Virus record (IMG/VR): IMGVR_UViG_3300042991_000159 | Span: 1 to 64,000 of that record | Reading direction: 5' to 3' (one strand) | Length of the DNA: 64,000 nt | Source of the DNA: a virus | Shown: piece after piece, positions 1 through 64,000 of the stretch | How the letters are laid out: each line of letters opens with the position of its first letter | Numbering within the stretch: position 1 is the stretch's first letter | Position numbers and translations under genes: made by a program | Notes under the pieces: model-generated | The model's input: the letters and a program-made list of their open reading frames with translations, nothing else | The model's database searches: none | What the model was told of the DNA's origin: nothing

Positions 1-300
1 AATGAGATAGAGTTCAAAGACTTTATCAAGAATCCTGAAATATGGTCTGAAGAAGAACAAGATGCTGCTATGATTATCTTATTGTCTAAAAATGAGTTAC
101 ATCTTAAAGATATAATTCATGCTTATAATGGTAAAGTAATTAAAGAAACAACTATTACAAAGAGTGGAATTTTAGCAGCAGCACATCTTGCAGGTGCGAC
201 TGGTGTTAAACGATACTTTGAACATGGTGGTAACCCAAAAGATGCTTTTGGCACAAGTATAGAAGATTACCTTATCAAATTTTCTGGATTTAATTTCTAA
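1..300 (+). CDS. 5'-truncated lysozyme-like/transglycosylase-type protein
   Basis: Frame 1 is open from base 1. The motif GILAAAHLAGATGVKRY..G.NPKDAFGTS resembles lysozyme-fold muramidases. Confidence 0.5.
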   Translation, partial: NEIEFKDFIKNPEIWSEEEQDAAMIILLSKNELHLKDIIHAYNGKVIKETTITKSGILAAAHLAGATGVKRYFEHGGNPKDAFGTSIEDYLIKFSGFNF

Positions 301-305
301 AATGT

Positions 306-980
306 ATGAGTGAAATTATTGCAGTTGTAGGACAAACTGGTACAGGTAAATCTACATCGGTAGAAACTCTCAACCCAAAGGAAACGGTTATTATTGGTGT
401 AACTAATAAACCGCTTCCTTTTCGTGGTTGGAAGAAAAATTATGTATCAGGAGAAGGAGGAAATTATCTTATAACATCTGATCCCGCTAAAATTGTTAAA
501 GCACTTGATTATGTTGACAAGAATAGACCGGAGATAAAACAGATAGTTATAGACGATTTCCAGTACTTAATGAGTACAGAATTTATGAATCGTTCAGATG
601 AACAAGGTTGGCAGAAGTTTACCGATATCGCTAAACACGCTTGGAATGTAATTACCAAGAGTCGTGATTTAAGAGATAGTTTAAAGGTTTTTTTTCTTTG
701 TCATGATGAGATCATTACAGAAAATTTCCAACCTAAACGAAAAATTAAGACAATAGGGAAAATGCTCGATGAAAAGATTACTCTTGAAGGATTATTCACC
801 GTGGTATTATTTACAGATATACAAAAGACTAAAGAGAATGAACGTATATATACTTTCATAACCCAAAATGACGGAACTACTACAGGTAAATCACCTAAAG
901 GTATGTTTGAAGACCTAAATATTCCAAATGATTTAAGTTTAGTAATTAAGAAGATTAACGCTTATTACGAAGGAGAATAA
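306..980 (+). CDS. Phage AAA/Sak4-like P-loop ATPase
   Basis: Walker A GQTGTGKS and Walker B IVIDD; lies next to SSB and primase as in crAss-like replication blocks. Confidence 0.85.
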   Translation: MSEIIAVVGQTGTGKSTSVETLNPKETVIIGVTNKPLPFRGWKKNYVSGEGGNYLITSDPAKIVKALDYVDKNRPEIKQIVIDDFQYLMSTEFMNRSDEQGWQKFTDIAKHAWNVITKSRDLRDSLKVFFLCHDEIITENFQPKRKIKTIGKMLDEKITLEGLFTVVLFTDIQKTKENERIYTFITQNDGTTTGKSPKGMFEDLNIPNDLSLVIKKINAYYEGE

Positions 981-1005
981 TATTAATAACAAAAACTTTT
1001 AAAAA

Positions 1006-1797
1006 ATGGCAATTAATTCAAATTCGTCACAAACAGCAGTTGTGAGAGAGAGTAAACTCTATACCGGTCTGAAAAATATGAAAGTAGTAGGAATCAATCC
1101 TACAAAAGAAGAAATGGAAGCTATGGGTTACAGACCTAAAAACGCTCCTGTTTATCTTTCAACAGAAGGTAGTTTAGAGAAACTTAGACTTGATTTCTTT
1201 TTACAGGGAGAAGGTCTAAATGCAGGTGAAATTGTTCGTACTAAAATTGCTTTCTTCCTTGAGAATATTCCAAGGGTAGATAAGAATGGTACAAAAGGAG
1301 AATGGATTAACAATGTTGGTAGAACTGCATGGGGGGATATTAGTGTAGCACCTACACAATTTGCATGGTTTGATGCAGCAACAGCAAGAAAATGTAAGGT
1401 TGGTGAAGCAGATGTTCATTTATTCCTGATCAACTGGTTGAATGTTAAACCCGGAGACGAAGCCAAACTTGATAATTTTGATGCACTATTTAGTGGTAAC
1501 TATTCAGAACTTCGTGCTTTGTTAGCAGCTAATTTGAACAATGAGATCAAAGTTCTTTTAACTGTAAAAGACGGTAAATATCAATCCGTTTACACAAAGT
1601 ATTTTGATAGAGCAACTAATAAGCGTACAAGTTATTGGGAAGGTCACATCAAGAAACAGTCAGAAACAGGTTATCCTATCAAAGAAGATTTTTCAAACAG
1701 TTTCGAGTTTCAGGAATGGAGCGAACCTGTTGGTTTAATTAGTGGAGGTGGTGATGTTGATGATGATAATTCAAGTGGAGAATCTGATCCCTTTTAA
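1006..1797 (+). CDS. Single-stranded DNA-binding protein (crAss-type)
   Basis: Acidic C-terminal tail ending DDDNSSGESDPF (compare bacterial SSB DDIPF); position between ATPase and primase. Confidence 0.7.
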   Translation: MAINSNSSQTAVVRESKLYTGLKNMKVVGINPTKEEMEAMGYRPKNAPVYLSTEGSLEKLRLDFFLQGEGLNAGEIVRTKIAFFLENIPRVDKNGTKGEWINNVGRTAWGDISVAPTQFAWFDAATARKCKVGEADVHLFLINWLNVKPGDEAKLDNFDALFSGNYSELRALLAANLNNEIKVLLTVKDGKYQSVYTKYFDRATNKRTSYWEGHIKKQSETGYPIKEDFSNSFEFQEWSEPVGLISGGGDVDDDNSSGESDPF

Positions 1798-1807
1798 TTA
1801 ACAGATT

Positions 1808-2830
1808 ATGGCATTTGCACATGGTAATCAAGCCTTAACGAAAGAGAACATATTAGTTAAAATCGACTCTTATCAGTTGTTTAAAGTATATTGTCCTCAA
1901 TTTAAGGAGTTAGGAAAGATGTTCAGTAGTGAATTTCGACCTGATCCAAAACCATCGTGCCATATTATTGTATGGAAAGGAGATTTATTGTACAAAGATT
2001 TCGGAGAAGAAGGTTATAGAATCTTTGATTATATAGCAAGAAAATTCGATACAGACTATTATGGAGCATTACGAAGAGTAAATGAAGATTTTAATTTAGG
2101 ACTTGGAGGGAATGTTACAAGTAGCACTAGTTCTTCTTTGGTTATCCCAGAGAAAGCTAGTGAAGACTTGTATACAAGAGAATACAGACCTACTATAATC
2201 CAGATTAAAAAGAGAGATTGGACAAAGTTAGATGTAAAATATTGGTCTGAGTACGAAATTCCATTAAAGCTTCTTGAATATCATAATACCAAAAGTATTA
2301 GTCACTATAGAATAGATAGTGCAAGAAAGGAAAATGCATTCTATGCTGTCAATCCTTATATGCTCGGATATTCTTTTGATTATTATTGGAGTAATGGGGT
2401 GTTCAGAAGAAAACTTTACTTTCCACAATTAGATAAAGGAAGATTCATTAGCAATGTGGATGATACAATTGTTCAAGGATGGACTTTACTTCCTAAATAT
2501 GGAAAAGTTCTTTTCATAACAAAAAGTTACAAAGACATATTGATTTTTAATTTATTAGGTTATTGGGCTATAGCTCCTAACAGTGAACTTACTTATATTC
2601 CAGATGCAGTAATGGATAAACTTAAACAACGATTTGAGAATATTTATTGCTGGTTCGATAATGATGAAGGTGGAATAAAAGGAGCTAAACAGTTTACTGA
2701 AAGATTTGATTTAGAAATGATTCACAATCCATTAGGAGAACCTAAAGACCCATCAGATTATGTTAAGAAATATCGTCTTAAAACCTTTGACACACTGGTA
2801 TCTAAATTTTTGAAACATGGCAACAGATAA
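1808..2830 (+). CDS. DNA primase (Toprim)
   Basis: N-terminal FR.D.KPSC...YKDFG region, Toprim-like ITKSYKD and FDNDEGG, C-terminal KDPSDY. Confidence 0.85.
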   Translation: MAFAHGNQALTKENILVKIDSYQLFKVYCPQFKELGKMFSSEFRPDPKPSCHIIVWKGDLLYKDFGEEGYRIFDYIARKFDTDYYGALRRVNEDFNLGLGGNVTSSTSSSLVIPEKASEDLYTREYRPTIIQIKKRDWTKLDVKYWSEYEIPLKLLEYHNTKSISHYRIDSARKENAFYAVNPYMLGYSFDYYWSNGVFRRKLYFPQLDKGRFISNVDDTIVQGWTLLPKYGKVLFITKSYKDILIFNLLGYWAIAPNSELTYIPDAVMDKLKQRFENIYCWFDNDEGGIKGAKQFTERFDLEMIHNPLGEPKDPSDYVKKYRLKTFDTLVSKFLKHGNR

Positions 2831-3089
2831 TAAACGGTATATATGTTCATTTGTCAAAAAGGTGGATGGTGTATTAAAACCAAATGTCGTTGTAATTGCA
2901 GCATCAAATAATATAATTGCTGCTGCTAAGTTATGTGAAACTTACGATGTGGTTAATCATCAGATTCCTAGAGAATTCCATCATTCAAATAATCAAGAAG
3001 GTATTAAAACAATTCGGCTTGCCGAAACTAATACATACGAGGGAATAGAAGATGGAATGGAAGATACAAGTAGTGATTCCGAATCATGA
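2817..3089 (+). CDS. Hypothetical protein
   Basis: ORF overlaps both neighbours within the operon. Confidence 0.6.
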   Translation: MATDNKRYICSFVKKVDGVLKPNVVVIAASNNIIAAAKLCETYDVVNHQIPREFHHSNNQEGIKTIRLAETNTYEGIEDGMEDTSSDSES

Positions 3090-3522
3090 GGATAGATATT
3101 GTACAGCAAAAAAATCTAAAAAGTCAGGTAAACCGAAATATTGGACAATAAACGGGCAAGGACTTTATAATGCAACTTTGCATTACAGATTAAGAGGTAC
3201 AATAACTAAATACTTCCACGATTATTTATCCAAATACATAAAAAAACAGATTACTAAAGAAGATATTAAAACTCTTTCCCAAGGATTCGCTGATAATAAA
3301 GTTATCGGAGTTTCTGTAGATATATATGAAGTGAAAAGAGGCAAAATGCCTGATATTCGCAATATGTGGCTATGGGGGAAATGGTTTGAAGATGCTCTTC
3401 AGGAATGTGGAATTATTCCAGATGATAATCCAAATTATGTAATTGAAAGTGGAATAACACGTTATTTTTGGATAAATAACGTGAATGAAAGAAAGCTTAT
3501 ATTTCATATTTATTTTTGTTAA
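3052..3522 (+). CDS. RusA-like Holliday junction resolvase
   Basis: PDIRN...KWFEDALQECGIIPDDN matches the RusA D-x-D-N...K...D...G-x-I-x-D-D pattern with one variant residue. Confidence 0.7.
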   Translation: MEWKIQVVIPNHEDRYCTAKKSKKSGKPKYWTINGQGLYNATLHYRLRGTITKYFHDYLSKYIKKQITKEDIKTLSQGFADNKVIGVSVDIYEVKRGKMPDIRNMWLWGKWFEDALQECGIIPDDNPNYVIESGITRYFWINNVNERKLIFHIYFC

Positions 3523-3541
3523 ATTTTAAGTACGTACTATC

Positions 3542-4153
3542 ATGAGTAAAAGAAAAGTAACACTCAAGCTTACGACACAGAAGGATTTGATCGAAACCGA
3601 ATCCTCAGCTCGTACATTTGGAGAACTTCAAAAAGAAATGACCAATGTTGAATGGTCAGGTATGAGAGTGGTCGTAAGATCAACCAAAAATACCTTGCAA
3701 GACGATAATGCTCTGCTTCCAGCAGAAGATTTTGTGTTGTTTCTGGTTCCTGAAAAGGTTAAGTCTGGTGTAGTTGAGAAATTGAAAAATATTTCGACTG
3801 CAACATACAACGATCTAAGAAGCCATATATCTTATCTGAATAAGATGAAAAAAGCTGGTCTTCCTTCGGATGGTGGAACTGAACAACTTCGTAAAGTTGT
3901 ACAAAGTTACTATGACACAAAGAATCCTGCAAAAGGTCCTGTAATTGCTTCCAAATCTACTTCGGTAGAAAAAAACAGTCGTATCGTAGCGATTGAAGAA
4001 GCTCGTATCAAGATTAATGAAGCAATAGACGTAATTATTGCCAATGCGGGAGAAGCAAAAACAGTTGAAGATACAACTGAATATCTTATCAAAGTGTCTC
4101 TTGAAGACCTTGATAAAGAGATTCTGGAACTCAAGAAGAGTTTAAGTCTTTAG
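3542..4153 (+). CDS. Ubiquitin-like protein precursor (beta-grasp-like residues 1-76 ending KVKSG, plus 127-aa extension)
   Basis: Strand-strand-helix(TFGELQKEM)-strand-LQDDNALLP-strand(FVLFLVP) pattern ending at Gly76; immediately upstream of E2-, JAB- and E1-like genes. Confidence 0.7.
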   Translation: MSKRKVTLKLTTQKDLIETESSARTFGELQKEMTNVEWSGMRVVVRSTKNTLQDDNALLPAEDFVLFLVPEKVKSGVVEKLKNISTATYNDLRSHISYLNKMKKAGLPSDGGTEQLRKVVQSYYDTKNPAKGPVIASKSTSVEKNSRIVAIEEARIKINEAIDVIIANAGEAKTVEDTTEYLIKVSLEDLDKEILELKKSLSL

Positions 4154-4164
4154 ATTGATTATAC

Positions 4165-4206
4165 AGGTAACTGTAGTCATATATTAAAGACTACAGTTAC
4201 CTTTTT
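4165..4206 (+). terminator. Intrinsic terminator/hairpin after the Ubl gene
   Basis: Perfect 14-bp stem AGGTAACTGTAGTC/GACTACAGTTACCT followed by a T tract. Confidence 0.85.
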
Positions 4207-4228
4207 ATTAATTTAAAGTAGAAAAAAG

Positions 4229-5944
4229 ATGACAACAAATACAAATGAATTTATACAAGTCACTTCTGGTACGTTCATTCAAAGTGTTTTTGATGATATA
4301 GAAGATACACGAACACTTGCAAATGTTACATATACAATTACTAGCGACACAAACGATATTTCTTTACTTATCAGTCCTGAATCATTATTAAAATCTGCTA
4401 CAAAAAAAGTTGAATCCAAAGTTCAACCAAAATCTAATCTTAAAAAAGAAATTTCTAAAGAAGAGAGGATTCAAAATTGGAAAAGAGAAGGATATATAAT
4501 AAAGAAAAAAAGAACACATGTTAGTGAAGTAATTATTGGTCCAAATGATATTCTTATTGCTATTGATTCTTATAATAGACCAAAAATTTTTCATACTCAA
4601 GGTGGAAAAAAAGGTACTGTTGGTGAATTAATGACCAATAACATACCATCAAGTAAGTATAGTGATGATTACAAAGAGTTAACTACTACTTGCTTTTTCG
4701 ATAAAAATATGAATCCTTTAGAATTAAAAGTTCCTTTTCCGCTCAATCAAACGAAAATGTTTCCATTGTTAAATGTAAATCAAATTGATAGAGCTAATTT
4801 TTTAAACGGTATGGATGGTATTGGAAGTAATATCTGGATTATTGTTGACAAAAAGAAATTTCTTCGTTCTAAAGGAAAAGATTTTGTTATACGTCAAAAA
4901 CATAATATTAGTTACGATATAATAAAATCTGTAAAAAAGAAACTTATAAAGAATTTTGTTTTTCAAGAAGAACTTCTTAATAAACTTAAAGAAATAATTG
5001 GTGGAATTTATGATGAAGATAAATTTGAAATTATTTATTTTCAAACTTTTCACAATTCTAACAAATTTTATATTTTCAATGTTTTTAATGATTTAATTAT
5101 TAAAAATTCCATTGAAATAGAACATAAAATTCATACTTTAATTACGAAACTTAATGGTACTCATGATATACTTGATAATGATAAATCAGTTTTCAATTTT
5201 CGACCAAGATTAGAAGGAATAAGACTTGTTTATAATCCAGTAGATTCTTTTTATTCTTATACTCACTCACATATATCAAGAGGAAATATGGGACACATGG
5301 CTAATTTCTGTATGGGAGGTAACAATTTTCTTTCTCATATGATAGGTGATTCAGTTACAGATGTTGAGTTTGAGGGAATTATGATTTCTCTTTTTGATCA
5401 TATATCTTGGGAGTCTCTTGAAGGTGGTCCTTATTTTAAAATGGAGGATATTGGAAAAAGTTCTAGTCAAATATTTATTATTATGAATGAATTACGACTA
5501 AGACTATATGATAAGGAATCACTTAAAAATATTTTTGATTTTCTAAGTTCAATAGACTTATCTCCTTTAAAAAAAGCTTTTACTTTAACTAATCCTACAA
5601 AAGATGGATTAACATATCTTTTAGATAAGGATGTATTTTATGAAGAATTTTGCAAATTTTGGAAGAAAGTTGTTAGTGTTGCAAAAGCAAAAATCGAGAA
5701 TATTGATTCTATGTATATCAATGGTGAGTATATACAACCCGCTATAGTTGAAATTGAGAATTTTAAAAATGATTTTCGTTCTTCTTCCTCTTATCCTTTT
5801 ATTAATCCTGATACGATTGATATAATTATGAAATACTTTCATTTTCAAATAAATAAAGAATTAAAAAATGATAAACAAAAAAGAAAAGATTACATATCCG
5901 ATATTCGAAATGCCGAGCAAAGGAAAACTGATTCTTCCGAGTGA
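4229..5944 (+). CDS. Putative E2-like (UBC-fold) conjugating enzyme with long N-terminal extension
   Basis: Motif YTHSH(346-348)...NFC(361)MGG resembles the prokaryotic E2 H-x-[NH]...C-x-G active site, followed by WESLEGGPY; sits between the Ubl and JAB genes. Confidence 0.6.
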   Translation: MTTNTNEFIQVTSGTFIQSVFDDIEDTRTLANVTYTITSDTNDISLLISPESLLKSATKKVESKVQPKSNLKKEISKEERIQNWKREGYIIKKKRTHVSEVIIGPNDILIAIDSYNRPKIFHTQGGKKGTVGELMTNNIPSSKYSDDYKELTTTCFFDKNMNPLELKVPFPLNQTKMFPLLNVNQIDRANFLNGMDGIGSNIWIIVDKKKFLRSKGKDFVIRQKHNISYDIIKSVKKKLIKNFVFQEELLNKLKEIIGGIYDEDKFEIIYFQTFHNSNKFYIFNVFNDLIIKNSIEIEHKIHTLITKLNGTHDILDNDKSVFNFRPRLEGIRLVYNPVDSFYSYTHSHISRGNMGHMANFCMGGNNFLSHMIGDSVTDVEFEGIMISLFDHISWESLEGGPYFKMEDIGKSSSQIFIIMNELRLRLYDKESLKNIFDFLSSIDLSPLKKAFTLTNPTKDGLTYLLDKDVFYEEFCKFWKKVVSVAKAKIENIDSMYINGEYIQPAIVEIENFKNDFRSSSSYPFINPDTIDIIMKYFHFQINKELKNDKQKRKDYISDIRNAEQRKTDSSE

Positions 5945-7040
5945 TATTATAACTCAAATTAATTTTCTTCATGGAAAAATAGGTAGTATTGAATGGTCAG
6001 GAATGTTATTTTATGATGTAGTTAAAGGTAATCCTTCTAAACCGGAAGATTTTGTGTTAAAAGTAAAACACATTTATTTAATGGATATTGGAACAGGTGC
6101 TTATACTGAATATGAAACCGATGGTGACTTCGTTGAAATCTATGATGAAATAGAAGAAGCTATGAACTGGAAAGTTGGTCATATTCATAGTCATCATACA
6201 ATGCAAACTTTCTTTAGTGGTACAGATATGGATGAACTACATGATAATGTTGATAAACACAATTATTATTTATCTTTAATTGTAAATCATGCTGGTAAAT
6301 ATCAAGCAAAGATTGCTTTTCTTTCTGATATTCATAGTTCTGCAAAAATGAATTTTATAAGCGATGAGGGATCAGTAAAACATTTTAAAACTCAGAACAT
6401 TGAGAAAAAAATGGCTGTAATAGATATGGATATCTATTACGAATATGCAGACCCTATTTTCTATAATCGTTATAATGCTATATTAAAGAAAAAAGAAGTC
6501 GCTAAGAAAGAAAAAGAGGTTAAGGAAGTTCAAGGTAATAAGTGGAATAGATGGGATAGAAAATATAGTCAAATGGGTGAACTTGATTTTCGAGCACTTC
6601 CTAAAGGAAAAAAAATAATTGAAGATGTTGATCCAAAAGATATGACAAACCTTCAAATTGAAAAACTTGCTCGTTGTATTTTTGCTGTTGATCCTGAATT
6701 AAAAGAAACAAGAACTAATTATCAAATCCTTCATCTTCTCGCAAATGTAAAAGAGGAAGAACTTGAATTCTATTATGATCATTTAGCTAACAACATAGAA
6801 TCAATTATTGAAAATTTCTTTGATGTAGAACTTGAATCAAATGAAATGGCAATTGTTCTTGATGAAGTAAAAGGTTCAATGATTCGTTTCCAAAATTCTC
6901 CTTATATTAAAAATGTAGTCAATGGTATTTCTGAGACCATTGATCAATTTTTTATGGATTTTACTAAGAGAGTCGAGGAAACCGATATGGAAGAACAGTT
7001 AGAAAAAGAATTAGAAAAAGAATTATTAGAAATGGAATGA
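5868..7040 (+). CDS. JAB/MPN+ (JAMM) metalloprotease
   Basis: Exact JAMM motif E42...H107-x-H109-x7-S117-x2-D120 (IEWSG...HIHSHHTMQTFFSGTD). Confidence 0.9.
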   Translation: MINKKEKITYPIFEMPSKGKLILPSDIITQINFLHGKIGSIEWSGMLFYDVVKGNPSKPEDFVLKVKHIYLMDIGTGAYTEYETDGDFVEIYDEIEEAMNWKVGHIHSHHTMQTFFSGTDMDELHDNVDKHNYYLSLIVNHAGKYQAKIAFLSDIHSSAKMNFISDEGSVKHFKTQNIEKKMAVIDMDIYYEYADPIFYNRYNAILKKKEVAKKEKEVKEVQGNKWNRWDRKYSQMGELDFRALPKGKKIIEDVDPKDMTNLQIEKLARCIFAVDPELKETRTNYQILHLLANVKEEELEFYYDHLANNIESIIENFFDVELESNEMAIVLDEVKGSMIRFQNSPYIKNVVNGISETIDQFFMDFTKRVEETDMEEQLEKELEKELLEME

Positions 7041-7735
7041 TGGATAAAATCGAAGTTAAAAAATCAAGATTTCGAGATGCATCATGGTTTGAAAAGATAG
7101 ACAAATTTAACGTTCCCGTTATCATTGGGGGAGCTGGTGGAATTGGTAGCTGGTTGACGTTATTTCTCGCAAGAATGTTGCCGTCAACCGGCTATATCTT
7201 TCTTTATGACTTTGATGAAGTCGAAGAAGTTAACATGGCTGGACAACTTTTTGGTAAAGAGCATCTTCGTATGCCTAAAGTACAAGCTGTATATGATGTT
7301 GTAAGCAGATTCAGTGATTATGAGAGAATGTCTCTTCAGAATATGAAATATACTTCTGAGAGTCTTCGTAGTCCTGTTATGTTTTCAGCATTCGACAATA
7401 TGCAAGCACGAAAAGATATGTTCCAGAATTGGAAAAAAGAAGAAAAGTTACATGATCTAGGTAAAATTTTTATTGACGGTCGTTTACTTGCAGAACAACT
7501 TCAAGTATTCTTTGTAACTCCCGAAACGGAAGAGAGATATGAAAAAGAATATCTCTTTGATGATTCCGAAGTTCAGGCAGAAAACTGTAGTTATAAACAA
7601 ACTAGTCATTTTGCAGCAATCATTGCTGCTAAAATGATTCAAGGTTTTACTAACTGGTTAGTTAAAGACCAAGCTGAACTTCCTTTTTATTACGAAGAAA
7701 TAGGTGGTTTATTTTTAACTAAAGCAGAAAATTAA
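7037..7735 (+). CDS. E1-like ThiF/MoeB-family adenylating enzyme
   Basis: GAGGIGS nucleotide-binding loop, DFDEVEEVNMAGQ, K81, AFDNMQAR, IDGR; the only Cys (C184) is in the crossover-loop position. Confidence 0.9.
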   Translation: MMDKIEVKKSRFRDASWFEKIDKFNVPVIIGGAGGIGSWLTLFLARMLPSTGYIFLYDFDEVEEVNMAGQLFGKEHLRMPKVQAVYDVVSRFSDYERMSLQNMKYTSESLRSPVMFSAFDNMQARKDMFQNWKKEEKLHDLGKIFIDGRLLAEQLQVFFVTPETEERYEKEYLFDDSEVQAENCSYKQTSHFAAIIAAKMIQGFTNWLVKDQAELPFYYEEIGGLFLTKAEN

Positions 7736-8472
7736 TGGAAATTAATATATTTTATAACGGTATAAAATTTGATTATGGTGATACTGCAATAAGATTTAGA
7801 ACCAATAGTAAATCTGAATATGTTCCGCTGATTATGATACTTCATAATAAAAGAAAAATTCCTCTTTTTACTGAAAACTATTGTGGCTTTTTTAAAAATT
7901 TAGAAAATCCGTTTACTTTTAAATATACTCAACGTGTTTATAAATTTAGCAGATCAATGATAAGAGCCAGATACAATAACGAAGATTATAATAGCAGATA
8001 TATTAGTATCTCAATGTTAAGTATATTTGGTATAAAAGATAAACTTGAAAGTGGGATTTCAAATCTTAAACAAGGGGATAGTCCAAATGTTAATATATAT
8101 AACAATATTGATGTTTTTGCCTTAGCAGTAATTAAGAAATCAAATATAAGGAAAATTAAAAATGAAAAGGAAAAATTTATTATTGATTCTCAATATATAA
8201 AGATTTTAGTTTCAAAAGAGAAATTTAAATCTCCTAAATATATGAATATCAATTATAATGCAACTTCAGGAAGACATCTTTTACGTGAATTTAATTTATA
8301 TACAAATTCTAACGATATAGAACAAATTGTCGTATCAGATGAGGAATTGAAGAAGTTTTATTATAATCCATTTGCTTTAAAAACTAATTCTATAATGGAA
8401 GCGATGGAAGAAGATCAAAACATTAAAGAAGTAGTATTTCATAAGTTACAACACAATTTAGTATATGATTGA
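7735..8472 (+). CDS. Hypothetical protein translationally coupled to E1
   Basis: TAATG overlap with the E1 stop codon; AT-rich. Confidence 0.7.
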   Translation: MEINIFYNGIKFDYGDTAIRFRTNSKSEYVPLIMILHNKRKIPLFTENYCGFFKNLENPFTFKYTQRVYKFSRSMIRARYNNEDYNSRYISISMLSIFGIKDKLESGISNLKQGDSPNVNIYNNIDVFALAVIKKSNIRKIKNEKEKFIIDSQYIKILVSKEKFKSPKYMNINYNATSGRHLLREFNLYTNSNDIEQIVVSDEELKKFYYNPFALKTNSIMEAMEEDQNIKEVVFHKLQHNLVYD

Positions 8473-9502
8473 TCAAGTAACCGAAGAGGTGTTTAAAAAC
8501 ACTAAAGGGGTAAGCTATTCACGATTATCTAAGTTGGCAGAAAGTCCACAGGCGTATCAAGCAGCACTAGCGGAGGAAGACGATTCCTCTGCTATGGCTC
8601 TTGGTTCGGCAGTGGATATAATGCTAACTCAACCAGAAAGATTTGAAGAATTAGTTTATGTAATGTCTGCGGAGAAACCGGGAAGCGAAATGATGCAAAT
8701 ATTTTGTGAGGTTTACGCTGAGACAGAAGATAAAGTGCGTGCTCATGCAGCATCAGGATTTAAAATTAATCTTGATCGTGTGATGATTAAATTTAACGAA
8801 GAGGGGAAAGAATATTATGAGGCGATTATTAAAGGAAAAGGAAAAAAGATTCTCGATATAGAGGGGATGTTCAAGGCAAACAAAATAGTTGATACATTAA
8901 AAACTAATCCTTGGACTAAAAAATATTTTGTACCGGAAGAAGGAGTTGAACTTTTGTTTCAACCAAAAATTATATGGGACCTACCTTATCATTCATATGT
9001 TGATGATAAGTTAAGAACAGTTACAGCGAAATCAATGTTGGATGTAATACGAATTGATCATGCGAATAAAGTGATTCAGCCTATTGATCTGAAAACAGGA
9101 GCAGAAAGCTTTATGAAAGCTTATTGGAAATATAGACGGTATCTTCAGGGAGCTATGTATACAACAGCTACCCATTATGCGTTATCTTCTGATCAGGCTC
9201 TTATACAGGAATATGAAATTGAGAACATGAAGTTCATATTTGCAGATAGTAACTTAGTATTTCCACCTGTAATTTATAAAATGTCAAATGTTGATTATGA
9301 CATTGGAATAGCAGGATTACATTATACTACGTTTGCAAATGATAAGATGCAGATTATTACAGATCGTTGGAAAGTAAAAGGATACTCTCAACTTGCAGCA
9401 GAACTTGAATGGCACGAAAAGAATAATATGTGGGACTATAGTTATGATGTCTATCAGAAAAAGGGTGAGTTAGACATTGATGCGTTTATCGTTAAATTTT
9501 AA
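8465..9502 (+). CDS. PD-(D/E)XK exonuclease (RecE/ExoVIII/Cas4-like)
   Basis: SYSRLS N-terminal motif, ALGSAVD, KSMLD...PIDLKT, YLQGAMY. Confidence 0.8.
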   Translation: MIDQVTEEVFKNTKGVSYSRLSKLAESPQAYQAALAEEDDSSAMALGSAVDIMLTQPERFEELVYVMSAEKPGSEMMQIFCEVYAETEDKVRAHAASGFKINLDRVMIKFNEEGKEYYEAIIKGKGKKILDIEGMFKANKIVDTLKTNPWTKKYFVPEEGVELLFQPKIIWDLPYHSYVDDKLRTVTAKSMLDVIRIDHANKVIQPIDLKTGAESFMKAYWKYRRYLQGAMYTTATHYALSSDQALIQEYEIENMKFIFADSNLVFPPVIYKMSNVDYDIGIAGLHYTTFANDKMQIITDRWKVKGYSQLAAELEWHEKNNMWDYSYDVYQKKGELDIDAFIVKF

Positions 9503-9512
9503 ACTATAAGAT

Positions 9513-10280
9513 ATGACAGAAATAAGAAGTAATCTAATAAAACTTACCAATACAAAAAGCGTTACAGTAGAACCGCTTAATGGTAAGTGTTTAGAGATTA
9601 ATACCTCTTCTGTTTCATTTCTTAATGTCCAAAAGAATGATGATGATTATATTACTCGTGTTTCACTTGAAGATAAAGAATTTATCGAAATTGGAGACCG
9701 ATTCAAAGTCAGAATTGGAGAAGTCTATTCTGTCTATGAAATAGTATTTATTGTCATAGAAACGAATAACAAATCAATATTACTTTTTAGTTCAATTCCT
9801 ACAAAAACAACAACTTTTTTATTACCCTTGATGGATAAAACAAAGTTACAATTGAGGTATGATACGTATTTTATTAATGCGTTTATTACTGAAGATTCAA
9901 AACATATAGCTCTATTATATAGATTCACCGGAACAATGATTTATAAGGAATTTGAATTTAGTTTAATGAGTGATCCCTTATTTGTTACCCATGTAGATTA
10001 CAATCCTTATCTTGTTATGTATATTTTCAGAATTGAAGAAAGATTTGAAGATGACATAAACTTTTTTAAAGAAGGAAAGTATTCTAAATTCTCTAAGACG
10101 TTGAGACAACGTATTCAGAAATTTTATGGAGGTACTGATTTAGCAGCTACATTAAGAATTATTAATAAAGACGAAAGTCTCAGAAAAAAAATGGAAGAAC
10201 ATCTTGGTGTTGAAATTTCTATTGATTCTGAACTAGCGTCAGTACCTGATTTAAAAAAAGAAATTTATAAAATAGAATAA
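9513..10280 (+). CDS. Hypothetical phage protein
   Basis: Long ORF in operon; no recognised motif. Confidence 0.7.
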   Translation: MTEIRSNLIKLTNTKSVTVEPLNGKCLEINTSSVSFLNVQKNDDDYITRVSLEDKEFIEIGDRFKVRIGEVYSVYEIVFIVIETNNKSILLFSSIPTKTTTFLLPLMDKTKLQLRYDTYFINAFITEDSKHIALLYRFTGTMIYKEFEFSLMSDPLFVTHVDYNPYLVMYIFRIEERFEDDINFFKEGKYSKFSKTLRQRIQKFYGGTDLAATLRIINKDESLRKKMEEHLGVEISIDSELASVPDLKKEIYKIE

Positions 10281-10281
10281 A

Positions 10282-10653
10282 ATGGATGATAGGTATTTAG
10301 ATTTAGAAGATGATAAAAAGCAGCCTCAATCTGAGGCTTCTTTTTCCTCTTTGTTAGACGAATCAGAAAACATAGTAACTAAAGAGTTTCTTCGTTCTCT
10401 TATTATTGAGGCAGAGGAAATAATTAATGCCCAAAGAGTGCAAATTGAAGAACTTCAAAAAGCACAAATCGAACTAAGAGACGAGGTTGCATTACAGTGT
10501 TATGTTCCTTTGCTCAATGTAGTTAGTAATCATGATATAGCAGCATCTGATGCTTATCGTGCTGCTGATGCTTTCCTGAGAGCAAGAGAAGGTGGAGCAA
10601 TAATTCGTACTAATGAAGAACTTGAAAACGAAGAAGAAAAACACAATAATTAA
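10282..10653 (+). CDS. Hypothetical coiled-coil protein
   Basis: ORF in operon; RDEVA...AY..ADA.L.AR motif is common in small phage proteins. Confidence 0.6.
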   Translation: MDDRYLDLEDDKKQPQSEASFSSLLDESENIVTKEFLRSLIIEAEEIINAQRVQIEELQKAQIELRDEVALQCYVPLLNVVSNHDIAASDAYRAADAFLRAREGGAIIRTNEELENEEEKHNN

Positions 10654-10658
10654 TAAAT

Positions 10659-11459
10659 ATGGCAAGAAGAATCAATAATGATGGAGGATATAGTAGAGCT
10701 ATGAACGCTCTTGTTCCTGCACGTACAGAATCGTATTCACCTGTTCCTCATTCTTATTTTTTGGAAACTGTTCAAAATGTAATTGGAGCAAGAGGTGATT
10801 TAGAAGTAACAGGAAACAGAATTTACACAAACCTGAATGGTGAAAAACTCGTAGGTTTTACAACAGTAAAATTCAGAGGAATGGAAGTTGATCCTGAGTT
10901 TGGTCTTGAGATGATGTTAGGATACAAAAACAGTTATGATAAATCAATGGCTGCTGCTCTCGTAGCAGGAGCAAGTGTAATGATTTGCAGTAACGGTTGT
11001 ATTGGTGGAGATATGCTTACTTTTAAGCGTAAACACACCGGAACCATCGAAGAAGAACTCGTTGAAAAAACAGCATTAGCTGTTAATTGTATGAGAGACG
11101 GATTTGCTAATCTGGTACTGGAAGTTGACATAATGAGAGATTATGCACTTACCCCAAGACAGAAAGCAGAACTTCTCGGTATTATGTACTTTGAAGAAGA
11201 TATGGTATCTCCTAATCAACTTTCGATTATTAAAAAAGAGATAATAAATTCTAATCATTTTAGAGGTAACACCCTCTGGGATTTGTATAATAATGTAACC
11301 GAGTCTCTCAAGTCTTCTCATCCTCTTTCACATATAGAGGACCACATTAAGCTTCATCGGTTTATGTGTGGTGTCGCAGGTATATTACCAGAAGAAATAG
11401 GAGAAGTACACGAGATGGTAGAAGAAAGTGAACAAAATGAAGCAACAATTGAAGGATAA
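10659..11459 (+). CDS. DUF932-like phage protein
   Basis: YSPVPH, NSYDKS, G..VMICSNG, KHTG and TLWDLYNNVTE motifs. Confidence 0.75.
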   Translation: MARRINNDGGYSRAMNALVPARTESYSPVPHSYFLETVQNVIGARGDLEVTGNRIYTNLNGEKLVGFTTVKFRGMEVDPEFGLEMMLGYKNSYDKSMAAALVAGASVMICSNGCIGGDMLTFKRKHTGTIEEELVEKTALAVNCMRDGFANLVLEVDIMRDYALTPRQKAELLGIMYFEEDMVSPNQLSIIKKEIINSNHFRGNTLWDLYNNVTESLKSSHPLSHIEDHIKLHRFMCGVAGILPEEIGEVHEMVEESEQNEATIEG

Positions 11460-12135
11460 ATTTTCTAGTTTGTTTGGCTTGGAGTGGTACGATGCTTTGA
11501 AAGAGGTATTGGAATCTAAGTATTGGAGAGAGATTGGTGCAAAGATAGCTAAGGAGAGAGAGATTTACACCATATACCCGGAGAAGGGTTCTGATACTTT
11601 ATTTAAGGCTTTCCGTACCACTCCTTTATCTCAAGTGAAAGTAGTTATTCTTGGTCAAGACCCTTATCATGATGGTAGTTATGATGGGTTTGCGTTCTCT
11701 AACAGAGACGATGGTCAACATATATCACCTTCACTTAAGAACATTCTGAAAGAAGTTGAAACTGATGTATATAGTGGATTCTATCTTGATTTGAATCCCG
11801 ATCTTGAAAGATGGGCAGAACAGGGAGTTCTTCTTATTAATACAGCACATACTGTACGAAAGGGAGACCCCGGTTCCCATTTGGAGTATTGGAAACCTTT
11901 CACAAATAAGGTATTATTATTGCTACAGCAGCAAGATAGACCGATTGTGTGGATATTGTGGGGTAAGAAGGCAGAAAATGCTGTTGCGGCAGTAAAAAAG
12001 AACGATAAGCATTTATATTTGTCTTCTCCGCACCCTTCTCCTTTCTCAGCTAATTCAGGGTTCTTTGGTAGTAAACCTTTTAGTCAAACAAATAAATTTC
12101 TAACAGATGGTAAACTACAATCAATTAACTGGTAA
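11428..12135 (+). CDS. ung: Uracil-DNA glycosylase (family 1)
   Basis: GQDPYH, SPSLKNI, WAEQGVLLIN, LWG, HPSP and GFFGSKPFS motifs. Confidence 0.95.
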   Translation: MNKMKQQLKDKFSSLFGLEWYDALKEVLESKYWREIGAKIAKEREIYTIYPEKGSDTLFKAFRTTPLSQVKVVILGQDPYHDGSYDGFAFSNRDDGQHISPSLKNILKEVETDVYSGFYLDLNPDLERWAEQGVLLINTAHTVRKGDPGSHLEYWKPFTNKVLLLLQQQDRPIVWILWGKKAENAVAAVKKNDKHLYLSSPHPSPFSANSGFFGSKPFSQTNKFLTDGKLQSINW

Positions 12136-12274
12136 TAGTTCTTATTTTCCAAATTCTTTTAATCTAGAACAACAGCGATTAAATGAGAAAATTTTATCAA
12201 AAATTCGAAAAGAGTTGATAACAGAACAAATAACAGATGAAGAAATATATTATTCACTAATAAAATAATAAAAA

Positions 12275-12580
12275 ATGGCAAACGCACTGGTAAAATTCTG
12301 GGAAAGTATCGAAAAAACAGGAGATGCTATTAAAGCTGCAAGATCAGCACGTTCAGTTCAACGTAAAGCTGAAATGGATGTATCAAAAGCATTCGATGAA
12401 CTTGAAGAAGTTAAAGGAAAGCTTGAAAAAGCTAAAATTGATGCTAAAAATAACGTGGAAACAGGTTTTAAAAATATATACGAAGCCTTTATGAGCGTTA
12501 AAGTTAAGCAACAACGCTTTAATGATGCAGTCACCGTTTATAAGGAACTTTTCGAAGAAGAACCAAAATTACTTTACTAA
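12275..12580 (+). CDS. Hypothetical helical protein
   Basis: Clean ORF with an A-rich initiation region. Confidence 0.7.
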   Translation: MANALVKFWESIEKTGDAIKAARSARSVQRKAEMDVSKAFDELEEVKGKLEKAKIDAKNNVETGFKNIYEAFMSVKVKQQRFNDAVTVYKELFEEEPKLLY

Positions 12581-12583
12581 TGT

Positions 12584-12614
12584 ATTGTATATTATACAAA
12601 AAGTATTATTTTTG
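12584..12614 (+). promoter_or_regulatory. Bacteroidota-type promoter P1 for tRNA block 1
   Basis: -7 element TATTTTTG (12607-12614) and -33-like TTG (12585-12587) with a 19-nt spacer. Confidence 0.65.
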
Positions 12615-12632
12615 TATAAGTAATTACACGTT

Positions 12633-12695
12633 ATGAAAGTTACAACATTACATTTGCTTCCAGAGGAACCGTCTAAACAGAGGGTACTGGAATAA
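12633..12695 (+). CDS. Attenuator leader peptide 1, MKVTTLHLLPEEPSKQRVLE
   Basis: Translated by hand; the run LHLLPEEP matches the downstream Pro/Glu/His/Leu/Leu tRNAs. Confidence 0.8.
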   Translation: MKVTTLHLLPEEPSKQRVLE

Positions 12696-12729
12696 TTGTG
12701 GCTTTGATAAAAAGCTGAATATAACGCAG

Positions 12730-12771
12730 GAACCCTCTTAGTAACACCGGACTAAGGGGGTTCTTTTTTTT
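12730..12771 (+). terminator. Attenuator terminator 1
   Basis: 13-bp stem GAACCCTCTTAGT/ACTAAGGGGGTTC plus T8, ending 2 nt before tRNA-Pro. Confidence 0.9.
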
Positions 12772-12773
12772 AT

Positions 12774-12846
12774 CGGAATGTAGCGCAGTTGGTAGCGTAC
12801 CTGCTTTGGGAGCAGGGGGTCGCAGGTTCGAATCCTGCTATTCCGA
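12774..12846 (+). tRNA. tRNA-Pro(TGG)
   Basis: Cloverleaf folded by hand; CCTGC-TT TGG GA-GCAGG. Confidence 0.95.
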
Positions 12847-12872
12847 CAAATGGCACTAAATAATTCCGTATT

Positions 12873-13010
12873 ATGGCAACAATTAAGACAAAATCAGAAA
12901 GAGTAAAACAAGGTAAGAGAAACCGAAAAGGAATCCATGCCAAAACTCGTAACAGTAAAATAAAAGGATCGAAACATTACGAGAAAGCGTACAAAGGTCA
13001 AGGACGTTAG
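12873..13010 (+). CDS. 45-aa basic protein ending YKGQGR
   Basis: Unannotated ORF MATIKTKSERVKQGKRNRKGIHAKTRNSKIKGSKHYEKAYKGQGR. Confidence 0.7.
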   Translation: MATIKTKSERVKQGKRNRKGIHAKTRNSKIKGSKHYEKAYKGQGR

Positions 13011-13030
13011 GTTAAACCTGATGTTATCAT

Positions 13031-13102
13031 GCCCCGTTCATCTAGTGGTTAGGATAGCAGATTTTCAGTCTGTTCACAAGAGTTCGATTCTCTTACGGGG
13101 TA
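13031..13102 (+). tRNA. tRNA-Glu(TTC)
   Basis: Cloverleaf; GCAGA-TT TTC AG-TCTGT. Confidence 0.9.
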
Positions 13103-13249
13103 CTATTTAACTTGATATGTACTTTCAGGAAAACCTTCTTGAATAGCAGCATTAAGTTCATTCTTAAATAAGTCATAATCAACTATTTTATTAGTTGTCG
13201 AACAACTTGTTAGAACGATTAATAAAAATATTATAGGTATCTTTCTCAT
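13103..13249 (-). CDS. 48-aa small lipoprotein
   Basis: MRKIPIIFLLIVLTS-C16-STTNKIVDYDLFKNELNAAIQEGFPESTYQVK: basic N-terminus, hydrophobic core, lipobox LTSC. Confidence 0.65.
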   Translation of the reverse strand: MRKIPIIFLLIVLTSCSTTNKIVDYDLFKNELNAAIQEGFPESTYQVK

Positions 13250-13314
13250 AAGGTAAAATTAATACACATATATTACAATATGATTAAGAAGAAATTAAGA
13301 TTGCAATAATATAT

Positions 13315-13386
13315 GGTGTTTGTAGCTCAACGGTAGAGTGCCTGATTGTGGATCAGGTGGTGACAGTTCGATCCTGTCCTTACACC
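13315..13386 (+). tRNA. tRNA-His(GTG)
   Basis: G-1:C73, CCTGA-TT GTG GA-TCAGG; two T-T mismatches in the acceptor stem. Confidence 0.9.
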
Positions 13387-13390
13387 CTAT

Positions 13391-13476
13391 GCTCCGGTGG
13401 TGAAATTGGCAGACGCACTGGACTTAAAATCCAGCGATCAGTAATGATCGTACCGGTTCGATTCCGGTTCGGAGTA
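13391..13476 (+). tRNA. tRNA-Leu(TAA)
   Basis: Long variable arm; CTGGA-CT TAA AA-TCCAG. Confidence 0.95.
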
Positions 13477-13495
13477 CTAACTAAAAATTTTTATT

Positions 13496-13951
13496 ATGAA
13501 AATAAACAAAAAGAAGGTAGTTGAACTATCAAGGGATTGGTTTAAAGCGTACCATTGTCCAGATCAGTTTTGGAATGATTTTGCAGAAAAGATTGACGAA
13601 ATTTACTCAGCAGGGGAAGAGGTGAGTGATGAAGAGGAGAGCGAAGAAGAGGGTAGAATTGCAACTGCCATTTTAGATGCCATTAATTCTGGACTGTGGA
13701 AATGGGAGTACAAGAAAAAATTATCACCCGATGATGCGTTTGACTTGCTTACCTGTTTGCAAGATCAAATCCTTAAGGTTAAACTCACCCGCCCTGCCAT
13801 ATCGGAGGAGGAGATAGATCAGTTGACAGAAGAGGTTATATGCGGATTAAAAGCAGGTGATAGAGTATTACCTGAGTTTTATTTCAGGCTCGGAATAGAA
13901 GCCATTAAGGAACTAACTAAAATTAAGCAAGATGAAAACAATAAAATTTGA
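13496..13951 (+). CDS. Hypothetical protein
   Basis: ORF track; no motif. Confidence 0.6.
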   Translation: MKINKKKVVELSRDWFKAYHCPDQFWNDFAEKIDEIYSAGEEVSDEEESEEEGRIATAILDAINSGLWKWEYKKKLSPDDAFDLLTCLQDQILKVKLTRPAISEEEIDQLTEEVICGLKAGDRVLPEFYFRLGIEAIKELTKIKQDENNKI

Positions 13952-14153
13952 AATCGTAAAGGAAATTGAACCAAGTGGTAAAGTATGGTTTCATGTAAGA
14001 ATGAATGGAAGTCATCAAACGGCTAATAGAAGCTATGAGGAAGCTAAAAGAAGTTTGGAAACCTGTAAAACGAATGTGGTTAAATGGGGATATGAAAAGT
14101 ATGAAGAGGTTATTTTTTCAGAATTAGTTGACACATAAAGCCATTAAGGAACT
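13899..14153 (+). repeat. 16-bp direct repeat AAGCCATTAAGGAACT flanking a small ORF
   Basis: Copies at 13899-13914 and 14138-14153. Confidence 0.8.
13932..14138 (+). CDS. Hypothetical protein
   Basis: ORF lying between the direct repeats. Confidence 0.6.
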   Translation: MKTIKFEIVKEIEPSGKVWFHVRMNGSHQTANRSYEEAKRSLETCKTNVVKWGYEKYEEVIFSELVDT

Positions 14154-14276
14154 TAACAGATAAGAGAAGGAAATATTGCATAGATAGTTGAATAAAATAA
14201 GAATAAGTGTGCAATTATTTACTATTTTAATAAGAGCCAAAACACGGAATAAAACAACGCCAAAATACGGAACTAT

Positions 14277-14375
14277 ATGGAAAACACAGACGCAATAATA
14301 TTAATAGGTGGATTTTTATATCTATTATTTTTTGTATGGATGCCTTCAAGTTATGACGATAGAAGAGAAAAATGA
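14277..14375 (+). CDS. 32-aa single-pass membrane peptide
   Basis: MENTDAIILIGGFLYLLFFVWMPSSYDDRREK; ATGA overlap with the next ORF. Confidence 0.5.
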   Translation: MENTDAIILIGGFLYLLFFVWMPSSYDDRREK

Positions 14376-14893
14376 TTAATTGGATAAAATGGAAACAGTT
14401 GATAGCTGGACATACAGCTAAATTAAAAATAAGAATAGTTGTTTCTTACATATCTGTTGGTGATGGTAATGGTGATTTAGCATATAATACATGTAGAGAA
14501 ATCATTGATCGAAATGAAAAAGGTGCATTTGCACACATGGCTCTTGAAGAAGTATTCAGATATCTTGAAAAAGGTTGGAGATGGCCTGATTATATGAATG
14601 ATATAATCCATTCAGGAATGCATAAACAAACAGATATGACTCAAGACCCTTGGATACTTGCATATTGTTGCGCTGTACACCTAGATCGCTATGACCTAAT
14701 AGAGAGATATAGACCTAACTTCTGGTTGTTTCTGCCCGACAAGTGGGCTTGGAGAAGATCACTACTTGGAAAGGTAAACTTCTATTGGCTATGGCGAAGA
14801 ATAACACCTTACAAATGGATGCAACATTTTGTTTATGTATTTTATGGATACATGGAGCTTGCATATAAGAATAAAGTTGTACCTTTACATTGA
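14372..14893 (+). CDS. Hypothetical Trp-rich protein
   Basis: ORF track. Confidence 0.6.
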   Translation: MINWIKWKQLIAGHTAKLKIRIVVSYISVGDGNGDLAYNTCREIIDRNEKGAFAHMALEEVFRYLEKGWRWPDYMNDIIHSGMHKQTDMTQDPWILAYCCAVHLDRYDLIERYRPNFWLFLPDKWAWRRSLLGKVNFYWLWRRITPYKWMQHFVYVFYGYMELAYKNKVVPLH

Positions 14894-14919
14894 ATTTTAA
14901 CCGTTAAAATTATATAAGC

Positions 14920-15369
14920 ATGAAGAAAGTAACAAACGTTTTTAAAGTATTTTTATCGTTAGTTTTACTAATGGTGGTAGGAATTGTAGCATTTGGTCAA
15001 ACAACTGTTCCAACTATTCCAGATTGGACCGACCTCTATGAAAACTACGGTGTATATTTTGCTACTGCTGGTGGAATTGCTGGTATTGCAATGTTCTTAG
15101 GTGAACTCGTAATTCGAGTATTGAAGCTAGCTGTAAAATGGCAAAAAGTAGCTATAATTTGGGTACTATCAGTTGTGGCATCATTTGTAGGTGCATTTGT
15201 GCTCAACGTAGGTTATTTAGCAGAAGCAACATGGTGGGAAACTGTTATATGGGGAGTTTTCTCAGGATTGTTAGCTAATGGTATATGGTCTAGTAACGTA
15301 GCGTTCATTAAATCAATTCTTGAATTTCTCGTTGAGCTTATCAAAGCTAAAATTCCTGCAACAGTATAA
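14920..15369 (+). CDS. Multi-pass membrane protein, holin-like
   Basis: Signal-like N-terminus (AFG/Q), three further hydrophobic helices, GLLANG motif. Confidence 0.55.
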   Translation: MKKVTNVFKVFLSLVLLMVVGIVAFGQTTVPTIPDWTDLYENYGVYFATAGGIAGIAMFLGELVIRVLKLAVKWQKVAIIWVLSVVASFVGAFVLNVGYLAEATWWETVIWGVFSGLLANGIWSSNVAFIKSILEFLVELIKAKIPATV

Positions 15370-15399
15370 AAACTTTAGGGGTGAAATGCCCCCTTTTAC

Positions 15400-15481
15400 G
15401 CTCTTGTGGGGGAATTGGCAGACCCGCTAGTCTTAGGAACTAGTGTCGAAAGGCGTGTCAGTTCGAGTCTGACCGAGAGTA
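15400..15481 (+). tRNA. tRNA-Leu(TAG)
   Basis: Long variable arm; CTAGT-CT TAG GA-ACTAG. Confidence 0.95.
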
Positions 15482-15517
15482 TGATTTTAAATGTTAACAT
15501 TAAAAAAACAATCAGTT

Positions 15518-15697
15518 ATGAACGCAAGAAAATCAGCAGTGTTATTTGCACTTGGAATTGTATGGTTAGGTGCTGTTATATGGGGTTTTGCTCATGGAGT
15601 ACAACAAACTGAAGTTGGTGCTAAAATCGCTTGGATTGGTGGATCATTAGTATTTACAGCTTTAGGTGTATTTCTTTCTTACAAATTGAAAAAATAA
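15518..15697 (+). CDS. Small two-helix membrane protein
   Basis: MNARKSAVLFALG...; two hydrophobic segments; ATG at 15518 preferred over 15491. Confidence 0.65.
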   Translation: MNARKSAVLFALGIVWLGAVIWGFAHGVQQTEVGAKIAWIGGSLVFTALGVFLSYKLKK

Positions 15698-15715
15698 AGT
15701 ATATACAAAGAAAAA

Positions 15716-15746
15716 TTTGTTTTTCTCGAAAAAGGAGTTAAATTTG
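15716..15746 (+). promoter_or_regulatory. Bacteroidota-type promoter P2 for tRNA block 2
   Basis: Consensus match: TTTG (15716-15719), 19-nt spacer, TAAATTTG (15739-15746). Confidence 0.8.
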
Positions 15747-15770
15747 TATTGTACTTAAATTTTTAACACA

Positions 15771-15848
15771 ATGTTAGTTCGATTTAGATATACGAAATAT
15801 TCAAGTTGCAAGGGCACATCCTCTGCAAGATGGGACTTCTATATCTAA
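15771..15848 (+). CDS. Attenuator leader peptide 2, MLVRFRYTKYSSCKGTSSARWDFYI
   Basis: Translated by hand; the 15-codon run RFRYTKYSSCKGTSS matches all ten downstream tRNAs. Confidence 0.85.
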   Translation: MLVRFRYTKYSSCKGTSSARWDFYI

Positions 15849-15893
15849 CTAAAAGAAAATTTTTTATTTTTCATTGTTCAGATTTTGTGATCT

Positions 15894-15925
15894 AAGTCCC
15901 ATTCTTAAACGAGTGGGACTTTTTT
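15894..15925 (+). terminator. Attenuator terminator 2
   Basis: 11-bp stem AAGTCCCATTC/GAGTGGGACTT plus T tract, ending 3 nt before tRNA-Thr. Confidence 0.9.
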
Positions 15926-15928
15926 ATT

Positions 15929-16001
15929 GCCACTGTAGCTCAGTTGGTAGAGCTGTTCACTTGTAATGAACGGGTCGGGGGTTCGATTCCTCTCGGTGGC
16001 T
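15929..16001 (+). tRNA. tRNA-Thr(TGT)
   Basis: Cloverleaf; GTTCA-CT TGT AA-TGAAC. Confidence 0.95.
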
Positions 16002-16029
16002 CAAGTTTAACTTAAAATTCTTTGACGTT

Positions 16030-16524
16030 ATGGCAGTATATTTTATAAATAGTAATGGTATGCATATTAGTAGATCAACGATAGGTCTTATTGATAGTAA
16101 TCAATATAATGTGCAAGTTGGTATTTTACATGGTCCTAACGAAGGATATAAACTTTCGTTTGATGGAGAGATAATTAGAGAACAATTACCATTAAACGAA
16201 TTTATAGTAAGATTAATCGAGGGAGAAACGATTGATAAAAATGGTCCAGAAATACATCGTGATATTCAAACTGTAATTAATGCTTTAAATCGTGGAAAAA
16301 AAGAAGAGATAGAAGCAGTAGCTAGATGGTTAGATCATAGATATTCTAATTTAATAAGAAACGGGAAAATAATATTAATGCAGCATACTTATCGACATTC
16401 TTATTATAGTGAAAGTATTGGTAGCAGAGAGAGGTCTATTCAACAGTCTCAACCTATGACAACAGATGAAGCATATCAAAAATCAGTAACAGATGATGAA
16501 GTCTATTACACAATGATTAAATAA
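16030..16524 (+). CDS. Hypothetical protein
   Basis: ORF track. Confidence 0.65.
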   Translation: MAVYFINSNGMHISRSTIGLIDSNQYNVQVGILHGPNEGYKLSFDGEIIREQLPLNEFIVRLIEGETIDKNGPEIHRDIQTVINALNRGKKEEIEAVARWLDHRYSNLIRNGKIILMQHTYRHSYYSESIGSRERSIQQSQPMTTDEAYQKSVTDDEVYYTMIK

Positions 16525-16525
16525 C

Positions 16526-16599
16526 GCCTCTATAACTCAGTTGGCTAGAGTACCACCCTTTTAAGGTGGGAGTCCTGCGTTCAAGTCGCAGTGGGGGTA
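16526..16599 (+). tRNA. tRNA-Lys(TTT)
   Basis: CCACC-CT TTT AA-GGTGG. Confidence 0.95.
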
Positions 16600-16602
16600 C
16601 AA

Positions 16603-16668
16603 TTAATGACTAATATATTAGTCATTAAGTACCAAAATAAGGCTTAATGACTAATATATTAATCATTA
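16603..16668. repeat. Tandem palindromes
   Basis: Perfect 26-bp palindrome TTAATGACTAATATATTAGTCATTAA (16603-16628) and a near copy at 16644-16668. Confidence 0.85.
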
Positions 16669-16669
16669 T

Positions 16670-16743
16670 ACACACGTAGTTCAACTGGATAGAATAGGTG
16701 GCTACGGACCATCTGGTTGTGGGTTCGAGTCCTACCGTGTGTA
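16670..16743 (+). tRNA. tRNA-Arg(ACG)
   Basis: GGTGG-CT ACG GA-CCATC. Confidence 0.95.
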
Positions 16744-16759
16744 CTAAAAATTAAAAATT

Positions 16760-16891
16760 ATGATACGTAAAATTAGAAAATATATCTACGATAAAAATGA
16801 AGTTAGAAAAATAGCTGGTACTTTTAATCCTTATATTCCATATGAGAAGAGAAAAATAATGGCTATGAGATATTTAGAAATGCATAAATAA
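16760..16891 (+). CDS. 43-aa basic hypothetical protein
   Basis: MIRKIRKYIYDKNEVRKIAGTFNPYIPYEKRKIMAMRYLEMHK fills the gap between two tRNAs. Confidence 0.5.
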   Translation: MIRKIRKYIYDKNEVRKIAGTFNPYIPYEKRKIMAMRYLEMHK

Positions 16892-16892
16892 T

Positions 16893-16965
16893 GGAGCAGT
16901 AGCTCAGTCGGTAGAGCACCAGACTGAAAATCTGGGTGTCGGCAGTTCAATTCTGTCCTGTTCCA
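16893..16965 (+). tRNA. tRNA-Phe(GAA)
   Basis: CCAGA-CT GAA AA-TCTGG. Confidence 0.95.
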
Positions 16966-17037
16966 CATTTAAGAAGTAGTGCAGTTTCGTAGTGGCGGGT
17001 TCTGCGCTCGAAAGAGAACCAAAAAACCCATACCCAT

Positions 17038-17111
17038 GCGGGTTTAGCTCAATTTGGCAGAGCGTCTGCCTTCCAAGCAGAGGGTTGAGAGTTCGAGTCT
17101 CTTGATCCGCA
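17038..17111 (+). tRNA. tRNA-Gly(TCC)
   Basis: TCTGC-CT TCC AA-GCAGA. Confidence 0.95.
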
Positions 17112-17113
17112 CT

Positions 17114-17273
17114 AAAGTATCACTATCAGCATAGGGATTGCCCTAATGTTCTGAGAGAGTGAACGGTTTGGGATTTTGTAAAAAGAATCACTTATTAAGG
17201 CTCTTCTGAGACATTCAAGGAACTCGTAATGTAGTCTTCGGGGAAAGCGGTAGGACTCCGTAAGTGATACTTT
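17114..17273 (+). ncRNA. Unidentified structured RNA (about 160 nt)
   Basis: 11-bp closing stem AAAGTATCACT/AGTGATACTTT with internal hairpins; GC-richer than its surroundings; lies between two tRNAs. Confidence 0.55.
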
Positions 17274-17285
17274 TTAAAATATAAT

Positions 17286-17369
17286 GGGTCGGTGGCTGAG
17301 TGGTTAAAGGCGTTGGACTGTAAATCCAATCGTGTCATGCGTTCGGGGGTTCGAATCCCTCCCTGCCCA
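17286..17369 (+). tRNA. tRNA-Tyr(GTA)
   Basis: Long variable arm; TTGGA-CT GTA AA-TCCAA. Confidence 0.95.
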
Positions 17370-17373
17370 CAAT

Positions 17374-17444
17374 GGTTCTATGTCCGAGTGGCTAGGTCAC
17401 TGTCTGCAAAACAGTTTACACTGGTTCGAGTCCAGTTAGAACCT
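17374..17444 (+). tRNA. tRNA-Cys(GCA)
   Basis: ACTGT-CT GCA AA-ACAGT; U73 discriminator. Confidence 0.95.
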
Positions 17445-17463
17445 CTAACTAAAAATAAGAAAT

Positions 17464-17682
17464 ATGAATTTATACATGGTAGAATTTGACACTACAACTT
17501 ATATAGTCGTGGCAAAAGATGAAGAAGATTTACTTGATCTCTTACACAAAAGAGATTCTGGTTTCCAAAAAGAAGTAGATAGAGGTATTGTTTATATGTG
17601 GGATTTAAGAACTATAGACCCTGTTGAAGTAACTGTTATAAACCAAGATAAACCAAAAATAGTATTTGTCGTATCCCATTAA
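17464..17682 (+). CDS. Hypothetical protein
   Basis: ORF between tRNAs. Confidence 0.65.
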   Translation: MNLYMVEFDTTTYIVVAKDEEDLLDLLHKRDSGFQKEVDRGIVYMWDLRTIDPVEVTVINQDKPKIVFVVSH

Positions 17683-17688
17683 AGTATT

Positions 17689-17772
17689 GGAAGTAATCTG
17701 GCTGGATGAAGGACTGCTCTTGAAAAGCAGTAATACAGTGATGTATTGTGGGTTCGAGTCCTACTGCTTCCG
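17689..17772 (+). tRNA. tRNA-Ser(TGA)
   Basis: Long variable arm, G73; CTGCT-CT TGA AA-AGCAG. Confidence 0.9.
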
Positions 17773-17777
17773 CATAT

Positions 17778-17854
17778 GCATCTGTAGCTCAGTTGGACAG
17801 AGCAACGCCCTTCTAAGGCGTGGGTCAACCGTTCGAATCGGTTCAGGTGTACCA
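17778..17854 (+). tRNA. tRNA-Arg(TCT), encoded CCA
   Basis: ACGCC-CT TCT AA-GGCGT. Confidence 0.95.
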
Positions 17855-17856
17855 CT

Positions 17857-17940
17857 GGAAGTATTCTCCTAAATGGTAAAGGTCCACCCTGCTAAGGTGG
17901 TGTCATTCGTGGCATATAGGTTCGATTCCTGTTACTTCCG
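17857..17940 (+). tRNA. tRNA-Ser(GCT)
   Basis: Long variable arm; CCACC-CT GCT AA-GGTGG; atypical D arm. Confidence 0.9.
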
Positions 17941-17972
17941 CTAACTAAATTATTAATTTAAGAGAGAAAAAA

Positions 17973-18662
17973 ATGAAAACATCAGTAAACATGATTCGTA
18001 AGATAGGTATGTTCGAAATCGAACAACGAACTTTCGATGGATATTTTGAAGCAAATATGTTACTTCAACAATGGAATAGAGTTAAACAGAATACACCAAA
18101 AAAAATAGTTGAATTTCTAAGAAATGAAAAAACAATTGAGTTTATTAAACAAATTAAGAAAGAAGAAGGTATTTATAACTCATTGATACACAGTAGGGGA
18201 GAAAAATCACCAACTGATAATCAAGTAGTTATAATAATCAAAGGAAGAAGAACAAAAAAAGGTCCAACACCAGATCGTGTATTTATGCATCCTTATTTAT
18301 TTGTTGATTTTGCAATGTGGTTAAATCCTAAATTCAAATATCATGTAATTAAATTTGTTTACGATTCGTTAATGGATTATAGAAATAATGCAGGAGATTT
18401 ATATAAAGGACTTTCTCAATCTGTCAGTACACTTACAAATATAAGTTACGCTAGAGTAGGCAAAGGTTTGAATTTCATTGTATTTGGTGAGCATAAAAAA
18501 GGAATTCGTAATACTGGAACAGTTGAACAATTACAGGAACTTAACGATATTCAAAAACAATTAGCGTTTAGTATTGAAATGGGACTTATCACTTCTTTTA
18601 AAGAATTAATGGATACCATGATAAAAATATATAGAAAAAAGCAAAAATTTAATTTATTTTGA
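17973..18662 (+). CDS. KilA-N domain DNA-binding protein
   Basis: QRTFDGYFEAN.LL and MHPYLFVDFAMWLNPKF motifs. Confidence 0.85.
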   Translation: MKTSVNMIRKIGMFEIEQRTFDGYFEANMLLQQWNRVKQNTPKKIVEFLRNEKTIEFIKQIKKEEGIYNSLIHSRGEKSPTDNQVVIIIKGRRTKKGPTPDRVFMHPYLFVDFAMWLNPKFKYHVIKFVYDSLMDYRNNAGDLYKGLSQSVSTLTNISYARVGKGLNFIVFGEHKKGIRNTGTVEQLQELNDIQKQLAFSIEMGLITSFKELMDTMIKIYRKKQKFNLF

Positions 18663-18670
18663 TAACTTTG
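18663..18670 (+). promoter_or_regulatory. Bacteroidota-type -7 promoter element P3 for tRNA block 3
   Basis: TAACTTTG matches TAnnTTTG; no clear -33 element. Confidence 0.55.
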
Positions 18671-18692
18671 TCTTATAATATTTCAAACTTTA

Positions 18693-18797
18693 ATGATCAT
18701 GGCAAAGAAATCAGGTAATAAATCGGCTCCCAAAGATAAAGGAATGGGACAAGGTAAAAAAGGTTCTGGTAAAAAAGGATCATGCAAAAGAAAATAA
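18693..18797 (+). CDS. 34-aa Lys/Gly-rich basic peptide
   Basis: MIMAKKSGNKSAPKDKGMGQGKKGSGKKGSCKRK; stop is 1 nt before leader 3. Confidence 0.6.
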   Translation: MIMAKKSGNKSAPKDKGMGQGKKGSGKKGSCKRK

Positions 18798-18798
18798 A

Positions 18799-18879
18799 AT
18801 GATGAAAACATTAGTTATTAATATATGGAACCAAATTGATGTGGATCAGGCGATCTACAATCAGGGAACTATGTATTAA
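18799..18879 (+). CDS. Attenuator leader peptide 3, MMKTLVINIWNQIDVDQAIYNQGTMY
   Basis: Translated by hand; the 14-codon run VINIWNQIDVDQAI matches all eight downstream tRNAs. Confidence 0.85.
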   Translation: MMKTLVINIWNQIDVDQAIYNQGTMY

Positions 18880-18906
18880 AAAAACCTTTTGAACTATTCA
18901 ACATAG

Positions 18907-18938
18907 AACCCTGATTCCCCTAAGAGTCAGGGTTTTTT
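18907..18938 (+). terminator. Attenuator terminator 3
   Basis: 11-bp stem AACCCTGATTC/GAGTCAGGGTT plus T tract, ending 3 nt before tRNA-Val. Confidence 0.9.
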
Positions 18939-18941
18939 ATT

Positions 18942-19016
18942 GCTTCTTTAACTCAGTTGGTTCAGAGTGCAATTTTTACAAGATTGAAGTCGGTGGTTCG
19001 AATCCATCAAGAAGCA
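18942..19016 (+). tRNA. tRNA-Val(TAC)
   Basis: CAATT-TT TAC AA-GATTG. Confidence 0.9.
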
Positions 19017-19094
19017 CTATCGCATAGAGGTTTGCATGATGTGGAGTCTTCCTCTCGTTAAACAAAAAAATGGTTACAGGGATGTGGCCGCCAC

Positions 19095-19167
19095 GGGGAT
19101 TTAGCTCAGTTGGAAGAGCACTTGATTTGCACTCAAGAGGTCATCGGTTCGACTCCGTTAATCTCCA
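19095..19167 (+). tRNA. tRNA-Ala(TGC)
   Basis: G3:U70 identity pair; CTTGA-TT TGC AC-TCAAG. Confidence 0.95.
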
Positions 19168-19212
19168 CTAAGTAATGTTCATTGACGTATTGTTTAATTA
19201 AAATTATTTTAT

Positions 19213-19626
19213 ATGGTAGAAAAATTAAAAGTCTACACTGCTGGTGGATTTCATGGTGATTGGAGAGAACGAATAAACAAAATTCTTGCAGAGAAATTTA
19301 TTGTTCTTGATCCTTTCAGTAAGGAATTTGATTCTTCTAAAGGTGAACGTAAACATTTATCATATGAGGAATATACAGTTTGGGATTTATGGGCAATTAG
19401 AACAGCAGATATAGTATTTGTATACTCTCAACGTACTAATCCCGGTCAAGGTTATATAGTTGAAGCTGGATATGCTAAAGGACTTGGTAAAACTGTTATT
19501 CTTGTAAGAGAAGAAAACAATGAACATATGCCTGACAAATATCTGAATTTTATTGATTGTGTAGCAGATTTTGTTTGCCACGATTTCAATGAAGGTGTTG
19601 AGTTTCTTACCAGACTTTCACTTTAA
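19213..19626 (+). CDS. Nucleoside 2-deoxyribosyltransferase-like protein
   Basis: VYTAGG, DLWAIRTADIV and G...EAGYAKGLGK motifs. Confidence 0.8.
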   Translation: MVEKLKVYTAGGFHGDWRERINKILAEKFIVLDPFSKEFDSSKGERKHLSYEEYTVWDLWAIRTADIVFVYSQRTNPGQGYIVEAGYAKGLGKTVILVREENNEHMPDKYLNFIDCVADFVCHDFNEGVEFLTRLSL

Positions 19627-19634
19627 AAGAATAA

Positions 19635-19708
19635 TGCCTTGTAGCTCAGTCGGTTAGAGCAGTGGACTGTTAATCCAAAGGTCGTAAGTTCAAGTCTTAC
19701 CGAGGCAG
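19635..19708 (+). tRNA. tRNA-Asn(GTT)
   Basis: GTGGA-CT GTT AA-TCCAA; G73. Confidence 0.95.
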
Positions 19709-19710
19709 CT

Positions 19711-19827
19711 ACTCTCTATATCTCGGATCACGCCCTGAAATGGGAACCGTGGCTGGTATCCACTATAAACTACTACCGGAACAAGTGATTGGATAACTTT
19801 ACGTTTGCGGGATTTGATATAGAGAGT
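19711..19827 (+). ncRNA. Unidentified structured RNA (about 117 nt)
   Basis: 12-bp closing stem ACTCTCTATATC/GATATAGAGAGT; exactly fills the spacer between two tRNAs. Confidence 0.55.
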
Positions 19828-19832
19828 TTTAT

Positions 19833-19906
19833 TGACCCTTAGCACAGATGGTTAGTGCAATTCGCTCATAACGAAAAGGTCGTGTGTTCGATTCACACAG
19901 GGTCAA
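19833..19906 (+). tRNA. tRNA with CAT anticodon (Ile2/lysidine-type or elongator Met)
   Basis: ATTCG-CT CAT AA-CGAAA; paired 1:72. Confidence 0.9.
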
Positions 19907-19951
19907 CAATTTTTCGTATCTTGTAAGCTTAACCAAGTAAAATTTTAAATC

Positions 19952-20755
19952 ATGTGTTTTAAAAACTTATTTAATAGACCTGAGAAACCAGAATTACATC
20001 CTGCAAGACGAGCATTATTATTTGGAATAAACGATTATCCCGGTAGTAGCAGTGATCTAAATGGTTGCGTTAACGATGTTTATGACGTTAAAGAAAAATT
20101 AGATTCTCTTTATCCAGATTTTGTAACAAAAATGTTTACGGATGTAAATGCTACAATATCTACTTTTGAATACGAACTTGCAAAAGAAATTGAAAAACTT
20201 CAAGCAGGAGATGTTTTATTAGTTCATTATTCTGGTCACGGTACTTATGTAACTGATAAGAGTGGTGATGAAGAGGATGGATACGATGAAGCTCTTTATC
20301 TTTATGACGGACCATTAATTGACGATGATATTCGTGGTATGCTAGAAGGTATTCCAGATGGTGCAACGGTAGTACTCATATTTGATTGCTGTTATTCTGG
20401 TACAATTAGCAGATCGGTGTTACCCAAGATAGAAAAAAACCGATTTTACCCAAATCCTGTTAGTAAAAAAAGTACTGGTTCTTTAAAAATAAGAAACAGA
20501 TTTGCGAAAGGTGATAATATGAGATGGATAACATTCTCAGGGTCAGATGAACATCAGACAAGTGCAGATGCTTATATTGATGGAAAATATAATGGAGCAT
20601 TTACATATTTCTTATTAAAATATCTTAAACCGGGAATTACTTATAAACAATGGGCAAACTATGTAAGCGAAGCCTTTGAAAATTCTCGTTTTGAACAAAG
20701 ACCTCAAATAGAAGGACCGGAAGGATTATTAAATAACTTAATATTTTACATTTAA
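19952..20755 (+). CDS. Caspase-like cysteine protease (peptidase C14, metacaspase-type)
   Basis: ALLFGINDY, LNGCVND, HYSGHG and FDCCYSG dyad motifs, QTSADA, GAFT, QRPQ. Confidence 0.92.
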   Translation: MCFKNLFNRPEKPELHPARRALLFGINDYPGSSSDLNGCVNDVYDVKEKLDSLYPDFVTKMFTDVNATISTFEYELAKEIEKLQAGDVLLVHYSGHGTYVTDKSGDEEDGYDEALYLYDGPLIDDDIRGMLEGIPDGATVVLIFDCCYSGTISRSVLPKIEKNRFYPNPVSKKSTGSLKIRNRFAKGDNMRWITFSGSDEHQTSADAYIDGKYNGAFTYFLLKYLKPGITYKQWANYVSEAFENSRFEQRPQIEGPEGLLNNLIFYI

Positions 20756-20764
20756 TATAATATT

Positions 20765-21217
20765 ATGAGAATAATAAAAAGAATTGATCCTTTTTTAAAG
20801 AATGTAGATATAGATAAACTACTTTCAAAATGGTTTCCAGAAATGGAAGAGGATAAAAAAAGAAACATTAAGAGTGAAATATTTAAAAATATTCATTCGA
20901 TTAGAACATTTTGGTATGATAATCCTGATCTTAGATTTTCTCAAGTGCTAATTAATAGTAATTTGATTCCTAATTATCCTGGGATGTGGTACTACTATGA
21001 AGAAGATGAAATCCTTATAGATCAAGGACATGAACTAAGAGATATACTCTTTTGGGGAAGAAATTACAATAAGGAAATGGAACGTCTTCCAAGGACAGAA
21101 TGGATTTTAATCAAGGACATGAGTACTGATCATATTCAGGCTGTCTTAGACGGTGAATTTACCACACACTCAGATTATTTAAAAGCATTTAATGACGAAT
21201 TAGAAAGAAGAAAATAA
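20765..21217 (+). CDS. Hypothetical phage protein
   Basis: W..NPDLRFSQ and IKDMSTDHI motifs recur in phage hypotheticals. Confidence 0.7.
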   Translation: MRIIKRIDPFLKNVDIDKLLSKWFPEMEEDKKRNIKSEIFKNIHSIRTFWYDNPDLRFSQVLINSNLIPNYPGMWYYYEEDEILIDQGHELRDILFWGRNYNKEMERLPRTEWILIKDMSTDHIQAVLDGEFTTHSDYLKAFNDELERRK

Positions 21218-21224
21218 TAATTAC

Positions 21225-21297
21225 TGGTGTGTAGTTCAGTTGGTAGAATAGTGCTCTCCAAAAGCAAAGGTCGGGAGTTCGAGTCTCTCCATGCCAG
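21225..21297 (+). tRNA. tRNA-Trp(CCA)
   Basis: GTGCT-CT CCA AA-AGCAA. Confidence 0.95.
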
Positions 21298-21304
21298 CAA
21301 ATAT

Positions 21305-21377
21305 AGCCTCTAGGTCAAACGGTTAAGATGTCAGCCTGTCACGCTGTACGGAGCGGGTTCAACTCCCGTAGGGGCTG
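21305..21377 (+). tRNA. tRNA-Asp(GTC)
   Basis: TCAGC-CT GTC AC-GCTGT; G73. Confidence 0.9.
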
Positions 21378-21429
21378 CTATATTTAAAAACATATAATTA
21401 GCATCAAATATGTTATTTTATATGCAAAT

Positions 21430-21503
21430 GCTCATGTAACTCAGTTGGTTAGAGAGCCTCTCTGATAAGGAGGAAGTCGGTAGTTCAAATCTATCCATGA
21501 GCA
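21430..21503 (+). tRNA. tRNA-Ile(GAT)
   Basis: CCTCT-CT GAT AA-GGAGG. Confidence 0.95.
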
Positions 21504-21517
21504 CTATTTAAAAAGTA

Positions 21518-21583
21518 AAGGGAAGATCGGTCCGATTCCGAAGCAGAGTAATCTGTACTAGTGTAATGGCTATGCACACCCTT
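21518..21583 (+). ncRNA. Circularly permuted tRNA-like element (T arm, capped acceptor stem, D arm)
   Basis: AAGGG, TCGG-TCCGATT-CCGA, GCAGA-GTAA-TCTGT, TA-GTGT-AATGGCTAT-GCAC-A, CCCTT. Confidence 0.55.
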
Positions 21584-21588
21584 GTCAT

Positions 21589-21662
21589 TGACTCATGGTG
21601 TAACAGGTTAACACGTGGCACTTTGGATGCTAAGAGTCTCCGTTCGAGTCGGAGTGAGTCAA
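21589..21662 (+). tRNA. tRNA-Gln(TTG)
   Basis: U1:A72; TGGCA-CT TTG GA-TGCTA. Confidence 0.95.
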
Positions 21663-21686
21663 CTATATTAACTAAAAACAAAATGT

Positions 21687-22214
21687 ATGAAAGTATTACG
21701 TCTTATTTTGACGAGAAAATGTAATCGTAGTTGTGAGAGATGTTGCAACAAACAAGACGCTTTTGTTGAAAACCGTGTTCCTAATATTCTTGAACTTGGT
21801 TATAATTTTAGTGATTTTGATACAATTATTCTTACAGGTGGTGAACCATTGCTTGAATTTGACTCTCTTAAATTAACGATAGCTTTAATTAGAAAAGTTA
21901 GTCCAGATTCAAAGATTATTGTGTACACAGCGAATGTTCAAATGAAAGATGAAATCATTGAACTACTATATCTTGTAGATGGAATTACTGTAACAGTACA
22001 CGAACAAGAAGATGTTGATGATTTTAATCGCCTAAACTTTTGGATGCTTCGATTGAAGCGTTACAAAATAGATAATAATAAAACTTTGCGACTTAATATA
22101 TTTAAAGGTGTTAAAATATATATGCAAAACTCAAGTCTCTGGAAGATAAAAGATAACATAGAATGGATCGAAGATTGTCCATTGCCAGAGAACGAAATAA
22201 TTGCACAATATTAA
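21687..22214 (+). CDS. Minimal radical SAM protein
   Basis: CNRSCERC (CxxxCxxC) and LTGGEP. Confidence 0.85.
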   Translation: MKVLRLILTRKCNRSCERCCNKQDAFVENRVPNILELGYNFSDFDTIILTGGEPLLEFDSLKLTIALIRKVSPDSKIIVYTANVQMKDEIIELLYLVDGITVTVHEQEDVDDFNRLNFWMLRLKRYKIDNNKTLRLNIFKGVKIYMQNSSLWKIKDNIEWIEDCPLPENEIIAQY

Positions 22215-22222
22215 CATTTTTA

Positions 22223-22253
22223 TTGTGTATATTAATTTAAAGTGTTAGATTTG
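22223..22253 (+). promoter_or_regulatory. Bacteroidota-type promoter for the last tRNA
   Basis: TTG (22223-22225), 20-nt spacer, TAGATTTG (22246-22253). Confidence 0.6.
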
Positions 22254-22264
22254 TTAATGTATAT

Positions 22265-22338
22265 TGCGAGTTGGCGCAGATGGTCAGCGCACAAGATTCA
22301 TGATCTTGGGGTCACGGGTTCGAGTCCCGTACTCGCTA
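22265..22338 (+). tRNA. tRNA-Met(CAT), initiator-like
   Basis: T1.T72 mismatch, TGCGAG acceptor; CAAGA-TT CAT GA-TCTTG. Confidence 0.9.
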
Positions 22339-22417
22339 CAAAACTTATTATTTGGTTCATAGCAATAATGTTTTAGGTTAGTGATTATTTGGTTAAGTGA
22401 GAGTAGTGAGAATGAAG

Positions 22418-22445
22418 AAGGAGAGCTGGTTGGCTCTCCTTTTTT
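22418..22445. terminator. Terminator between convergent transcription units
   Basis: AAGGAGAGCT/GGCTCTCCTT stem plus T tract. Confidence 0.85.
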
Positions 22446-22473
22446 ATTTCCCTTACGAAAAAATTTACCGTTA

Positions 22474-25400
22474 TTATTTCTTGTAAACTTGATCAGCAGC
22501 ACTTTGTAATTTTTGATACTGAACCGGTCCCGGTATAAGTTTCTGGATGTCTCTCCAAGTACGACTCTTACCTTTGCTCGGACCACTCTGAAGTATATCT
22601 CCTTCTGCTCCTTCTGTAATCAGAGTCATAGCAGAATCTATAGCTTTAGCAGCATCTACTACAACTGAGAAAGCAGGAATAGCATTACGTGCAAGACGTT
22701 CAAATTCAATTGGATTGATATAGAATTGTACATCAGTAGCGAGTCTTCCTATTTGATTAATCATGAATATGTAAGCCATCTTCTTTTTTGAATTTTTATC
22801 ATCATCATCGTCTACTGCTGCTTTCAGAGCAAGTGTTAGACCTGTAAGTAATAGGAATATAAAAATTTCAGTCATGTTTTTACGCATATTAGCAGCATCG
22901 GTTTCAGTAAAACCTTCACCTATTAAATCATCAAATTTTGTATTAAATCCTACAAGTTTACGTAAAAGTTGATACGTAAGATTAAATGTACTACTTATTG
23001 CATTCATATTATTTTCAGCAGTATAATAAGCAACATAACTACGATAACGACCTTTTCTATTAAGAAAATTTTCACCTGTTTTTTGATTAATCAGTTGATA
23101 ATCATCAAATTCAGCACGAAATCTTTCTGCAAATCCCTGATAAGCCCATGTACGAAATTGACTCAAAGCACGACCAATAAATTTACGTTTTACAAGTAGA
23201 GGAGAATCAGGATCATAGTTACCATGATTCATTTTAACAAGTTTATCAATACGTCGTTTAAGTTCAAAAATTTTCTTTTCATCAATAGTAACTCCGTCTT
23301 TAAGGTTGCCGTCGGTTTCATAGGCATCCCATAAACTAATTTCTTTACCGTCTGCTGTTGTAACTTTTTCTTCCATCATCATAGCAATCATCACAGGAGC
23401 CTGATTAAAGTATTCCGAACGTGATTGCGGAGAAAAAGGATTAGCCCATTCAAGCCCTTTACCTACTCTCTTGAACATACTTGGTGTAGTGTCTTTATAT
23501 ATTTCATTACGTGCCTCTTTAAGAGTATCAAACTTGTTCATAAGTTCTCTAATCTTTTTTGCATTACCGTTAAGACCGTTCCATGTATTAAATGAGTAGT
23601 TACGTCCAACAGAATTTAATACAAGAGCTTGAGCCTTCCAAAAATTCTTACTTGAGTAATTACGTCCGTCTGAAGCTTCTATTACGTTAGACATAATACC
23701 AAATCCCATATTAGCAAAAGCAGCAAAAACGTTCCAACCCATACCTTTAAGTTGGATATATTTAAGAAGAATATCACCATATTTAGATGCAATTTTTACA
23801 CCACCCAGTACGTCGAGTTGTTCTCGAACAACTTCAGACCTAGCATCGTAAGTATCTTGATCTATTTTTTCTTTCTCTAAAAGACTGTCAAGTTCTTTTA
23901 AACTATTTTCTAAGAGCGTTTTGAGTTCCTTCTCTTTCTCAGTAAGAATCTTTTTCTTGCTTGCACCTTCTGGTCTATTAGAGGGATAATGCCAATAAGC
24001 TACTTCCATAAAGTTGTCAAGCATTTTTCTTAAATTTTCTAATCCTTTTTCAGTAATTAGATTTTTGTGTTTATCTCTAACATCTTGACCAGAAGCGTTT
24101 GTTCTTTTTTCAAGACCACGACGAATAATATCATCTGCAATACGCATTTGATCTTCGATAGCTGCACGATGATTATATCCAATAGCCATAGCAGAAAAAG
24201 CCTTCATAATACGTCCAAGATCAAAAGATTTTTCTTGAGCGAGTTCATTCAAGTAATCTTTTCTCCATTTATCTACAAGCTCTGTATCAGGACTTTTACC
24301 GTTATTCTCAGCTCTATAACTTGTATCTTTTAATTCAAGATAGTTTTTTAATTTTTGACGATTATTTGTGAGATGCTGGAATTGAAAATCTTTTCTATCT
24401 TCGGGAGTAGCAGTTGTTCCAAGATCATCTGCTCTAACTGCTTTTCTGAGATCATCTTTACTTTTACTAAATCCTGCTAATAGACCGTTTTCTGTTATTA
24501 CTTCAGATAGTTTTTGATCTAAAATAGGAATAGAGTTCATCTGCATAAAAGATATTTTTTCGTGAGGAAGATATAGTTTCATGATTTTCATCAGATCAAA
24601 CATAAAATTATATAATTCCAAATAACTCTTATTGTTTTGAATTTGTTGGAATTTCTGATCATGAAATCCTGTATCTTCTCCATCAGCAATTTTTTTAGGA
24701 ACAGAACGTACATACTTATTAGTAGGATTAATATGAAGTCCATTAGGTCTTACATTATCAAATCCTTTTTCCATAGCTTCTGCATACAAGAAAGGAGAAT
24801 TTCTTATTTCCCATCCTTCAATATAACTTTCTATAATAGCTACATTTTCTCCATATTCACCTTCCGCTATTTTTCTACGTGATTCTCTATCAATCTTATA
24901 ATCTCTAATTTTCTTTTCATTAATATCATAATATTCTTTATAACCGTCTTCTCCAAGTAATTCTTTTAGTTCGGCTATATGAACCTCTTTTTGTGCTTGA
25001 GTAGGTTCAGGAGCATTAGTAAGTTCTGCATCCCAGAATAGAATACGTGGGTCGAATACAGTAGTAAATTTTTGCTGTTCCCCCATAAATTTTCTATTAG
25101 CCCTTTTAATTATTTCAAAAGCAGCTCTATCATCTGTTTGTTTATAAGCAGAAGCAAAAGCACGATCTCTTTCATTTCTTATTTTGGATTGCCAATCAAA
25201 AAATGATTGAGTCCAACGAAACACCATTTCTCCTGTTAAGCGTGAATCATCATTACTTTGAGTCTGCCTAAAAATATCAAAGTTTTTTAAACCGGTAGCT
25301 TTTATAAGACTATCTAATTTAGCAAACACTTGGTCTGTTTCTAATTTAGCAGCATAATTTGCATCTTTCACCCAAGCGTGCATTGCTTGGAGAAGAATAT

Positions 25401-26490
25401 TATTGGTTTCAGATATATCCAATACTTGCGAAGTTAAGAAACCTACATTTTCCATTGGTCCATCATAGTCATACTTTGCTTTACTCCCAAATGTAGATTT
25501 GAGTTTCCTATCCATAAGTTTATGTCTTTCTTCTAACAGTCTAAGATTGAATTCATCAGCACGTTTTTTCCAGTTTATAAATTGATCAGTAACTTCAGAT
25601 AAACCTTGAAACGCATCTTGAAATTCTTCAGAATCGTAAAAAATGTGTGGCTCATCTCCACTAAAATCACCGGCTCTTTGCCACACTTTAATTATTCTAG
25701 CAGCAATATCAAGGTCTTTGCCGGAAGGTTCTTCCTGAGAAAAAATAGAAGATAGAGTTTCCATATCTTCCTCAGCATATTCGTTTATATCATCAAGAAC
25801 ATTTAAATTTTCAAGTTTCAAAAGTGTTTTTTCAACATTCTCGATTTTATCATCAAGACGTTCCAATTGATCCGATATTTTAAGCTTTTCCTCGGCATCT
25901 ATGGCATTTTTCTTCTTGATCTTAAGCTCGGACCTCTTATTGAATAAAAGCTTTAAATCGGCTTGTTTTAACGTTATATAGTGTTGAAATTTTGGTCCCA
26001 TTCTTCTTTGAAAACCAGCAGGAAAATAAGAGGGTGGTATAAAATCACCCTCATCGTTAAATTGACCCGCTTCTCTTTCACTCTCAGAAGGAGTAAACTT
26101 CTTTTGAGACTTCTCTTCAACTAGGAATCCGTAACCTTCCATTTTTCTGCGTTGATCACGATCTTGTTGTGCCGCCTTATTTACAGGCATATAATTAAAT
26201 ACCAGTTCGGCAGTATAAGATTCAGCACCATAAGGTCTAAATTTTACATTATGGGAAGTGCCGTTTTTTTCATTATACCTGCGTATCTTCTCTTGAGTTC
26301 TAATTTTTTGATTATTAGAATAAGGACCACCGGTTAGACCAATCTTTCTTTTAAGTTCAGTCATACCGATAACAGGGGGAATATTATCATTATGAGCCAT
26401 GTAAGCTCTATATGCTTCTGTTTCATCTCCCAAATGAGCAACTAATGTTTTCCACTCTTTAGTGTTAGTGTTTGGACACTTATCAGTCAT
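22474..26490 (-). CDS. Large virion cargo/ejection protein
   Basis: 1338 aa, follows the virion RNAP; C-terminal QFR...EGRYRS-like region and a hydrophobic segment as in crAss-like cargo proteins. Confidence 0.7.
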   Translation of the reverse strand: MTDKCPNTNTKEWKTLVAHLGDETEAYRAYMAHNDNIPPVIGMTELKRKIGLTGGPYSNNQKIRTQEKIRRYNEKNGTSHNVKFRPYGAESYTAELVFNYMPVNKAAQQDRDQRRKMEGYGFLVEEKSQKKFTPSESEREAGQFNDEGDFIPPSYFPAGFQRRMGPKFQHYITLKQADLKLLFNKRSELKIKKKNAIDAEEKLKISDQLERLDDKIENVEKTLLKLENLNVLDDINEYAEEDMETLSSIFSQEEPSGKDLDIAARIIKVWQRAGDFSGDEPHIFYDSEEFQDAFQGLSEVTDQFINWKKRADEFNLRLLEERHKLMDRKLKSTFGSKAKYDYDGPMENVGFLTSQVLDISETNNILLQAMHAWVKDANYAAKLETDQVFAKLDSLIKATGLKNFDIFRQTQSNDDSRLTGEMVFRWTQSFFDWQSKIRNERDRAFASAYKQTDDRAAFEIIKRANRKFMGEQQKFTTVFDPRILFWDAELTNAPEPTQAQKEVHIAELKELLGEDGYKEYYDINEKKIRDYKIDRESRRKIAEGEYGENVAIIESYIEGWEIRNSPFLYAEAMEKGFDNVRPNGLHINPTNKYVRSVPKKIADGEDTGFHDQKFQQIQNNKSYLELYNFMFDLMKIMKLYLPHEKISFMQMNSIPILDQKLSEVITENGLLAGFSKSKDDLRKAVRADDLGTTATPEDRKDFQFQHLTNNRQKLKNYLELKDTSYRAENNGKSPDTELVDKWRKDYLNELAQEKSFDLGRIMKAFSAMAIGYNHRAAIEDQMRIADDIIRRGLEKRTNASGQDVRDKHKNLITEKGLENLRKMLDNFMEVAYWHYPSNRPEGASKKKILTEKEKELKTLLENSLKELDSLLEKEKIDQDTYDARSEVVREQLDVLGGVKIASKYGDILLKYIQLKGMGWNVFAAFANMGFGIMSNVIEASDGRNYSSKNFWKAQALVLNSVGRNYSFNTWNGLNGNAKKIRELMNKFDTLKEARNEIYKDTTPSMFKRVGKGLEWANPFSPQSRSEYFNQAPVMIAMMMEEKVTTADGKEISLWDAYETDGNLKDGVTIDEKKIFELKRRIDKLVKMNHGNYDPDSPLLVKRKFIGRALSQFRTWAYQGFAERFRAEFDDYQLINQKTGENFLNRKGRYRSYVAYYTAENNMNAISSTFNLTYQLLRKLVGFNTKFDDLIGEGFTETDAANMRKNMTEIFIFLLLTGLTLALKAAVDDDDDKNSKKKMAYIFMINQIGRLATDVQFYINPIEFERLARNAIPAFSVVVDAAKAIDSAMTLITEGAEGDILQSGPSKGKSRTWRDIQKLIPGPVQYQKLQSAADQVYKK

Positions 26491-26493
26491 ATC

Positions 26494-29400
26494 TTAACCT
26501 TTACATCGTTTAATTCTTTCTTCTACTTCTCTATCAGAAATTATAGCTCTTAAATTACTCGGAGCAATTCCTGCATCCCTATTACTTAAATAAATATTCT
26601 TTAACGCACCTTGATTAATTCTATCTTCATATACACCCATTCCTTCAATCTCCTGTCTTTTTGGTTGTACTGAATGTTGATACTCATGTTCCATAACAAA
26701 ATTCTTCCATTCTTCAAAGGTAGTAAAAGTATCCTCTTTTAGTGCCATTGCATATGTTCCATCTTTTTGTTTTCTAGGAGTAGTCCATGCTTTTTGATTA
26801 TATTTTTCAGAAAGCAAGTTAGTATTTATTTTAATGATATTTTTTTCTCTATCGTATTGAGCACCTCCCGGTTCTCCTGTAGCAGTCTGAAATTCACCTT
26901 CTTCAACTATCATTCCTCTATAAGTTTGTTTATTATCAGTAATGAGATCAAGAGTTTCGTATAAAGTATGTTCAAGAACACTACCTTCTACCACATCAAA
27001 ACCTATTACTTTTAATAAGTTAACTAATTTTTCTTTAATTGCATCCCAAAACGTTCTTTCTTTAGAGAAAGGAATATTATTAAGAAGTTTTTGAAACTCA
27101 GGATCGGTAAGAGCTTGAGATATAAATTCTTCAGTATTAGTAAATCCATAATAGGAACTAATTTCTGCTTCTGATACTTCACCACCTTTAGTTTTACTTT
27201 CAAAATTTTTAATAAATGTATCATATGCTTCTTTATGTTCAGGCGATTGAGTAATAACGTTTTTAGCTTTCTCTCTTAAATTATCAATAGACTCAATAAT
27301 TTTTCTTTCACGATCTGTTAAAGTTACCCCGGTAATTCTCTTAAATGCTTCAAATCTATCTTTTTCACCACTCTTTTCTAATGTATAATATCTTACTTTA
27401 TAACCAGTTAAAGCATGGAGTAATTCGTGTATAAATACTTTATTTACTTTATAAGCAGTATTAAATAGTTCTGAACTAAGAGTATCTTTATATAGAGTAA
27501 TATCATTTTCTCCATAATCTATTTGCCCAGCAGATAATCCAGTAGGAGAATTTAAAACACTAAGAGTAAACGATTGAGGTAAAACATCAACACTGTCAAA
27601 TATCTCTTGAGCAAGAGTGCTTTGATATTTATCATCTCCATAAGTAATAATTTCGTTTAATACACTTTTTATTTTCTCCTTACCATCTAAGAAAGTTAAT
27701 GATTTTTGCTTACCGTTCTTAAGATCATTCAGCAGATTATCTCTACCCTTGCGTGAAGCTATTCTACCACCTTCGGGTATAGGTTCACCCGGAGCTGGAT
27801 TCGTAGGATTCTTAGTTTTAGAAGACTTTTTATTTCTTTCAATAAGAGATACTTGATCGTAAGTATTTCTATTATACTCACTTGCACCAAATATTCCAAG
27901 TCTATCAATTTCTTTATAGCTCTGCGATCTTGTATCAAATTTAAATAATTTAATTCCTGTCTTACCTCTAAAAGTAACATATGCGGGAGAACGCATTTGA
28001 AAAGAAACAAGTTTACCAATAACATCTATAACTTCTTGTTTAAGAGTAAATCCATCTTTTACTTTAATAATGTCTTCTTCGGTAACACTCGAAAGTCTCT
28101 CAGGATGATGCTGAAAATATTGTTGCACAAATGTTGGTATATTATAATACTCATCTACGTCATCATTCATTACAGAAATTTCTAAATCTCTTGCAAGAAA
28201 TCTCTGATCAGCCAAATTTTTCATAAACGGTATATTAGCAAGATAGGTTGCAGGAATATATTTCACAAATTGAATAGCTTCCTGAATACCACCTGTAATA
28301 TAAGAATACAAAATCAGGTCTTGTGCAAGTTCTTTTAATGAATAACTATTTCCATTAAATGTAGTAATAATAGGACTATTACCATCACTATCTTCAGCCT
28401 GAAGCATTTCAATAAATGATCCATACATAGCAGTCTCGTCAGGGTCTTCGGCTTTAGAAGCGTTAAATGTTACGAGAGAAGGATCACCGTTTTTTTGAGG
28501 TTCCCCCTCTAACTGGGAAAGGAAAGGATGTGCTTTGCCAAACTCAGTTTTTTTGATTTTTCTAAGTACGGTTGCAAGGGATTCTTTAGTATTATTTCCA
28601 TTTTCATCCCATTTATCATATAGAAGTCTCTCACGTTCCTGAGTGATCGTAGAATCATGAAGACCAAGACTTTCATCAGCATAGAAGAACGATTTCATTT
28701 CTTTCCAAACTGCTAGTCTTCTATTAGCTTTATCGGCTACTTGAACCTCGTTCGATCCCGCACCAATTTCTTCTATCTTATTAAACATTGCTTCTATTCC
28801 TGACTGTTTATAAGGAAATAATACTGACCAAAGATCATTATTAGTGAATAGTCCATGTACAATAGCCTGACCGTTGATATTAGAAGGTTTCACATAATAT
28901 ACTTTCCCACCATGTCTTCTAAATATATATCCTTCAGCTTCAAGTTTTTTTACTTGATCGGCTTTAGGATTTTTTACAATATCTCCTATTAATAATTCAG
29001 CATTAAGTACGGGAGAAGCAAGAAGATCGAAAACTTGATCTTCTTTAAGTTGAGATTCCATAACAGATTTACCAAGTCCCGCACTGTCAGGATTAATAGT
29101 TGACTGAAGAGTTTGAATAACTTTTCCTAAGTCATTAATATAGACAAACTTATGCAAGAATAATCTCTGAGCCATAGCATAGTTAGGTTCAGCAGCACCA
29201 TTCTTAATATAAGCTCTCATTTGAGCAGGGGTAGCTTTCTCGTGTGCAAGTTCAGAATTAAATTCTTCATCGTCTCTAACCTGATACTTATCCATAGCAA
29301 AAACATTCGTTTTTGCCACTTCCTCTTTATTAGGAATATAACCTGTAAGAGAACTACCGAGTCTATCAAGTTCCTTTACATAATCTACAATTATATCTTG

Positions 29401-32400
29401 AGAAATAAACAAAGGTACTTCTTCTCCAAATCCTAATTGGTTCAGAATTTTGATAACTTTGAATGTATGGTTATTTATGTTTAGTTTATCCAGAATCTGT
29501 TCTTTTTCATTATCTACAGCCGCAGATTGATAACCAGCAATAATATCTGACTTATATGTTTTACCATCTAATGCAAGTTCTTCTGAAAGATTACCTTTAG
29601 ATGTTAACTTTCCAAAAGTAATTTCAAGAGGAATTAGATTCCCGTCTTCATCACGATCACGTATAACCAAATCTTTACCTTGAGCAATAGTATTGAACAT
29701 ACTGTCAAGAGAGAATACACCTACACCGGCTTTACCAGCAGTAGCGTTCTTGAACTTGTCCCTTTGATACTTGTCAGAGAGACCAGTAAACATTTTACGA
29801 GAACCAGCTTGTTGTAATGAAGCAAGTTTAAATTGCAAGTATTCAAATGTTTTAGGAGCCTTTTCTTTTAATTTAGCTAAACCTGTACCGAATCCGTCTT
29901 CTGGTATGACTATAGTTCTACCTTCAGGAATAGAATCAAATGCTTCATTTATATATAACGTGTTTTCTTCATACTCGTCGTCCGTAAAGAACGAATCCTT
30001 ATCCATAGAAGGTTTCTTCTTTGTCGGTATGCCTAACGCATTAGGTTCTCCACGCATTTCTTTTGCTTGACCGTCTAATCCTGTTTTTTCTAAGTTGTCT
30101 CCAAAAAGATATAGTTTGTCTGGATTATTCTTTAAATCTTGTCTCGAAATAAACTTTTGAGTTATGACACGAATTTGTCCTGTGTCAGCACGAGCTTCGT
30201 GTAAATCAACCACTTCCTCTGCAAGTTCTTTTAACTTCCAGAAACCTAGAGGATTAGCTATTTGAGCTTGTACTTCTACAGCAGGATTGGAATGAATAGC
30301 AATATGAGTATCAATTATCTTATTTTGTAGAGCAGCAGAACGATCTTCACCCTCTTCTCTTCTTTGTACTTTGATATTACCTTTCGAATCAGTATAAGTA
30401 TTGTACATATACGTGTACAATTTGTCAACATCAAAATCGGAACCCATTTGTACAACATAATCTTTTGTAGCAATCAGTAAATCACCAGATGATTCAGGAA
30501 GAAAACCGACAATTTCAATCCAAGACTGAGAATTCGGACCCTGATTAGGTATTCTCATACCAAATAGTTGTAACACTTCCGGTAACACCTTAGAGGAATC
30601 GAGAACTAAAGTTCCATTAACTTTAGTTACATAGTCTTCCATTTTTAGAAGATTGCCTCTCTTGTCCTTGAATTTCCAAGGTACAAGTGCTTGAGCAGGT
30701 AGTCTTATACCATTTTCTTCACGTGCAGGAAGTAATTTCCCTGTCCATTTACTTGTATAAATGATACCCGCCTGAGTTGTTTTCCTTTTCTCTTCTTTCT
30801 CAGAAAGAGTTTGAAAACCTTCCTCTGATCCCAGAACATAAGATTTTCCCGGCATTTTAAGTCTAATAACTCTATTTGTAACGATAGAATTAAGCAGAGC
30901 TTCATATTTATTAGAAGATGGTGAGAATGCAAGAAAATCAAGCTCATCATCAAGCTGAATCATTTCCTGATCAGAGATAGGATAGTTTCTGCTTTTAGCT
31001 TCTTCTAAAAGTATTCTTCTCAGTTCATTTCTGTTATATGATTCAGTTTTTGGATTCCATTGAAGTTCATCAAGTAGTTTTTGTTTTTCAATCTCATGTA
31101 ATTGATTGAATACTTTATGATATTCTTCCTGAAAAGTTGCACCATCAATCTCTTTACCGTCGTTTATCCAAGGTACTTTGAATCCGCCTACATTTAACAT
31201 ATTCACAAACAGGTTCTTAGAAGCCTGAGTTACTTTAGTGATTTCATTAACCGATTTTTCAGGTATTTTTTGTTGAATCCTGAATCCTTTTCTTTCAAGT
31301 TGAGTCTTTTTACCCGTAAAAGAAATTTCATCAGCCTTTATAATTTTGCCATCTTCACCAAAAATATTCAATGGATCAATTATATTACCTACTTTAACAG
31401 CAGTACTATATGCAACTCTATCAATTCCTTGATTTTCCATAGCAATACGAAGATTCTCAAGATCAGTTCCTCTTGTAAGTTGAGGTAATAAAGGAAAAGA
31501 AGAAGATTTAATATAGATTCTTTTCTCTACATCGTCTGCTTCATCTATTTTATTATCAACATACACAGGCTTCATAGGTTGCATTACTTTACCTAAAAGT
31601 TTCTTACTAACAATATCCTTGTTATTAGATAGAGCAAAGTATGCTTCATTATACTCTTCATCAGAAAGTTCACCTGATTGTTTCATAACATAGAGATGTT
31701 CCTTCCATGTAGTATATTCTTGAGCGTCAGCACTATCAAATGAATAGTAACGTTCACTGTTTAATCCTTTAATAGTTTTCTTTAATTCGCTTGGATTTTT
31801 AGTTGCTTTTACTTTATCATATGCTTCTTGTCCATCTAACAGTTTAGTTATCTGGAACGCTGCTTCAGATTTAGACTTTGGATCAGCTATGAATCCCTGT
31901 ACGTATCTGTTTTCATTAGCACCTGCAAGTTCATAACCGGGAGCAATATCACCAGCTAAACGTTTCCCAATATTAATATAGGTAGCTTTTGCATCAGCTA
32001 CGAAATCATAATCTTTATCGGTTCTACTTTTATTCTCATTAACTTTAGCTTGTTTGTAATATAAAGCAGGATCACCAGTAAATGTCATAGCTATTTCAGC
32101 ATTAGCTATAAGATATTGAAATACCATATCTGTAGCAGCTCCACGTATTCTATTCTTCTGATCTACACCATTCAGAGGATTATGTTTTTTAGCAAGAGAA
32201 CCACTCATATATTCACTATTCATATAATCATTGTTTCCCTCTCCAATACCTTCCATTTTCCATTCCGCTTGTTTCTCATCTACAAGACTTAGAACATATT
32301 CCTTAATCTTATTTTTAATAGCATCTTTAACTTTACCATCTAATCTTATATCCGGATTAAGTTCCCCACCAATAAATACATCAGGAATAGTATTTATTTC

Positions 32401-35400
32401 AGGAAGAAATAGAAATTGTCCTGCTCCTTTAGAGTATCCTTCTACATTAGGTGTATTTCCGTTTTTTCTTTTTAATTCAAATGATTTAATTCTTCTGATT
32501 TCTGGTTCCACAAGAACATCATATAACGTTTCAATAGATTCATCAGTAAGATTCCCCTCTCTATCCATAGTAAGATCACGTGCTAATACACGTAATCCCA
32601 TAATAGTAGTCTTATCAGATGTAGTAGGATAGAGAATTTGAATAACTCTGTTACCTTCGTTTTTATTGTCTGTATAAGAAGCTTGTAACATACCGATTTT
32701 GGCTAATTCTATCTCACCCTGAGATAGTTTACCCATTTCAGCATTATCACGACTCTTAGCTTTCATTTTCTTTAGAGGTTCTAACGAGAATATCCATCTG
32801 TCAAAATTAGCTGTAAACGCATTATCCCCTCCATTTTCTTTGAGTAAATCAATCCATTGAGATGCACCATTAAAAGAAAGTTCAGATAATTGATCAATAA
32901 GAGGATTAGTTCCGTTCTTAAAGTCTTTCATCTCTCTCACACGATTAATCATGTATTTATTTTGCCCATAAGAATATACAGTCTTGTTACCAGTACGATG
33001 TGAATTACTATAACTATAAGCAGCGTACATAGCTTCATGTTTAGCAAGATTTTTTACTACTCCTTCAGTAATAAGTCTATTACCGCTTATTAAAGAAGCA
33101 TCTTGTCTTGTATGAATGTTGCTTGCTAGTACATGAAATAATCCACCTTTCATCATTTGATTCTTCAGGCTTACTTTCTTTCCATAACGTTTAACTTCAC
33201 CTGCAATCAAATCTCTAAATGTTTCATTAGTTAACGTGATACCAAGTTCTTGTAACCACTGTCTCATTTCGTTTGCATGAACAATAGGATTAGGTGATTC
33301 AGTCCATTTTTGGAAGGTTTCCCAGAGACGATCACGATCAGTTTCTGCTAGAACATAGTCAGTAGCATCATTAGGATTCCTTACAGCAGTATTAACAATA
33401 AGGTTTACATACCAATCACGTAATACCACATCTGCAATAGCACTAGCGTTAGATTGTTGTTCAACAAGCTCCCATTCTCCTTTATAATTTTGACCCCACA
33501 TCACGAATCTCATATTCACATCATGATTAGTCATACCTACAACGAACTGGTTTTTAATTTGCTGTGGTGCTCCTTCCAGTTTACTTACAAATTCTTTCAT
33601 AAACGGAAATGTTTTCATCGTTTCGGAATCATTAGCTATCCTACGTAATTCAAACATTATCTCATCAAAATCTGGTTTTTTGTTAGCAGTAAGTCTTTGT
33701 ACAATATTATATAGTTCTTGGAAAGTCATGGTTTCTGACAATCCTAAATAATTCTTAGATGGAACAACTTTTCCTGTATGATCTACTTTGAACTTTCTAA
33801 TACCTGACATGAACCACTTAATTTCAGAAGCAAGACCTCTTACCGGATTTAGTGTAATAACATCCCCCCAACCGTCATTTTCATTAGTAGCTTCTTTTTC
33901 TTCTGTAGTCTTATCTTCTTCCTCATCTCCCGGTTTAATTGTAATATCATCTATTCTAGTAAGTTGATCGTCAGTAAGAGCAACAAGTTTAGACCAGTTA
34001 TTAAGTATTAGATTGAACTCATTAAGAGCAGTCTGGTGTCTTGCAATTAATTCTTCATCACCAATAACTTTAGCTTTAGCTAAATTTCTTTCAGCTTTAT
34101 CCCTATTGGATTCAAACATCTTCTTAATAGTACCATATATTTTACCCGTCTGAACTTTCTTTTGTTTATATAAAGTTTCAACAAGTTTGGCTCTCATATA
34201 ATCCGTAACTTGTCTTTGTTTTGCCGCACCCATATCAGCAATAATAACACCCTTAAGTTCACCATCTTCAACAGTAACGTCAGCATCTTTTTTCATTCTT
34301 GCAAGAGCATCTTTATCTAAAGGAGCAGCTATATTGGCGGTAAAGTCAGTATCTTGTGGGTTCATGTCCTCATCATAGTCTTCAAATCCTGTAGGATTCT
34401 CAGGCTTAATATCTTGAGGCTTCTCTCTTGCCTTTTTTTTCTCAGCAGTTTGTTTCTTTTTTTCTTCATAAGTAATCATCTCCCCCTCTGCATAATACAT
34501 ACCTGCAATAATTGGTTCAAGTTCATCTTTTCGCTCCGGAGTAGTATTTGGGTCATTCCATTCTTTTAGTAATCTCTTAAACTTTTCAATCTCCGTTTCC
34601 TCGGTCTCTTCTTCTATCGCACTAAAATCCATTTCAATAACGGGTTGACTTGTATATACATAATTAGGATTCTTTTCTGTTCCTATATTGAAAGAAATAA
34701 AAGGAATCTTACTAGTATTCTTAGTATGCTCATTATAAGACATTGAAGTCACATTACCTTCAGTATCAATGTAAATAGCTTTATCCTGAGTATTTTCCAA
34801 ATTGGTTTGGAGATACATATTACTTAATTTTTCACGTATCTTTTCGAGACGAACAGTTTGTTCATTTGGTGAATGTTTGGAAATCCAATCTTTATTAATA
34901 AACGTTCTGCCTATTCCTTGTCCACGAGAAATTTGGAAGTTCACATCATTTTCTCTACGTTTCATAGAGGTAAAAACCGTTCTACTTTGTTTATTACCTG
35001 TATTTTCTGCTAAAAAAATTTTTAAGTCTGAACTTTCACCAATATCGTAGTTATTAATAAACATTTGTAAATAATCTGTAATACCTTGAGGAGTAGTAAT
35101 GTTAATAGTATTATTACTTTCTTTTAAAATACCATCAACGATCTTATTAGATTTCTCATCATTTTTTTCATAATAGAAAATTTCTAATGCGGTCATCATA
35201 CCTTCCAGAATCTGTTCGTGTTCTGAAACTTTGTCCATAAGCAAAGGAATAGCTATCTCCTGATCTATTCCAATAGGAATCATAATATAAGTAACACCTT
35301 CTTGTGGTTCTGTTTTATTTAAAAGTTTACCTCCTTTATAATCTGTATTTCTATCAGTTACATAGTTTCCTTTACGCCCAACTACGATAGGTAAGGATTT

Positions 35401-38400
35401 CTCCGGCATTGCTTGGCTGGTTTTAATATTCCCGTCTACTGATCTTTGTAGATATCCTGTAGTCTTCTTGCTAATCTTAGTATCAAATGTTTTATTCTTA
35501 AGCATATATCTACGGATAGTTCTATTACGATCTTTATCTTGAGCAACATTACCCGATATGTTTTTTTCGTTAATCCATATTGTTTCGTGTAGATAACCAA
35601 TTTTTTTACCATTAGAATAAACAGCAATAGGAGTTTGTTCAAGTATCTTTTCTTTTATCTGCTCAGTAGTAAGTTTAGGATCAGCATTCCATTTAGCTAT
35701 TTTAGCACCCCAAGTAGTTATTTCACCCGTATCTTCATCATAAACTCTATTATTTTCATTATCATCTATTTCAAGTCTAACTTTATCTCCTACTTTAAAT
35801 TGATGTTGATCAAGAAGTTCTGGTACAAGCATATCAGCATTAATAGCATCTTCTATGTCTTCTTTAGAAGCAAGACCTTTTTTAAACTTGTTGATATATT
35901 TTCTTGCAAGATATGCAAGTTTAGTAGCCCCCGATCTAACTCTAAGATAATCTGTCTTAATGTTATTTTCACTTGGGTCTTCATCTATATTCTTTCCGTT
36001 AATTACTACATCAATCTGATCTTGAGCATTTTTAATTTGCTCATTAGTATTGTCTGTATATTGAGTTTTAGTACTCACGTTACCATGAGAATTTTGTCCG
36101 TCTATTTCTCTTCGTTCATCAACAGTGGGTTTAATAAACTTATTAAAATCTCCTATAATCTGGTAGTTGGGATATATTATTTTATATGCTTCTTCGAGTG
36201 CGGGAAAAGCATTTTCGGTAGCAACAACTCCTACTCTATCAATCATTTCGTCAACTACATCCTCGATACTTACACCTAGACTATTTTTAGCTGTCTTTGT
36301 AAGATTTATTAAGGTGTTGGTTAAAGATACCTTATCTGAACCTTCTAGTGTAAGATTAGTAGTGGCATCATTAAATTCTGAATCAAGTTGTAATTTTCTT
36401 TTCTCTTGTTCTATTTGATCTGCTGGAATATCAGTTACATCCTTATCTTCAGGAATTTGAGCATCGGCTGCTGCTTCAACATCAAACATATCTGGTGTTT
36501 CATCCTCTACTATACCTGCTTCTTCAGCTTGTTGTTCAGCTTGTTGTTCAATTTTATCTTTTTTTTCAGCCTGACGTTCTTTATCAACTTTATCTTTCTT
36601 TTCCGCTTTTTTTCTTTTGGTTTCAACTTCTTCTTCTTTTCTTTCTCTCTTAACTTTATCTTTAAGGTCTTTTATAATTTTCTCTTGTTGCTCTTTTTTA
36701 TCTTTAACTTTCTTTCTTTCCTTTATCTGAGTTTCAGGAGAAATCATAAATTTATAAGCTACATCAAGTTCGTTTAGATTTTCAGTCAAAGTTTCTAATG
36801 TCTTATTATATTCAGTTAATCTATCTTCCATTTGAGGATCACGATTCTCTTGAAATTCAAGGTCTGCTTCAATTTCATCTCTAACTCGTCTTACTTCATT
36901 AATATCCTGTTGTAGAGACTGTCTATTCTCACGATTAAAGAATATATCTGCTTGATTTTCATAACGACCATACCTATTATAATCGCTTTCCATTCTCTGA
37001 AGTTCTCTAAGTTGAATTTCAGCTTGTTCTTTATAATTATTATCCCAACCATTAGCTTTAGCTTCTTCAGGTGTAGTGTTAGCTACATCTTGAAGATCAC
37101 GTTCAAGTTTTTCAGTAGTTCCTTTTTGGAAGTTTTCTTTAGCTATCATACGAAATACGGACTTCTTAACTATTTCAGCAAAGTTATCTTTTCCTGTTGC
37201 ATATGATTCTGCTTTAAGAGCTTCAGCTTGAGCTAACCAAGAAAGTTTCTGATTTACAAATTGTTTATTAGCTTCAATTTGTTCTTGTTGTTCTTGATAT
37301 CTTGCCGCATATTGTTTTTTAGAACTAGGTGCTAAATTACCACTAACAGCTTCAGTAAAAACACGTTGTGGACCACCACCAAATACACCCATCAGACCTT
37401 CAAGAAGAGCTTGGTCTGATGTAGCGAATTGAATTACTCTCTGAGTTAAATCTTCAGGAATATCAGATACGTCTAATCCTGCTTCTTTTCTGGATTGATA
37501 CTGACCTTCCATCTGAATTATATTTTGACCAATTTCTTCAGCACCTTCCTTAGCACCTTGAATTAATAGATTATCAGTAGAAAGTGTGCCAAATCTTTTT
37601 GCCCAAGTAGTTAAATTCTTTTCTTTTAATAGATTACGAGTAACCCCTTTGGCTTTAAATATACCATGAAGTCCTATTGCATCTGTAAGAGCAAATACTT
37701 TATTACGATTGATAAACTGGTTTGCTTTTTCACCAGCAATCGTTTCAAATTCTTTTAACTTATCTGTTTCTAACTGAAGATTAGTAATCTGTTCAGCTTT
37801 TTGTATAAGCTCTTCCTTGCTCATCTCAGGATTAAGAGCTTGTTGTTCATTATAATTTTGTTCAAAAAGACCTTGTTGCATTTGTCCCATAGAGTTTTCA
37901 AATTGCTCTATAGCCATCATTTTACCTTCAGCAAAATTTGTAATATAACCAGAAACTCCTGAATTGATTGCTTGTGCTATTTTAGGATTTTGACCTATCA
38001 TACTAAGATATTTGTCAAGTCTAGCCGATCTTTGAACAAATTTATTAACTCTTGTTAGTTCTGCACCAAGTTTTATACCTTTCTGAACAGCACCTATACC
38101 TTTAGATACGGCCATACCGGGAATAGCAAAACCTACAGCACTGTCAAGTATTCCTTTGAGAGAAGAGAAATAGAAGCCGGGATCAGACCAATCAAATACT
38201 TGATCCGTCTCTCTGTGAATAGGCATAGCTTGTTCCAGACCCTTCTTAGCGTCTTCCATTACTTGAGAAAAAGCATTAGTATCTACTTCTTCAAGTCCTT
38301 GTAAACGTTTGATATTATTGTCAAAGTCAAGAAGATAACCAACATCCTCTAAAGCAGTAAGCGCACCTGAAGCGATACCACCAACAATAGCATTGAAAGC

Positions 38401-38652
38401 TTTGTGTGAAGTAGGTTGATGTAATGCTCTCTCACGTTCAAGATTATTAAGGTCTTTAAGAGTAAGATTTTCGTCATAACGTGAACGTTTTCCTACAATG
38501 CCACCTACCTGTACTACAGGCTCATGTTTCGATACAGAAGTTCCCGGTAATAATGTATAATCAAGATAATCTGAACCGTTCGATGAATTAGGTTTTTGAG
38601 TTAATCCTGAAGCAGGATCAATCATTTCATAGTTTAAATATTCTTCATTCAT
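26494..38652 (-). CDS. Giant virion-associated DNA-dependent RNA polymerase polyprotein (crAss-type)
   Basis: RIPNQG and catalytic GSDFDVDK (DFDVD at 30424-30438); probable start MNEEYL at 38652; C-terminal HExxH motifs. Confidence 0.9.
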   Translation of the reverse strand: MNEEYLNYEMIDPASGLTQKPNSSNGSDYLDYTLLPGTSVSKHEPVVQVGGIVGKRSRYDENLTLKDLNNLERERALHQPTSHKAFNAIVGGIASGALTALEDVGYLLDFDNNIKRLQGLEEVDTNAFSQVMEDAKKGLEQAMPIHRETDQVFDWSDPGFYFSSLKGILDSAVGFAIPGMAVSKGIGAVQKGIKLGAELTRVNKFVQRSARLDKYLSMIGQNPKIAQAINSGVSGYITNFAEGKMMAIEQFENSMGQMQQGLFEQNYNEQQALNPEMSKEELIQKAEQITNLQLETDKLKEFETIAGEKANQFINRNKVFALTDAIGLHGIFKAKGVTRNLLKEKNLTTWAKRFGTLSTDNLLIQGAKEGAEEIGQNIIQMEGQYQSRKEAGLDVSDIPEDLTQRVIQFATSDQALLEGLMGVFGGGPQRVFTEAVSGNLAPSSKKQYAARYQEQQEQIEANKQFVNQKLSWLAQAEALKAESYATGKDNFAEIVKKSVFRMIAKENFQKGTTEKLERDLQDVANTTPEEAKANGWDNNYKEQAEIQLRELQRMESDYNRYGRYENQADIFFNRENRQSLQQDINEVRRVRDEIEADLEFQENRDPQMEDRLTEYNKTLETLTENLNELDVAYKFMISPETQIKERKKVKDKKEQQEKIIKDLKDKVKRERKEEEVETKRKKAEKKDKVDKERQAEKKDKIEQQAEQQAEEAGIVEDETPDMFDVEAAADAQIPEDKDVTDIPADQIEQEKRKLQLDSEFNDATTNLTLEGSDKVSLTNTLINLTKTAKNSLGVSIEDVVDEMIDRVGVVATENAFPALEEAYKIIYPNYQIIGDFNKFIKPTVDERREIDGQNSHGNVSTKTQYTDNTNEQIKNAQDQIDVVINGKNIDEDPSENNIKTDYLRVRSGATKLAYLARKYINKFKKGLASKEDIEDAINADMLVPELLDQHQFKVGDKVRLEIDDNENNRVYDEDTGEITTWGAKIAKWNADPKLTTEQIKEKILEQTPIAVYSNGKKIGYLHETIWINEKNISGNVAQDKDRNRTIRRYMLKNKTFDTKISKKTTGYLQRSVDGNIKTSQAMPEKSLPIVVGRKGNYVTDRNTDYKGGKLLNKTEPQEGVTYIMIPIGIDQEIAIPLLMDKVSEHEQILEGMMTALEIFYYEKNDEKSNKIVDGILKESNNTINITTPQGITDYLQMFINNYDIGESSDLKIFLAENTGNKQSRTVFTSMKRRENDVNFQISRGQGIGRTFINKDWISKHSPNEQTVRLEKIREKLSNMYLQTNLENTQDKAIYIDTEGNVTSMSYNEHTKNTSKIPFISFNIGTEKNPNYVYTSQPVIEMDFSAIEEETEETEIEKFKRLLKEWNDPNTTPERKDELEPIIAGMYYAEGEMITYEEKKKQTAEKKKAREKPQDIKPENPTGFEDYDEDMNPQDTDFTANIAAPLDKDALARMKKDADVTVEDGELKGVIIADMGAAKQRQVTDYMRAKLVETLYKQKKVQTGKIYGTIKKMFESNRDKAERNLAKAKVIGDEELIARHQTALNEFNLILNNWSKLVALTDDQLTRIDDITIKPGDEEEDKTTEEKEATNENDGWGDVITLNPVRGLASEIKWFMSGIRKFKVDHTGKVVPSKNYLGLSETMTFQELYNIVQRLTANKKPDFDEIMFELRRIANDSETMKTFPFMKEFVSKLEGAPQQIKNQFVVGMTNHDVNMRFVMWGQNYKGEWELVEQQSNASAIADVVLRDWYVNLIVNTAVRNPNDATDYVLAETDRDRLWETFQKWTESPNPIVHANEMRQWLQELGITLTNETFRDLIAGEVKRYGKKVSLKNQMMKGGLFHVLASNIHTRQDASLISGNRLITEGVVKNLAKHEAMYAAYSYSNSHRTGNKTVYSYGQNKYMINRVREMKDFKNGTNPLIDQLSELSFNGASQWIDLLKENGGDNAFTANFDRWIFSLEPLKKMKAKSRDNAEMGKLSQGEIELAKIGMLQASYTDNKNEGNRVIQILYPTTSDKTTIMGLRVLARDLTMDREGNLTDESIETLYDVLVEPEIRRIKSFELKRKNGNTPNVEGYSKGAGQFLFLPEINTIPDVFIGGELNPDIRLDGKVKDAIKNKIKEYVLSLVDEKQAEWKMEGIGEGNNDYMNSEYMSGSLAKKHNPLNGVDQKNRIRGAATDMVFQYLIANAEIAMTFTGDPALYYKQAKVNENKSRTDKDYDFVADAKATYINIGKRLAGDIAPGYELAGANENRYVQGFIADPKSKSEAAFQITKLLDGQEAYDKVKATKNPSELKKTIKGLNSERYYSFDSADAQEYTTWKEHLYVMKQSGELSDEEYNEAYFALSNNKDIVSKKLLGKVMQPMKPVYVDNKIDEADDVEKRIYIKSSSFPLLPQLTRGTDLENLRIAMENQGIDRVAYSTAVKVGNIIDPLNIFGEDGKIIKADEISFTGKKTQLERKGFRIQQKIPEKSVNEITKVTQASKNLFVNMLNVGGFKVPWINDGKEIDGATFQEEYHKVFNQLHEIEKQKLLDELQWNPKTESYNRNELRRILLEEAKSRNYPISDQEMIQLDDELDFLAFSPSSNKYEALLNSIVTNRVIRLKMPGKSYVLGSEEGFQTLSEKEEKRKTTQAGIIYTSKWTGKLLPAREENGIRLPAQALVPWKFKDKRGNLLKMEDYVTKVNGTLVLDSSKVLPEVLQLFGMRIPNQGPNSQSWIEIVGFLPESSGDLLIATKDYVVQMGSDFDVDKLYTYMYNTYTDSKGNIKVQRREEGEDRSAALQNKIIDTHIAIHSNPAVEVQAQIANPLGFWKLKELAEEVVDLHEARADTGQIRVITQKFISRQDLKNNPDKLYLFGDNLEKTGLDGQAKEMRGEPNALGIPTKKKPSMDKDSFFTDDEYEENTLYINEAFDSIPEGRTIVIPEDGFGTGLAKLKEKAPKTFEYLQFKLASLQQAGSRKMFTGLSDKYQRDKFKNATAGKAGVGVFSLDSMFNTIAQGKDLVIRDRDEDGNLIPLEITFGKLTSKGNLSEELALDGKTYKSDIIAGYQSAAVDNEKEQILDKLNINNHTFKVIKILNQLGFGEEVPLFISQDIIVDYVKELDRLGSSLTGYIPNKEEVAKTNVFAMDKYQVRDDEEFNSELAHEKATPAQMRAYIKNGAAEPNYAMAQRLFLHKFVYINDLGKVIQTLQSTINPDSAGLGKSVMESQLKEDQVFDLLASPVLNAELLIGDIVKNPKADQVKKLEAEGYIFRRHGGKVYYVKPSNINGQAIVHGLFTNNDLWSVLFPYKQSGIEAMFNKIEEIGAGSNEVQVADKANRRLAVWKEMKSFFYADESLGLHDSTITQERERLLYDKWDENGNNTKESLATVLRKIKKTEFGKAHPFLSQLEGEPQKNGDPSLVTFNASKAEDPDETAMYGSFIEMLQAEDSDGNSPIITTFNGNSYSLKELAQDLILYSYITGGIQEAIQFVKYIPATYLANIPFMKNLADQRFLARDLEISVMNDDVDEYYNIPTFVQQYFQHHPERLSSVTEEDIIKVKDGFTLKQEVIDVIGKLVSFQMRSPAYVTFRGKTGIKLFKFDTRSQSYKEIDRLGIFGASEYNRNTYDQVSLIERNKKSSKTKNPTNPAPGEPIPEGGRIASRKGRDNLLNDLKNGKQKSLTFLDGKEKIKSVLNEIITYGDDKYQSTLAQEIFDSVDVLPQSFTLSVLNSPTGLSAGQIDYGENDITLYKDTLSSELFNTAYKVNKVFIHELLHALTGYKVRYYTLEKSGEKDRFEAFKRITGVTLTDRERKIIESIDNLREKAKNVITQSPEHKEAYDTFIKNFESKTKGGEVSEAEISSYYGFTNTEEFISQALTDPEFQKLLNNIPFSKERTFWDAIKEKLVNLLKVIGFDVVEGSVLEHTLYETLDLITDNKQTYRGMIVEEGEFQTATGEPGGAQYDREKNIIKINTNLLSEKYNQKAWTTPRKQKDGTYAMALKEDTFTTFEEWKNFVMEHEYQHSVQPKRQEIEGMGVYEDRINQGALKNIYLSNRDAGIAPSNLRAIISDREVEERIKRCKG

Positions 38653-38653
38653 A

Positions 38654-40519
38654 CTATTGAATTTTACCCGGATTGCCCGACAAACCTTCGTAATTATTAA
38701 ATCTTGTATCAACTGCTCCTGCTACCATTTCTTGATACTGTTCAAGACTAATAGGTTGTCTTGTTCTAGTATTGTGGTCAATAAGAATTATCTGTTTCTT
38801 ATTTCCGTTAATTATACTTCCTTCTCCCTCCACATAAACTTGTTGACCAGTTGGTTCCCCTTTATAATCAAGAATATCAACAGGTCTCATTTCACCCGGA
38901 GCAATACTTGTTGGGTTATAGTAAGATTCAGTTACGAATTGTGCTGACTCTAACATATCTTGTGTTTGAACGTCAGGTGAAAAATTAATAGTTACTGGTT
39001 TGGCTCCTTTTTTTCCTTCTTTAGCGGGTATAGTCATAGATATTGTTCCTTCTGTAACATTAATGCGAGTATCAAGTTTCTTATCTGCCATAGCTTCTTC
39101 CAAATCCTGATAAGTATTGTAACCTAATTGATCGGCAACACCTTTTTTACCAAATACATCTCCCGTAGTTTCTATTCCTTGAACAGTAAAATCACCAGAA
39201 TTAATATTGCTAAACGCTTGAATCTTCAGATTAGAAGAAGAATCTTCTAATCTTGTATTCCAAGTAAGTCTTGCAGATTCGGATGCGTTCTGAAGATAAT
39301 TTTCATATGCTTTAAATGCTTCATCACGTGTAAGATTCTTTAATTCAGGATATTCTGAACCAAGAACATTATAATAATCGTTCAAATACTTCTCTCTTAC
39401 ACCAAGAGCACGTTGTCTTTCATTTTCTCTCTGCTGCGCTGTCATATTGTCATAGAAAACAGGGGTACTTCCAAGAGGTCCACCTGCTGTAGGAGCACCT
39501 GTACCTCCTGCTCCCGGTTCTCTTAGCATAGCTTTATGTTTTTCTAATCTACCATTAGCTTCAGTTGAAAGTACCGGTTGATAGTTAGCTGAACCAAAAT
39601 AAGGATTGACAACTTCCCCCTCCAGACTCTTTTTAAAGTCTGCAATCTGATAAGGATTAACCTCAAGACTCATATCTTGTTGACGGAATACAGAAGGAGC
39701 AATATTACCAAGAAGGGTTTGTCTCGTAGCTTCAGCTAACGTATCTCCTTTAAGTCCAAATTTCTCTTTCTGAGTTGGATCAAGACTACTAAAACCTTCA
39801 ACAAATTCAGGATGTGATTGTTGGAAAGCTAATTGAATAGCGGGGTCTTTCGCCATCTCTTCAATTTTCGTACGAGTAACCTGAGTTACCTTAGTACCTG
39901 TAATGAATCCTTCAAATTCTTCAGGACTAATATTATATCTTTTATATTGATCCGGAGTAAGAGAAGAGAAAATATCTCTTGCTGTCTTTCCCCAATCTCC
40001 TTGTTCAACCACTCTACCTGTAAACTGATCAACTCCACGTACCTGTCCTTGTTCATCCATTGTAGTAAGTTGCCTTGGGTCTTGACCAAATATCATAGCT
40101 TTTGGACCAAACTTAGTAACTTGTTCTTCAAATGCTTGTCTTTTTTTCTCAACCTCTTTTTGAGCATTCCAAAACGGATTAGCTCTAAGTTCACTCACTT
40201 GTCTCGCTACAGTTTTAGCTGCTCTTCCCCAATCACCACCGAATTGTTCTTCAACAGTCTTATCAATATTACTCATAGAATCATTAATAATTTGATTCTT
40301 TGAAGCAATATCTGCCATACCTACTTGTTGTTGAGCCATAGCATCTTTATCCGCAAGTGCTCCTGCAAACGCTGTATCATAACCAGCTTGTCTTCCTCTT
40401 AGTTGTTCCTGAAGAAAGTCAATAGGTATAGGATTAAAAAACGATTGATAGTCTCCTATCATTGGTTGATTCGAGTATTGACTCGAATATCTTTGTTGCG
40501 GTGGATATTTAGTCGCCAT
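38654..40519 (-). CDS. Virion cargo protein
   Basis: Position upstream of the RNAP; N-terminal Y..FF.PIP motif. Confidence 0.6.
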   Translation of the reverse strand: MATKYPPQQRYSSQYSNQPMIGDYQSFFNPIPIDFLQEQLRGRQAGYDTAFAGALADKDAMAQQQVGMADIASKNQIINDSMSNIDKTVEEQFGGDWGRAAKTVARQVSELRANPFWNAQKEVEKKRQAFEEQVTKFGPKAMIFGQDPRQLTTMDEQGQVRGVDQFTGRVVEQGDWGKTARDIFSSLTPDQYKRYNISPEEFEGFITGTKVTQVTRTKIEEMAKDPAIQLAFQQSHPEFVEGFSSLDPTQKEKFGLKGDTLAEATRQTLLGNIAPSVFRQQDMSLEVNPYQIADFKKSLEGEVVNPYFGSANYQPVLSTEANGRLEKHKAMLREPGAGGTGAPTAGGPLGSTPVFYDNMTAQQRENERQRALGVREKYLNDYYNVLGSEYPELKNLTRDEAFKAYENYLQNASESARLTWNTRLEDSSSNLKIQAFSNINSGDFTVQGIETTGDVFGKKGVADQLGYNTYQDLEEAMADKKLDTRINVTEGTISMTIPAKEGKKGAKPVTINFSPDVQTQDMLESAQFVTESYYNPTSIAPGEMRPVDILDYKGEPTGQQVYVEGEGSIINGNKKQIILIDHNTRTRQPISLEQYQEMVAGAVDTRFNNYEGLSGNPGKIQ

Positions 40520-40521
40520 GA

Positions 40522-41598
40522 TTATGAAACTTTATCATTTGTGTTTCTGAATGTTACTTTCTTTATTGGATCAGTTATTCCAAGAATCCTTCTTAATAAA
40601 GTAGGATCGGATTGTAACAGACCATAGTTCGGATTTCGTGATAGTTCCATATTAACCATCTGATCATAATTACCTGCACTTGTCTTATCACGTAAATATC
40701 CAGATAACGCATCAGTAATACCAGAAATCGAATTTGCTTTACGTTCATTATTAATAAATGCGTTTTCTCTTTTTAACTGAGTAGAAAGTAGTTGATTCCT
40801 GTCATTAATCTGTCTTGCTTGTAATGCCTGTTGAGCATTCATTTGTGAAGTCTGATTCTTAATTTGGGCATTAACATTTCCTTCTTGTTGTAGACTTTGT
40901 CCAAATTGTTCACCTGCAACTCTTTGTGTTCCTGTTCTACCTGCTATGATATTTTCCATAGCACCAGCCTGAGAACCTGCGGATGCTGCACCACGAGTTA
41001 TCATCGCATTAGATAAATCTCTCTCACGCATAACCTGTTCACGCTCCCTGCTATAATCTACAAGGTTCGGAGCAATTTTTTCAGGTGTGTATGTATCTGG
41101 TTCATAAGTTGGTAAATCTAATGGTCTATTTGCAAACAGATTTCCAATAGCTCCTGCTGCATATCCCATCCAAGGAACTCTTGATTGAAAAGGTTGTTCA
41201 CCAGCACCGGCTGTCGGAGAAGTACCTCCCATACTTGTTGGGTTAAGAGTTGGATTCAAATATCCTTCTCCTGTATTAAAGTTTATTCCTGTACTGAAGT
41301 TTGTAGCCATAGCAGGAGTATTAAGTTTTGGTGCAATTCCTTCTTGATAACCCATACCGGGAAGAAATGTACCACCAGTATCATACATGGGAAGTGAACC
41401 ACCCATAGCGAATTGTTGTCCACCTTGAGGTCCAATACTCATTCTAACTTCTTCTTGCTTTTGCTGTAAAGCAGTAAGTTCCGCTTCCATAGCCTTACGA
41501 GCTAACGGATCGTTTTTATCAAACTTATCTCCGAGTCTAAGTTTGTATCTGTTCATTATTTTCTTTGCTTCCTGAGCAAAAGTCTTTTCACGTTTCAT
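40522..41598 (-). CDS. Virion cargo protein (Gln/Ala-rich coiled coil)
   Basis: TFAQEAKKI...NDPL and xxGG motifs; position in the cargo block. Confidence 0.6.
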   Translation of the reverse strand: MKREKTFAQEAKKIMNRYKLRLGDKFDKNDPLARKAMEAELTALQQKQEEVRMSIGPQGGQQFAMGGSLPMYDTGGTFLPGMGYQEGIAPKLNTPAMATNFSTGINFNTGEGYLNPTLNPTSMGGTSPTAGAGEQPFQSRVPWMGYAAGAIGNLFANRPLDLPTYEPDTYTPEKIAPNLVDYSREREQVMRERDLSNAMITRGAASAGSQAGAMENIIAGRTGTQRVAGEQFGQSLQQEGNVNAQIKNQTSQMNAQQALQARQINDRNQLLSTQLKRENAFINNERKANSISGITDALSGYLRDKTSAGNYDQMVNMELSRNPNYGLLQSDPTLLRRILGITDPIKKVTFRNTNDKVS

Positions 41599-41599
41599 C

Positions 41600-43090
41600 T
41601 TAATCGAATTTAAGTCGGTTACTAAATACGTATCCGTTCCATGTAACTTCCCCTTTCTCAGTCATTCCTACTGCTGAAGTCCTTGACATTTTTGCAGGAT
41701 TACCTTTTGCGTCAACAGGGATACCACCTACACCTTCTTGGTGAGTATTACCATTTGAATATTCTGTTATCTGAGGTTGCTGATTCATGAATCCCATTCC
41801 TATTTGTCCACCATCTTCATGTTGTATTAAACCATTTTGAGAATAATACTTTGCTAATTCGAGATCAGTAGTTATTCCTGTTTTATTTTTAATAGCATAT
41901 TCTCTAGCTTCATCATTATTCATATGTATTAAACTATCTCCTTGTTGTACAATTTCAGGAAAAATCATTGCTGTACTATCTGACAACGGATGATAACTAA
42001 GACCGTGTGAACTTGTTTTTCCACTACCGGGATTGTAAGGGTCTGGAATATTTAACTTATTACCTTCAAGATATCTTTTAATCCAAGGGTTATTTTTGTT
42101 AGCAATAGTAAGACTATCAGCTCTACTTTTTAAATCTCCACCATTCTCAAACGTAGCACCGTAGTTAACTTGTTTAGTATCAAGTACATTACCAAGTCTT
42201 GTCTTTCTGTTTGCAAGTCTTTCTTGTTCTGCTTGTGATGCAGCTAATTCATCTGCTTGTTGTTGCATCATATCTTCTTGAGAGTTCTTCTGTTGAATCC
42301 CGGAAATTGCACTACCAGCAGTACTTAGAATTGGTCCAGCTATTTGTCCAATTGCCGGTATCATACTTACCAGAGAACCTGCTCCTTTAAGTAATCCAGC
42401 ACCGTTTTCTTTTAACCAACTACCAAACCCATACTGCATAAGACCCCCACCATATCCATGCTTTGCAAAACTTTTTTCCATTTCAATTAACCTGTTATAA
42501 TAATCAGGACCCTGATTCTTGAAATGATCTGTTGCAATTTTTCTTGCTATCTTAGTTGATTCAGCTTTATTTTTAACATTTCCGGTATGTTCATGTTCTA
42601 TTTTAATACCTTTTTTCATGAAGTCCTTAGAAGGAGAACCTTTATAAGTCTGACCTTTAGGTTTTTTCAGGTCTTCTCCTATCTTAGCAAGCTTCTTATA
42701 ATATGTAGGACCAGCTTCTTCGAAATGATCCTTGGCAACTTGTTTTGCTATTTTAAGATTACCAGAATGTTCTTTTTCAACTCGTACACCTGCACTCATA
42801 GCACCAGCAGGAATCTTTCCCCCATAAGCTCTAAGCTGTAATGCTGGTTTACCGTCAACAACAGGTCCAGCTACAAGTGTACCTCCATTAGCATACAGCA
42901 TTCCACCAAGCTCGTGATTCCACTTTCTAGCATTAATAGCAAACTGTTTTTTCTTACGTATAGCAGGAGAGTCTCCTGATTTGATACTCAGCTTACTAGC
43001 TGGTATTTTTTGCCCTTCTGAAACTCCAAGATGTTTGCGAAGCGATCCTCGTTTTGAAGGCTTGATATAAATTTTTGGTTTAGTGGACAT
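41600..43090 (-). CDS. Modular virion cargo protein with two DUF5661-like repeats
   Basis: Two G..[VI]E.EH....A..[VI]A.DH.....YY..L repeats; C-terminal THQEG...EKGEV...YVFSNRL; ATG at 43090 preferred. Confidence 0.65.
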   Translation of the reverse strand: MSTKPKIYIKPSKRGSLRKHLGVSEGQKIPASKLSIKSGDSPAIRKKKQFAINARKWNHELGGMLYANGGTLVAGPVVDGKPALQLRAYGGKIPAGAMSAGVRVEKEHSGNLKIAKQVAKDHFEEAGPTYYKKLAKIGEDLKKPKGQTYKGSPSKDFMKKGIKIEHEHTGNVKNKAESTKIARKIATDHFKNQGPDYYNRLIEMEKSFAKHGYGGGLMQYGFGSWLKENGAGLLKGAGSLVSMIPAIGQIAGPILSTAGSAISGIQQKNSQEDMMQQQADELAASQAEQERLANRKTRLGNVLDTKQVNYGATFENGGDLKSRADSLTIANKNNPWIKRYLEGNKLNIPDPYNPGSGKTSSHGLSYHPLSDSTAMIFPEIVQQGDSLIHMNNDEAREYAIKNKTGITTDLELAKYYSQNGLIQHEDGGQIGMGFMNQQPQITEYSNGNTHQEGVGGIPVDAKGNPAKMSRTSAVGMTEKGEVTWNGYVFSNRLKFD

Positions 43091-43172
43091 AATATTTTTT
43101 ATTATAGTGATTTTCACCCTATTCTGTAAAAATAGTCATTAATATATTACCCACCAAATAAACGATATAGTA

Positions 43173-46100
43173 TTATTTATTAGATGGAGTATAAGAAGTT
43201 ATTATATCATGAGCAACAAATCGTCTATCATTTACATCATTTGTATATGTAAGCTTTATAAATAAGTGAGTATCACGGAATCGTGAGTCTCTTCTTAATT
43301 TAGCTGTAGCTCCATCCGGTTCGTATCTTGCTCTTGGTATAGCATATCTCCATTTTCTCATTCTACGTTTTACATTTACATTTGGAGTTAATGCAATACC
43401 TGCTGCAAGTGTACCTTGATATGTATTCCATGCTTTAAATCTTGTAAAGGTAGAATCAACTTCAGTTCCATTAGGAGCATAAAGTTCTGATAACCAAGCA
43501 AGATTGTTGAAGATAGCAACATCTGTCTGAGGATTGATAAGTAATGTTATACTTGAATCTACATAACTTCCATACAGATATCCTCTATTTGCATAAACAT
43601 CATTATGTTTAAAGAAATTAATATGATCTCTTGATCCAAGAACTTTATCTCTGTAGTTAATAACATAGCTAGGATAATAATCAAAGAACCCTGTAAATGC
43701 ATCTGTAAGTTCGTTATATACAAGTGACCAGTTGTTTACATTGTTATTTACCCATATCTCGTTAAACTCCGGATCGTTGAATAACTGAAGATGGGTTGGT
43801 GTAGTTATAGCTGATCTGAAATATGAATCCATTCCTTTCATTATAGACACTTCTTCCGGACCACCAGTATATTTATACAACGCTTTATTGATAGCATCAA
43901 TCCAATATAATCCGTTAGCTGTCAATAGGACATGACGTTTATCTGAAGCTCCAACATTAGTTTTGGCGTAATCAAATCTATCAAGAACTCCTGAAGTACC
44001 AAGAGACAGTTGAGAAATCTGAGTTGTCTGTAACAAAGCACGTTCATTAACTGAGAGAATACCGAAAGCTCTCGGTTGGAAGAAAAGTAACTTCTCGTTG
44101 ACAGTAATCAATTTGGTAATCTCTCCCCACTGAGGATCAACGTCTTTATAAGAATTTACTCTGAAATTTAACCAACTATCAGATAACTCATTAGTAGTCT
44201 TTATATCAGAAGCATATGTTCTAACAGGATATTCAAGTTGAGAAACAAAATCAAACGGAGCTTGAATGAATATCTTAGTATCATTTTCTTTGCTATAAAC
44301 CGTATTATATCTGTAAAGATCATTTGGTTGAACAAGATCGTCTGCTATACCATTACTCCAAATTCCTGCTGATTCATGAATAAGATCAGATGTTGTGAAT
44401 ATACGATGATAACAATTATCTAATCTCAAAGGGAGGTTAATACTTGTCTCTACAGGAAAATATATAACTTCCGGTTGAGTTGAAGTAGCTGAATCCTGTT
44501 CCCAAGAACTGTAGAGATAATCAAACATTCCAATATACGTATCTCCACCGAATACAAGAATACTTGTATTCGCAATATCTTGTATATCAGATGCAACCAT
44601 ATAGGTGTTCTGTTTTCTATTATTGAAAGTAAGACCTCCATATATAGTTGAGAAAGAGTTCCTTCTATAGTTAATCAATTTTCTCGCACTATCATATGCT
44701 GTATTCTTACTTCTCCAAGATGTATTATCTGCTCCAAAAACAAAAGATATACCTTTATCCGTATGATCTGTAGGATTATTTACATAAAATATGTTTGTTC
44801 CAATAATAGCTTCTACCTGCTCCTGAGTAACAATTTTTCCATCATAAATAGTTGTTTTGGATGTAATATCGTTCTCGTCACCCGCAGCCGATCCAGCACC
44901 ACCGGGAGTCTCCGGTAACTGAGGATTATTCATTGCATTTACAGCATAATATCTATATAATATCAAGTCTGTAAGATAAGTATCTACTGCTACGTTTGTA
45001 CTAAACTCTCCCACCTCTTGTAAACGATCACTTGATCTTTGAGTAAGATTTTTATTAAAAGCTACTTCAGGAGAAGCAAAGGTATGAATGTCAAGTGTTG
45101 ATGAACCAATAGTCCAATTTACTGAACGTGGATATCCAGAAACTGTTTGTGTAGGACCAACTATTCCCTGTGCCATTACTGTTCTATCAGCAGACTCTCT
45201 TTTAACTCTAACAATTTGATAACTCTCTGCCTCAGAAGGAAGATTGCTAAGTTCAAATTGAAGATGAAGAATATTACCTTTTGTAACATTACTATCATAC
45301 CATGCTATAGTATGATCAGCAGATGCTGCTGTTCCCGGTGTATAAGCGAATGTTTCAGTATAATTTATATATGTTCCACCATAATCATTTACGTAATAAC
45401 TGCCGGGATTCTTATCCCATTTGATTGTCCACAATCCTCCCACGTTTGCACTTTGAGTAACATCGTTTCCAACAATAGGATGACCTGCTATCATATTACG
45501 TATAATGTTTCCGACCATCGTTCTGTCAAAGTCGGTAATACTATTGTCATAACTAAAAGTATATATATTACCATCACTTCCTCTAATCTGTATCCTATAA
45601 TCATTATAGGGACCTTCATAGTTAATATATATTGTACCTTCTTGATTTACACCACCTGAACCACCGGTAAGATTGTACATATCTACATCTGAAATTGTAC
45701 TAATAGAAGGCATACGAATATCTGCAATCCATTTAACGAAAGAGGCTCTTCCTTTTTCATCAAAGAAAACGACACCAAATCTATAAATTTCATCTCTATG
45801 GTATCCAAGATAATTAACTACGTTATAAGGACTTGCGTATCCTTCATAAGAAGGATTATCAACAGTTCCTTCAGGAACAGTATAAAGTTCTTGTGGTATT
45901 CCAGTAAACTCATCTATTGTTGTTTCTTTTATCTTAAATTTGTAAGATACATTTGGTCCTTCTCCACCGGGAACTATACCATCTGCTTGATACATATATC
46001 TATATTCGTGATTCCCATCATTATCAAGATCGTTGAATTTGTTGATAGCATCAGCGTCTTCAGGAATGCTCCACGCTGTTCCATATCCACTTTGATCATA

Positions 46101-47399
46101 ATCAGGATGTGTAGATTGATAAACATCAGCAGCATCATAGTATTCCCAATCTCCTTTAGCAGCAGTACCACCTGCTCCTAATCTTGTGATTGCGGCTCCA
46201 TATATCAAAAAATAAGAATCATCTTCCTGATATACACGTGAGATGTTTCTACGGGTTGATAGTTCATTATAGTTAGGCTCAGTGCTTGTAGCATTTGCTC
46301 CACCAAAACGGTAAGCTCTTGCATCAAAATCTACGTTGAAATATTCTTCAACTATGTTTGATGGGAAAAGTATATTATCTTTTGTTTCAAGGAGTCCTGC
46401 TGAAAACAAAATAGTTCCTACCGTTCTAATATCTTCCAGAATTAAACTACCAAGACTTAATCCTGTATCTATAAAGATAATAGTTTCTATATTACCACTG
46501 ATTTCACGTTCATCGAAAATCCTTATCTCTGGATCATTATTGCTTGTTGTATAATGAATTGCAACAATACGTAGTCGAGTATATCCTGTAGAGTTAATAT
46601 CAATAGTTCCCTTTACTGCTTTTCCGGTATCTTCGTCAAGTTCTGAACCACGATAGTTCTCCGAGGTAGTATCAACTTCAGAATAATTTACAAGATTTAT
46701 TAATCCGCTTGTAGGAGAGAATACAGTTTCTGCTCCATGCAACGAATAGAGTTGATAAACGTATTGAATTTTTCCAGCTTTAAGATTACCATTAACAAGT
46801 TCTGTTATAACAGGTGCGGTCATTTCGATATTACCAACTACTTCAAGTTTGTCAACAGACATACTGGTAAGATCATTAGTATCAGCATTATATACTGTAT
46901 TGAGATGTCTAAGTCTATTATACCCGTCAACCCAATACACCTTTTGAACAATAGAACTTTCGTATCTAGCAATACTACTAATAAGATTTCCGGTACATAA
47001 CTCAAGATTACCTTCGTATAACAGATTTCCTCCAAGATGATAATAAGTTTCAGTAAGATTGAGAATACTCGCTAAAGTAAGGGATTCAATATCATCAATA
47101 TCAACTTTCCAAATACGATCTACAGAAGTTAGATTTGGTATAGCAGTATTGTTATCAGTAGTCCAAAGCACTAAATGATCATTCATCACTACATGACCAC
47201 AAATGTAATTGTTAGTTGATCCACTATCAGTATCTAAACGTTGTTGTGTTCCTCTTAAATTCTCTTGAGCACCACCACTTAAACCTTCCTGAGTCACAAT
47301 TCTCATATTACGTGCATCAAAATAATGTACGTTATCGTATTTTTTGATAGAAGAATCTCTATCCATTCCTTGTGAAAAGGTATTCGTTATTGTAGCCAT
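43173..47399 (-). CDS. Tail stabilisation/muzzle protein (crAss-type)
   Basis: NTFSQGMDRD...DARNMRI, GYHRDEIYRFGVVF and FGGDTYI motifs; 1408 aa. Confidence 0.8.
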   Translation of the reverse strand: MATITNTFSQGMDRDSSIKKYDNVHYFDARNMRIVTQEGLSGGAQENLRGTQQRLDTDSGSTNNYICGHVVMNDHLVLWTTDNNTAIPNLTSVDRIWKVDIDDIESLTLASILNLTETYYHLGGNLLYEGNLELCTGNLISSIARYESSIVQKVYWVDGYNRLRHLNTVYNADTNDLTSMSVDKLEVVGNIEMTAPVITELVNGNLKAGKIQYVYQLYSLHGAETVFSPTSGLINLVNYSEVDTTSENYRGSELDEDTGKAVKGTIDINSTGYTRLRIVAIHYTTSNNDPEIRIFDEREISGNIETIIFIDTGLSLGSLILEDIRTVGTILFSAGLLETKDNILFPSNIVEEYFNVDFDARAYRFGGANATSTEPNYNELSTRRNISRVYQEDDSYFLIYGAAITRLGAGGTAAKGDWEYYDAADVYQSTHPDYDQSGYGTAWSIPEDADAINKFNDLDNDGNHEYRYMYQADGIVPGGEGPNVSYKFKIKETTIDEFTGIPQELYTVPEGTVDNPSYEGYASPYNVVNYLGYHRDEIYRFGVVFFDEKGRASFVKWIADIRMPSISTISDVDMYNLTGGSGGVNQEGTIYINYEGPYNDYRIQIRGSDGNIYTFSYDNSITDFDRTMVGNIIRNMIAGHPIVGNDVTQSANVGGLWTIKWDKNPGSYYVNDYGGTYINYTETFAYTPGTAASADHTIAWYDSNVTKGNILHLQFELSNLPSEAESYQIVRVKRESADRTVMAQGIVGPTQTVSGYPRSVNWTIGSSTLDIHTFASPEVAFNKNLTQRSSDRLQEVGEFSTNVAVDTYLTDLILYRYYAVNAMNNPQLPETPGGAGSAAGDENDITSKTTIYDGKIVTQEQVEAIIGTNIFYVNNPTDHTDKGISFVFGADNTSWRSKNTAYDSARKLINYRRNSFSTIYGGLTFNNRKQNTYMVASDIQDIANTSILVFGGDTYIGMFDYLYSSWEQDSATSTQPEVIYFPVETSINLPLRLDNCYHRIFTTSDLIHESAGIWSNGIADDLVQPNDLYRYNTVYSKENDTKIFIQAPFDFVSQLEYPVRTYASDIKTTNELSDSWLNFRVNSYKDVDPQWGEITKLITVNEKLLFFQPRAFGILSVNERALLQTTQISQLSLGTSGVLDRFDYAKTNVGASDKRHVLLTANGLYWIDAINKALYKYTGGPEEVSIMKGMDSYFRSAITTPTHLQLFNDPEFNEIWVNNNVNNWSLVYNELTDAFTGFFDYYPSYVINYRDKVLGSRDHINFFKHNDVYANRGYLYGSYVDSSITLLINPQTDVAIFNNLAWLSELYAPNGTEVDSTFTRFKAWNTYQGTLAAGIALTPNVNVKRRMRKWRYAIPRARYEPDGATAKLRRDSRFRDTHLFIKLTYTNDVNDRRFVAHDIITSYTPSNK

Positions 47400-48136
47400 T
47401 ATAGACCTGCGTTATTATGTAGGATTAATCTTTCTTTCTCCATAGAGTAAATAAATGAAGCATCATGGAAATCAGTGTGGATTTTAAGTCTAAGGTATCT
47501 ATTCTTAATTGATTCCATTTGATCTAGAGATGGGATTTGTGCTTTACTTTGAGCTGCACCTACATACCACATCCTTTCCTGTTCAAGTTTACTATACTTC
47601 TGTTGCGGTAATTTTTCCTGCATCCAGAGTCTGAATCCAATTCGTTCGGCAATATATGCCTGAGTTGCCATTACGAATTTTATATCATCCGGAATCAAAG
47701 GCATACCTAAAGCGTTTGTGGGGAATGCTTGATAATGGAGTTCTACTTCACCTTCCTCGAAAGAGGTGAATATATAGCTGTCGTTGAGAGTGTAAGTGTA
47801 TTGCGATTCTCGAACATATAATTGTTCGGTGTCCTTTACGTAAGTACTTGACTTACAAAGCATCGGCATCTTGGTTTCATAATCTCTCGCAAAACTGACA
47901 GCATGAAGATCAGAAGGTAGCGTTCCTCGGTAGTTACTGATGGTTATTGGTTCAGGCATACCTTCACTTCCATCTGTAACTTTGTCCACAAAAGATTGTG
48001 GAGCACCAATCAAGGACATAACATCCCAAATCCATTCAATTACTTCATCATATTTGATCTCAAGATCGAACCCGTAATCCCTATAGACACGTTCGATTAT
48101 AAAACTTACATCAACATATTTTCCTGTTAGACTCAT
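47399..48136 (-). CDS. Tail ring/tubular protein
   Basis: I.TSFEEG.V.L.Y.A.P....G.PLIPD motif; adjacent to the muzzle gene. Confidence 0.75.
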   Translation of the reverse strand: MSLTGKYVDVSFIIERVYRDYGFDLEIKYDEVIEWIWDVMSLIGAPQSFVDKVTDGSEGMPEPITISNYRGTLPSDLHAVSFARDYETKMPMLCKSSTYVKDTEQLYVRESQYTYTLNDSYIFTSFEEGEVELHYQAFPTNALGMPLIPDDIKFVMATQAYIAERIGFRLWMQEKLPQQKYSKLEQERMWYVGAAQSKAQIPSLDQMESIKNRYLRLKIHTDFHDASFIYSMEKERLILHNNAGL

Positions 48137-48146
48137 GTTTTAATAA

Positions 48147-48473
48147 TTAGAATGATGGTTTGTCTATCCAACTAAACATCTTTGCGTCTTTAGTTGTAAG
48201 TTCTCCTTCTTCTTTTTCATCTCCTCCTTCTTTGAAAGGATTGGTAAGACTGACTTTTTCTTCTCTTTCACTAATGTATTCTCCGGATTCTTTCCCCTCT
48301 TCATCTCTGGGAGTACCGTATTTCTCTTCGACAATTATATATCCACCCTCAACTTTTTTTACTTCAACACTATGATGAATACCTTTCTTATCCCAAGATT
48401 TACGAAAAGTTACAGTTTCTTTACCTTCTTTGTCAATCTCCTTACTGACATTGGTTCTAGTTTTTTCGCTCAT
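48147..48473 (-). CDS. Hypothetical protein
   Basis: ORF in operon. Confidence 0.6.
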   Translation of the reverse strand: MSEKTRTNVSKEIDKEGKETVTFRKSWDKKGIHHSVEVKKVEGGYIIVEEKYGTPRDEEGKESGEYISEREEKVSLTNPFKEGGDEKEEGELTTKDAKMFSWIDKPSF

Positions 48474-48990
48474 AATTCTGATACTTTAGTTTTTGTTCAT
48501 AATAATCTACATCTAAATTTTCATTAAAAATCGCCTCTGACAATTTTCTTTTATTTGCTCTGCTCATGGTGAGAGAATATGCAGTTTGATTAGGAATCCC
48601 ACAAGTACTCTTATCCCAAAACCATTTACAGTTGTAACCACCAAAATGTTTATTTAAGTGGAAAACCAACCTTTTTTCTTTCTTAGCACTCTCGTCCCTT
48701 TCCCAGAGTTCTTTAGTCGATTTCCAATCTGGTCGCAAATATCTTTTATCAATACTTCCATCCGGATTCATCTTCACCTTTATCTTTTGTTTCCTAATGC
48801 CTACAGAACCCAATCTGAAGGGCATGGTGAAGTCTTTTCCCTCTTCGACGATACCTTGTGTCACTTTACCTATAAAGTCTGTCCAAACGTCTCTAAAGAG
48901 CTTAAACGGGACAGGATTATCAGAGTATGATTTATAAAATTTATATGCATCTCTAATACCAAACTTATTTGAGTGTATCGTCTCCATCAT
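48457..48990 (-). CDS. IHF/HU-like protein (crAss structural block)
   Basis: FTMPFRLGSVGIRK, DW..TK.LW and FHLN.H motifs. Confidence 0.75.
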   Translation of the reverse strand: MMETIHSNKFGIRDAYKFYKSYSDNPVPFKLFRDVWTDFIGKVTQGIVEEGKDFTMPFRLGSVGIRKQKIKVKMNPDGSIDKRYLRPDWKSTKELWERDESAKKEKRLVFHLNKHFGGYNCKWFWDKSTCGIPNQTAYSLTMSRANKRKLSEAIFNENLDVDYYEQKLKYQNYERKN

Positions 48991-49669
48991 TTATTTTATC
49001 ACTTGGAGCTTGTGCTTCCATTCCAAGTTTTTCCTTTAAGATTATATTTTCAATATCTTCTTTCATTGATCTGCTTATCGGATAAGCTCTATCATCAGAA
49101 TAAAGAGAATCACCGTTATTATCTAAAAAAGTAGCAACCTGAGAAGGATTCTGAAATACTCCTAGTATATCAATAAATTGAACAGCCTTATGATATGATC
49201 CACTATTGCTAATCAAATATATTTTGTTATCTCTAAGAAAGGCAAAAATGCGATCCTTATTAAATCTCCCGTTTCCTGAATATAGTGCCCTATCGTAACT
49301 AACTAAGTTATAAGGTGTTGCAAGTTTATCAGCAGGTCCAATACGTATGAAAGTTCCTTCATAATTTGTTCTGTCAATCGTAGGAGGAATTTCACGTACT
49401 GTTCTGTACATATAACGACCAGCTTTTATAGTCGAATGAGCAGATGCATCTACCGCTTCAATTTCAAGAGCACCTAAAGATTGAGTATATACATCATCAA
49501 TTACTCTTAAGTTCTTATCAAATTTCTGTTTTAATAATCTTGCACGAGTGCTATGAATCAAATCTTTGATATGGTCTAACGAAATATCGTCGTCGTCAGT
49601 GAGTTTCCCCCTGACGACTTCGAATATTCCGTATGCAATTTGGTTAAGTGTTACGTTGTGTAATTCCAT
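48965..49669 (-). CDS. Tail ring protein
   Basis: Motifs R..L..Q, IPPTI, GVFQNP, YPI; position in the ring block. Confidence 0.7.
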   Translation of the reverse strand: MELHNVTLNQIAYGIFEVVRGKLTDDDDISLDHIKDLIHSTRARLLKQKFDKNLRVIDDVYTQSLGALEIEAVDASAHSTIKAGRYMYRTVREIPPTIDRTNYEGTFIRIGPADKLATPYNLVSYDRALYSGNGRFNKDRIFAFLRDNKIYLISNSGSYHKAVQFIDILGVFQNPSQVATFLDNNGDSLYSDDRAYPISRSMKEDIENIILKEKLGMEAQAPSDKINDGDDTLK

Positions 49670-49978
49670 TTATTTTTCTTTAAACTTTTTATAAAGAGTA
49701 TATTGAGCAAAAGTTAATTCCTCTTTTTCATTTAGTTTATCTAAAGCGGCAACTAATAAATCTTTTTGGACTTTTGTAAACTTAAAAGGAATTGGTTTTG
49801 CACCTTCAGCATTCCAACGAATGTTGTTACTTTCTTGTTTAATTTCAAACTTTATGATCTCTTCTTCACTAGGATAAAGTACACTCCTAAGAGCCTCGAT
49901 AGTTTTCATCGTTTCAAAATTTCCTTTTTCAGGAAGTAAATTTACAGCAGTTAGCCTTTCTTGAACATTTAGTTCCAT
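49670..49978 (-). CDS. Hypothetical protein
   Basis: ORF in operon. Confidence 0.65.
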   Translation of the reverse strand: MELNVQERLTAVNLLPEKGNFETMKTIEALRSVLYPSEEEIIKFEIKQESNNIRWNAEGAKPIPFKFTKVQKDLLVAALDKLNEKEELTFAQYTLYKKFKEK

Positions 49979-49994
49979 AATTCTCCTTTTTTAA

Positions 49995-50276
49995 TTAAAA
50001 CTTAATCATATAATTAGTACCACAAATATTATTAATATGTTGTGCTACATCTCTTGCTTCTTCGGTAGTGAAGAAGTTTACGTTTTCGTAATCATCTGTA
50101 TCGAAATAATCAACCAGTATTCTTACGAGATATTTTAAAATACGAAATTTCATTTCATAACAAAGCAAATCAGTTCTTCCAAGTCGCTGTGCATTAGCGA
50201 GATTGCTTCCATAATCAACGAACACACTTCTAATGTTATACAGGAAAGCGTTGATTTCTTCAGTTGTTGCAGCCAT
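49995..50276 (-). CDS. Hypothetical structural-block protein
   Basis: ORF in operon. Confidence 0.65.
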   Translation of the reverse strand: MAATTEEINAFLYNIRSVFVDYGSNLANAQRLGRTDLLCYEMKFRILKYLVRILVDYFDTDDYENVNFFTTEEARDVAQHINNICGTNYMIKF

Positions 50277-50342
50277 AGATATTCAAATTATTAGTAAAAT
50301 TAGTAAAATTATTCGATATAATTATAATTAGATTCATAAAGA

Positions 50343-50618
50343 CTAACTATTAGATTCAAATAATGTATCAGGTAATACTGAAGTATCAACAGCTAAAGCT
50401 AAAGCTATAACCTTTTTGAAAAACGCTTTAATTATAGTAAGGTTAGTAGTGGAAGCGTTTGCGATCTCTTCAGTTAAATCGACTGATACTGTTATCACTT
50501 TATCAGTACTTCCCATAATATTAATGGTCACAAGAGCTGTTTTTTCTTCTATTAAAAAAGTCACTTCTTTTATGAGATGAGATTCTTCTACTTGTGGGAT
50601 TATCTTATTTATTATCAT
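50343..50618 (-). CDS. Hypothetical protein (possible fibre chaperone)
   Basis: ATGA-coupled to the tail fibre gene. Confidence 0.55.
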   Translation of the reverse strand: MIINKIIPQVEESHLIKEVTFLIEEKTALVTINIMGSTDKVITVSVDLTEEIANASTTNLTIIKAFFKKVIALALAVDTSVLPDTLFESNS

Positions 50619-53600
50619 TTTGTTAAATTTTTAATTATGCTTTTAAGTTCTCTTATTTCTTTTTTCAATTTATTGATCTCAAAATTATGATCTTTTACTC
50701 CTTCTACAAGTAAAGCGCAAACAGCACGATCGTCAATGTTATAATAACCTGTATCTGCTATTTCCATAACTGCTTCAGGAAGAACTTCCATTAAATCTTG
50801 TGCTATAACAGATGCTCTCCTTCCGATCATTGATTGACCTGTAATACGACTTCCAAGTTCATTATATTGATATGTAATACCCTTTAATCCGAGTAATCTA
50901 CCCATTGGATTAAGAATGGGTTGAATATCATTTTTAAACCTGATATCAGATGATTCTGCTACTACTCCTATTTCTTCCCATGAATTATTATTAGTAACCA
51001 ATCTATACGATTTTGAATTCGGAGATTTTGCCGCCATAGCTAATACAGAAGCATAAAGACCTGAATAATAATAAGAACTTGATCCAAGCGATAATCCGCT
51101 TGCTGTATTTGGTCTTAGATATGTTCCATCAAGATATAATTCAGCTGTCCCTGCAACATAAAATATATGTCTTGTACTTGCAAGACTCCATCCAGACCTG
51201 TATGTTGCAGTAGAATCATATATTCCAAATAACATTTCCCCGGCATTGTTGCTACCAAATCTATTAATGTTTATTTGGGCAATACGTTTATCGGTATAAG
51301 AAGAAGCTTCGTTATGAAACGAAAATCCAGTAACCCATGTATCTGTTGTCTGATTCCCTCCCATCTCTATAGAGGTATTGGTAGCTGTTCCTGTTTTTGC
51401 AAGTGTTATAGTTCCTTCAAATGATGAAATATATTGAGTTGTTTTGTCTCCTATTATTAAATAGCTTCCAGTAACTAATACATTTTGTGCAGCTGTTACC
51501 TGTATAGCTTCAGTAAGTGTACCTGAAGTATTAGCTGTATAAAATCTAAGTTTACCAGCATCATTATCTCCATCTCTTTCTGCTCTTATTAGTGCTATTC
51601 TTTCATTAGTTACAGCTGATGCTGTATTACAAAAACTTACATCAGCAACAGCAAGTGCATCACTTGTGTTATTCCCGACTATTATAATTCCTGCCGATTC
51701 AGAAGTTCCCGTAGCTGCTACCTGTATATAATTAGTAACTGTATTGGCTATTAAACTCCCCGTATCACCTACTCGCAGATTATCGGAAACATACATTACA
51801 GTCCCATCAAAAGAACAATTTGCTTCTGCATTAAGAGCGTCTGTTGTTGCTGTTGCTGTAACAATCCTGTTGTTTGCTTGGTTCGCTACAGAAACACCAC
51901 CTCCTCCGCTTGCTTCGATAACATTCCCAGAAGCATCAACCGCCAGATAATATGCTACTGTTCCTGTATATGTACCAACTCCATATTGAACTAAATCCAG
52001 ATCACCATATAATGCGTTCCCTGTTGCAGTAGTGGCAAGCATTCCTGTATTATTATAATACAATGTTGTAGCCCCATTTGCAACTGCTGAAATAAAAGCA
52101 TCTGACACATTTACATACATTGTAAATGTACCAGTTGTGTATGCTTGTAACGATGAACTACCAAGATATACAGCTGTTCCTCCTGTGTTTATTCCTAAAT
52201 CTGTTCCGTTATAAGTGAGTCCATTATTTCCTTCAATGGTAGAACCGTCTGTCCATACGGCAACATAATTATTAGCAGGAGTACCTGATATCTGAACACC
52301 ACCAGATGTACCATATGTAAGTAATCCAGTAGTAGTATTGTAATAAACTACGTTAGTTTCTGATCCTTTAGCTAATAATGCTCCGGCTCCTCCTGTACCA
52401 AAATAAAGTTGACCAACAGTAGAACCAACAGATGTTCCACCATAAAAATAAATATTACCTCCTCTTCCACCACCTACTCCTACTGATGCTCCTGAACCAA
52501 ATGTTAAATCTCCTCCTGTATGCGCTGGATTTGTACTTGATGTAGCTCCACTTGTAAATGTAACGTGTAATCCAGATGCTGATGTAACAGAATTTACATT
52601 AGTATAAAAATAACTACCATCATTAACGAATGAAAATCCAGCAGTAAAACCAGTAGCATATATACCCAATGAAGATATAAAGTTAGTTGAAGTGTTATTA
52701 AACCTTAATCTTTCAACTGAATTTTGATAATATGAAAGATAATCACCTGCATTATATGCAAAATAATTTGTAGCATCTGAAAATTGTAATTGTTCACCTA
52801 CTGCAAGTCTTACATCATCTCCAGAAACTGATGGGGAAATAACATTAGAAGTTACTGTCCAAGGAGATGCTCCTGAAGTACTGGTACTTAAAGAAGTCCA
52901 ACCACCATTTATATAAGCTCTAAACTGATGATCAGTAGAATCATAAGCAATGGTTCCATTTACTACAGTAGTAAGATTTGTATCCGGATCAGTATCACTC
53001 ATTATTCTTACTCCCATAAGAAGTCCTGCATGAAGTACCGTAGTACCTCCAAACATTACCTTAAATGAGTTAGCGTTTGCATTTGTGGGAGTGCTTCCAT
53101 ACCCCATTATAATTGAACCTCCACCAGTAGCTACACAATCATATCCATAAGCTGCTGCTCCTGCTGCTGAAGATAGAGCTTGTGCTCCTATTGCTACTGT
53201 ATTGGCTGCTGTTGGTCTTGCCCAATATCCCACACCAGTAGAATAATCTCCAGTAGCTGTTGTGCTTGTACCTATTCCTACGCTACTATTCCCGGCAGCA
53301 GTACCACTTCTTCCTATACTCATAGCGTGATGTCCCATACTTGCTGTTGAAAAGTTTCCTTGCATTTTAATTATAGGAGCCAATACACCGGCAGAAACAG
53401 ATTGTATTTGAAATAAAGAATCTTCACTTCCCGGTGCAGAAACATCTACTAATACGTGCTCTATTCTTACTACTTCATAAGAACCTGAATCATCCTCCAC
53501 AGAAAGAGTTATGTATCCTCCTATTCCATCACCAGCTGTACCTGAAGTGGTTCTTCTAAATTCTGCTATCTCAATCGAGGTATTAGTTGAGGCATCATCT

Positions 53601-54391
53601 ATAATATAAGGGAAAAGTGAAAGAGAAGCAGAAAGGCTGGCCACCGATCTCTTAGTTACTAATCCAGTTGAATCATCAATAGCCAATATATGATCTTCTG
53701 CATCATCTGAACCCAAAGCAGGAATATAAACAACCCCGGTTTCTCTAATATCAAATGTAAGTGTATTAGTTGCATTTGCTACTCTTACTGTACTTGTAAG
53801 ATTACTGTTAGTATCTCTAATAGATAAAAAAGTAGTACCGGAAGAATAGTCTCCTATTACTACAATTGGGGATGTTGCAGAAGAAGATAAAAATAAAATA
53901 TTAGGAGATGTAATATGACCATTATTAGAAGAGGTTGTAGTTAAATTAAGACCTAATATAGAATTATACTGTAGTCTAAGTTCTCCTGTATCAGTAGCAC
54001 CACCATTAATTGTTAAACAATGATCCGTACTATCCCATACTAAATTGGCGTCTGATTGAATATCTCCTGAAGCAGAACCAAAAACAAGATATTGATTAGT
54101 TGCTGTTCCCCAAGATACATCTCCATAACCTAATCCAGCAAGATAATCAACTACTGCACCCGAAGTTGGAATATGAGTATCGTCATCTGTAATAGTAGTT
54201 TCAATAGTATCTACGAATGCACCCGAAGTAAGTGCCATTCCACTCGAAGTAAGTGTCATGACATTTACCGAGTTTGCGTATATATCAAGAGTTCCTGCGG
54301 AAGTTTCTGTTATATACGATGTTGTACTTGCAAAAATTAAATTGCACGCAGCATTCGTAAGTTGAATACTTGATTCTATAGGAATTGCCAT
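50615..54391 (-). CDS. Tail fibre/spike with YadA-like repeats and a C-terminal peptidase S74 chaperone domain
   Basis: A.G..S.[AG][IV]G repeats; SSDIRFKNDIQPI autocleavage motif followed by a coiled coil. Confidence 0.85.
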   Translation of the reverse strand: MAIPIESSIQLTNAACNLIFASTTSYITETSAGTLDIYANSVNVMTLTSSGMALTSGAFVDTIETTITDDDTHIPTSGAVVDYLAGLGYGDVSWGTATNQYLVFGSASGDIQSDANLVWDSTDHCLTINGGATDTGELRLQYNSILGLNLTTTSSNNGHITSPNILFLSSSATSPIVVIGDYSSGTTFLSIRDTNSNLTSTVRVANATNTLTFDIRETGVVYIPALGSDDAEDHILAIDDSTGLVTKRSVASLSASLSLFPYIIDDASTNTSIEIAEFRRTTSGTAGDGIGGYITLSVEDDSGSYEVVRIEHVLVDVSAPGSEDSLFQIQSVSAGVLAPIIKMQGNFSTASMGHHAMSIGRSGTAAGNSSVGIGTSTTATGDYSTGVGYWARPTAANTVAIGAQALSSAAGAAAYGYDCVATGGGSIIMGYGSTPTNANANSFKVMFGGTTVLHAGLLMGVRIMSDTDPDTNLTTVVNGTIAYDSTDHQFRAYINGGWTSLSTSTSGASPWTVTSNVISPSVSGDDVRLAVGEQLQFSDATNYFAYNAGDYLSYYQNSVERLRFNNTSTNFISSLGIYATGFTAGFSFVNDGSYFYTNVNSVTSASGLHVTFTSGATSSTNPAHTGGDLTFGSGASVGVGGGRGGNIYFYGGTSVGSTVGQLYFGTGGAGALLAKGSETNVVYYNTTTGLLTYGTSGGVQISGTPANNYVAVWTDGSTIEGNNGLTYNGTDLGINTGGTAVYLGSSSLQAYTTGTFTMYVNVSDAFISAVANGATTLYYNNTGMLATTATGNALYGDLDLVQYGVGTYTGTVAYYLAVDASGNVIEASGGGGVSVANQANNRIVTATATTDALNAEANCSFDGTVMYVSDNLRVGDTGSLIANTVTNYIQVAATGTSESAGIIIVGNNTSDALAVADVSFCNTASAVTNERIALIRAERDGDNDAGKLRFYTANTSGTLTEAIQVTAAQNVLVTGSYLIIGDKTTQYISSFEGTITLAKTGTATNTSIEMGGNQTTDTWVTGFSFHNEASSYTDKRIAQININRFGSNNAGEMLFGIYDSTATYRSGWSLASTRHIFYVAGTAELYLDGTYLRPNTASGLSLGSSSYYYSGLYASVLAMAAKSPNSKSYRLVTNNNSWEEIGVVAESSDIRFKNDIQPILNPMGRLLGLKGITYQYNELGSRITGQSMIGRRASVIAQDLMEVLPEAVMEIADTGYYNIDDRAVCALLVEGVKDHNFEINKLKKEIRELKSIIKNLTK

Positions 54392-54397
54392 ATGTTC

Positions 54398-56401
54398 TTA
54401 TTCTTGTATAGCTGCTACTATATATCTGAAAGTTCCGATACTTGGATTCAGTGCTGCTGCACCAAACGAAACTGTTACAGTATCAAGAGTAGCTGCTGTT
54501 ATTTCAACTGCAACTTGTTTATTATCTGATTGTCTCCATATTTGAACAATCACATCGGTTATTTCAGTTAGATTAAAGTTGTGAGTAATTGTTGGAGATG
54601 CACCTAAGCCAAGATCACCTGCTGCAATTTTAGCATATCCTGCTGTATTTAAGGTTGCTTCTAACGCTGTAGAGAGTTGTGCAAAGGTAATCTTTCTATT
54701 TGCAGCAGCAGTAACATCATAAAAAGGAATTGTATCAGTAGATGCGATTGCAGATTCCCCTGTAAGTTCATTAATGTCAAGATCAATAGTAGCAGAAGAA
54801 GCAATGTTAGTTCCACCAGTACTATATGACAAACCAGAACCTGCTGTAATAGTTACGCTTGTGTGATTAATGTGTTCATTAGCAACGAAATCTGAGAAAC
54901 CATTATGGAATGCTCCACCAGCATATGCAACAACACCAACACCGCCAACAGTAGTCGCTGCATTAAGATTAAACGTAGGAGTTGTACCAGCAGTCAGTGT
55001 AGCAAAAGTTGTATAAGAAACACCGTCTGTATCATACGCTTGAAACAATAATGTATTTGTAGCAACCAAAGATGTTCGAATAGCTCCACCTGCTGCAAGA
55101 ACTACGTTACTTGACCAAGACACATCAGTACCATTAGAAGTTAAAACAGTTCCAGCACCACCAATCACAAGTTCATCCCACAATGGAGTCGAATTACCAT
55201 AGATAAGAGAACCACGAGATACAGCTTGTGTAACGGTATCAGGGTGTTCACTTCCGTTAAGCAAATTATGATTACCAATACCTGAAGAGGGAGTAAACGC
55301 TTCCCAAGCGGTTCCACCCGCATTAAGTCTAATACTCTGACCATTACCAACTTGTAAAGCTACAAGTGTATCAGCAGCATTAGCTACAAGAATACTATCT
55401 TCTGTAATTGTATTCGGTATTGTCAATGTACTCCATGCAGGAGCAGTTGCACTACCTGCTGATCTCAAGAATGAACCTGCTGGAACAGCAGCCAATCTTG
55501 ATAGAGCACTTGTTGTACTTGCATAAAGTAAATCACCAATAGCGTATGTTCCTTGTCCTGTACCACCTCTACTAGCAGCTAATGTACCTGACCATCCAAG
55601 AGTTAGAGAAGTAGCCTGTAAAAGAGCACTTGCAGGAGTTCCACCCAACGTAAGAGTTACGTTTGTATCATCTGTCTTAGTTAAAGCTGATGCAGTATAT
55701 AAGTTGTTGTTGAAGTTTGAAAGACTGTACGTAGCTGGATTAATAAATTCAAGAGCATTAGGCGAAGAATTTACCATAACCATATATCCACCTGCTCCTG
55801 TATAAACAGAAGGTGTATCACCAAGCTCAAGGAAAGTCTCGTTCCATTCTCTCGCTACAATAGTCCATTCAGCAAGTGTTGTAGGAGCATCGTTCTCAGC
55901 AATCAAAACATCTCCAATAGCAAGAACATCTGTAAAAAAAGTACCTGCTACTGTAACAGTGTACATATATCCTTTAAGAACACCTGTACCTGCTTCAAGA
56001 TCGGGAGTATTAGTTGAAGCGTTATACCCACCTTGATAATTTACACCACCAGAGATAGCAGATGCAATCGCTTCACGAATACCTTGTTCTGTAACAACAG
56101 ATGTATCATCTCCTGTTACTCCAACAGTTGTCTTAAGTTGAAGACCTGTTGATAGTTTATTACCAATAGTACCACTCCATTGAGGGATATAAGTATTGGT
56201 TGTAGTAGCTGGACCTTGCACCAAAGAGTTCCAAAGACTATCATTGTTATTATAGACCTTTAGATCATAGGTTGAGCTATCCCACCACATCATACCACCT
56301 AAACCTGATGCGTTAGTAGGAGCTGATCCCGAACTATGAGTAACGAAATTCAGAATCTGAAAATCGTTCATGTCTATTGATTGTACGTAGGGAATTGCCA
56401 T
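54398..56401 (-). CDS. Tail fibre/structural protein
   Basis: Thr/Gly/Ala-rich; YQGGYNASTNTP, GGTGQ..Y..GDLLYA and ITHNFN motifs. Confidence 0.75.
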   Translation of the reverse strand: MAIPYVQSIDMNDFQILNFVTHSSGSAPTNASGLGGMMWWDSSTYDLKVYNNNDSLWNSLVQGPATTTNTYIPQWSGTIGNKLSTGLQLKTTVGVTGDDTSVVTEQGIREAIASAISGGVNYQGGYNASTNTPDLEAGTGVLKGYMYTVTVAGTFFTDVLAIGDVLIAENDAPTTLAEWTIVAREWNETFLELGDTPSVYTGAGGYMVMVNSSPNALEFINPATYSLSNFNNNLYTASALTKTDDTNVTLTLGGTPASALLQATSLTLGWSGTLAASRGGTGQGTYAIGDLLYASTTSALSRLAAVPAGSFLRSAGSATAPAWSTLTIPNTITEDSILVANAADTLVALQVGNGQSIRLNAGGTAWEAFTPSSGIGNHNLLNGSEHPDTVTQAVSRGSLIYGNSTPLWDELVIGGAGTVLTSNGTDVSWSSNVVLAAGGAIRTSLVATNTLLFQAYDTDGVSYTTFATLTAGTTPTFNLNAATTVGGVGVVAYAGGAFHNGFSDFVANEHINHTSVTITAGSGLSYSTGGTNIASSATIDLDINELTGESAIASTDTIPFYDVTAAANRKITFAQLSTALEATLNTAGYAKIAAGDLGLGASPTITHNFNLTEITDVIVQIWRQSDNKQVAVEITAATLDTVTVSFGAAALNPSIGTFRYIVAAIQE

Positions 56402-56413
56402 TTTCTTGTTTGT

Positions 56414-57055
56414 TTAGTTGCAATAGGCTGTTCCAGAAAATGTTGCATTTCCAAATACAGCTTGTGCATTATTGTTATCTATATGTATAATCTGTGGGAT
56501 CATTTCATTCCCACTCATATCTTCAATGTGAATAGCCGGTCTCTTTCCAAGGTTATGTGCTATGTTCCAAACTTGTGCTGCCATCCCCTGATTATGAATA
56601 TAGTGTAAATCAAAACCAGTACCGGTTGGTGCAACGTGTTGATAAGAGTTAGTAGCTTGAACGTAAACAATAATATTTCCGTCTGTTCTACCAGCTATAT
56701 CAACGTCTTCTAAATCTTCAAGTCTCTTAACTCCTACTTCTATATTACCATCTCTTAAAAAGTCAGGTATTCGTATTGATTCAAGCAATACTACACCGTC
56801 CGGTGGAACAAAGTTAGGAATTGTTATTACATCCCCTCTGGGAGTAATAGTATCCATACCAATAAGTTCGACAGTCGGAAGCGTTTTAGGAAGCTGAATA
56901 GTTGCTCCTACAGGAACTACCGACTCTGAAACGAGAGGTTGTGGCGGTGGAACTACGTCCGGAAGCGTAATGGGCGTAAGATCATTACCGACAGGAACAC
57001 TCTGCGGTTGAACAAGTTCAACAACTGAACTATTATTTGTTACGTCATATCCCAT
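56414..57055 (-). CDS. Structural (fibre-associated) protein
   Basis: LEDLEDVDI repeat and H.Q......W.I.HNLGK.P domain. Confidence 0.65.
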   Translation of the reverse strand: MGYDVTNNSSVVELVQPQSVPVGNDLTPITLPDVVPPPQPLVSESVVPVGATIQLPKTLPTVELIGMDTITPRGDVITIPNFVPPDGVVLLESIRIPDFLRDGNIEVGVKRLEDLEDVDIAGRTDGNIIVYVQATNSYQHVAPTGTGFDLHYIHNQGMAAQVWNIAHNLGKRPAIHIEDMSGNEMIPQIIHIDNNNAQAVFGNATFSGTAYCN

Positions 57056-58392
57056 TATATTGCAAGTATTAACGCTTGTGCATCACCGACATCTCGTTTA
57101 GTATCTTGTAATATCTTACCTGCACTATTAGCAGTAGTATGAGTTGTTAAATCTTCATCCCATACAGCATCAGCAACTTCTCCTGCTGTTGGTGCTCCAC
57201 CTATTGCAGCATCTCCCAATGCTTCCCCGGTACTTCCAACATCTTGATGTAATATTAATGGTTCATCCCAAACAGCAGTACTGATTGTTTCCTTACTGAT
57301 TAAATTATTAGTAATTGTAACACCACCGTTCCAAATACCGGTTTCTATATAGTTATTAGATTCATCTACTAATCTTCCAATACCACTAACTGTAATATTA
57401 CCAGAAGTTACAGTTGCAGAATCAAGTATAACTGTACCTGAAATAAGTCCAATTCCCGCTTTAGATGCTCCGGTCAGGTTCTCTATCCAGATAGCTCCTG
57501 CATAATTAGGCATTACAAGGTCTTGACCGCTACCTCCCATATTAATTACAGGGATAAAAGAAATATCTAACCTCGAACAATTTACAATATAAGCATCTTC
57601 CCCACCTCCTAGAGTAATAGTTCCATATAAAGATGAATTATGAATATGCCCATTAAAAAAAGTAATATCTCCAACAACACAATCATCAATAGAGTTTCCA
57701 CCATCAAGCGTTCCAAATATAGAAGCATTCATAAAAGTCACTCCTATCACATCAGCATCCTCAGCAATTTCCAATTCGGTAAGAACGTGACTCTGCCCAA
57801 CTATCGTAAACTCAGATAAATCAGAACCTCCATCGAGTTCCATGCTTTCATTAATATACAATTTTTTGAATCCACGATATTCAGCAATAAGTAAAGCATC
57901 TACTAAGTTATTTACAGGAAGTTGTTCAGTACCTCTAGGAAATATTGTTCCTGTTACTCCCCTAATCGTATCAACAAGTACCCCTCCGTTAAACGAAGCA
58001 AACTCAATAGCGGGAGAAGAAATCAAACCAGCAGAGTTTTGAGAACGAACAGATACTTGGTTTACGTTTACTCTGTCTGATACGTTACTATTAGCACCAA
58101 TAAGATTTACAGCATATTGCCCGTCTTCAAATGTAATAGTATATGGTGCAAGTATCTCTATTACTCTAGCAAACGTTAAACCCCCAAGAGAAACTTCAGT
58201 ATTATGAGTATGTGTTTTAAGAAAAGTTATACCTCCTTCAAGTCCATTCCCTTCATCTTCCCACGATTTTAATTCTAATCTAAACCAATTAAGGTCCATA
58301 TTATAAATCTCAGTAGGAAGTAATTGAACTAGAGTCAAATCCGCTTTTGGGACATTGATTACAAACGTTAAAGGATTTACTGAAATTGCCAT
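57055..58392 (-). CDS. Putative structural protein (beta-helix-like)
   Basis: GTEQLPVNNL motif and AVWDE repeats. Confidence 0.6.
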   Translation of the reverse strand: MAISVNPLTFVINVPKADLTLVQLLPTEIYNMDLNWFRLELKSWEDEGNGLEGGITFLKTHTHNTEVSLGGLTFARVIEILAPYTITFEDGQYAVNLIGANSNVSDRVNVNQVSVRSQNSAGLISSPAIEFASFNGGVLVDTIRGVTGTIFPRGTEQLPVNNLVDALLIAEYRGFKKLYINESMELDGGSDLSEFTIVGQSHVLTELEIAEDADVIGVTFMNASIFGTLDGGNSIDDCVVGDITFFNGHIHNSSLYGTITLGGGEDAYIVNCSRLDISFIPVINMGGSGQDLVMPNYAGAIWIENLTGASKAGIGLISGTVILDSATVTSGNITVSGIGRLVDESNNYIETGIWNGGVTITNNLISKETISTAVWDEPLILHQDVGSTGEALGDAAIGGAPTAGEVADAVWDEDLTTHTTANSAGKILQDTKRDVGDAQALILAI

Positions 58393-58634
58393 TATGTGCC
58401 TTCATTATACAATTTTTGTTGTAAGCTTGCTATTTGTTTCTTCATTCGGTCAATGTCTATATCTCGTTGAAGAATACCCTGTTCCAAATTTACCACTTTT
58501 TCTTCCAAAGTTCTAAACAATTTACGTGTTTCTTTTGTATAATTTAAAATAGAAAGAACATTTCGTGTAGTAACTTCTTCAAATGCCTTTTTAAGTTCTC
58601 TCTCTCCTGATTGAAATATTTCTTTTTCACACAT
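58392..58634 (-). CDS. Small coiled-coil protein
   Basis: Heptad pattern; translationally coupled. Confidence 0.6.
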   Translation of the reverse strand: MCEKEIFQSGERELKKAFEEVTTRNVLSILNYTKETRKLFRTLEEKVVNLEQGILQRDIDIDRMKKQIASLQQKLYNEGT

Positions 58635-60411
58635 CTGGTATCATTAAAATATTTGAAGTTAATCCTACTGTATTACTAACAGTATCAGAAATTGGTTGTT
58701 GTTTATATAAAGTTCCAGTAGTTGCTCTTCTTACTCGACCTAAAACCGGTTGACTTCCTGACGGATAGGTTCTACTGTCAGATACTTGTCCGTTACTATC
58801 TGTAATTGTATTGATAATAGCAAATGTAGAAGTTATAGTTCCTGTTGCAGGAGTTGTAGTTGACGCCACCATCGTATAGGTATAAGTATCTACACCAGTT
58901 ACTGTTATTTGATATGCTCCATTATATGCTTCTTCTACTGCACCTAAAATAATAACATTATCGTTAGTAGAAAGTCCGTGACCAGTATGAGTTACTGTCG
59001 CAGTTGTTCCAGAACTTGTTATTGAAACAGAATCTTGATATGGAAAATTAGTTCCGTTAGCAACCCAAAGAAGAATCCTAGCTCCTACAATAACGCTATT
59101 AGTTTCAATATCTTTAACTGTAAGTAATACTGTTACAGGGTCTTGTACAAGTACAACTGTTGCTCCTGCTGATTTATAAGTCATATTTCCGCTACATCCT
59201 ACAAGATTGATAGTTACAGTTCCAGATGTTCTAGACACAAGAAACGTAGAATCTGTTTGTCCGTTAGAAGCATTATAACCAGAGAAATCTATTCCTCTTA
59301 ATGTCATCGTAGTAGGAGAAGATGTTCCAAATTCGATAGCATGAGTTGCGGCTGTCCCTTTAGTAAAACTCATGTTATCCATCTCTCCATCAGGATCAAC
59401 TGCTGCATTATAAAAAAGAGCAGCAGTATCTGCTGTTCCTTCATATCCTGCAATGGTACAACCCCTCATGTCTGAACCACCGTGAATTATTTGTTGACAA
59501 TTATTGAAAGTATTCCCTGTAATAGTTTGTCCAGATGTAAAAGAAGATAGTCCTGCTCGTATGAAAACGGTATCTGTAATAGAAACTGAACCGGGACTAT
59601 TCGTAACCATATCAATATCTGGTCTATTAGCATTTCCTGTTCCGGATGCTTTTATTGTTGAATTATTGATTACAAGATTACAACCAGAACCATTACCATT
59701 AATAGCATAAAGACCATCTGCAACAGACTTATCGGTAAAAACAAGTACGTCTCCATCCATTTCAAAATAAGTAGTTGTTGTTCCATTACCTACTTGAAAT
59801 TTCCCAGAAGAGAAATAAACACCTTCGATTTCTTCAATGATACCGTAGCCGAACAAGGTTGTTGTTCCTTTATCAGCAACAGAAACATCCATTAGTGTAA
59901 CCTTGTCTCCACTTGTTCCACCGGTTATATAATATCCATCTGTATAACGGATAAAATCAACCCATGTATTAATGGCGTTCTTAGCGTTAGTTGTATGATT
60001 TGATCTTATTCCCCATCTTCTCGCATTAGCAAGAGTTATACCAGTAAATAAAGAACAATCAATTACTACATTAAACCAACCACCCGGATATGTATCAGAA
60101 CCAAATATTGTATAATAATCACTATTTGTACCATCATACATATATGCCTCATATCCCCCATTGACTTCAGTTTTCATATAAGGAGTGTTAATTGTATTAA
60201 CCCACATCCTTATATGTTTTCCTACTGCTGAACGTGTAGTAGTATCATCATAATATGCAAGTGTTAAGTCAGTACGAACTATACCAGACATAGAGTTAGT
60301 TCCTTCTTTCTTTATGTCAGGATCAGCTGTAGTTACACCAACCCAACTTGTATTAGCATCTGCATCATCTATTTCAACATGATTCAATAAACCTATTGTG
60401 GGTGCTGCCAT
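58627..60411 (-). CDS. Putative structural protein
   Basis: Thr/Gly-rich beta protein. Confidence 0.65.
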   Translation of the reverse strand: MAAPTIGLLNHVEIDDADANTSWVGVTTADPDIKKEGTNSMSGIVRTDLTLAYYDDTTTRSAVGKHIRMWVNTINTPYMKTEVNGGYEAYMYDGTNSDYYTIFGSDTYPGGWFNVVIDCSLFTGITLANARRWGIRSNHTTNAKNAINTWVDFIRYTDGYYITGGTSGDKVTLMDVSVADKGTTTLFGYGIIEEIEGVYFSSGKFQVGNGTTTTYFEMDGDVLVFTDKSVADGLYAINGNGSGCNLVINNSTIKASGTGNANRPDIDMVTNSPGSVSITDTVFIRAGLSSFTSGQTITGNTFNNCQQIIHGGSDMRGCTIAGYEGTADTAALFYNAAVDPDGEMDNMSFTKGTAATHAIEFGTSSPTTMTLRGIDFSGYNASNGQTDSTFLVSRTSGTVTINLVGCSGNMTYKSAGATVVLVQDPVTVLLTVKDIETNSVIVGARILLWVANGTNFPYQDSVSITSSGTTATVTHTGHGLSTNDNVIILGAVEEAYNGAYQITVTGVDTYTYTMVASTTTPATGTITSTFAIINTITDSNGQVSDSRTYPSGSQPVLGRVRRATTGTLYKQQPISDTVSNTVGLTSNILMIPDV

Positions 60412-60719
60412 AATTCGTCAACTATTTTTTGTAACTGTCTTCCTTTTTGTTGTGTTAAACAATAAAACAACTTACACATATTTGGTCTTTTATCATAAAC
60501 ACCACATCTGGTAAAACCGTTATTTAATTTTATTAAATATATGCAAACATCATCTTCATTTACAGGTATTGTAAAACCATATTCTGTTTTTTCCGTTTTA
60601 ATACCATCAGGAATAATTTCATCTTCTGCATAGGAAACACCACCAAAATCTTTCTCCATCCTATATCCACAACAATGACCACACATTATACAATCTACTT
60701 TCCCGACAAGTTCTCTCAT
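60393..60719 (-). CDS. YkgJ-family CxxCxxCC Zn/Fe-S cluster protein
   Basis: CIMCGHCC...C.YL......C.VY..RP..C..F.C. Confidence 0.8.
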   Translation of the reverse strand: MRELVGKVDCIMCGHCCGYRMEKDFGGVSYAEDEIIPDGIKTEKTEYGFTIPVNEDDVCIYLIKLNNGFTRCGVYDKRPNMCKLFYCLTQQKGRQLQKIVDELWQHPQ

Positions 60720-62494
60720 TATTCATCTGTTGTACGAATTACTGCGATACTCTGGTTAGCCGATCCAAATGTCCATCCAGAGATAAACTGCTTAATAGGA
60801 GTAGCTTTACCATCACGAACAAGAACTACCAAGTTTCTATCAGAAACATAAGTTCCTTGATACGAATGAGAGGTTGCAGTAGCTTCGAGATCAAGATAAG
60901 TTATATAAACATTGTTACCTATACTTGCATTTACTGATAGGAAATCTTCATTTCCATCTGTTGTGTCAATAGTAAACACACTACCTGTCCAAGAGGAATA
61001 ATGTAATTTTCTTTCAAATCCGTTATTATCAGTAACTCTGATATATCCGGTACTTGGGGTATCTGTTGGAATACTAGCCCCTTCAATTCTACCTGCCTGA
61101 ATAGTAACAGATGTTACATTATCTGTAGTTAAAGCAACACCAACTTCAAATTGATTTTTGTCGATTGCTGGATCACCATTAGTATCTGTACCAAATGCAG
61201 GAGCTACAAGTATGTAGTCTTCACCTATAACAACACCGGTTACAGAGTTTGTAACAAGGTTTGGTGGACTCCATTGAGCATTAGAAAGGTCAAATACCTT
61301 ATCACCTGAGTTAATATCACTAGGTTGAATACCCACACCATAAGCACCAATAATTTGTGTACCAGTTGATACTCCAATAAAAGGTTTAGATATAAGAGCA
61401 GAACGATCTGTTATAGTACCTGCTGTTGCAGATGCTGCATCAGGAGTTGTTTGAGATAAAGAAGCAGTCGAAACAGGAGCTACTCCTGTAAGTAATTGAA
61501 TCCAAAGTTTATTTGAACCATTATCAGCAAGAATCTGTCCTGTACCAACCGAAGCACCTGACCATGATATTCCATATCCTTCGTCAAATGTTCCTGTAAG
61601 AGATGTATAAGCAACCTCATGAGTTATACCTCTAAACAACTCTCCATTAAGTCCATAAAACGTTGAAGCAGAACCATCCCTCGTTAACCATTTCATTCTC
61701 TCATAGAAGTTATTAATAGTATTAGTAGGATAGTTAGTATTCCATTCAGAATAGAAATACTCAACTGTTGCATCATCGTTAATATCAAGACCCACGTAAC
61801 CCTCAGTTACGAGTGTAATACCTGTCCAACCTGCTACAGTTCCTATAGCAGTCTGGTTATTAAGGTCAGTACCATCAGCAAGTGCAAGTACATTATTACC
61901 ACGAGCAGAACCGTTAATTTTAAATTCCTGATATGTGTACCCGAATCTACGTGCAGTACCAATAACCCTACGACCATCAATATCTCCACCATCAGCCACG
62001 AAGTCATGTACCTTCAGCATAAACCTGTGTGATATACCGGCATCATCATCATAGTTTAGACCACCGTCACCATAAACCTTATCTCTGGTATTCCACCAAT
62101 CATCAGTAAGAACTGCTCCATCCTGAATAAGTTGTATCTGAACATCAGAGTTCCCAAAGTTTACAACACCGTCCCATATAATCTGATCGACACCAACAGT
62201 TCCTTGTATAATAGAACCATCATATAAGTGTTCAGGTGCAGCAGCGTTAAGTGTATAACCATTAATAAGCGTGATAATGTTATCGGTTGATCTTCTTGAT
62301 GGGTCAACATTGGTGATATCAAGTTCATCACCGCTTGCAGGTATAGCTACAGCATCATCTGCGAGTTGCTGTAACCATCTGTGAAATTGAATTACTGTTG
62401 CATATGACGGAGCAGTACCTGTATGGTCATCTCCTATATAGGCGATTACTTTCGTATCTCTGTCAATCGTCCAGTCTGTTGCTACTATTGCCAT
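60719..62494 (-). CDS. Putative structural protein
   Basis: Acidic, Thr/Gly-rich protein in the tail block. Confidence 0.65.
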   Translation of the reverse strand: MAIVATDWTIDRDTKVIAYIGDDHTGTAPSYATVIQFHRWLQQLADDAVAIPASGDELDITNVDPSRRSTDNIITLINGYTLNAAAPEHLYDGSIIQGTVGVDQIIWDGVVNFGNSDVQIQLIQDGAVLTDDWWNTRDKVYGDGGLNYDDDAGISHRFMLKVHDFVADGGDIDGRRVIGTARRFGYTYQEFKINGSARGNNVLALADGTDLNNQTAIGTVAGWTGITLVTEGYVGLDINDDATVEYFYSEWNTNYPTNTINNFYERMKWLTRDGSASTFYGLNGELFRGITHEVAYTSLTGTFDEGYGISWSGASVGTGQILADNGSNKLWIQLLTGVAPVSTASLSQTTPDAASATAGTITDRSALISKPFIGVSTGTQIIGAYGVGIQPSDINSGDKVFDLSNAQWSPPNLVTNSVTGVVIGEDYILVAPAFGTDTNGDPAIDKNQFEVGVALTTDNVTSVTIQAGRIEGASIPTDTPSTGYIRVTDNNGFERKLHYSSWTGSVFTIDTTDGNEDFLSVNASIGNNVYITYLDLEATATSHSYQGTYVSDRNLVVLVRDGKATPIKQFISGWTFGSANQSIAVIRTTDE

Positions 62495-62517
62495 GATTGT
62501 TTATGTTTGTTTGGTTT

Positions 62518-62886
62518 TTATAATACGGTTACATCAATGGATGTGATAACACCGTCTGTTCTTATGATTTCTTTTAAATATATTCCGTCATTTATTTCTA
62601 TTATCAGTCCATCCACATCCCTTATTATATCAATTACTTTAGTTTCCTTGATTACCTGACTAATAAGACCGTCAGTTCTAATAATAGTTGTATCTTCAGG
62701 AACTAAACCCCCTTCAATTGTATAATAATTATTGTTATTAATAATAGGAGTCTTCTGTTCAAAACGATCCACACCTTCCATAAGAACTATTGGATCAATA
62801 GGAAGGTTCTCAGGTATTGGAACTAAACGAGTAAAACCACTCTCAACGGGTGATTGACCTGCACTACCAAGTAATATTGCTCCCAT
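62518..62886 (-). CDS. Hypothetical protein with IIR.DG.I repeats
   Basis: Three IIRTDG/IIRDVDG repeats. Confidence 0.6.
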   Translation of the reverse strand: MGAILLGSAGQSPVESGFTRLVPIPENLPIDPIVLMEGVDRFEQKTPIINNNNYYTIEGGLVPEDTTIIRTDGLISQVIKETKVIDIIRDVDGLIIEINDGIYLKEIIRTDGVITSIDVTVL

Positions 62887-63628
62887 TTAAAATAATATTG
62901 TTGAGTACAACAAGCATATTTAACAATTCCTCTGTCTTAGCTACGTATGCTGAGTTTTCTATCGAAGATAAATATGCTCCGCAAAGGTCTGCCTCCTGAA
63001 TACCCTTCGTAGGACACCCATCTGTACACATATAAAGGACATTGATGCTTCTCAGTTTCTCGTAGGTCGCCACTTTAACCACACCATATACAAGAATTGT
63101 AACAGTGAGGGTATCGGTTTTAGTATTTACAACACCGTCTCCCATATAAGAAAACTTATATACGAGTTCATAAAGACCGTCTTCAAGCACACTACCTATA
63201 GCATCTCCTAACATAGCTGCTGTAATTGTGTACACTAAATCGTCCTGACTTGCAAAAGGTCCAAATTCAGACAAAAGATCAACTTGATCTTTCGCAACTG
63301 CAATCGAATCAACCCCTGTTATTGTAGTGTCAAGAGTTGCAGCAGTAATTTCAGCAAATGTAGGAGTAACAGGAAGTAAAGAATCACCTGTTCCAAGAGT
63401 AGATGTTCCACTTCCTACAAACCTAGTACCTACTACATTATCGGGAGCACCATAAAGAGTGAAATTCAGAACAGCTTGTGATACAATTTCGTAAAAATCT
63501 CCTGCAACCATACTATCACCGTCTATTAAAGCAGTGTCACTATCGTTCCAATCGACTGTAGTATCTGTCAAAACGATAGCTTTATTATCGTTTTGTTCTT
63601 GATATGATAGACTTAAAGTTAAATCCAT
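62864..63628 (-). CDS. Putative tail hub/structural protein
   Basis: LEDGLYELVY motif and C-terminal Cys cluster. Confidence 0.55.
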   Translation of the reverse strand: MDLTLSLSYQEQNDNKAIVLTDTTVDWNDSDTALIDGDSMVAGDFYEIVSQAVLNFTLYGAPDNVVGTRFVGSGTSTLGTGDSLLPVTPTFAEITAATLDTTITGVDSIAVAKDQVDLLSEFGPFASQDDLVYTITAAMLGDAIGSVLEDGLYELVYKFSYMGDGVVNTKTDTLTVTILVYGVVKVATYEKLRSINVLYMCTDGCPTKGIQEADLCGAYLSSIENSAYVAKTEELLNMLVVLNNIILNGSNITW

Positions 63629-63632
63629 TGTA

Positions 63633-64000
63633 TTATCTTTTAAAAAGTGTAGATAAGTTTATTCCTATTTTCACACCATATACGTTTTGTTCTCCATACT
63701 TACGATATTGAAATCCATAAATATGATTTTCTTTAACAAAATCATAATCTACTCCAAAGTTAAACATTTTATCATTACCACCCACAACTAATGACAAATA
63801 ATGTCCGTTGTAATATTTGGGAACCTCAACTTCAATTGTAGTTAGTATTGGATATGGTATCTTCTTTTCAATTATCGTTTCAATTTCATGAATTATTGGA
63901 GTATATTCCCAATATATAGGAGTTGTTAATTTTCCTGTAGATGTAAAAGCAATTTCAACATCAATCTCATTTTCAACCTTTAGACTATCTTCATAGTAAG
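63633..64000 (-). CDS. 5'-truncated hypothetical protein with beta-rich C-terminus
   Basis: Open frame ending ...YGVKIGINLSTLFKR* read by hand. Confidence 0.55.
   Translation of the reverse strand, partial: YYEDSLKVENEIDVEIAFTSTGKLTTPIYWEYTPIIHEIETIIEKKIPYPILTTIEVEVPKYYNGHYLSLVVGGNDKMFNFGVDYDFVKENHIYGFQYRKYGEQNVYGVKIGINLSTLFKR

Follow-up and report, generated by a model that had tools for sequence, protein, structure and literature searches.

A putative five-gene, phage-encoded ubiquitin-like protein modification system in crAss-like phages

Introduction

Does a phage encode a ubiquitin-like conjugation pathway of its own, and if so, which proteins would it tag? The question is raised by a 64,000-nucleotide stretch of phage DNA (positions 1 to 64,000 of IMG/VR record IMGVR_UViG_3300042991_000159, hereafter the window), in which an earlier note, made from the sequence alone, had recognized a complete operon for a ubiquitin-like protein (Ubl), an E2, a JAB protease and an E1. 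To our knowledge, work on such kits of a Ubl, a protease, an E1 and a transfer enzyme has until now been limited to cellular systems and to bacterial defence against phages. The analysis presented here leads us to regard the cassette, with fair confidence, as a putative five-gene phage-encoded ubiquitin-like protein modification system.

Layout and conservation of the cassette

Four consecutive plus-strand genes were found at 3542-7735, as the earlier note had described, together with the overlaps between the second and third and between the third and fourth genes (Table 1). The gene for X, the candidate E2, overlaps the JAB gene by 77 nt, or by 35 nt or more should JAB translation begin at Met15, and the JAB and E1 genes overlap by 4 nt. 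A further gene, Y, overlaps the E1 gene by 1 nt and is translationally coupled to it. When the genes immediately behind E1 are compared, those of 54 out of 68 loci fall into a single family by transitive linkage; crAss001, whose gene is gp75, and FpV4 are among these loci. The Ubl, X, JAB and E1 genes are thus all present, although they do not make up the complete operon, as E1 is followed by another conserved gene, the fifth.

Table 1. Features of the cassette and its upstream context in the window
Feature	Position	Strand	Description
DNA primase gene	1808..2830	+	context, not a cassette component; PHROG DNA primase 9.5e-38
Ubl precursor gene	3542-4153	+	203 aa
Terminator-like hairpin	4165..4209	+	between the Ubl gene and X
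X, candidate E2-like transfer enzyme	4229-5944	+	571 aa
JAB/JAMM metalloprotease	5868-7040	+	390 aa
E1-like adenylyltransferase	7037-7735	+	232 aa, single ThiF-type domain
Y, fifth gene	7735..8472	+	245 aa

A total of 83 related loci, a few near-duplicates among them, were gathered by means of the X protein. They include crAss001 and FpV4. The suggestion of widespread homologues in crAss-like phages is supported. The gene order Ubl-X-JAB-E1 on one strand was observed in 70 of these loci, and X occurs together with the Ubl, JAB and E1 in every complete locus of the set; since the loci were collected through X, these co-occurrence figures are conditional on X. In 78 of the 83 loci the Ubl gene has a primase homologue upstream of it, in agreement with the placement of the cassette in a replication block. 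A DUF932 gene was also found nearby in the window.

The residues named below are invariant or nearly so across the related sequences, and the arrangement of the open reading frames together with their motifs is far beyond chance. In eight of the related loci, LAGLIDADG endonuclease inserts interrupt the genes for JAB and E1, a pattern that looks like homing into conserved, needed genes. The family is almost confined to phages, with one locus among 185,579 species genomes.

The ubiquitin-like precursor

The first 76 residues of the precursor (3542-3769) form a ubiquitin-like beta-grasp ending in KVKSG (...VPEKVKSG), as had been proposed, and residues 77-203 form a helical tail. The AF2 model has a pLDDT of about 90 over residues 1-76 and a bb-a-bb topology, and a Foldseek search of the PDB with this model matched DWNN, DIX, ubiquitin, ISG15 and the Caldiarchaeum ubiquitin. 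The alignment with ubiquitin covers 76 columns at an rmsd of 2.2-2.5 and a TM of 0.65-0.69; for ubiquitin, ISG15, DWNN and the archaeal ubiquitin taken together the TM is 0.6-0.69 and the rmsd 2.2-2.9. Both model and structural matches therefore place this domain in the beta-grasp fold of ubiquitin-like modifiers.

The conserved terminal glycine of such modifiers is also found in the sequence, with cleavage behind it predicted. G76 is invariant in 83 of 83 loci, and the family ends in Ser-Gly or Ala-Gly, not in Gly-Gly. Thirteen of the Ubl reading frames end 1-4 aa past G76 and the remaining ones carry widely differing tails of 24-206 aa. Where the gene stops at the glycine, the gap is usually filled by a separate small acidic helical reading frame, and the tail therefore looks like a separate protein that has been fused to the Ubl.

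The hairpin behind the Ubl gene has a perfect 14-bp stem (4165-4178 / 4189-4202) and a 10-nt loop followed by a T-run, with a minimum free energy of -30.8 kcal/mol (z -6.8). Hairpins with z below -2 were found in 50 of 53 distinct Ubl-X spacers of the related loci, and T-runs follow the spacer hairpins in several inspected loci including crAss001, FpV4 and L015.

The JAMM protease and the E1-like protein

The JAB protein consists of a catalytic domain at about residues 30-150 and a helical C-terminal half. It contains E42 and the motif H107-x-H109-x7-S117-x-x-D120, the zinc and catalytic motif of JAMM/MPN+ proteases, and all five residues are invariant in 43 sequences, in line with the intact JAMM protease claimed before. 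Similarity at the profile level is low: Pfam Prok-JAB scores 18.7 bits (E 1.6e-3) against a cut-off of 25, the NCBIfam matches to desampylase (E 0.02) and PRTRC_A (E 0.03) are weak, and among PDB matches CSN5 ranks top (E 0.06-0.14), aligned on the JAMM motif, with JAMM1 and AMSH-LP lower.

The E1-like protein has the Rossmann-type adenylation domain of the E1/ThiF/MoeB superfamily, matching Pfam ThiF (PF00899) at 7.6e-15 (55.1 bits against a cut-off of 28.1). Its family profile matches more than 60 E1 chains in the PDB, led by UBA5 (2.4e-14) and followed by MccB, UBA3, ThiF, MoeB, UBA1 and Cap2, and PaaA is also among the best matches; these alignments span residues 18-122 only. The adenylation motifs (G32/G34/G35/G37, D58/D60, K81, D120 and R125) are conserved, with G32, G34, D60, N66, K81, D120, R125, R149 and C184 being invariant. 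C184 is the only cysteine of the protein, it is invariant in 46 sequences, and CxxC is absent, so that the single-cysteine E1 of the earlier reading stands. Judging by its place in the chain, and not by an alignment, C184 may be the counterpart of UBA5 C250 or ThiF C184.

Protein X and the fifth gene

Protein X comprises a disordered region (1-90), an N-terminal domain (100-225), a conserved core (229-410) and a C-terminal domain (429-570). The core carries N293, H346, S347, H348, C361 and the segment WESLEGGP (394-401), with C361 lying 13 residues past H346-S347-H348. A search at E<=1e-3 gives 2331 representatives of the family, and nine residues including S347, H348 and C361 are invariant in 142 sequences, H346 being nearly so. 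The HSH and cysteine on which X had been called an E2 are thus present and conserved, but no sequence match to any E2 family was found: 89 family members gave no Pfam match to UQ_con or Prok-E2_A to E at E<=10, X has no match in Pfam, PHROG, PADLOC (BilB included) or the PDB, and Foldseek returned no matches for its model.

In the AF2 model (pLDDT 82.6, pTM 0.76) a helix is followed by a meander of four strands, then by the HSH loop and the cysteine, and then by another helix, which is the order of the UBC fold. VIA-align gave weak but recurrent matches to UBC, UEV and RWD chains, namely UBE2O, BIRC6, UbcH7, UBE2N, UBE2K, UBE2H and the UEV domain of TSG101, which span 117-129 residues of the 142-196-residue E2/UEV chains and fall in residues 243-412 of X (157-395 for TSG101, 245-505 for UBE2N). 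Prok-E2_D occurs in 11% of the members of an Atlas neighbour cluster. X is a probable transfer enzyme and a candidate E2.

Y has no match in Pfam, PHROG, NCBIfam, PADLOC, the PDB or the Atlas; P31 alone is nearly invariant and there are no enzyme-like invariant residues. Identity to the nearest relatives is 73-80% for the Ubl domain (39-67% for its tail), 60-75% for E1, 44-54% for JAB, 25-38% for X and 26-35% for Y. The rate of evolution of X and Y is twice that of the neighbouring genes.

Comparison with known systems

The Bil system (BilA-BilB-BilC-BilD) has separate Ubl, E2, JAB and E1 genes and no E3, and its E2 is thought to pick the target (PMC11601596). The cassette is similar in having these four roles, with X as the candidate E2, in separate genes, in lacking an E3 and in its expected catalytic cysteines. 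It differs in being phage-encoded rather than cell-encoded and in having a fifth gene and a Ubl tail, and its E1 is a single adenylation domain of 232 aa whereas that of Bil has the IAD-AAD-CYS architecture. With this E1, a PADLOC match to BilD of E 0.016 and no matches to BilA, BilB or BilC, it falls outside Bil as defined (PMC11601596).

Type I Bub (formerly 6E.1/DUF6527) consists of BubAB, BubCD and BubE (PMC11601596). In both Type I Bub and the cassette the Ubl is made as a fusion, which a JAB domain cuts after a conserved glycine in Bub and is predicted to cut in the cassette, and the E1 is small with a single adenylation domain; the Bub E2 has diverged strongly and carries a Ser/His pair, and an invariant Ser-His is found in X as well. 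On the other hand, Bub fuses the Ubl to the E2 and the JAB to the E1, adds a DUF6527 serine protease and works without catalytic cysteines, through Tyr and Ser oxyesters, while the cassette genes are all separate and the E1 and X cysteines are invariant. DUF6527 was not among the Pfam matches of the five cassette proteins at the thresholds used. These differences set the cassette apart from Type I Bub.

The PRTRC cassette (PRTRC_C = Prok_Ub, PRTRC_B = Prok-E2_D, PRTRC ThiF) is a comparable Ubl/E2/E1 set on a mobile (conjugative) element of Bacteroidota, and it too lies near genes of replication type, which in locus L091 are a DnaN-like gene and a primase-like one; the DUF932 gene near the cassette is a further point of likeness. 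The two are without sequence relation: hhalign gave a probability of 0.3% for X against PRTRC_B (Prok-E2_D) and below 1% for the Ubl family against PRTRC_C, NCBIfam PRTRC_B and PRTRC_C had no matches among the cassette proteins, and PRTRC_ThiF (24.9 bits against 144.75) and PRTRC_A (13.9 against 101.8) stayed below their cut-offs. We therefore do not assign the cassette to PRTRC. No JAB was found in the one Bacteroidota PRTRC locus examined.

Two further systems share parts of the cassette. The tail assembly proteins I (Ubl) and K (JAB + NlpC) of phages lambda and T1, with JAB predicted to cut after a glycine (Iyer et al. 2006, PMC1779556), likewise pair a JAB with a phage beta-grasp that has a conserved terminal glycine and continues into a linker and a C-terminal domain. 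Neither an E1 nor an E2-like protein belongs to the lambda set, which lies in the tail module, whereas the cassette has an E1-like protein and a candidate E2 and lies in the replication module. CBASS type II, with Cap2 (an E2-E1 fusion) and Cap3 (a JAB), resembles the predicted pathway of the cassette in its E1 adenylation chemistry, E2 step and reversing JAB, and Cap2 is among the PDB matches of the E1 profile (2e-7). Unlike the cassette, CBASS is a host defence with fused E2 and E1, and it has no Ubl because the C-terminus of the cyclase itself is conjugated. The E1-E2 matches in PADLOC (E 2e-4) cover only about 60-100 residues in the N-terminal nucleotide-binding part of E1.

Alternative explanations

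The relay could be the same with X forming an oxyester on Ser347, activated by His346 and His348, and Cys361 acting as a structural residue or a second station, a route that the earlier note had not considered. Such a route would account for the conservation of all three loop residues in the 142 sequences. It also has a precedent in Type I Bub, where the E2 forms an oxyester through a Ser333/His335 pair, such E2s with an invariant serine and a nearby histidine having formerly been dismissed as inactive (PMC11601596), and where the Ubl is likewise cut from a fusion by a JAB domain behind a conserved glycine. We consider it unlikely, since E1 C184 and X C361 are both invariant whereas the Bub enzymes use Tyr and Ser, and since the HSH loop, judged by element order, precedes the cysteine at the place of the E2 HPN motif and not at the catalytic position.

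A sulfur carrier is a second possibility, in which E1 adenylates Gly76, a host persulfide turns it into a thiocarboxylate, X thiolates a nucleic acid or small molecule, and JAB only trims. In CysO/Mec+ and QbsE/QbsD a JAB trims the sulfur carrier, and pathways of this kind likewise combine a beta-grasp with terminal glycine, a JAB and an E1 of the ThiF type that has no separate Cys domain. X could be an enzyme of unassigned kind with an invariant cysteine, and the best NCBIfam matches of E1 are ThiF models, though at 53.3 bits these are far below the cut-off of 159. Against this, the search for phage-encoded partners found no rhodanese, cysteine desulfurase, PP-loop ATPase/thiolase, ThiG or MoaE in the complete 99.8-kb phage genome, so that the lack of thiamine and molybdopterin partners noted earlier for the window extends to the whole genome; with these partners absent from the phage genome and that ThiF score, we do not assign the cassette to a ThiF/ThiS or MoeB/MoaD pathway, though the host might supply partners. 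The Ubl also lacks a Gly-Gly end, X has no PP-loop or radical-SAM motif, and a biosynthetic enzyme acting on a fixed substrate would not usually evolve as rapidly as X and Y do. A sulfur carrier is accordingly quite improbable in our judgement.

There might also be no transfer to other proteins at all, the beta-grasp being a cleavable chaperone or tag for the tail, or E1 modifying the freed C-terminus in cis in the style of MccB and PaaA, with X and Y having an unrelated job in replication. This we find very unlikely: thirteen phages with an almost tail-less Ubl still keep E1, JAB and X, the Ubl domain and not the tail is the conserved part, and X, whose gene overlaps that of JAB, accompanies the other three wherever the locus is complete. 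It would nevertheless fit the variety of the tails and their occurrence as a separate small reading frame, the ranking of MccB and PaaA among the best matches of the E1 profile, the fact that X is not demonstrably an E2, and the JAB cleavage of a Ubl fusion proposed for phage tail assembly (Iyer et al. 2006, PMC1779556).

Finally, the role might be mainly counter-defensive, with JAB removing the Ubl or cGAS conjugates that hosts make in Bil or type II CBASS, and/or with the Ubl and E1 jamming host machinery as decoys. This would suit the anti-phage nature of host Ubl conjugation systems (PMC11601596; PMC10097602), the arms-race-like evolution of X and Y and the near confinement of the family to phages. 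It is highly improbable, however: a mere decoy could do without the combination of an intact adenylation site with invariance of both the E1 cysteine and the terminal glycine, the cassette keeps its place beside the primase in phages of great diversity and does not come and go like an accessory gene, and BilD was the sole Bil component matched, at its marginal E-value.

Proposed mechanism and significance

In the conjugation pathway that we favour, the Ubl would be made as a precursor, probably in excess over the enzymes because the conserved terminator-like hairpin follows its gene. The JAMM protease is predicted to cut after Gly76, given that the glycine is invariant, that the genes of relatives end there and that Type I Bub offers a precedent, which would release a ubiquitin-fold protein of 76 residues from its helical tail. 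The short ThiF-type E1, with its conserved motifs, would then adenylate Gly76 with ATP, and Cys184 would probably accept the Ubl as a thioester. From there the Ubl would be handed to X, where the H-S-H loop and Cys361 behind it would stand in for the HPN motif and the active-site cysteine of an E2. Target lysines would be selected by the outer domains of X, which evolve fast, together with the likewise fast-evolving Y, and the JAMM protease may also strip the tag.

As for the targets, the fixed position beside the primase points to proteins associated with DNA replication, whether of the phage or of the host, and the speed at which X and Y evolve suggests host proteins. The roles put forward in the earlier note, namely tagging of host defence proteins, interference with host Ubl systems and modification of replication proteins, are conjectural. 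We give an even chance to the reading that crAss-like phages and their relatives run their own complete Ubl conjugation pathway, with X as a phage-restricted and previously unnamed E2-like candidate family and a fast-evolving specificity partner, tagging host or phage proteins during DNA replication. If this is true, it would be the first case of viruses of prokaryotes encoding a conjugation system of the ubiquitin type, and a phage pathway would mirror the Bil and CBASS defences of bacteria.

Conservation and distribution of the cassette

The five genes for a ubiquitin-like protein (Ubl), the 571-aa protein X, a JAMM protein (JAB), an E1 and the fifth-gene product Y form a real, conserved and phage-restricted cassette. 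The sequences give good support to the Ubl, JAB and E1 as candidate tag, protease and activating enzyme respectively, and X is probably the transfer enzyme, judging from its sequence and model. The four ORFs described in the earlier note were confirmed by translation together with the residues it named, namely KVKSG ending at residue 76 of the Ubl, H346-S347-H348 and C361 in X, the JAMM motif (E42, H107-x-H109-x7-S117-x-x-D120) and the lone C184 of the E1. The coordinates of these genes and of the other features discussed are provided in the table.

Coordinates of the cassette, its surroundings and features of other loci (L handles)
Feature	Positions	Strand	Remarks
DNA primase	1808-2830		upstream neighbour
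Ubl precursor ORF	3542-4153	+	203 aa
Hairpin and T-run	4165-4209		perfect 14-bp hairpin
X ORF	4229-5944	+	571 aa
JAB/JAMM ORF	5868-7040	+	390 aa
E1 ORF	7037-7735	+	232 aa
Y, gene after E1	7735-8472	+	245 aa; 1-base overlap with E1
PD-(D/E)XK protein	8465-9502		DUF3799, exonuclease VIII-like; downstream of cassette
Unannotated protein	9513-10280		255 aa
DUF932 protein	10659-11459		downstream of cassette
Giant ORF	26494-38712	-	4072 aa
PRTRC cassette	L091:3954-12898		Bacteroidota genome G060
LAGLIDADG inserts	L054:7012-8119 and 9149-10373
LAGLIDADG insert	L048:7207-8363
LAGLIDADG insert	L031:7114-8070
LAGLIDADG insert	L024:1224-2188
LAGLIDADG insert	L040:8278-9467
LAGLIDADG insert	L063:8074-9340
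LAGLIDADG insert	L066:8684-9675

A scan of IMG/VR gave 80 loci, which together with crAss001, FpV4 and the window make up the 83 loci compared here, with families assigned by iterative searches. The order Ubl-X-JAB-E1 is kept in 70 of the 83, the remainder being mostly cut by a contig end or having a gene split by an insert, and a primase lies upstream in 78. By tblastn, the E1 has relatives in two sets of records and no others: Crassvirales (crAss001, DAC15/17, PhiCrAssBcn, uncultured cr-phages) and FpV4-type phages of Flavobacterium psychrophilum. In these records they are labelled "thiamine biosynthesis protein". The suggested spread among crAss-like phages holds. The gene order in crAss001 is primase, gp79, gp78, gp77 ("metalloprotease"), gp76 ("ThiF") and gp75, and FpV4 shares this layout. 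hhalign identifies crAss001 gp78 (93%) and the FpV4 counterpart (98.9%) as homologues of X, and a profile run against 1.84 billion representatives picked up 2331 of its relatives at E<=1e-3. No match was obtained by tblastn for the E1 in plasmids or for X in GenBank phages. The X family is essentially confined to phages, since 185,579 prokaryotic species, each represented by one genome, yielded a single locus, which lies on a contig of a Flavobacteriales MAG (L084). Two near homologues of the Ubl precursor (P0058 and P0059) are filed under Candidatus Heimdallarchaeaceae MAGs; these and the L084 contig are probably phage contigs that were binned into MAGs.

The window is part of a complete virus record of 99,795 bp. 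Upstream of the cassette are genes for a Sak4-like protein, the primase and a RusA-like resolvase, while Y, a PD-(D/E)XK exonuclease and a DUF932 protein follow the E1. The unannotated 255-aa protein in this region is present in 46 of the 83 loci. The 4072-aa ORF lies beside ORFs of 1338 and 1408 aa, giant ORFs of a type found in crAss-like phages, and among them only the 1408-aa one has a PHROG match (virion structural protein). Because PHROG typing of large structural ORFs gave only one match, the crAss-like label rests on synteny and on the relatives of the E1 and X.

The candidate modifier and its tail

As had been proposed, residues 1-76 of the Ubl adopt a beta-grasp (bb-a-bb) in the AlphaFold2 model built with 31 homologues (pLDDT about 90), which is followed by four helices. 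Foldseek matched this model in the PDB to DWNN, DIX, ubiquitin, ISG15 and Caldiarchaeum ubiquitin, with the ubiquitin alignment spanning 76 columns (rmsd 2.2-2.5 A, TM 0.65-0.69). Gly76, the last residue of the beta-grasp, is invariant in all 83 loci. The gene ends 1-4 residues past this glycine in 13 loci and continues into widely differing tails of 24-206 residues in the others. Where it ends at the glycine, the gap before X is usually occupied by a small separate ORF encoding an acidic helical protein of 37-104 aa (loci L014, L019, L022, L030, L039, L041, L045, L046 and L049), so that the tail gives the impression of a fused neighbour in need of removal. These separate ORFs resemble the helices at the C-terminal end of fused tails in other loci, and the one in L030 itself has a Gly-Gly end. 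At the sequence level, an invariant glycine with a variable, apparently removable tail is the hallmark of modifiers that would require a free C-terminal glycine.

A hairpin with a T-run lies 3' of the Ubl gene, and 50 of the 53 distinct Ubl-X spacers of the relatives contain a hairpin with z below -2, with T-runs after several of the hairpins examined, those of crAss001 and FpV4 among them. This arrangement would fit a modifier made in excess over its enzymes.

The predicted activating enzyme and protease

The E1 matches Pfam ThiF above threshold, and its 46-sequence profile retrieves UBA5 (2.4e-14), MccB, UBA3, TcdA, ThiF, UBA1, SAE2, MoeB and Cap2 from the PDB. Conservation is complete or almost complete at the nucleotide loop, D58/D60, N66, K81, D120, R125 and C184. 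With C184 as its only cysteine, as the earlier note had read it, the protein is by its sequence a minimal single-domain E1 lacking zinc-binding CxxC pairs.

Profile matches of the JAB protein are weak (Prok-JAB, E 1.6e-3; CSN5, E 0.06). The search of the PDB with the full-length profile was dominated by designed helical proteins matching the C-terminal half, and a profile of the N-terminal part matched JAMM proteins only weakly. All five JAMM residues are nonetheless unchanged across 43 sequences, and in the best PDB alignment the motif falls on that of CSN5, in agreement with the proposed intact protease. In eight related loci, an insert of 1.0-1.3 kb interrupts either the JAB gene, just past its JAMM motif, or the E1 gene. 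Every insert encodes a LAGLIDADG homing endonuclease, in several cases on the opposite strand. The inserts are probably introns homing into the best-conserved parts of both genes.

Protein X and the fifth gene

X had no match in Pfam, PHROGs, PADLOC, NCBIfam or the PDB, whether searched as a single sequence or with profiles built from 8 and from 89 sequences. Across 142 sequences, N293, S347, H348, C361, G363, E395, S396, G399 and P401 are invariant and R332, H346, F360 and W394 nearly so, a pattern that looks enzyme-like. The model (pLDDT 82.6, pTM 0.76) has a disordered N-terminus, a beta-rich domain (100-225), a core and a C-terminal domain. The core opens with a long helix (229-258) and four strands running antiparallel (266-335), continues with the HSH loop and C361, and closes with a further helix (378-392). 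The predicted order of the core elements is that of the UBC fold. Foldseek found nothing in the PDB at E<=0.001 and only uncharacterised crAss-like phage proteins in BFVD, and a wide VIA-align search was dominated by helical matches to residues 448-571. The proposed E2 role of X is probable: the element order and the HSH loop followed by C361 speak for it. Foldseek of the PDB and the family searches returned no match. Bub offers a precedent for oxyester transfer (PMC11601596), which would here run through S347/H348 of X; we consider this route unlikely, as the cysteines of both the E1 and X are invariant in this family.

The Y family directly follows the E1 in 54 of 68 loci, including gp75 of crAss001, and has neither an invariant catalytic-type residue nor a match in any database searched. 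Measured against the closest relatives, identity is 73-80% for the Ubl domain and 60-75% for the E1, on a par with the primase and Sak4, but 25-38% for X and 26-35% for Y, which evolve at roughly double the rate. A sulfur-carrier pathway, in which the Ubl would carry sulfur, uses the same trio of Ubl, JAB and E1. That reading is quite improbable, as the earlier note had proposed, since the whole genome lacks genes for a rhodanese, a PP-loop ATPase, a cysteine desulfurase, ThiG and MoaE, and so fast-evolving an X is ill suited to a biosynthetic role. Processing in the style of lambda I/K (PMC1779556), with no transfer to other proteins, is very improbable as it leaves the phages with a tail-less Ubl unexplained.

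Comparison with known systems

The system closest in working is Bil, which likewise has separate Ubl, E2, JAB and E1 proteins and no E3. With Type I Bub the cassette shares a small E1 of one domain and the predicted step in which a Ubl fusion is cut behind its glycine. The cassette belongs to neither Bil nor Type I Bub, nor to PRTRC or CBASS. PRTRC membership was suggested by weak NCBIfam matches and the nearby DUF932 gene, and was rejected as there is no similarity to a real Bacteroidota PRTRC locus. This comparison locus (L091) also lies among replication-type genes, in the order DnaN-like clamp, PRTRC_E, PRTRC_C (Prok_Ub), an unnamed 464-aa protein, PRTRC_B (Prok-E2_D) and PRTRC ThiF, with a primase-like protein further on. 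It is a second, unrelated Ubl set in such a setting; descriptions of PRTRC sets usually place them on mobile elements. The openly accessible literature yielded no link between crAss-like ThiF or metalloprotease genes and Ubl conjugation, nor any account of the cassette itself.

To our knowledge, ubiquitin-type conjugation in prokaryotes has been demonstrated only as a cellular function, recently as anti-phage defence. In the human gut, crAss-like phages outnumber every other phage group. If the present reading is true, a conserved phage-borne version in gut phages and their marine and freshwater relatives would mean that viruses make use of this chemistry too, and a new family of transfer enzymes would be added. 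Two labels in the databases, "thiamine biosynthesis protein" and "metalloprotease", would then be corrected. Cultured phages with the same five genes, namely crAss001 (gp79-gp75), DAC15 and the Flavobacterium phage FpV4, make the cassette testable.

Follow-up and report, generated by a model that had tools for sequence, protein, structure and literature searches.

The window considered here, a 64,000-nt stretch that comprises positions 1 to 64,000 of the IMG/VR record IMGVR_UViG_3300042991_000159, derives from an uncultured crAss-like phage. ARAGORN predicted 24 tRNA genes, without exception on the plus strand and spanning 12774-22339 of the window; read as 23 elongator species and one initiator-like tRNA, they might conceivably amount to a near-complete minimal decoding set. 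The strongest three plus-strand terminator-like sites within 12-23 kb (12728-12765, 15894-15921 and 18905-18936; stems of -15 to -21 kcal/mol according to a separate custom terminator finder) each possess a T-tract that runs up to the first tRNA of a block. Upstream of each block-opening terminator lies one small ORF (20, 25 and 26 codons), and upstream of each of these leaders we found TAnnTTTG, a Bacteroidota-type -7 promoter motif. The resulting modules, and the tRNA that closes the array, are composed as follows.

12607..12614, plus strand: candidate -7 promoter motif TAnnTTTG, 18 nt 5' of the leader 1 ATG
12633..12695, plus strand: leader ORF 1, 20 codons and stop; rank 1 of 761 small ORFs for block-1 codons
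12648..12671, plus strand: putative regulatory run 1, 8 codons (Leu His Leu Leu Pro Glu Glu Pro)
12678..12690, plus strand: region 2 of module 1 (predicted antiterminator strand), pairs with the terminator 5' arm; duplex -15.1 kcal/mol
12728..12773, plus strand: intrinsic terminator 1, stem 12728-12765 and T-tract; tRNA-Pro begins at 12774
12774..15481, plus strand: block 1, tRNA-Pro(tgg), Glu(ttc), His(gtg), Leu(taa), ~1.9 kb of ORFs, Leu(tag)
15739..15746, plus strand: candidate -7 promoter motif TAnnTTTG, 24 nt 5' of the leader 2 ATG
15771..15848, plus strand: leader ORF 2, 25 codons and stop; rank 1 of 761; homologue in L066
15780..15824, plus strand: putative regulatory run 2, 15 codons, samples 10/10 block-2 tRNAs
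15828..15839, plus strand: region 2 of module 2; 10/12 nt pair with the terminator 5' arm in the duplex fold
15894..15928, plus strand: intrinsic terminator 2, stem 15894-15921 and T-tract; tRNA-Thr begins at 15929
15929..17941, plus strand: block 2, tRNA-Thr, Lys, Arg(acg), Phe, Gly, Tyr, Cys, Ser(tga), Arg(tct), Ser(gct)
18663..18670, plus strand: candidate -7 promoter motif TAnnTTTG, 128 nt 5' of the leader 3 ATG
18693..18797, plus strand: 34-codon ORF rich in Lys/Gly/Ser, between promoter motif and leader 3
18799..18879, plus strand: leader ORF 3, 26 codons and stop; rank 1 of 761; homologues in L066, L068, L073, L074
18814..18855, plus strand: putative regulatory run 3, 14 codons, samples 8/8 block-3 tRNAs
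18858..18873, plus strand: region 2 of module 3, pairs with the terminator 5' arm; duplex -14.4 kcal/mol
18905..18941, plus strand: intrinsic terminator 3, stem 18905-18936 and T-tract; tRNA-Val begins at 18942
18942..21663, plus strand: block 3, tRNA-Val, Ala, Asn, CAT-anticodon, Trp, Asp, Ile(gat), Gln
22265..22440, plus strand: last tRNA (CAT anticodon, U1.U72 mismatch; ARAGORN) and end-of-array terminator 22419-22440 (terminator finder)

Three leader ORFs, terminators and tRNA blocks had been placed at these positions by a sequence-only reading, and all of them were found. The same reading had set a TAnnTTTG promoter before each leader, which holds at close range for leaders 1 and 2 (18 and 24 nt), whereas the motif of module 3 lies 128 nt away with the 34-codon ORF in between. 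The stop codon of this ORF sits 1 nt 5' of the leader 3 ATG; it is missing from the related phages and matched no Pfam family. The module 3 motif is homologous to one located 9 nt 5' of the leader ATG in the relatives L066 and L073. Since TAnnTTTG is not enriched within the window (91 observed vs 82 expected), the backing for these candidate promoters is purely positional. Small ORFs are interspersed among the tRNAs of block 2, and block 3 also encodes a deoxyribosyltransferase-like protein, a caspase-like peptidase and a protein of 150 aa. Regarding block 1, we infer that Leu(tag), 1.9 kb downstream, also belongs under leader 1, because the intervening DNA contains neither a promoter motif nor a strong terminator.

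The codon content of the leaders mirrors the tRNAs encoded behind them. Counted against blocks 1/2/3, leader 1 contains 10/6/3 matching codons, leader 2 1/18/5 and leader 3 1/6/18, and the longest own-block runs extend over 8, 15 and 14 codons (P = 1.9e-5, 1.1e-5 and 1.6e-5, computed from the codon usage of the phage itself and corrected for position). Of the earlier rough estimates (about 1e-5, 1e-5 and 1e-7), that for leader 3 was too optimistic. The claim that every tRNA of a block is sampled by its own run was correct throughout (5/5, 10/10 and 8/8); run 2 includes codons of both Arg and both Ser isoacceptor families, and one ATA codon of run 3 was assigned to the CAT-anticodon tRNA. That the runs are read by own-block tRNAs holds at full length if each U34 tRNA reads its whole codon box, as the figures of 8, 15 and 14 presuppose, but under strict wobble rules the runs drop to 4, 11 and 13 codons. 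When the 761 small ORFs of the 99.8-kb genome that hosts the modules were ranked by their longest run of a given block's codons, the leader of that block came first in each case. Of 300,000 partitions of the tRNAs drawn at random, not one equalled the observed fit, and the cut defined by the terminators was the best among 231 contiguous cuts of the tRNA gene order. Most tRNAs are sampled by just one to three codons, whereas the his and leu leaders use more, so sensitivity to a mild shortage may be low.

The predicted RNA folds are in line with a transcriptional switch, yet only while the transcript is growing. In the minimum-energy folds, each module forms a 1:2 hairpin within the leader ORF and the 3:4 terminator (z of -4.9 to -5.5). 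Duplex energies upheld, for all three modules, the proposition that a segment near the leader end is complementary to the terminator 5' arm: this region 2 ends 3-6 nt 5' of the stop codon (3 nt in modules 1 and 3, 6 nt in module 2), within the footprint of a ribosome at the leader stop, and its duplex of -14.4 to -15.1 kcal/mol (-14.8 in module 2) was equalled by at most 4/400 random windows (4/400 for module 1, 1/400 for each of the others). Folding with and without a ribosome footprint, which the sequence-only reading had suggested as a check, gave different outcomes for nascent and complete RNA. In nascent folds, with region 4 not yet made, the antiterminator forms as long as the A site is within the codon run and is lost past the run end, that is at codon 13 (leader 1), 16-17 (leader 2) and 17-18 (leader 3). 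At equilibrium with the whole terminator present, however, the terminator prevails at every ribosome position (P >= 0.78); mutual exclusion of antiterminator (2:3) and terminator (3:4) hence applies to nascent folds only. The switch would therefore have to be kinetic, as in trp, and we assume such behaviour below. Besides, in truncated RNA without a ribosome the antiterminator is already partly formed (0.34-0.74), so that the state without translation would not terminate cleanly.

We consider it likely, with a probability of roughly 80%, that these elements are three trp-type ribosome-mediated transcription attenuators in series, each gating one tRNA-containing operon. From the host-type promoter, transcription would start and the polymerase would enter the short leader ORF. 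Upon quick translation, the ribosome at the stop codon would cover region 2, allowing the 3:4 terminator hairpin to form and the transcript to end at the T-tract just 5' of the first tRNA. If any one of the downstream-encoded tRNA species were scarce, the ribosome would stall within the codon run and leave region 2 free to capture the terminator 5' arm while its 3' partner is still untranscribed; this antiterminator would let the polymerase continue across the tRNA block with the protein genes embedded in it, and the fresh phage tRNAs would relieve the stall and close a negative feedback loop. Production of phage tRNAs would thus probably be confined to times when the ribosomes lack them. That the leaders are translated, which way and how strongly the system responds and what triggers it physiologically are all predictions of this model. 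At the sequence level, the earlier proposal of trp/his-type attenuation is supported: the layout, the matched codons, the region 2 pairing and the nascent-fold switching, which are all the points that could be checked, came out as it predicts. The modules display the hallmarks of attenuators (a short leader ORF behind a promoter motif, a terminator before the first tRNA, enrichment of cognate codons and a 2:3 antiterminator), but their targets, tRNAs and assorted phage ORFs, fall outside the classical scope of amino-acid biosynthesis enzymes and aminoacyl-tRNA synthetases. The tRNA genes as targets are the new element, which has no bearing on the mechanism.

Further evidence came from related phages, five of which contain nine further such modules. 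Leaders 2 and 3 are kept among L066, L068, L073 and L074, where all substitutions in the runs stay within the block's codon set and the flanking codons vary freely. Region 2 and the 5' arm change in concert, e.g. CAGAGG with CCTCTG in L073, and the two are complementary in 11/11 modules tested (the three described here and eight in relatives). Leader 1 has no homologue in the relatives' contigs because these stop short of its locus. In L063, the tRNAs are divided otherwise, into 16 and 8, and its leaders cover 16/16 tRNA classes in 21 codons (P = 4e-5) and 8/8 in 10 codons. L083 distributes isoacceptors between blocks and the leader codons match: leader A, which precedes Ile(tat) and Arg(acg), contains four ATA codons and CGA, and leader B, which precedes Ile(gat) and Arg(tct), contains ATT and AGA. 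The relation between leader codons and tRNA content in homologous arrays had been named beforehand as a test, and its outcome was positive in that leaders follow differing partitions. The cultured phage crAss001 carries a tRNA array in which no such modules were found; the design is therefore not universal.

These comparisons also weigh on other explanations. The modules could be real attenuators that, like classical ones, respond to the supply of amino acids or to overall translation capacity (charged tRNA); the protein genes within the blocks would then be the targets and the tRNAs passengers. An attenuator cannot distinguish a missing from an uncharged tRNA, and each block does contain protein genes (those named encode a KilA-N protein, the caspase-like peptidase and the deoxyribosyltransferase-like protein). 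However, the leaders track the tRNAs of a block rather than its proteins, the isoacceptor matching in L083 (ATA vs ATT, CGA vs AGA) is not predicted by amino-acid sensing, and the L063 arrays, nearly devoid of protein genes, have the same kind of leaders, which renders this alternative improbable. Less likely still, the terminators might be ordinary leaky ones that end upstream operons and permit a fixed, low tRNA transcription, the ORFs being untranslated and their codons an accident or a by-product of RNA structure. Each terminator indeed also lies downstream of a preceding gene block whose transcripts it could end, and the equilibrium folds always retain the terminator; yet the first rank of each leader and the random partitions, the substitutions that preserve the codon set, and the differing partitions followed in L063 and L083 speak against coincidence, and a promoter motif 5' of each terminator is expected for an attenuator but not for the end of an operon. 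We regard pyrBI-type coupling, in which a ribosome close behind the polymerase melts the terminator and fast translation gives read-through with opposite polarity, as the least plausible candidate: although a leader ORF followed by a terminator is common to pyrBI, the leaders do not extend into the hairpin but stop 26-45 nt 5' of the terminator 5' arm, out of reach for a ribosome at the stop codon, and all 11 tested modules have a separate region 2 complementary to that arm.

Leader-peptide attenuators are known for amino-acid operons (trpL, hisL, leuL, pheL) and for pheST, with thrL and ilvL being multivalent. The phage modules share with them the promoter, the short leader with regulatory codons, the 1:2/2:3/3:4 pairing, the terminator before the first gene and the coverage of region 2 by the terminating ribosome, and, as in thr and ilv, a single leader would report several amino acids. 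Unlike those systems, they would regulate tRNAs, such that the sensed molecule is the product; their leaders are heteropolymeric, with 5 to 16 tRNA species sampled roughly once apiece, and do not repeat a single codon; and they are phage-borne, with three sensors in series that jointly cover 23 tRNA species. Phage tRNAs can replace host tRNAs that are degraded or cut by anticodon nucleases, which gives phages a reason to encode nearly all tRNA species. To our knowledge, studies in that field concern the presence and sequence of the tRNAs and not a demand-sensing control of their transcription. A counter-defence rationale against anticodon nucleases (PrrC, PARIS) is a guess on our part, and sequence evidence for such a link is not present. 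Similarly tentative, and on balance doubtful as a whole, is the wider notion of a three-channel 'decoding homeostat' that would sense the loss of single tRNAs at anticodon resolution, e.g. through host anticodon nuclease cleavage or host tRNA decay, and answer with replacement tRNAs and embedded proteins, the caspase-like peptidase, KilA-N and deoxyribosyltransferase-like genes thereby joining a stall-induced counter-defence regulon.

Our literature search retrieved no published account of leader-peptide attenuation controlling tRNA genes. A partial parallel is the trn operon of Anabaena sp. PCC 7120, a 26-gene tRNA array induced under translational stress and controlled at the promoter, where direct repeats are bound by the repressor TrcR (PMC8421152, PMC10272220). 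There, too, a silent accessory tRNA array is switched on when translation is impaired, but the system is cellular and its control promoter-level, whereas the array here is phage-borne; the words 'attenuat', 'leader' and 'terminator' are absent from the main text of the 2021 trn paper. T-box riboswitches likewise couple tRNA status to terminator read-through, yet they need no translation and bind uncharged tRNA directly, by means of the T-box sequence and a specifier codon, whereas the phage codons reside in a translatable ORF. A T-box was rejected as a candidate for lack of a covariance-model match when 11000-24000 was scanned against Rfam (E up to 1). In that scan, neither the His, Leu, Thr and Trp leaders nor Bacteroid-trp matched, nor did any cis-regulatory family; the matches were to the tRNA clan at the tRNA genes, along with a few chance matches far below threshold. 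One of these, to the sRNA SpF19, overlies the leader 1 terminator region (26.7 bits vs a gathering score of 60).

It has long been asked why phages carry tRNA genes and at what point they use them, and here the matter becomes directly testable with perturbations at the codon and tRNA level. If real, a sensor of decoding speed for the downstream tRNAs' own codons would imply feedback-controlled synthesis of phage tRNAs on demand, extending classical attenuation to a case where the product is the sensed molecule. A terminator adjoining a tRNA, together with an upstream mini-ORF that samples the array's anticodons, could serve as an annotation signature, and such leaders might be of use in synthetic biology as compact, programmable 'codon-shortage' switches. 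At the far end of the array, the last CAT-anticodon tRNA has its own TAnnTTTG 12 nt upstream and probably escapes leader control.

The tRNA array analysed here lies in an IMG/VR virus record of 99,795 bp that is rated complete and whose first 64 kb make up the window. A near-identity DNA search with the phage sequence found no match among GenBank phages. Downstream of the array, a 1,338-codon ORF (22474-26490, minus strand) adjoins a 4,072-codon ORF (26494-38712, minus strand), and the only named relatives of the former, at distant similarity, carry the annotation 'RNA-polymerase subunit' in crAss-like phages (IAS virus, cr111_1). Together with a strand split that puts replication and virion genes on opposite strands, this ORF pair and its relatives mark the virus as a distant, environmental crAss-like phage, whose host is presumably a member of the Bacteroidota. 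The genome has 24 tRNA genes, all on the plus strand within 12774-22339. They form a near-minimal set for decoding, in which each codon box or half-box has one tRNA and 20/20 amino acids are represented.

The sequence-only reading had proposed that this array is divided into three blocks, each headed by a leader ORF and a terminator, and our ORF and terminator scans bear this out:

12633-12695, plus strand, leader ORF 1
12728-12765, plus strand, terminator 1
15771-15848, plus strand, leader ORF 2
15894-15921, plus strand, terminator 2
18799-18879, plus strand, leader ORF 3
18905-18936, plus strand, terminator 3
22419-22440, plus strand, end-of-array terminator (hairpin-plus-T-tract finder)

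Terminators 1 to 3 were the top three plus-strand sites in a consensus scan of 12-23 kb, and the separate hairpin-plus-T-tract finder recovered all of them, with energies of about -15 kcal/mol. The T-tract of each runs up to a block's first tRNA, a block being the group of tRNAs from one of these terminators to the following one. Leader 1 holds 10, 6 and 3 codons read by tRNAs of blocks 1, 2 and 3, respectively, leader 2 holds 1, 18 and 5, and leader 3 holds 1, 6 and 18. The longest unbroken runs of own-block codons comprise 8, 15 and 14 codons, full lengths that rest on whole-box reading by U34 tRNAs. As had been claimed, each run samples every tRNA of its own block, with only one to three codons per tRNA.

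Such a match is hard to attribute to chance. With phage codon usage (fractions of 0.19, 0.41 and 0.39 for blocks 1, 2 and 3) and all positions allowed, the run P values are 1.9e-5, 1.1e-5 and 1.6e-5 for leaders 1, 2 and 3, and each leader takes the top rank for its block among 761 ORFs (ATG-started, 12-45 codons, six frames, whole genome). Given the run, full coverage of the block's tRNAs has a P of 0.19, 0.003 and 0.09, respectively. In random splits of the 23 tRNAs into groups of 5, 10 and 8, with the leaders kept fixed, the observed fit was reached in 0 of 300,000 trials. Besides, the cut defined by the terminators was the best of 231 three-block contiguous cuts of the real gene order; the terminator positions can thus be 'predicted' from the leaders.

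Each leader has a minimum-energy fold with a hairpin inside the ORF (regions 1:2) followed by the terminator (3:4), at z-scores of -4.9 to -5.5. Region 2, the antiterminator strand, is 12-16 nt long and ends 3-6 nt upstream of each stop codon, and so falls within the stretch that a terminating ribosome would cover. Its duplex with the terminator 5' arm (region 3) amounts to -14.4 to -15.1 kcal/mol, a value equalled by at most 4 of 400 random genome windows. Folding around a ribosome footprint, which had been suggested as a check, gave a switch in nascent RNA only. In equilibrium folds of the full leader with the complete terminator, a 30-nt footprint at any position never displaced the terminator, and any switch must therefore be kinetic, as in trp. 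Folds of nascent RNA, restricted to what is present before the 3' arm is synthesized, did switch: the 2:3 antiterminator was present with the A site anywhere in the run and was lost past it, the loss falling at codon 13 for leader 1, codons 16-17 for leader 2 and 17-18 for leader 3. Thus, the 3' edge of the run is where a stalled ribosome would start to cover region 2. In the free truncated RNA, the antiterminator is already partly formed. Coupling of the pyrBI type can be ruled out, since the leader ORFs stop 26-45 nt upstream of the hairpin.

Relatives were sought with the 1,338-aa neighbour protein as anchor. The single protein found no match in IMG/VR, and an alignment of the anchor found 63 loci there, with a large tRNA array in one only (L063); the closest relatives came from a metagenome scan. 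Modules are retained in four metagenome contigs that share the tRNA order: leaders 2 and 3 in one of them (L066), leader 3 in the others (L068, L073, L074). Compared codon by codon, all in-run substitutions among these relatives stay within the block's codon set (e.g. Val/Ile/Asn, Asp/Ile, Val/Ala), and the two versions of leader 2 each keep codons of both Arg and both Ser families. Variation is free in the opening few codons of the leaders and in their region 2 part, and region 2 and the terminator 5' arm change together. As indels misalign the arms in the five-sequence alignment A2, pairing was tested per sequence by duplex folding rather than by alignment columns. In all eight modules tested among these and the more distant relatives, region 2 is complementary to its own, different terminator arm and is found no more than 10-12 nt from the stop codon, or overlapping it.

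Two more distant phages, L063 and L083, partition their tRNAs differently. The blocks of L063 hold 16 and 8 tRNAs, counting one Gly tRNA found by Infernal alone and one weakly supported Tyr tRNA. Its leader for the larger block covers 16/16 tRNA classes in 21 codons (P 4e-5), that for the smaller block 8/8 in 10 codons (P 0.003; run P 5.5e-6). A description of L083 as one imperfect module was rejected in favour of two modules that include three divergent tRNAs, accepted at relaxed ARAGORN thresholds and less certain for having escaped Infernal at E up to 5. In its leader A, a 12-codon run spans 6/6 block tRNAs (P 4.7e-8). This leader contains four ATA codons and CGA, with Ile(tat) and Arg(acg) downstream; leader B contains ATT and AGA, with Ile(gat) and Arg(tct) downstream. 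Such isoacceptor-level tracking favours tRNA species, not amino acids, as what the leaders sense. The anticipated relation between leader codons and tRNA content in homologous arrays is seen for leaders 2 and 3 and in the two distant phages. The divergent tRNAs of both phages, missed by default ARAGORN and missed or weakly scored by Infernal, are the following:

8524-8595, L083 (reverse-complement coordinates), His tRNA, relaxed ARAGORN
9133-9202, L083 (reverse-complement coordinates), CAT-anticodon tRNA, relaxed ARAGORN
9374-9444, L083 (reverse-complement coordinates), Trp tRNA, relaxed ARAGORN
9562-9640, L063, type-II Tyr tRNA

Their presence was predicted by the leader peptides. Four other IMG/VR relatives carry 0-5 tRNAs each, and no leader was found in a relative with three tRNAs (L004/G002). 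Upstream of the array of cultured crAss001 (MH675552, 1682-5807) there is neither a strong terminator nor a codon-matched leader, and the design is therefore not universal in Crassvirales.

Classical ribosome-mediated attenuation, with the tRNAs themselves as the regulated genes, is the best-supported reading of these modules, and the proposed trp/his-type logic finds support at the sequence and comparative level. Scarcity of any tRNA species of a block would stall the ribosome within the run, the antiterminator would form and the block would be transcribed; restored tRNA supply would shut it off again. As there is no strong terminator between a block and the next leader, transcripts from upstream would run into the next attenuator too, and the three would act in series. 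The modules resemble the trp, his, thr and ilv attenuators in working and in structure, yet an Rfam scan gave no match to a leader, T-box or other known cis-regulatory family, and full-text searches of the literature turned up no description of tRNA genes controlled by leader peptides. Among published regulated tRNA arrays, the Anabaena trn operon comes nearest; its control acts at the promoter, through the repressor TrcR (PMC8421152, PMC10272220).

If the attenuators work as proposed, protein genes embedded in or following the blocks would be co-induced with the tRNAs:

17973-18662, plus strand, KilA-N gene
19213-19626, plus strand, nucleoside 2-deoxyribosyltransferase-like protein gene
19952-20755, plus strand, caspase-family peptidase C14 gene
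21687-22214, plus strand, small radical-SAM / 4Fe-4S protein gene

The TAnnTTTG motif that heads the modules showed no enrichment as a genome-wide promoter signal. The last tRNA (22246-22339, plus strand, tRNA from 22265), which has a CAT anticodon, a U1.U72 mismatch and the unusual anticodon loop UUCAUGA, carries its own TAnnTTTG 12 nt upstream and may be an initiator expressed independently of the leaders; a place outside leader control would then be fitting, as stalled elongation gives no report on an initiator. A further TAnnTTTG lies 25 nt upstream of the other CAT-anticodon tRNA, within the 123-nt spacer that separates it from tRNA-Asn (19710-19832, plus strand; closed by a 12-bp stem, z = -3.2), and could be an internal promoter in block 3.

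Between the module-3 promoter motif and leader 3 lies a Lys/Gly/Ser-rich ORF of 34 codons (18693-18797, plus strand), whose stop is 1 nt upstream of the leader 3 ATG. All 14 codons at its C-terminal end belong to block 2, the joint second-longest such run in the genome. It is absent from L066, L068 and L073, where the promoter motif is 9-22 nt upstream of the leader, and could either make module 3 responsive to the supply of block-2 tRNAs or have arisen by chance as a low-complexity ORF. In block 1, a very basic 45-codon ORF without a Pfam family (12873-13010, plus strand) lies between tRNA-Pro and tRNA-Glu, and a 48-codon ORF with a lipoprotein-like N-terminus (13103-13249, minus strand) between tRNA-Glu and tRNA-His. 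Transcription of the latter would oppose block 1; a sigma-70-like match (10/12) is found just upstream on its strand. Finally, the spacer between tRNA-Lys and tRNA-Arg(acg) (16601-16669, plus strand) holds two copies of an AT-rich, near-perfect palindrome of ~24 nt that folds at -28 kcal/mol (z = -10.4); it could serve for protein binding or stem from the insertion of a small element.

Follow-up and report, generated by a model that had tools for sequence, protein, structure and literature searches.

The window analysed here is a stretch of 64 kb which forms the first part of a 99.8-kb virus record, rated as complete by CheckV. The source virus is a crAss-like phage: the Crassvirus muzzle protein (PF25731) is matched by one of its ORFs with E = 6.7e-196, and a second ORF is similar to the RNA-polymerase subunit known from IAS virus and cr111_1. 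The host is uncultured and there are no transcript data for the phage. Its genome carries 24 tRNA genes, all of them on the + strand between positions 12774 and 22339, which cover all 20 amino acids. The array is split into three blocks by three strong intrinsic terminators, which end 2-8 nt 5' of tRNA-Pro (12774), tRNA-Thr (15929) and tRNA-Val (18942), and is closed by a fourth terminator at 22417. Block 1 begins with tRNA-Pro(TGG) (12774..12847), the first gene that would be gated by the terminator, and continues with tRNA-Glu(TTC) (13031..13103), tRNA-His(GTG) (13316..13387), tRNA-Leu(TAA) (13391..13477) and tRNA-Leu(TAG) (15400..15481), the last of these being located 5' of the next promoter-leader-terminator module. 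Four ORFs lie between tRNA-Leu(TAA) and tRNA-Leu(TAG) in this phage, and the same two genes are 262-266 nt apart in two related loci (L017 and L015). No strong + strand terminator was found between 12771 and 15894, and the small proteins neighbouring the first module have no family in PHROGs. All features described below are on the + strand.

Upstream of block 1 there is a small leader ORF of 20 codons plus a TAA stop codon (12633..12695; ATG at 12633, TAA at 12693-12695). Its codons 6-13 (12648..12671) form an uninterrupted run, Leu-His-Leu-Leu-Pro-Glu-Glu-Pro (TTA CAT TTG CTT CCA GAG GAA CCG), which is composed only of L, H, P and E and contains all four; the five tRNAs located downstream carry just these amino acids. 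When all ATG ORFs of 12-45 codons in the six frames of the 99.8-kb genome were ranked for the set L, H, P, E, this ORF was the first of 1159. The four residues together make up 19% of the residues in the long ORFs of the phage, and a run of at least eight with all of L, H, P and E was obtained in 3 out of 300,000 random 19-residue peptides of phage composition (about 1e-5). The codons TTA and CTT (Leu), CAT and GAA of the leader are those most used by the phage for Leu, His and Glu, which suggests that the putative sensor samples the demand of the phage mRNAs. Each amino acid is represented by one to three codons in the run, with His occurring only once; according to classical theory few codons per amino acid result in a sensitivity below that of long homopolymeric runs.

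A promoter-like box, TATTTTTG (12607..12614), is situated 18 nt 5' of the leader ATG and matches TAnnTTTG, which we take to be the -7 element of Bacteroidota. A TAnnTTT[G/A] box is present at the same place in all ten homologs of the leader, 4-18 nt before the ATG and within a conserved A-rich/GTATTA context, and such boxes are also found 5' of leaders 2 and 3 in L017 and of leader 2 in the source phage. It should be noted that TAnnTTTG is not enriched in the 64-kb stretch (91 matches versus 82 expected in this AT-rich DNA), and the promoter call thus rests on positional conservation alone. For six of the ten homologs the spacing of 4-7 nt between box and ATG would imply a leaderless or nearly leaderless mRNA, if the box is read correctly. 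What is seen is the 5' layout, an ORF at 12633-12695 with a box upstream, from which both the start of transcription and the translation of the ORF are inferred. The place of the box between the upstream gene and the ORF argues that the terminator does not simply end the upstream gene but belongs to a new transcription unit. A separate promoter for tRNA-Pro 3' of the terminator, which the first-pass annotation of this DNA had named as a finding that would refute its reading, can be excluded because the 2 nt between the T-run and tRNA-Pro leave no room for it.

The transcript of the module can be divided into four regions. Region 1 (12658..12674) is in the minimum free energy (MFE) fold the 5' arm of a protector hairpin (TTCCAG .. 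ACC.TCT) and overlaps the Pro/Glu codons. Region 2, CAGAGGGTACTGGAA (12678..12692), serves both as the 3' arm of the protector and as the 5' strand of the antiterminator, and includes AGAGGGT (12679-12685) and CTG (12687-12689). The protector is closed by TTCCAG (12658-12663) and CTGGAA (12687-12692), with an inner helix ACC.TCT/AGA.GGT. A spacer hairpin of 6 bp (12700..12716) lies between region 2 and the terminator and is predicted to stack inside the antiterminator structure. Region 3 (12727..12742), with CAG at 12727-12729 and ACCCTCT at 12732-12738, is the 5' arm of the terminator and the alternative partner of region 2; region 4 (12751..12771) is made up of the 3' arm, extending to 12765, and of the T-run (12764-12771). 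The terminator itself has a stem at 12728-12765 with 15 bp, six of which are GC pairs, a loop of 8 nt and a T8 tract ending at 12771 (-22.1 kcal/mol). AGAGGGT is the exact complement of ACCCTCT, the pairing can be extended by CTG/CAG, and its formation is predicted to exclude the terminator. The positions that had been given beforehand for the control codons, the protector hairpin, AGAGGGT and ACCCTCT were all exact, base for base. In the MFE fold of the full-length RNA the protector, the spacer hairpin and the terminator are present together, with -46.1 kcal/mol; compared with 200 dinucleotide-shuffled sequences this corresponds to z = -5.6, and none of them folds as well.

Relatives of the module were reached via the 101-aa protein encoded upstream of it, by a JGI metagenome scan and in IMG/VR, which gave nine distinct loci carrying the same module. 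The homologs are related, and counts are therefore not counts of independent events; moreover, all of them share one tRNA-block composition. In the eight loci with visible tRNAs the block consists of Pro-Glu-His-Leu(TAA), with Leu(TAG) next on those contigs that extend far enough, and no relative with an altered block composition was found among the loci examined. The leader ORF is at the same position in all nine relatives and has 15-24 codons, with unrelated N-termini. The runs comprise 5-10 codons from the set L, H, P, E in permuted order (LHLLPLEP, LPLHLHLEEP, LLPLHLEHEP, LLHLHLEEP). Of the 81 codons that make up the stretch closing with the conserved Glu-Pro, 80 belong to the set, the exception being a Ser codon in L015 which splits the stretch; no residue before the run is drawn from the set, except for a Leu-His pair that is cut off by the Ser in L015. 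The maintenance of composition while order is permuted indicates selection on codon identity and not on peptide sequence. The best conserved intergenic stretch is GAACCRTC...(C)AGAGGGTA..GGAA, in which AGGGTA is invariant. At the end of the ORF (C)AGAGGGTA is read in two frames among the homologs, as ..Asn-Arg-Gly-stop or as ..Lys-Gln-Arg-Val-Met-Glu.., and the fact that the nucleotides are kept though they are read in two frames indicates that region 2 is conserved at the RNA level.

The choice of synonymous codons was also considered. Both purine-ending synonymous codons had been said to be sampled for Leu (TTR), Pro and Glu; this is correct for the source phage but does not extend to its relatives. 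TTR and CTN Leu codons occur together in all ten leader 1 homologs, which as evidence for isoacceptor tuning is weak, since chance alone would often produce it and the homologs are not independent. Leader 2 of L017 has no AGR codon although its block includes a tRNA-Arg(TCT).

One of the relatives, L017, is a 99.8-kb contig with 23 tRNAs in the stretch examined and the same three terminators in front of tRNAs, and in L015 the first two of the three tRNA-preceding terminators are visible. Loci with a more remote version of the 101-aa protein (L020-L027) or of the UDG (L003-L006) have no leader/tRNA module at that position, and the few tRNAs of these loci have no terminator or leader in front of them. 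Pattern scans of IMG/VR for the leader core and for the region 2 motif returned only the one contig already known. Contigs assembled from four DNA sequencing runs did not cover 12529-12776 except for tRNA look-alikes. Among the INPHARED phages blastn detected generic tRNA similarity only and tblastn with the upstream 101-aa protein gave no match.

As the MAFFT alignment was unreliable across the variable spacer and the terminator, the pairings were evaluated by per-sequence folding and duplex calculation and not by RNAalifold or column pair counts. For the antiterminator, transcripts were truncated before the 3' arm of the terminator and their 5' part was masked as it would be by a ribosome at each control codon. 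In the MFE of these truncated transcripts region 2 is predicted to pair with the terminator 5' arm in all ten homologs. The duplex of region 2 with the 5' arm has -15.1 kcal/mol in the source phage and from -11.7 to -15.5 kcal/mol across the homologs, and cognate leader/terminator combinations pair better than shuffled ones (p = 0.008). The two strands change together in L009 and L015, where TGAGGGT is matched by ACCCTCA in place of the AGAGGGT and ACCCTCT of the others, and in L016 the helix is extended through AAACAG:UUGUUU. An A-A mismatch is present at the end of the 7-bp core in L011 and L018, and the registers of L016 and L019 are partly different. The AACCCTC core of the 5' arm is kept in seven of the ten homologs; further out the stem is variable, and changes there are compensated in the 3' arm. 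When 13 terminator-like hairpins of the genome were compared for an upstream complement of their 5' arm, those preceding tRNAs ranked 1st, 3rd and 4th. Clean terminators at other places in the genome have weaker upstream complements, of -6.4 to -12.3 kcal/mol, than module 1 with its -15.1 kcal/mol.

The protector is less clear-cut. The duplex of region 1 with region 2 is present in all homologs, at -13.7 kcal/mol in the source phage and from -8.3 to -16.7 kcal/mol across the set, and its register shifts along with the permuted codons, as in the TCCATT/AATGGA of L015 or the 9-bp version of L019, with the outer helix TTCCA/TGGAA being kept; co-variation is however marginal when cognate and shuffled pairings are compared (p = 0.058). 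The hairpin that had been proposed to include both Pro codons in its 5' arm and to hold AGAGGGT is thus recovered in the MFE fold and as a helix in all homologs, with marginal statistical support. In the source phage the protector and antiterminator states hardly differ in energy (-25.0 versus -25.2 kcal/mol; across the homologs the difference ranges from -4.8 to +5.7 kcal/mol), and without a ribosome the antiterminator is favoured at equilibrium in seven out of ten. It follows that the role of the protector depends on the order of synthesis and on folding kinetics. As far as these folding models go, the two states would fit a bistable switch whose outcome is set by the order of synthesis and by the position of the ribosome.

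In all ten homologs the stop codon is found inside region 2 or no more than 9 nt after it. With the RNA masked up to the stop codon plus 13 nt, the 5' arm is predicted to be less paired in most homologs. Both results agree with the earlier proposal that a ribosome at the stop codon would cover AGAGGGT and permit termination, the second of them as a prediction. The companion proposal is that a stalled ribosome frees AGAGGGT. Region 2 does pair with the 5' arm in all ten folds of truncated transcripts; if the downstream footprint is 13 nt, stalling at the final control codon or the one before it would begin to cover region 2.

Two sister modules are present in the same array. Module 2 (15771..15925) has a leader of 25 codons with a run of 15 and a terminator before tRNA-Thr, and its run covers all eight amino acids of the next 10 tRNAs. 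Module 3 (18799..18938), with a leader of 26 codons, a run of 14 and a terminator before tRNA-Val, covers seven of the eight amino acids of the last nine tRNAs. Each of the three leaders is the top small ORF genome-wide for the set of its own block and lies directly 5' of the terminator of that block, while for the sets of the other two blocks it yields runs of just 1-2, a specificity control within the genome. The geometry of modules 2 and 3 is the same as that of module 1, and their antiterminator and terminator change together in the source phage, L017 and L015.

Taken together, we consider it likely that this module is a ribosome-mediated leader-peptide transcription attenuator, through which the phage monitors how much charged tRNA is available and controls read-through into its own tRNA genes, with the reservation that all of the evidence is computational. 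The first-pass annotation had arrived at an attenuator as well, and that reading is supported in that every element it proposed is present and all are kept in nine distinct relatives. In the mechanism we infer, the host RNA polymerase would start at the TAnnTTTG promoter and a ribosome would begin the 20-codon leader almost at once. With charged Leu, His, Pro and Glu tRNAs in plentiful supply, the ribosome would reach the stop codon at 12693 and cover region 2 (AGAGGGT..CTGGAA); had it already left the stop codon, region 1 would hold region 2 instead. With region 2 masked, the terminator arms could pair and transcription would end at the T-run, 2 nt before tRNA-Pro. Scarcity of any one of the four tRNAs would stall the ribosome within 12648-12671, where it would cover region 1, and the freed region 2 could engage ACCCTCT(+CAG), at the base of the terminator stem, while the 3' arm has yet to be transcribed, so that the terminator could not form. 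Read-through would then deliver tRNA-Pro, tRNA-Glu, tRNA-His, tRNA-Leu(TAA), the ORFs in between and tRNA-Leu(TAG). The presumed outcome is a negative feedback in which a tRNA set is supplied when decoding of its codons is slow, and the two sister modules would do likewise for the other 19 tRNAs. The coupling of translation to transcription and the direction of the response are, like the activity of the promoter and the translation of the ORF, part of this inference.

A rival explanation concerns the read-out. The ORF could regulate read-through in a simpler or different way than in the classical four-region model, be it that the polymerase reads through by default unless a ribosome sits at the stop codon and lets the terminator form, leaving the protector idle, or that stalling acts not on termination but on how the precursor is processed or how stable it is. 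The preference for the antiterminator at equilibrium in seven of the ten homologs, the merely marginal co-variation of the protector (p = 0.058) and a stop codon that is always in or just after region 2 would all suit such a scheme. What makes us regard it as unlikely is that the outer protector helix TTCCA/TGGAA is kept and shifts its register with the codons in L015, L017 and L019, that the polymerase makes regions 1 and 2 ahead of region 3, which gives the protector a kinetic head start, and that the full-length MFE holds the protector together with the terminator.

Still less weight can be given to two explanations that do without a sensor. Hairpins followed by a T-run are common at gene ends, and this one could be no more than a normal intrinsic terminator shielding the tRNA block from upstream transcription, with the tRNAs arising from leaky read-through and with a small ORF that is incidental or untranslated; the ORF is indeed so short that gene callers would miss it, and TAnnTTTG occurs at chance frequency. 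Such a view would have to accept a codon-set match of about 1e-5 per leader three times over, each with its own block, as well as relatives which keep the composition and permute the order. It would also leave aside the RNA-level conservation of region 2 and its predicted pairing with the 5' arm throughout the homologs, a conserved promoter box between the upstream gene and the ORF, and other terminators of the genome without such upstream complements; we therefore hold it to be very improbable. The terminated leader transcripts of some bacterial attenuators act as small RNAs, and an LHLLPE(E)PS-like core recurs in several relatives, so that the product could also be a functional micro-protein, or the terminated transcript of about 140-150 nt a trans-acting small RNA, with the likeness to an attenuator being secondary. 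Permuted order, a length of 15-24 residues and a C-terminus in two frames are incompatible with a conserved fold or motif, however, and a role in trans leaves the three block-specific codon sets unexplained. In a cmscan of 11500-23500 (E up to 1) there was no match within 12580-12773 to a His, Thr, Trp, Leu or Phe leader or to a T-box of Rfam; the sole match there was of terminator type, to the SpF19 sRNA, which reached 26.7 bits where the gathering score is 60 (E = 0.22), and apart from it no Rfam family speaks for a small RNA. This possibility too can hardly be entertained, and an attenuator sensing charged tRNA remains the preferred reading.

Attenuators of the classical kind are known from trpL, hisL, leuL and pheL and, in multivalent form, from thrL (Thr/Ile) and ilvL (Ile/Val/Leu). 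A general description of the leader-peptide attenuators of amino-acid operons is available (PMC1183508). At the level of predicted sequence elements, the layout of the phage module is the same as that of the classical systems: a promoter, a short leader ORF with cognate codons, a 1:2 hairpin over these codons, a 2:3 antiterminator, a 3:4 terminator and a masking stop codon. As in thr and ilv, a single leader would respond to more than one amino acid, but the phage leaders, unlike the classical ones, list four to eight amino acids in one unbroken run. They also differ in being phage-encoded, in their Bacteroidota-type context, in the absence of a Shine-Dalgarno sequence and, as far as the spacing of the box tells, in being nearly leaderless in six of the ten homologs. 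The most important difference is in the targets, since classical attenuators control genes for amino-acid biosynthesis or aminoacylation, whereas the phage module controls tRNA genes and a few small ORFs. With tRNA genes as the regulated genes, the phage ribosome is likely to be limited by the supply of tRNA and not by that of amino acids.

Among cellular systems the pheST operon of E. coli, which encodes phenylalanyl-tRNA synthetase, has a leader-peptide attenuator with a Phe-only leader. It resembles the phage module in that leader-peptide attenuation acts on a component of the translation apparatus and not on a biosynthetic pathway, and differs from it in that a synthetase is controlled, through a leader of Phe only, in a cellular genome. 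T-box riboswitches bind uncharged tRNA via a specifier codon and the T-box motif, without translation, and control synthetase or amino-acid genes. They have in common with the phage module a terminator/antiterminator switch that answers to the state of a specific tRNA; the phage module in contrast has an ORF with many different codons and matches no T-box model. In Anabaena sp. PCC 7120 the trn operon is a long array of about 23-26 tRNA genes which is silent and is induced under translational stress (PMC8421152, PMC10272220). This is likewise an accessory tRNA array that is switched on when translation is impaired, but it is controlled at the promoter by the repressor TrcR acting on direct repeats, and the response is global and not specific for a codon set. 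The words attenuation, leader peptide and terminator are absent from the text of PMC8421152, and direct repeats of the TrcR type were not seen by eye in 12581-12632 of the phage, where no dedicated search was made. Full-text searches turned up no account of leader-peptide attenuation of tRNA genes, in either phages or cells. The nearest functional analogue in print is the repressor-controlled trn array of Anabaena, and as the sequence-level architecture of the phage module matches that of the classical attenuators, it is the tRNA targets that are new.

To our knowledge the regulation by phages of their own tRNA genes is largely unexplored. Phage tRNAs are usually discussed as constitutive helpers for codon usage or as substitutes for those tRNAs of the host that defence systems destroy. 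At a more speculative level, the three leaders could constitute an isoacceptor-resolved monitor of the decoding capacity of the infected cell, which switches on a near-complete private tRNA set block by block and which would include an inducible counter-defence coupled directly to the speed of the ribosome, replacing host tRNAs depleted by the codon demand of the phage or cut by anticodon nucleases; we put this forward only tentatively and think it less probable than not. The terminated leader RNAs might have additional roles. The module would be a compact sensor, of about 165 nt, of the decoding speed of defined codons and could possibly be used as a reporter of tRNA availability, and three block-specific leaders in one genome offer a built-in specificity control for experiments. 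If the attenuator is real, it would carry attenuation of the trp/his type over to a new class of regulated genes, into phages and into a setting with Bacteroidota-type expression signals, and the tRNA supply of the phage would be under a demand-driven feedback that is read by the ribosome itself.

Leader 3, the 26-codon leader ORF of sister module 3, may be the second cistron of its own transcript, since a Lys/Gly/Ser-rich ORF of 32-34 aa (18693-18797, plus strand) lies immediately 5' of it, with a single nucleotide between the stop codon of this ORF and the leader 3 ATG, and is itself preceded by a TAACTTTG box (18663-18670). Read against the block 2 amino-acid set, the run of 14 in the 32-34-aa ORF covers only five of the eight. 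The sole block 3 amino acid absent from the run of leader 3 is Met. Matches to TAnnTTTG, a promoter-like Bacteroidota -7 box, are found on the plus strand at 19800-19807, 25 nt 5' of the first tRNA-Met(CAT), and at 22246-22253, 11 nt 5' of the last; both tRNA genes might have promoters of their own.

Hairpins were also identified between tRNA genes. The 69-nt gap from tRNA-Lys to tRNA-Arg(ACG) is filled by a near-perfect, AT-rich hairpin of 20 bp (16601-16669, plus strand; -22.4 kcal/mol), which may be a site of processing or what remains of a mobile element. Within block 1, a small GGGG/CCCC hairpin followed by TTTT (15378-15399, plus strand) just 5' of tRNA-Leu(TAG) may terminate transcription weakly or signal processing; the same hairpin precedes Leu(TAG) in the related locus L016. 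Outside the tRNA blocks, the minus strand carries an ORF of 4072 aa (26494-38712), whose size is that expected of the giant RNA polymerase that crAss-like phages package in their virions.

In the relative L009 the leader and terminator are followed not by tRNA-Pro but by a Cys-rich ORF (approximately 1800-2186) resembling the N-terminus of a homing endonuclease. This may be an insertion between attenuator and tRNAs; the contig stops short of any tRNA. The region of a 48-aa minus-strand ORF (13103-13249), opposite to the tRNAs and between tRNA-Glu and tRNA-His, is read as an insertion into block 1, because these two genes are only 2-5 nt apart in relatives such as L017. Its product has a lipoprotein-like signal, i.e., a hydrophobic stretch and then Cys. 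Between tRNA-Pro and tRNA-Glu lies a very basic, Lys/Arg-rich plus-strand ORF of 45 aa (12873-13010), and a similar ORF likewise follows tRNA-Pro in L014. If attenuator 1, the proposed leader-peptide attenuator before tRNA-Pro, does operate, this and the other block 1 ORFs would be expected to be co-regulated by it.

Follow-up and report, generated by a model that had tools for sequence, protein, structure and literature searches.

Candidate leader-peptide attenuators upstream of the tRNA genes of an uncultured, putatively crAss-like phage

Among the leader-peptide attenuators of enterobacteria, which include trpL, hisL, leuL and pheL, several are multivalent, such as thrL (Thr, Ile) and the leader of ilvGMEDA (Ile, Leu, Val). 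In E. coli, a leader-peptide attenuator also controls pheST, encoding phenylalanyl-tRNA synthetase, and thereby places feedback on the supply of one aminoacyl-tRNA. T-box riboswitches bind uncharged tRNA directly via a specifier codon, and they need neither a ribosome nor an ORF. Why phages carry tRNA genes, and by what means these are regulated, is still an open question; current ideas are compensation for codon usage and escape from tRNA-cleaving defences. The trn operon of Anabaena sp. PCC 7120, a 26-gene tRNA array, is induced under translational stress (PMC8421152; PMC10272220) and is repressed at its promoter by the protein TrcR (PMC10272220). The terms 'leader peptide' and 'attenuat' are absent from the TrcR paper (PMC10272220), and in full-text literature on phages, tRNA arrays or operons and attenuation we found no description of tRNA genes under leader-peptide control; one article (PMC3082878) makes just a brief mention of a tRNA operon. 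The Anabaena array is the nearest published case that we found.

In this study, we analysed the first 64 kb (the window) of a 99,795-bp viral record that is rated complete. Upstream of an operon of ten tRNA genes in this window lies a leader that we read, with a probability of about 0.8, as a multivalent, ribosome-mediated (leader-peptide) transcription attenuator of the trp/his style. A preliminary description of this DNA had proposed the same reading, and the codon match, the alternative helices, the agreement of the modelled stall window with the codon run, and the covariation of antiterminator and terminator in a relative all speak for it.

The tRNA island and its three leaders

We treated the source as an uncultured crAss-like phage whose host is probably a member of the Bacteroidota, on the strength of RNA-polymerase-like matches, Bacteroidota-type promoter-like motifs and the binning of one distant relative. 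A 1338-aa protein adjoining the tRNA island gave only weak matches, to crAss-like phage genes annotated as RNA-polymerase subunits. When it was searched by tblastn, only 25-29% matches to crAss-like phages were obtained; a comparison of the region with 50,697 phage records by megablast and blastn returned nothing, or generic tRNA matches only. The sole distant relative from a scan of genome contigs was a homologue of 32% identity on contig L083 (CBDUPT010000009.1), which has no tRNAs of interest and is binned with an uncultured Flavobacteriales genome; this bin points, though weakly, to the group of the host.

The island (12774-22339) contains 24 tRNA genes, every one on the plus strand according to both ARAGORN and Rfam, and these form a complete minimal decoding set that covers 20/20 amino acids. 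Each four-codon box has one U34 tRNA, with the exception of Arg (ACG), each two-codon box has one tRNA, and two tRNAs carry the CAU anticodon. Only three strong plus-strand terminators were found between 11.5 and 23.5 kb; each ends a few nucleotides before the first tRNA of a block and is preceded by a small ORF:

12728-12765, plus strand: terminator before tRNA-Pro (scan)
15894-15921, plus strand: terminator before tRNA-Thr (scan)
18905-18936, plus strand: terminator before tRNA-Val (scan)

The blocks were set by these terminators rather than picked post hoc. They split the 20 amino acids 4/8/8, and no amino acid is found in more than one block. Because each terminator stands just before the first tRNA of its block, read-through is the only route of transcription from upstream. 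The middle block and its leader comprise the following features:

15716-15746, plus strand: promoter-like site of the Bacteroidota type, TTTG-N19-TAAATTTG, 24 nt before the ATG (consensus match)
15771-15848, plus strand: leader ORF (leader 2), ATG at 15771, 25 codons plus a stop at 15846-15848, peptide MLVRFRYTKYSSCKGTSSARWDFYI (ORF list)
15780-15824, plus strand: putative regulatory run of 15 consecutive codons, only R, F, Y, T, K, S, C and G, peptide RFRYTKYSSCKGTSS (codon comparison)
15784-15848, plus strand: protector (1:2) hairpin, with outer helix 15784-15796/15837-15848 and inner hairpin 15806-15828 (minimum-energy fold)
15829-15838, plus strand: region 2, the predicted 5' strand of the antiterminator, pairing with 15894-15903 (stall model, covariation)
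15894-15925, plus strand: intrinsic terminator, an 11-bp GC-rich stem (15894-15904/15911-15921) with a 6-nt loop and six T's at 15920-25 (scan, fold)
15929-17941, plus strand: block 2, the proposed regulated unit, ten tRNA genes and three small interspersed ORFs (ARAGORN, ORF list, Rfam)

The tRNA genes of block 2 are, in order, Thr(tgt), Lys(ttt), Arg(acg), Phe(gaa), Gly(tcc), Tyr(gta), Cys(gca), Ser(tga), Arg(tct) and Ser(gct). Inside the block (15929-17941), neither a plus-strand TAnnTTTG motif nor a terminator was detected. Two structured stretches were observed in its spacers. Between tRNA-Lys and tRNA-Arg, two near-identical palindromic units (TTAATGACTAATATATTAGTCATTAA-like; 16600-16670) fold as one long hairpin (-28.1 kcal/mol, z = -9.6), a possible processing site. 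In the 173-nt spacer between tRNA-Gly and tRNA-Tyr (17113-17285), an 11-bp stem (AAGUAUCACU.../...AGUGAUACUU) closes several inner hairpins (z = -2.0), and no Rfam match was obtained for this spacer.

The hallmark parts of an attenuator are all present in leader 2: a function-linked codon cluster, an interposed terminator, an antiterminator and a protector helix. Within region 2, ATGGGACTT (15830-15838) is perfectly complementary to AAGTCCCAT (15894-15902) in the 5' arm of the terminator, and a G-U pair extends this helix to 10 bp. The U-tract of the terminator ends 3 nt before tRNA-Thr, the first gene of block 2, and terminated transcripts would therefore carry no tRNA. The ORF, the 15-codon run, the nine-nucleotide complement and the terminator had each been put forward in the preliminary description, and all were recovered. 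The competing helix (15784-15796/15837-15848) and the inner TTGCA/TGCAA hairpin that it had named as the protector state were both found in the minimum-energy fold (z = -4.8).

For the promoter that had been placed 24 nt upstream of the ATG, the outcome was mixed. The consensus match stands, and 15716-15746 is the sole plus-strand match to TTTG-N17-21-TAnnTTTG in the window; moreover, each of the three leaders has a plus-strand TAnnTTTG upstream (at 12607, 15739 and 18663). This class of motif is not enriched across the window, so that 15716-15746 is to be taken as a consensus match only, and no promoter-like motif was seen in the sequence inspected upstream of the corresponding leader of a related contig (L047). 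We consequently hold the promoter assignment to be weaker than the attenuator reading. Plus-strand TAnnTTTG motifs were also observed at 19800-19807 and 22246-22253, which is 25 and 11 nt upstream of the two tRNA-Met(CAU) genes at 19833 and 22265; these two genes may also be transcribed independently of the third attenuator, or the motifs could be there by chance.

Units of the same design precede the other two blocks:

12607-12771, plus strand: putative attenuator 1, with TATTTTTG motif, leader 1 MKVTTLHLLPEEPSKQRVLE, run LHLLPEEP and terminator 12728-12765 (scan, ORF list, fold)
18663-18941, plus strand: putative attenuator 3, with TAACTTTG motif, leader 3 MMKTLVINIWNQIDVDQAIYNQGTMY at 18799-18879, run VINIWNQIDVDQAI and terminator 18905-18936 (scan, ORF list, fold)

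The former lies before tRNAs Pro, Glu, His, Leu-UAA and, further on, Leu-UAG, and the latter before tRNAs Val, Ala, Asn, Met, Trp, Asp, Ile, Gln and Met. The three leader peptides are unrelated to one another, and the design is identical. A 34-codon ORF rich in Lys, Gly and Ser (MIMAKKSGNKSAPKDKGMGQGKKGSGKKGSCKRK; 18693-18797) separates the TAACTTTG motif from leader 3. This ORF is absent from the related contigs L047 and L054, where the ATG of leader 3 follows a TACCTTTG motif by 7 nt, a distance that suggests a leaderless mRNA in these two relatives.

Codon match, folding and the stalled-ribosome model

The 15 codons at 15780-15824 (CGA TTT AGA TAT ACG AAA TAT TCA AGT TGC AAG GGC ACA TCC TCT) encode no amino acids other than the eight that the ten tRNAs downstream carry, and all eight are represented. 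When each leader was compared with each block in a three-by-three matrix, leaders 1, 2 and 3 each matched their own block only; taken together, the three runs cover 20/20 amino acids. Each leader opens with two to four codons that belong to other blocks. The chance of such matches was computed from six-frame residue frequencies, as the probability of a run of the observed length covering the whole amino-acid set, with 150 start positions allowed per terminator. The probability per position was 1.0e-6, 4.4e-7 and 7.6e-9 for leaders 1, 2 and 3, respectively, which corresponds to per-site values of 1.5e-4, 6.5e-5 and 1.1e-6 and a joint value of about 1e-14. Over the roughly 128,000 six-frame positions of the window, 1, 2 and 1 runs, leaders included, were found with the properties of the runs of leaders 1, 2 and 3, respectively. 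For leader 2 these properties were at least 15 block-2 residues with all 8 amino acids, and leader 2 is one of the two such runs. When all runs of the respective kind across the six frames of the window were ranked by length, the leader runs came first, second and fifth.

The preliminary description had also proposed that the sensor is tuned to tRNA species rather than to amino acids. It is correct that the run includes both Arg boxes (CGA, AGA) and both Ser boxes (TCA/TCC/TCT, AGT), in keeping with the two Arg and two Ser tRNAs of the block; the run of leader 1 likewise samples both Leu boxes. Given the codon usage of the phage, the chance of sampling both Arg boxes and both Ser boxes is 0.43 x 0.78, or about 0.34, and box coverage thus does not establish the isoacceptor claim. 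Moreover, GGC and TCC are unreadable by anticodons UCC and UGA under standard wobble, and four-way wobble of the U34 tRNAs would be required. The related leader in contig L047 keeps CGA, AGA, AGT and TCN, with AGA and AGT at positions other than in the window. Fourteen of the 15 codons of run 2 are distinct (P = 0.054 by synonymous resampling), and codon diversity lay above that of synonymous resampling at P = 0.07, 0.05 and 0.06 for leaders 1, 2 and 3 (Fisher 0.010). The runs are also biased towards rare synonymous codons (P = 0.0065 for leader 2 and P = 0.0008 for all three), for example CGA, ACG, GGC and TCC, which account for 7%, 6%, 2% and 4% of their families, respectively; part of this bias may come from the G+C demand of the helices. 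Tuning at the isoacceptor or codon level is thus plausible and weakly supported.

All three leader regions are predicted to fold more stably than shuffled sequences (z = -4.7 to -5.5). For leader 2, the predicted energies of the protector (-18.9 kcal/mol), the antiterminator domain (-16.4 kcal/mol) and the terminator (-16.2 kcal/mol) are nearly equal and would suit a kinetic switch. Against this reading, the antiterminator has to close a loop of 55 nt. Equilibrium folding with the RNA under the ribosome masked was tried as a test and was dropped, as it kept the terminator in every case and attenuation is kinetic. Since the terminator is always favoured at equilibrium, the proposed switch must be kinetic and needs coupling of ribosome and polymerase, and on this model such coupling must operate in the presumed Bacteroidota host.

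Stalling was modelled by folding the leader without region 4, that is, with the 3' arm of the terminator not yet made; the edge of the ribosome footprint was set at the first A-site base +13 nt, which is an assumed parameter. In this model, the antiterminator of leader 2 formed for A-site stalls up to 15816, was weaker at 15819 and was lost from 15822, where TCT is the last codon of the run. Before region 3 exists, the 5' strand of the protector held region 2 only when the stall lay upstream of about 15789. Antiterminator loss from 15822 and protector release at about 15789 together place the range of productive stalling inside the cognate run, which ends where a stalled ribosome would, in the model, start to cover region 2. 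In 8/8 leader instances (three in the window and five in relatives), the antiterminator was lost once stalls reached the end of the run, and in all 7 instances in which release of the protector was modelled, it fell inside the run.

Conservation and covariation in relatives

The 1338-aa protein has many metagenomic homologues, and a profile scan of metagenome contigs yielded five contigs with the same tRNA order (L047, L049, L052, L054 and L055), in which this protein is 49-64% identical (63% in L047). Orthologues were at hand for leader 2 in one contig (L047) and for leader 3 in four (L047, L049, L054 and L055), and for leader 1 in none. Contig L047 has the same ten block-2 tRNAs in the same order, preceded by a leader, MKTRFGYRYSSSTCKGKTYARQDSYTQ, with 18 consecutive in-block codons. 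By manual count, its run and that of the window differ by seven replacements and one insertion, all of which stay within the block. Past the run, the peptides of both mix in-block and out-of-block residues, and about half of the residues of the leader 2 peptide are conserved between the two.

The helices of leader 2 have also been maintained. In L047, 10/10 pairs of the antiterminator are kept, three of them through two-sided compensatory changes, whereas slid controls paired at 25-55%. All pairs of the terminator are kept as well (11/11, two via compensatory changes), which brings the antiterminator and terminator to five compensatory pair changes in total, and the protector keeps 8/9 outer pairs, of which one shows a compensatory change. 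Joint changes of regions 2, 3 and 4 between the window and L047 occurred at two positions, a pattern that a plain terminator would not require. Since the one orthologue of leader 2 that was analysed is homologous, its conservation does not amount to an independent invention.

In the four orthologues of leader 3, the in-block run is kept, the antiterminator duplex is predicted at -14 to -19 kcal/mol in all, compared with -6 to -7 for shuffles, and changes are compensated, for example as CAGAGG/CCTCTG in L054. Relatives in IMG/VR were more distant (at most 49% identity, with 0-3 tRNAs), and inspection by eye found no leader or terminator upstream of their tRNAs. Exact-pattern scans of viral contigs yielded neither a leader resembling leader 2 nor a continuation of contig L049. 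As a negative control, we inspected the tRNA island of the cultured, T4-like Aeromonas phage 65, in which gaps of about 240 nt precede tRNA groups; no matching leader ORF and no terminator was found in these gaps, and thus the design is neither general to phage tRNA arrays nor an artefact of the search approach. One gap of this phage (contig L084, 6117-6358; 242 nt from tRNA-Asn to tRNA-Lys), which is annotated as empty, contains GGTTCGAATCC-type T-arm motifs that may mark unannotated or degenerate tRNA-like genes.

Proposed mechanism, alternatives and comparison with known systems

From the anatomy, the codon match, the alternative helices, the covariation and the conservation, all of which were computed, we infer that the leader is translated, that stalling alters read-through and that slow decoding of its codons is the physiological trigger. 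Host RNA polymerase would initiate at or upstream of the TAAATTTG site, and a ribosome would translate the 25-codon leader. If the run at 15780-15824 were decoded fast, the ribosome at the end of the ORF would cover region 2 (15829-38), the terminator (15894-15921) would fold and transcription would stop 3 nt before tRNA-Thr. If charged tRNA for R, F, Y, T, K, S, C or G were scarce, the ribosome would wait in the run and mask the 5' strand of the protector; region 2, thus freed, would pair with the 5' arm of the terminator, and polymerase would read into the ten tRNA genes. In the case that no translation takes place, the protector would hold region 2 and the terminator would form. The expected outcome is negative feedback, in which each block would be made when, and only while, its own codons decode slowly; the phage thus probably makes the block-2 tRNAs only on slow decoding of the leader codons.

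That the match arose by coincidence, with an unselected open frame rich in block amino acids happening to lie before an ordinary terminator, can draw on the composition of the DNA: the amino acids of block 2 account for 42-45% of residues, and five other runs of at least 15 occur in the six frames of the window. We nevertheless consider it exceedingly improbable, since the per-site and joint chances given above (6.5e-5 for leader 2) are so small, the unit is conserved with covariation in relatives, and the range of productive stalling coincides with the run. It is also very unlikely that the ORF serves to make a conserved micropeptide with an independent function, with the hairpins acting as elements of processing or stability or as a constitutive terminator and the tRNAs being made by leaky read-through. 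The partial conservation of the leader 2 peptide fits this idea, and a hairpin adjoining the 5' end of a tRNA could affect processing by RNase P. However, the property that has been conserved is membership in the block and not the sequence, as all seven replacements and the insertion attest; region 2 covaries with the 5' arm of the terminator, for which a plain terminator or a processing hairpin would have no need; and the same design recurs three times with three unrelated peptides.

An attenuator that is real but reports the general state of the host, namely amino-acid starvation or translation capacity, and so acts as a timing switch for the whole island, is an unlikely though more serious alternative. 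Leader-peptide attenuators sense charged tRNA, so that a missing tRNA and a missing amino acid are indistinguishable to them, as established for trp and his; the three leaders jointly cover all 20 amino acids, hence a general slowdown would open all three; and the first codons of each leader are those of other blocks. On the other hand, a general sensor would not need codons partitioned such that each leader fits its own block only, nor replacements confined to the block over evolution, and amino-acid starvation would not be relieved by making tRNA.

More tentatively, and with doubt outweighing confidence, the three attenuators of the preferred reading could together provide codon-resolved surveillance of the host tRNA pool, as a sensor-and-repair loop against tRNA-targeting immunity. 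Depletion of one tRNA by a host defence nuclease or by phage shut-off would then stall the ribosome in the matching leader and turn on the block that replaces it; the rare and diverse codons, and the sampling of both Arg, Ser and Leu boxes, would reflect isoacceptor or codon tuning. If the attenuator reading is true, the phage gauges how fast each codon is decoded and supplies tRNAs as they are needed, the leaders are compact natural sensors of the availability of individual tRNAs, and attenuation by coupled ribosome and polymerase takes place in the hosts of crAss-like phages, presumably Bacteroidota.

A cmscan of 12400-22600 at E <= 1 gave no match to a leader or T-box family. Besides tRNAs, it returned only weak chance matches far below threshold, such as SpF19_sRNA over terminator 1 (12708-12774, E 0.18), and leaders 2 and 3 had no Rfam match over them.

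In anatomy the units are of the trp/his type. They share with the enterobacterial amino-acid leaders a short leader ORF, regulatory codons in a run, 1:2, 2:3 and 3:4 helices that exclude one another and a terminator before the genes; in the enterobacterial leaders the position of the ribosome picks the terminator or the antiterminator, as it would in the phage units. Unlike those leaders, which control biosynthetic enzymes, the phage units would control tRNA genes; they are phage-encoded, and three of them divide up the 20 amino acids. Closest appear to be the multivalent leaders of thr and ilv, although these sense two or three amino acids whereas leader 2 lists eight (ten tRNA species), and, if true, the sensing of eight lies far above that number. 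The T-box riboswitches likewise choose between terminator and antiterminator in response to the state of a specific tRNA, but they do so free of ribosome and ORF. The Anabaena trn operon resembles the phage units, as read here, in being an accessory tRNA array that is off until translation is impaired, and it differs in relying on a promoter repressor, in not being codon-specific and in not being viral. By target, the closest system appears to be pheST, in which leader-peptide attenuation also acts on a gene of the translation apparatus, but a cellular one that encodes a synthetase, with a single amino acid sensed. We class the phage units as a known, textbook mechanism applied to a putative new class of target, the tRNA genes.
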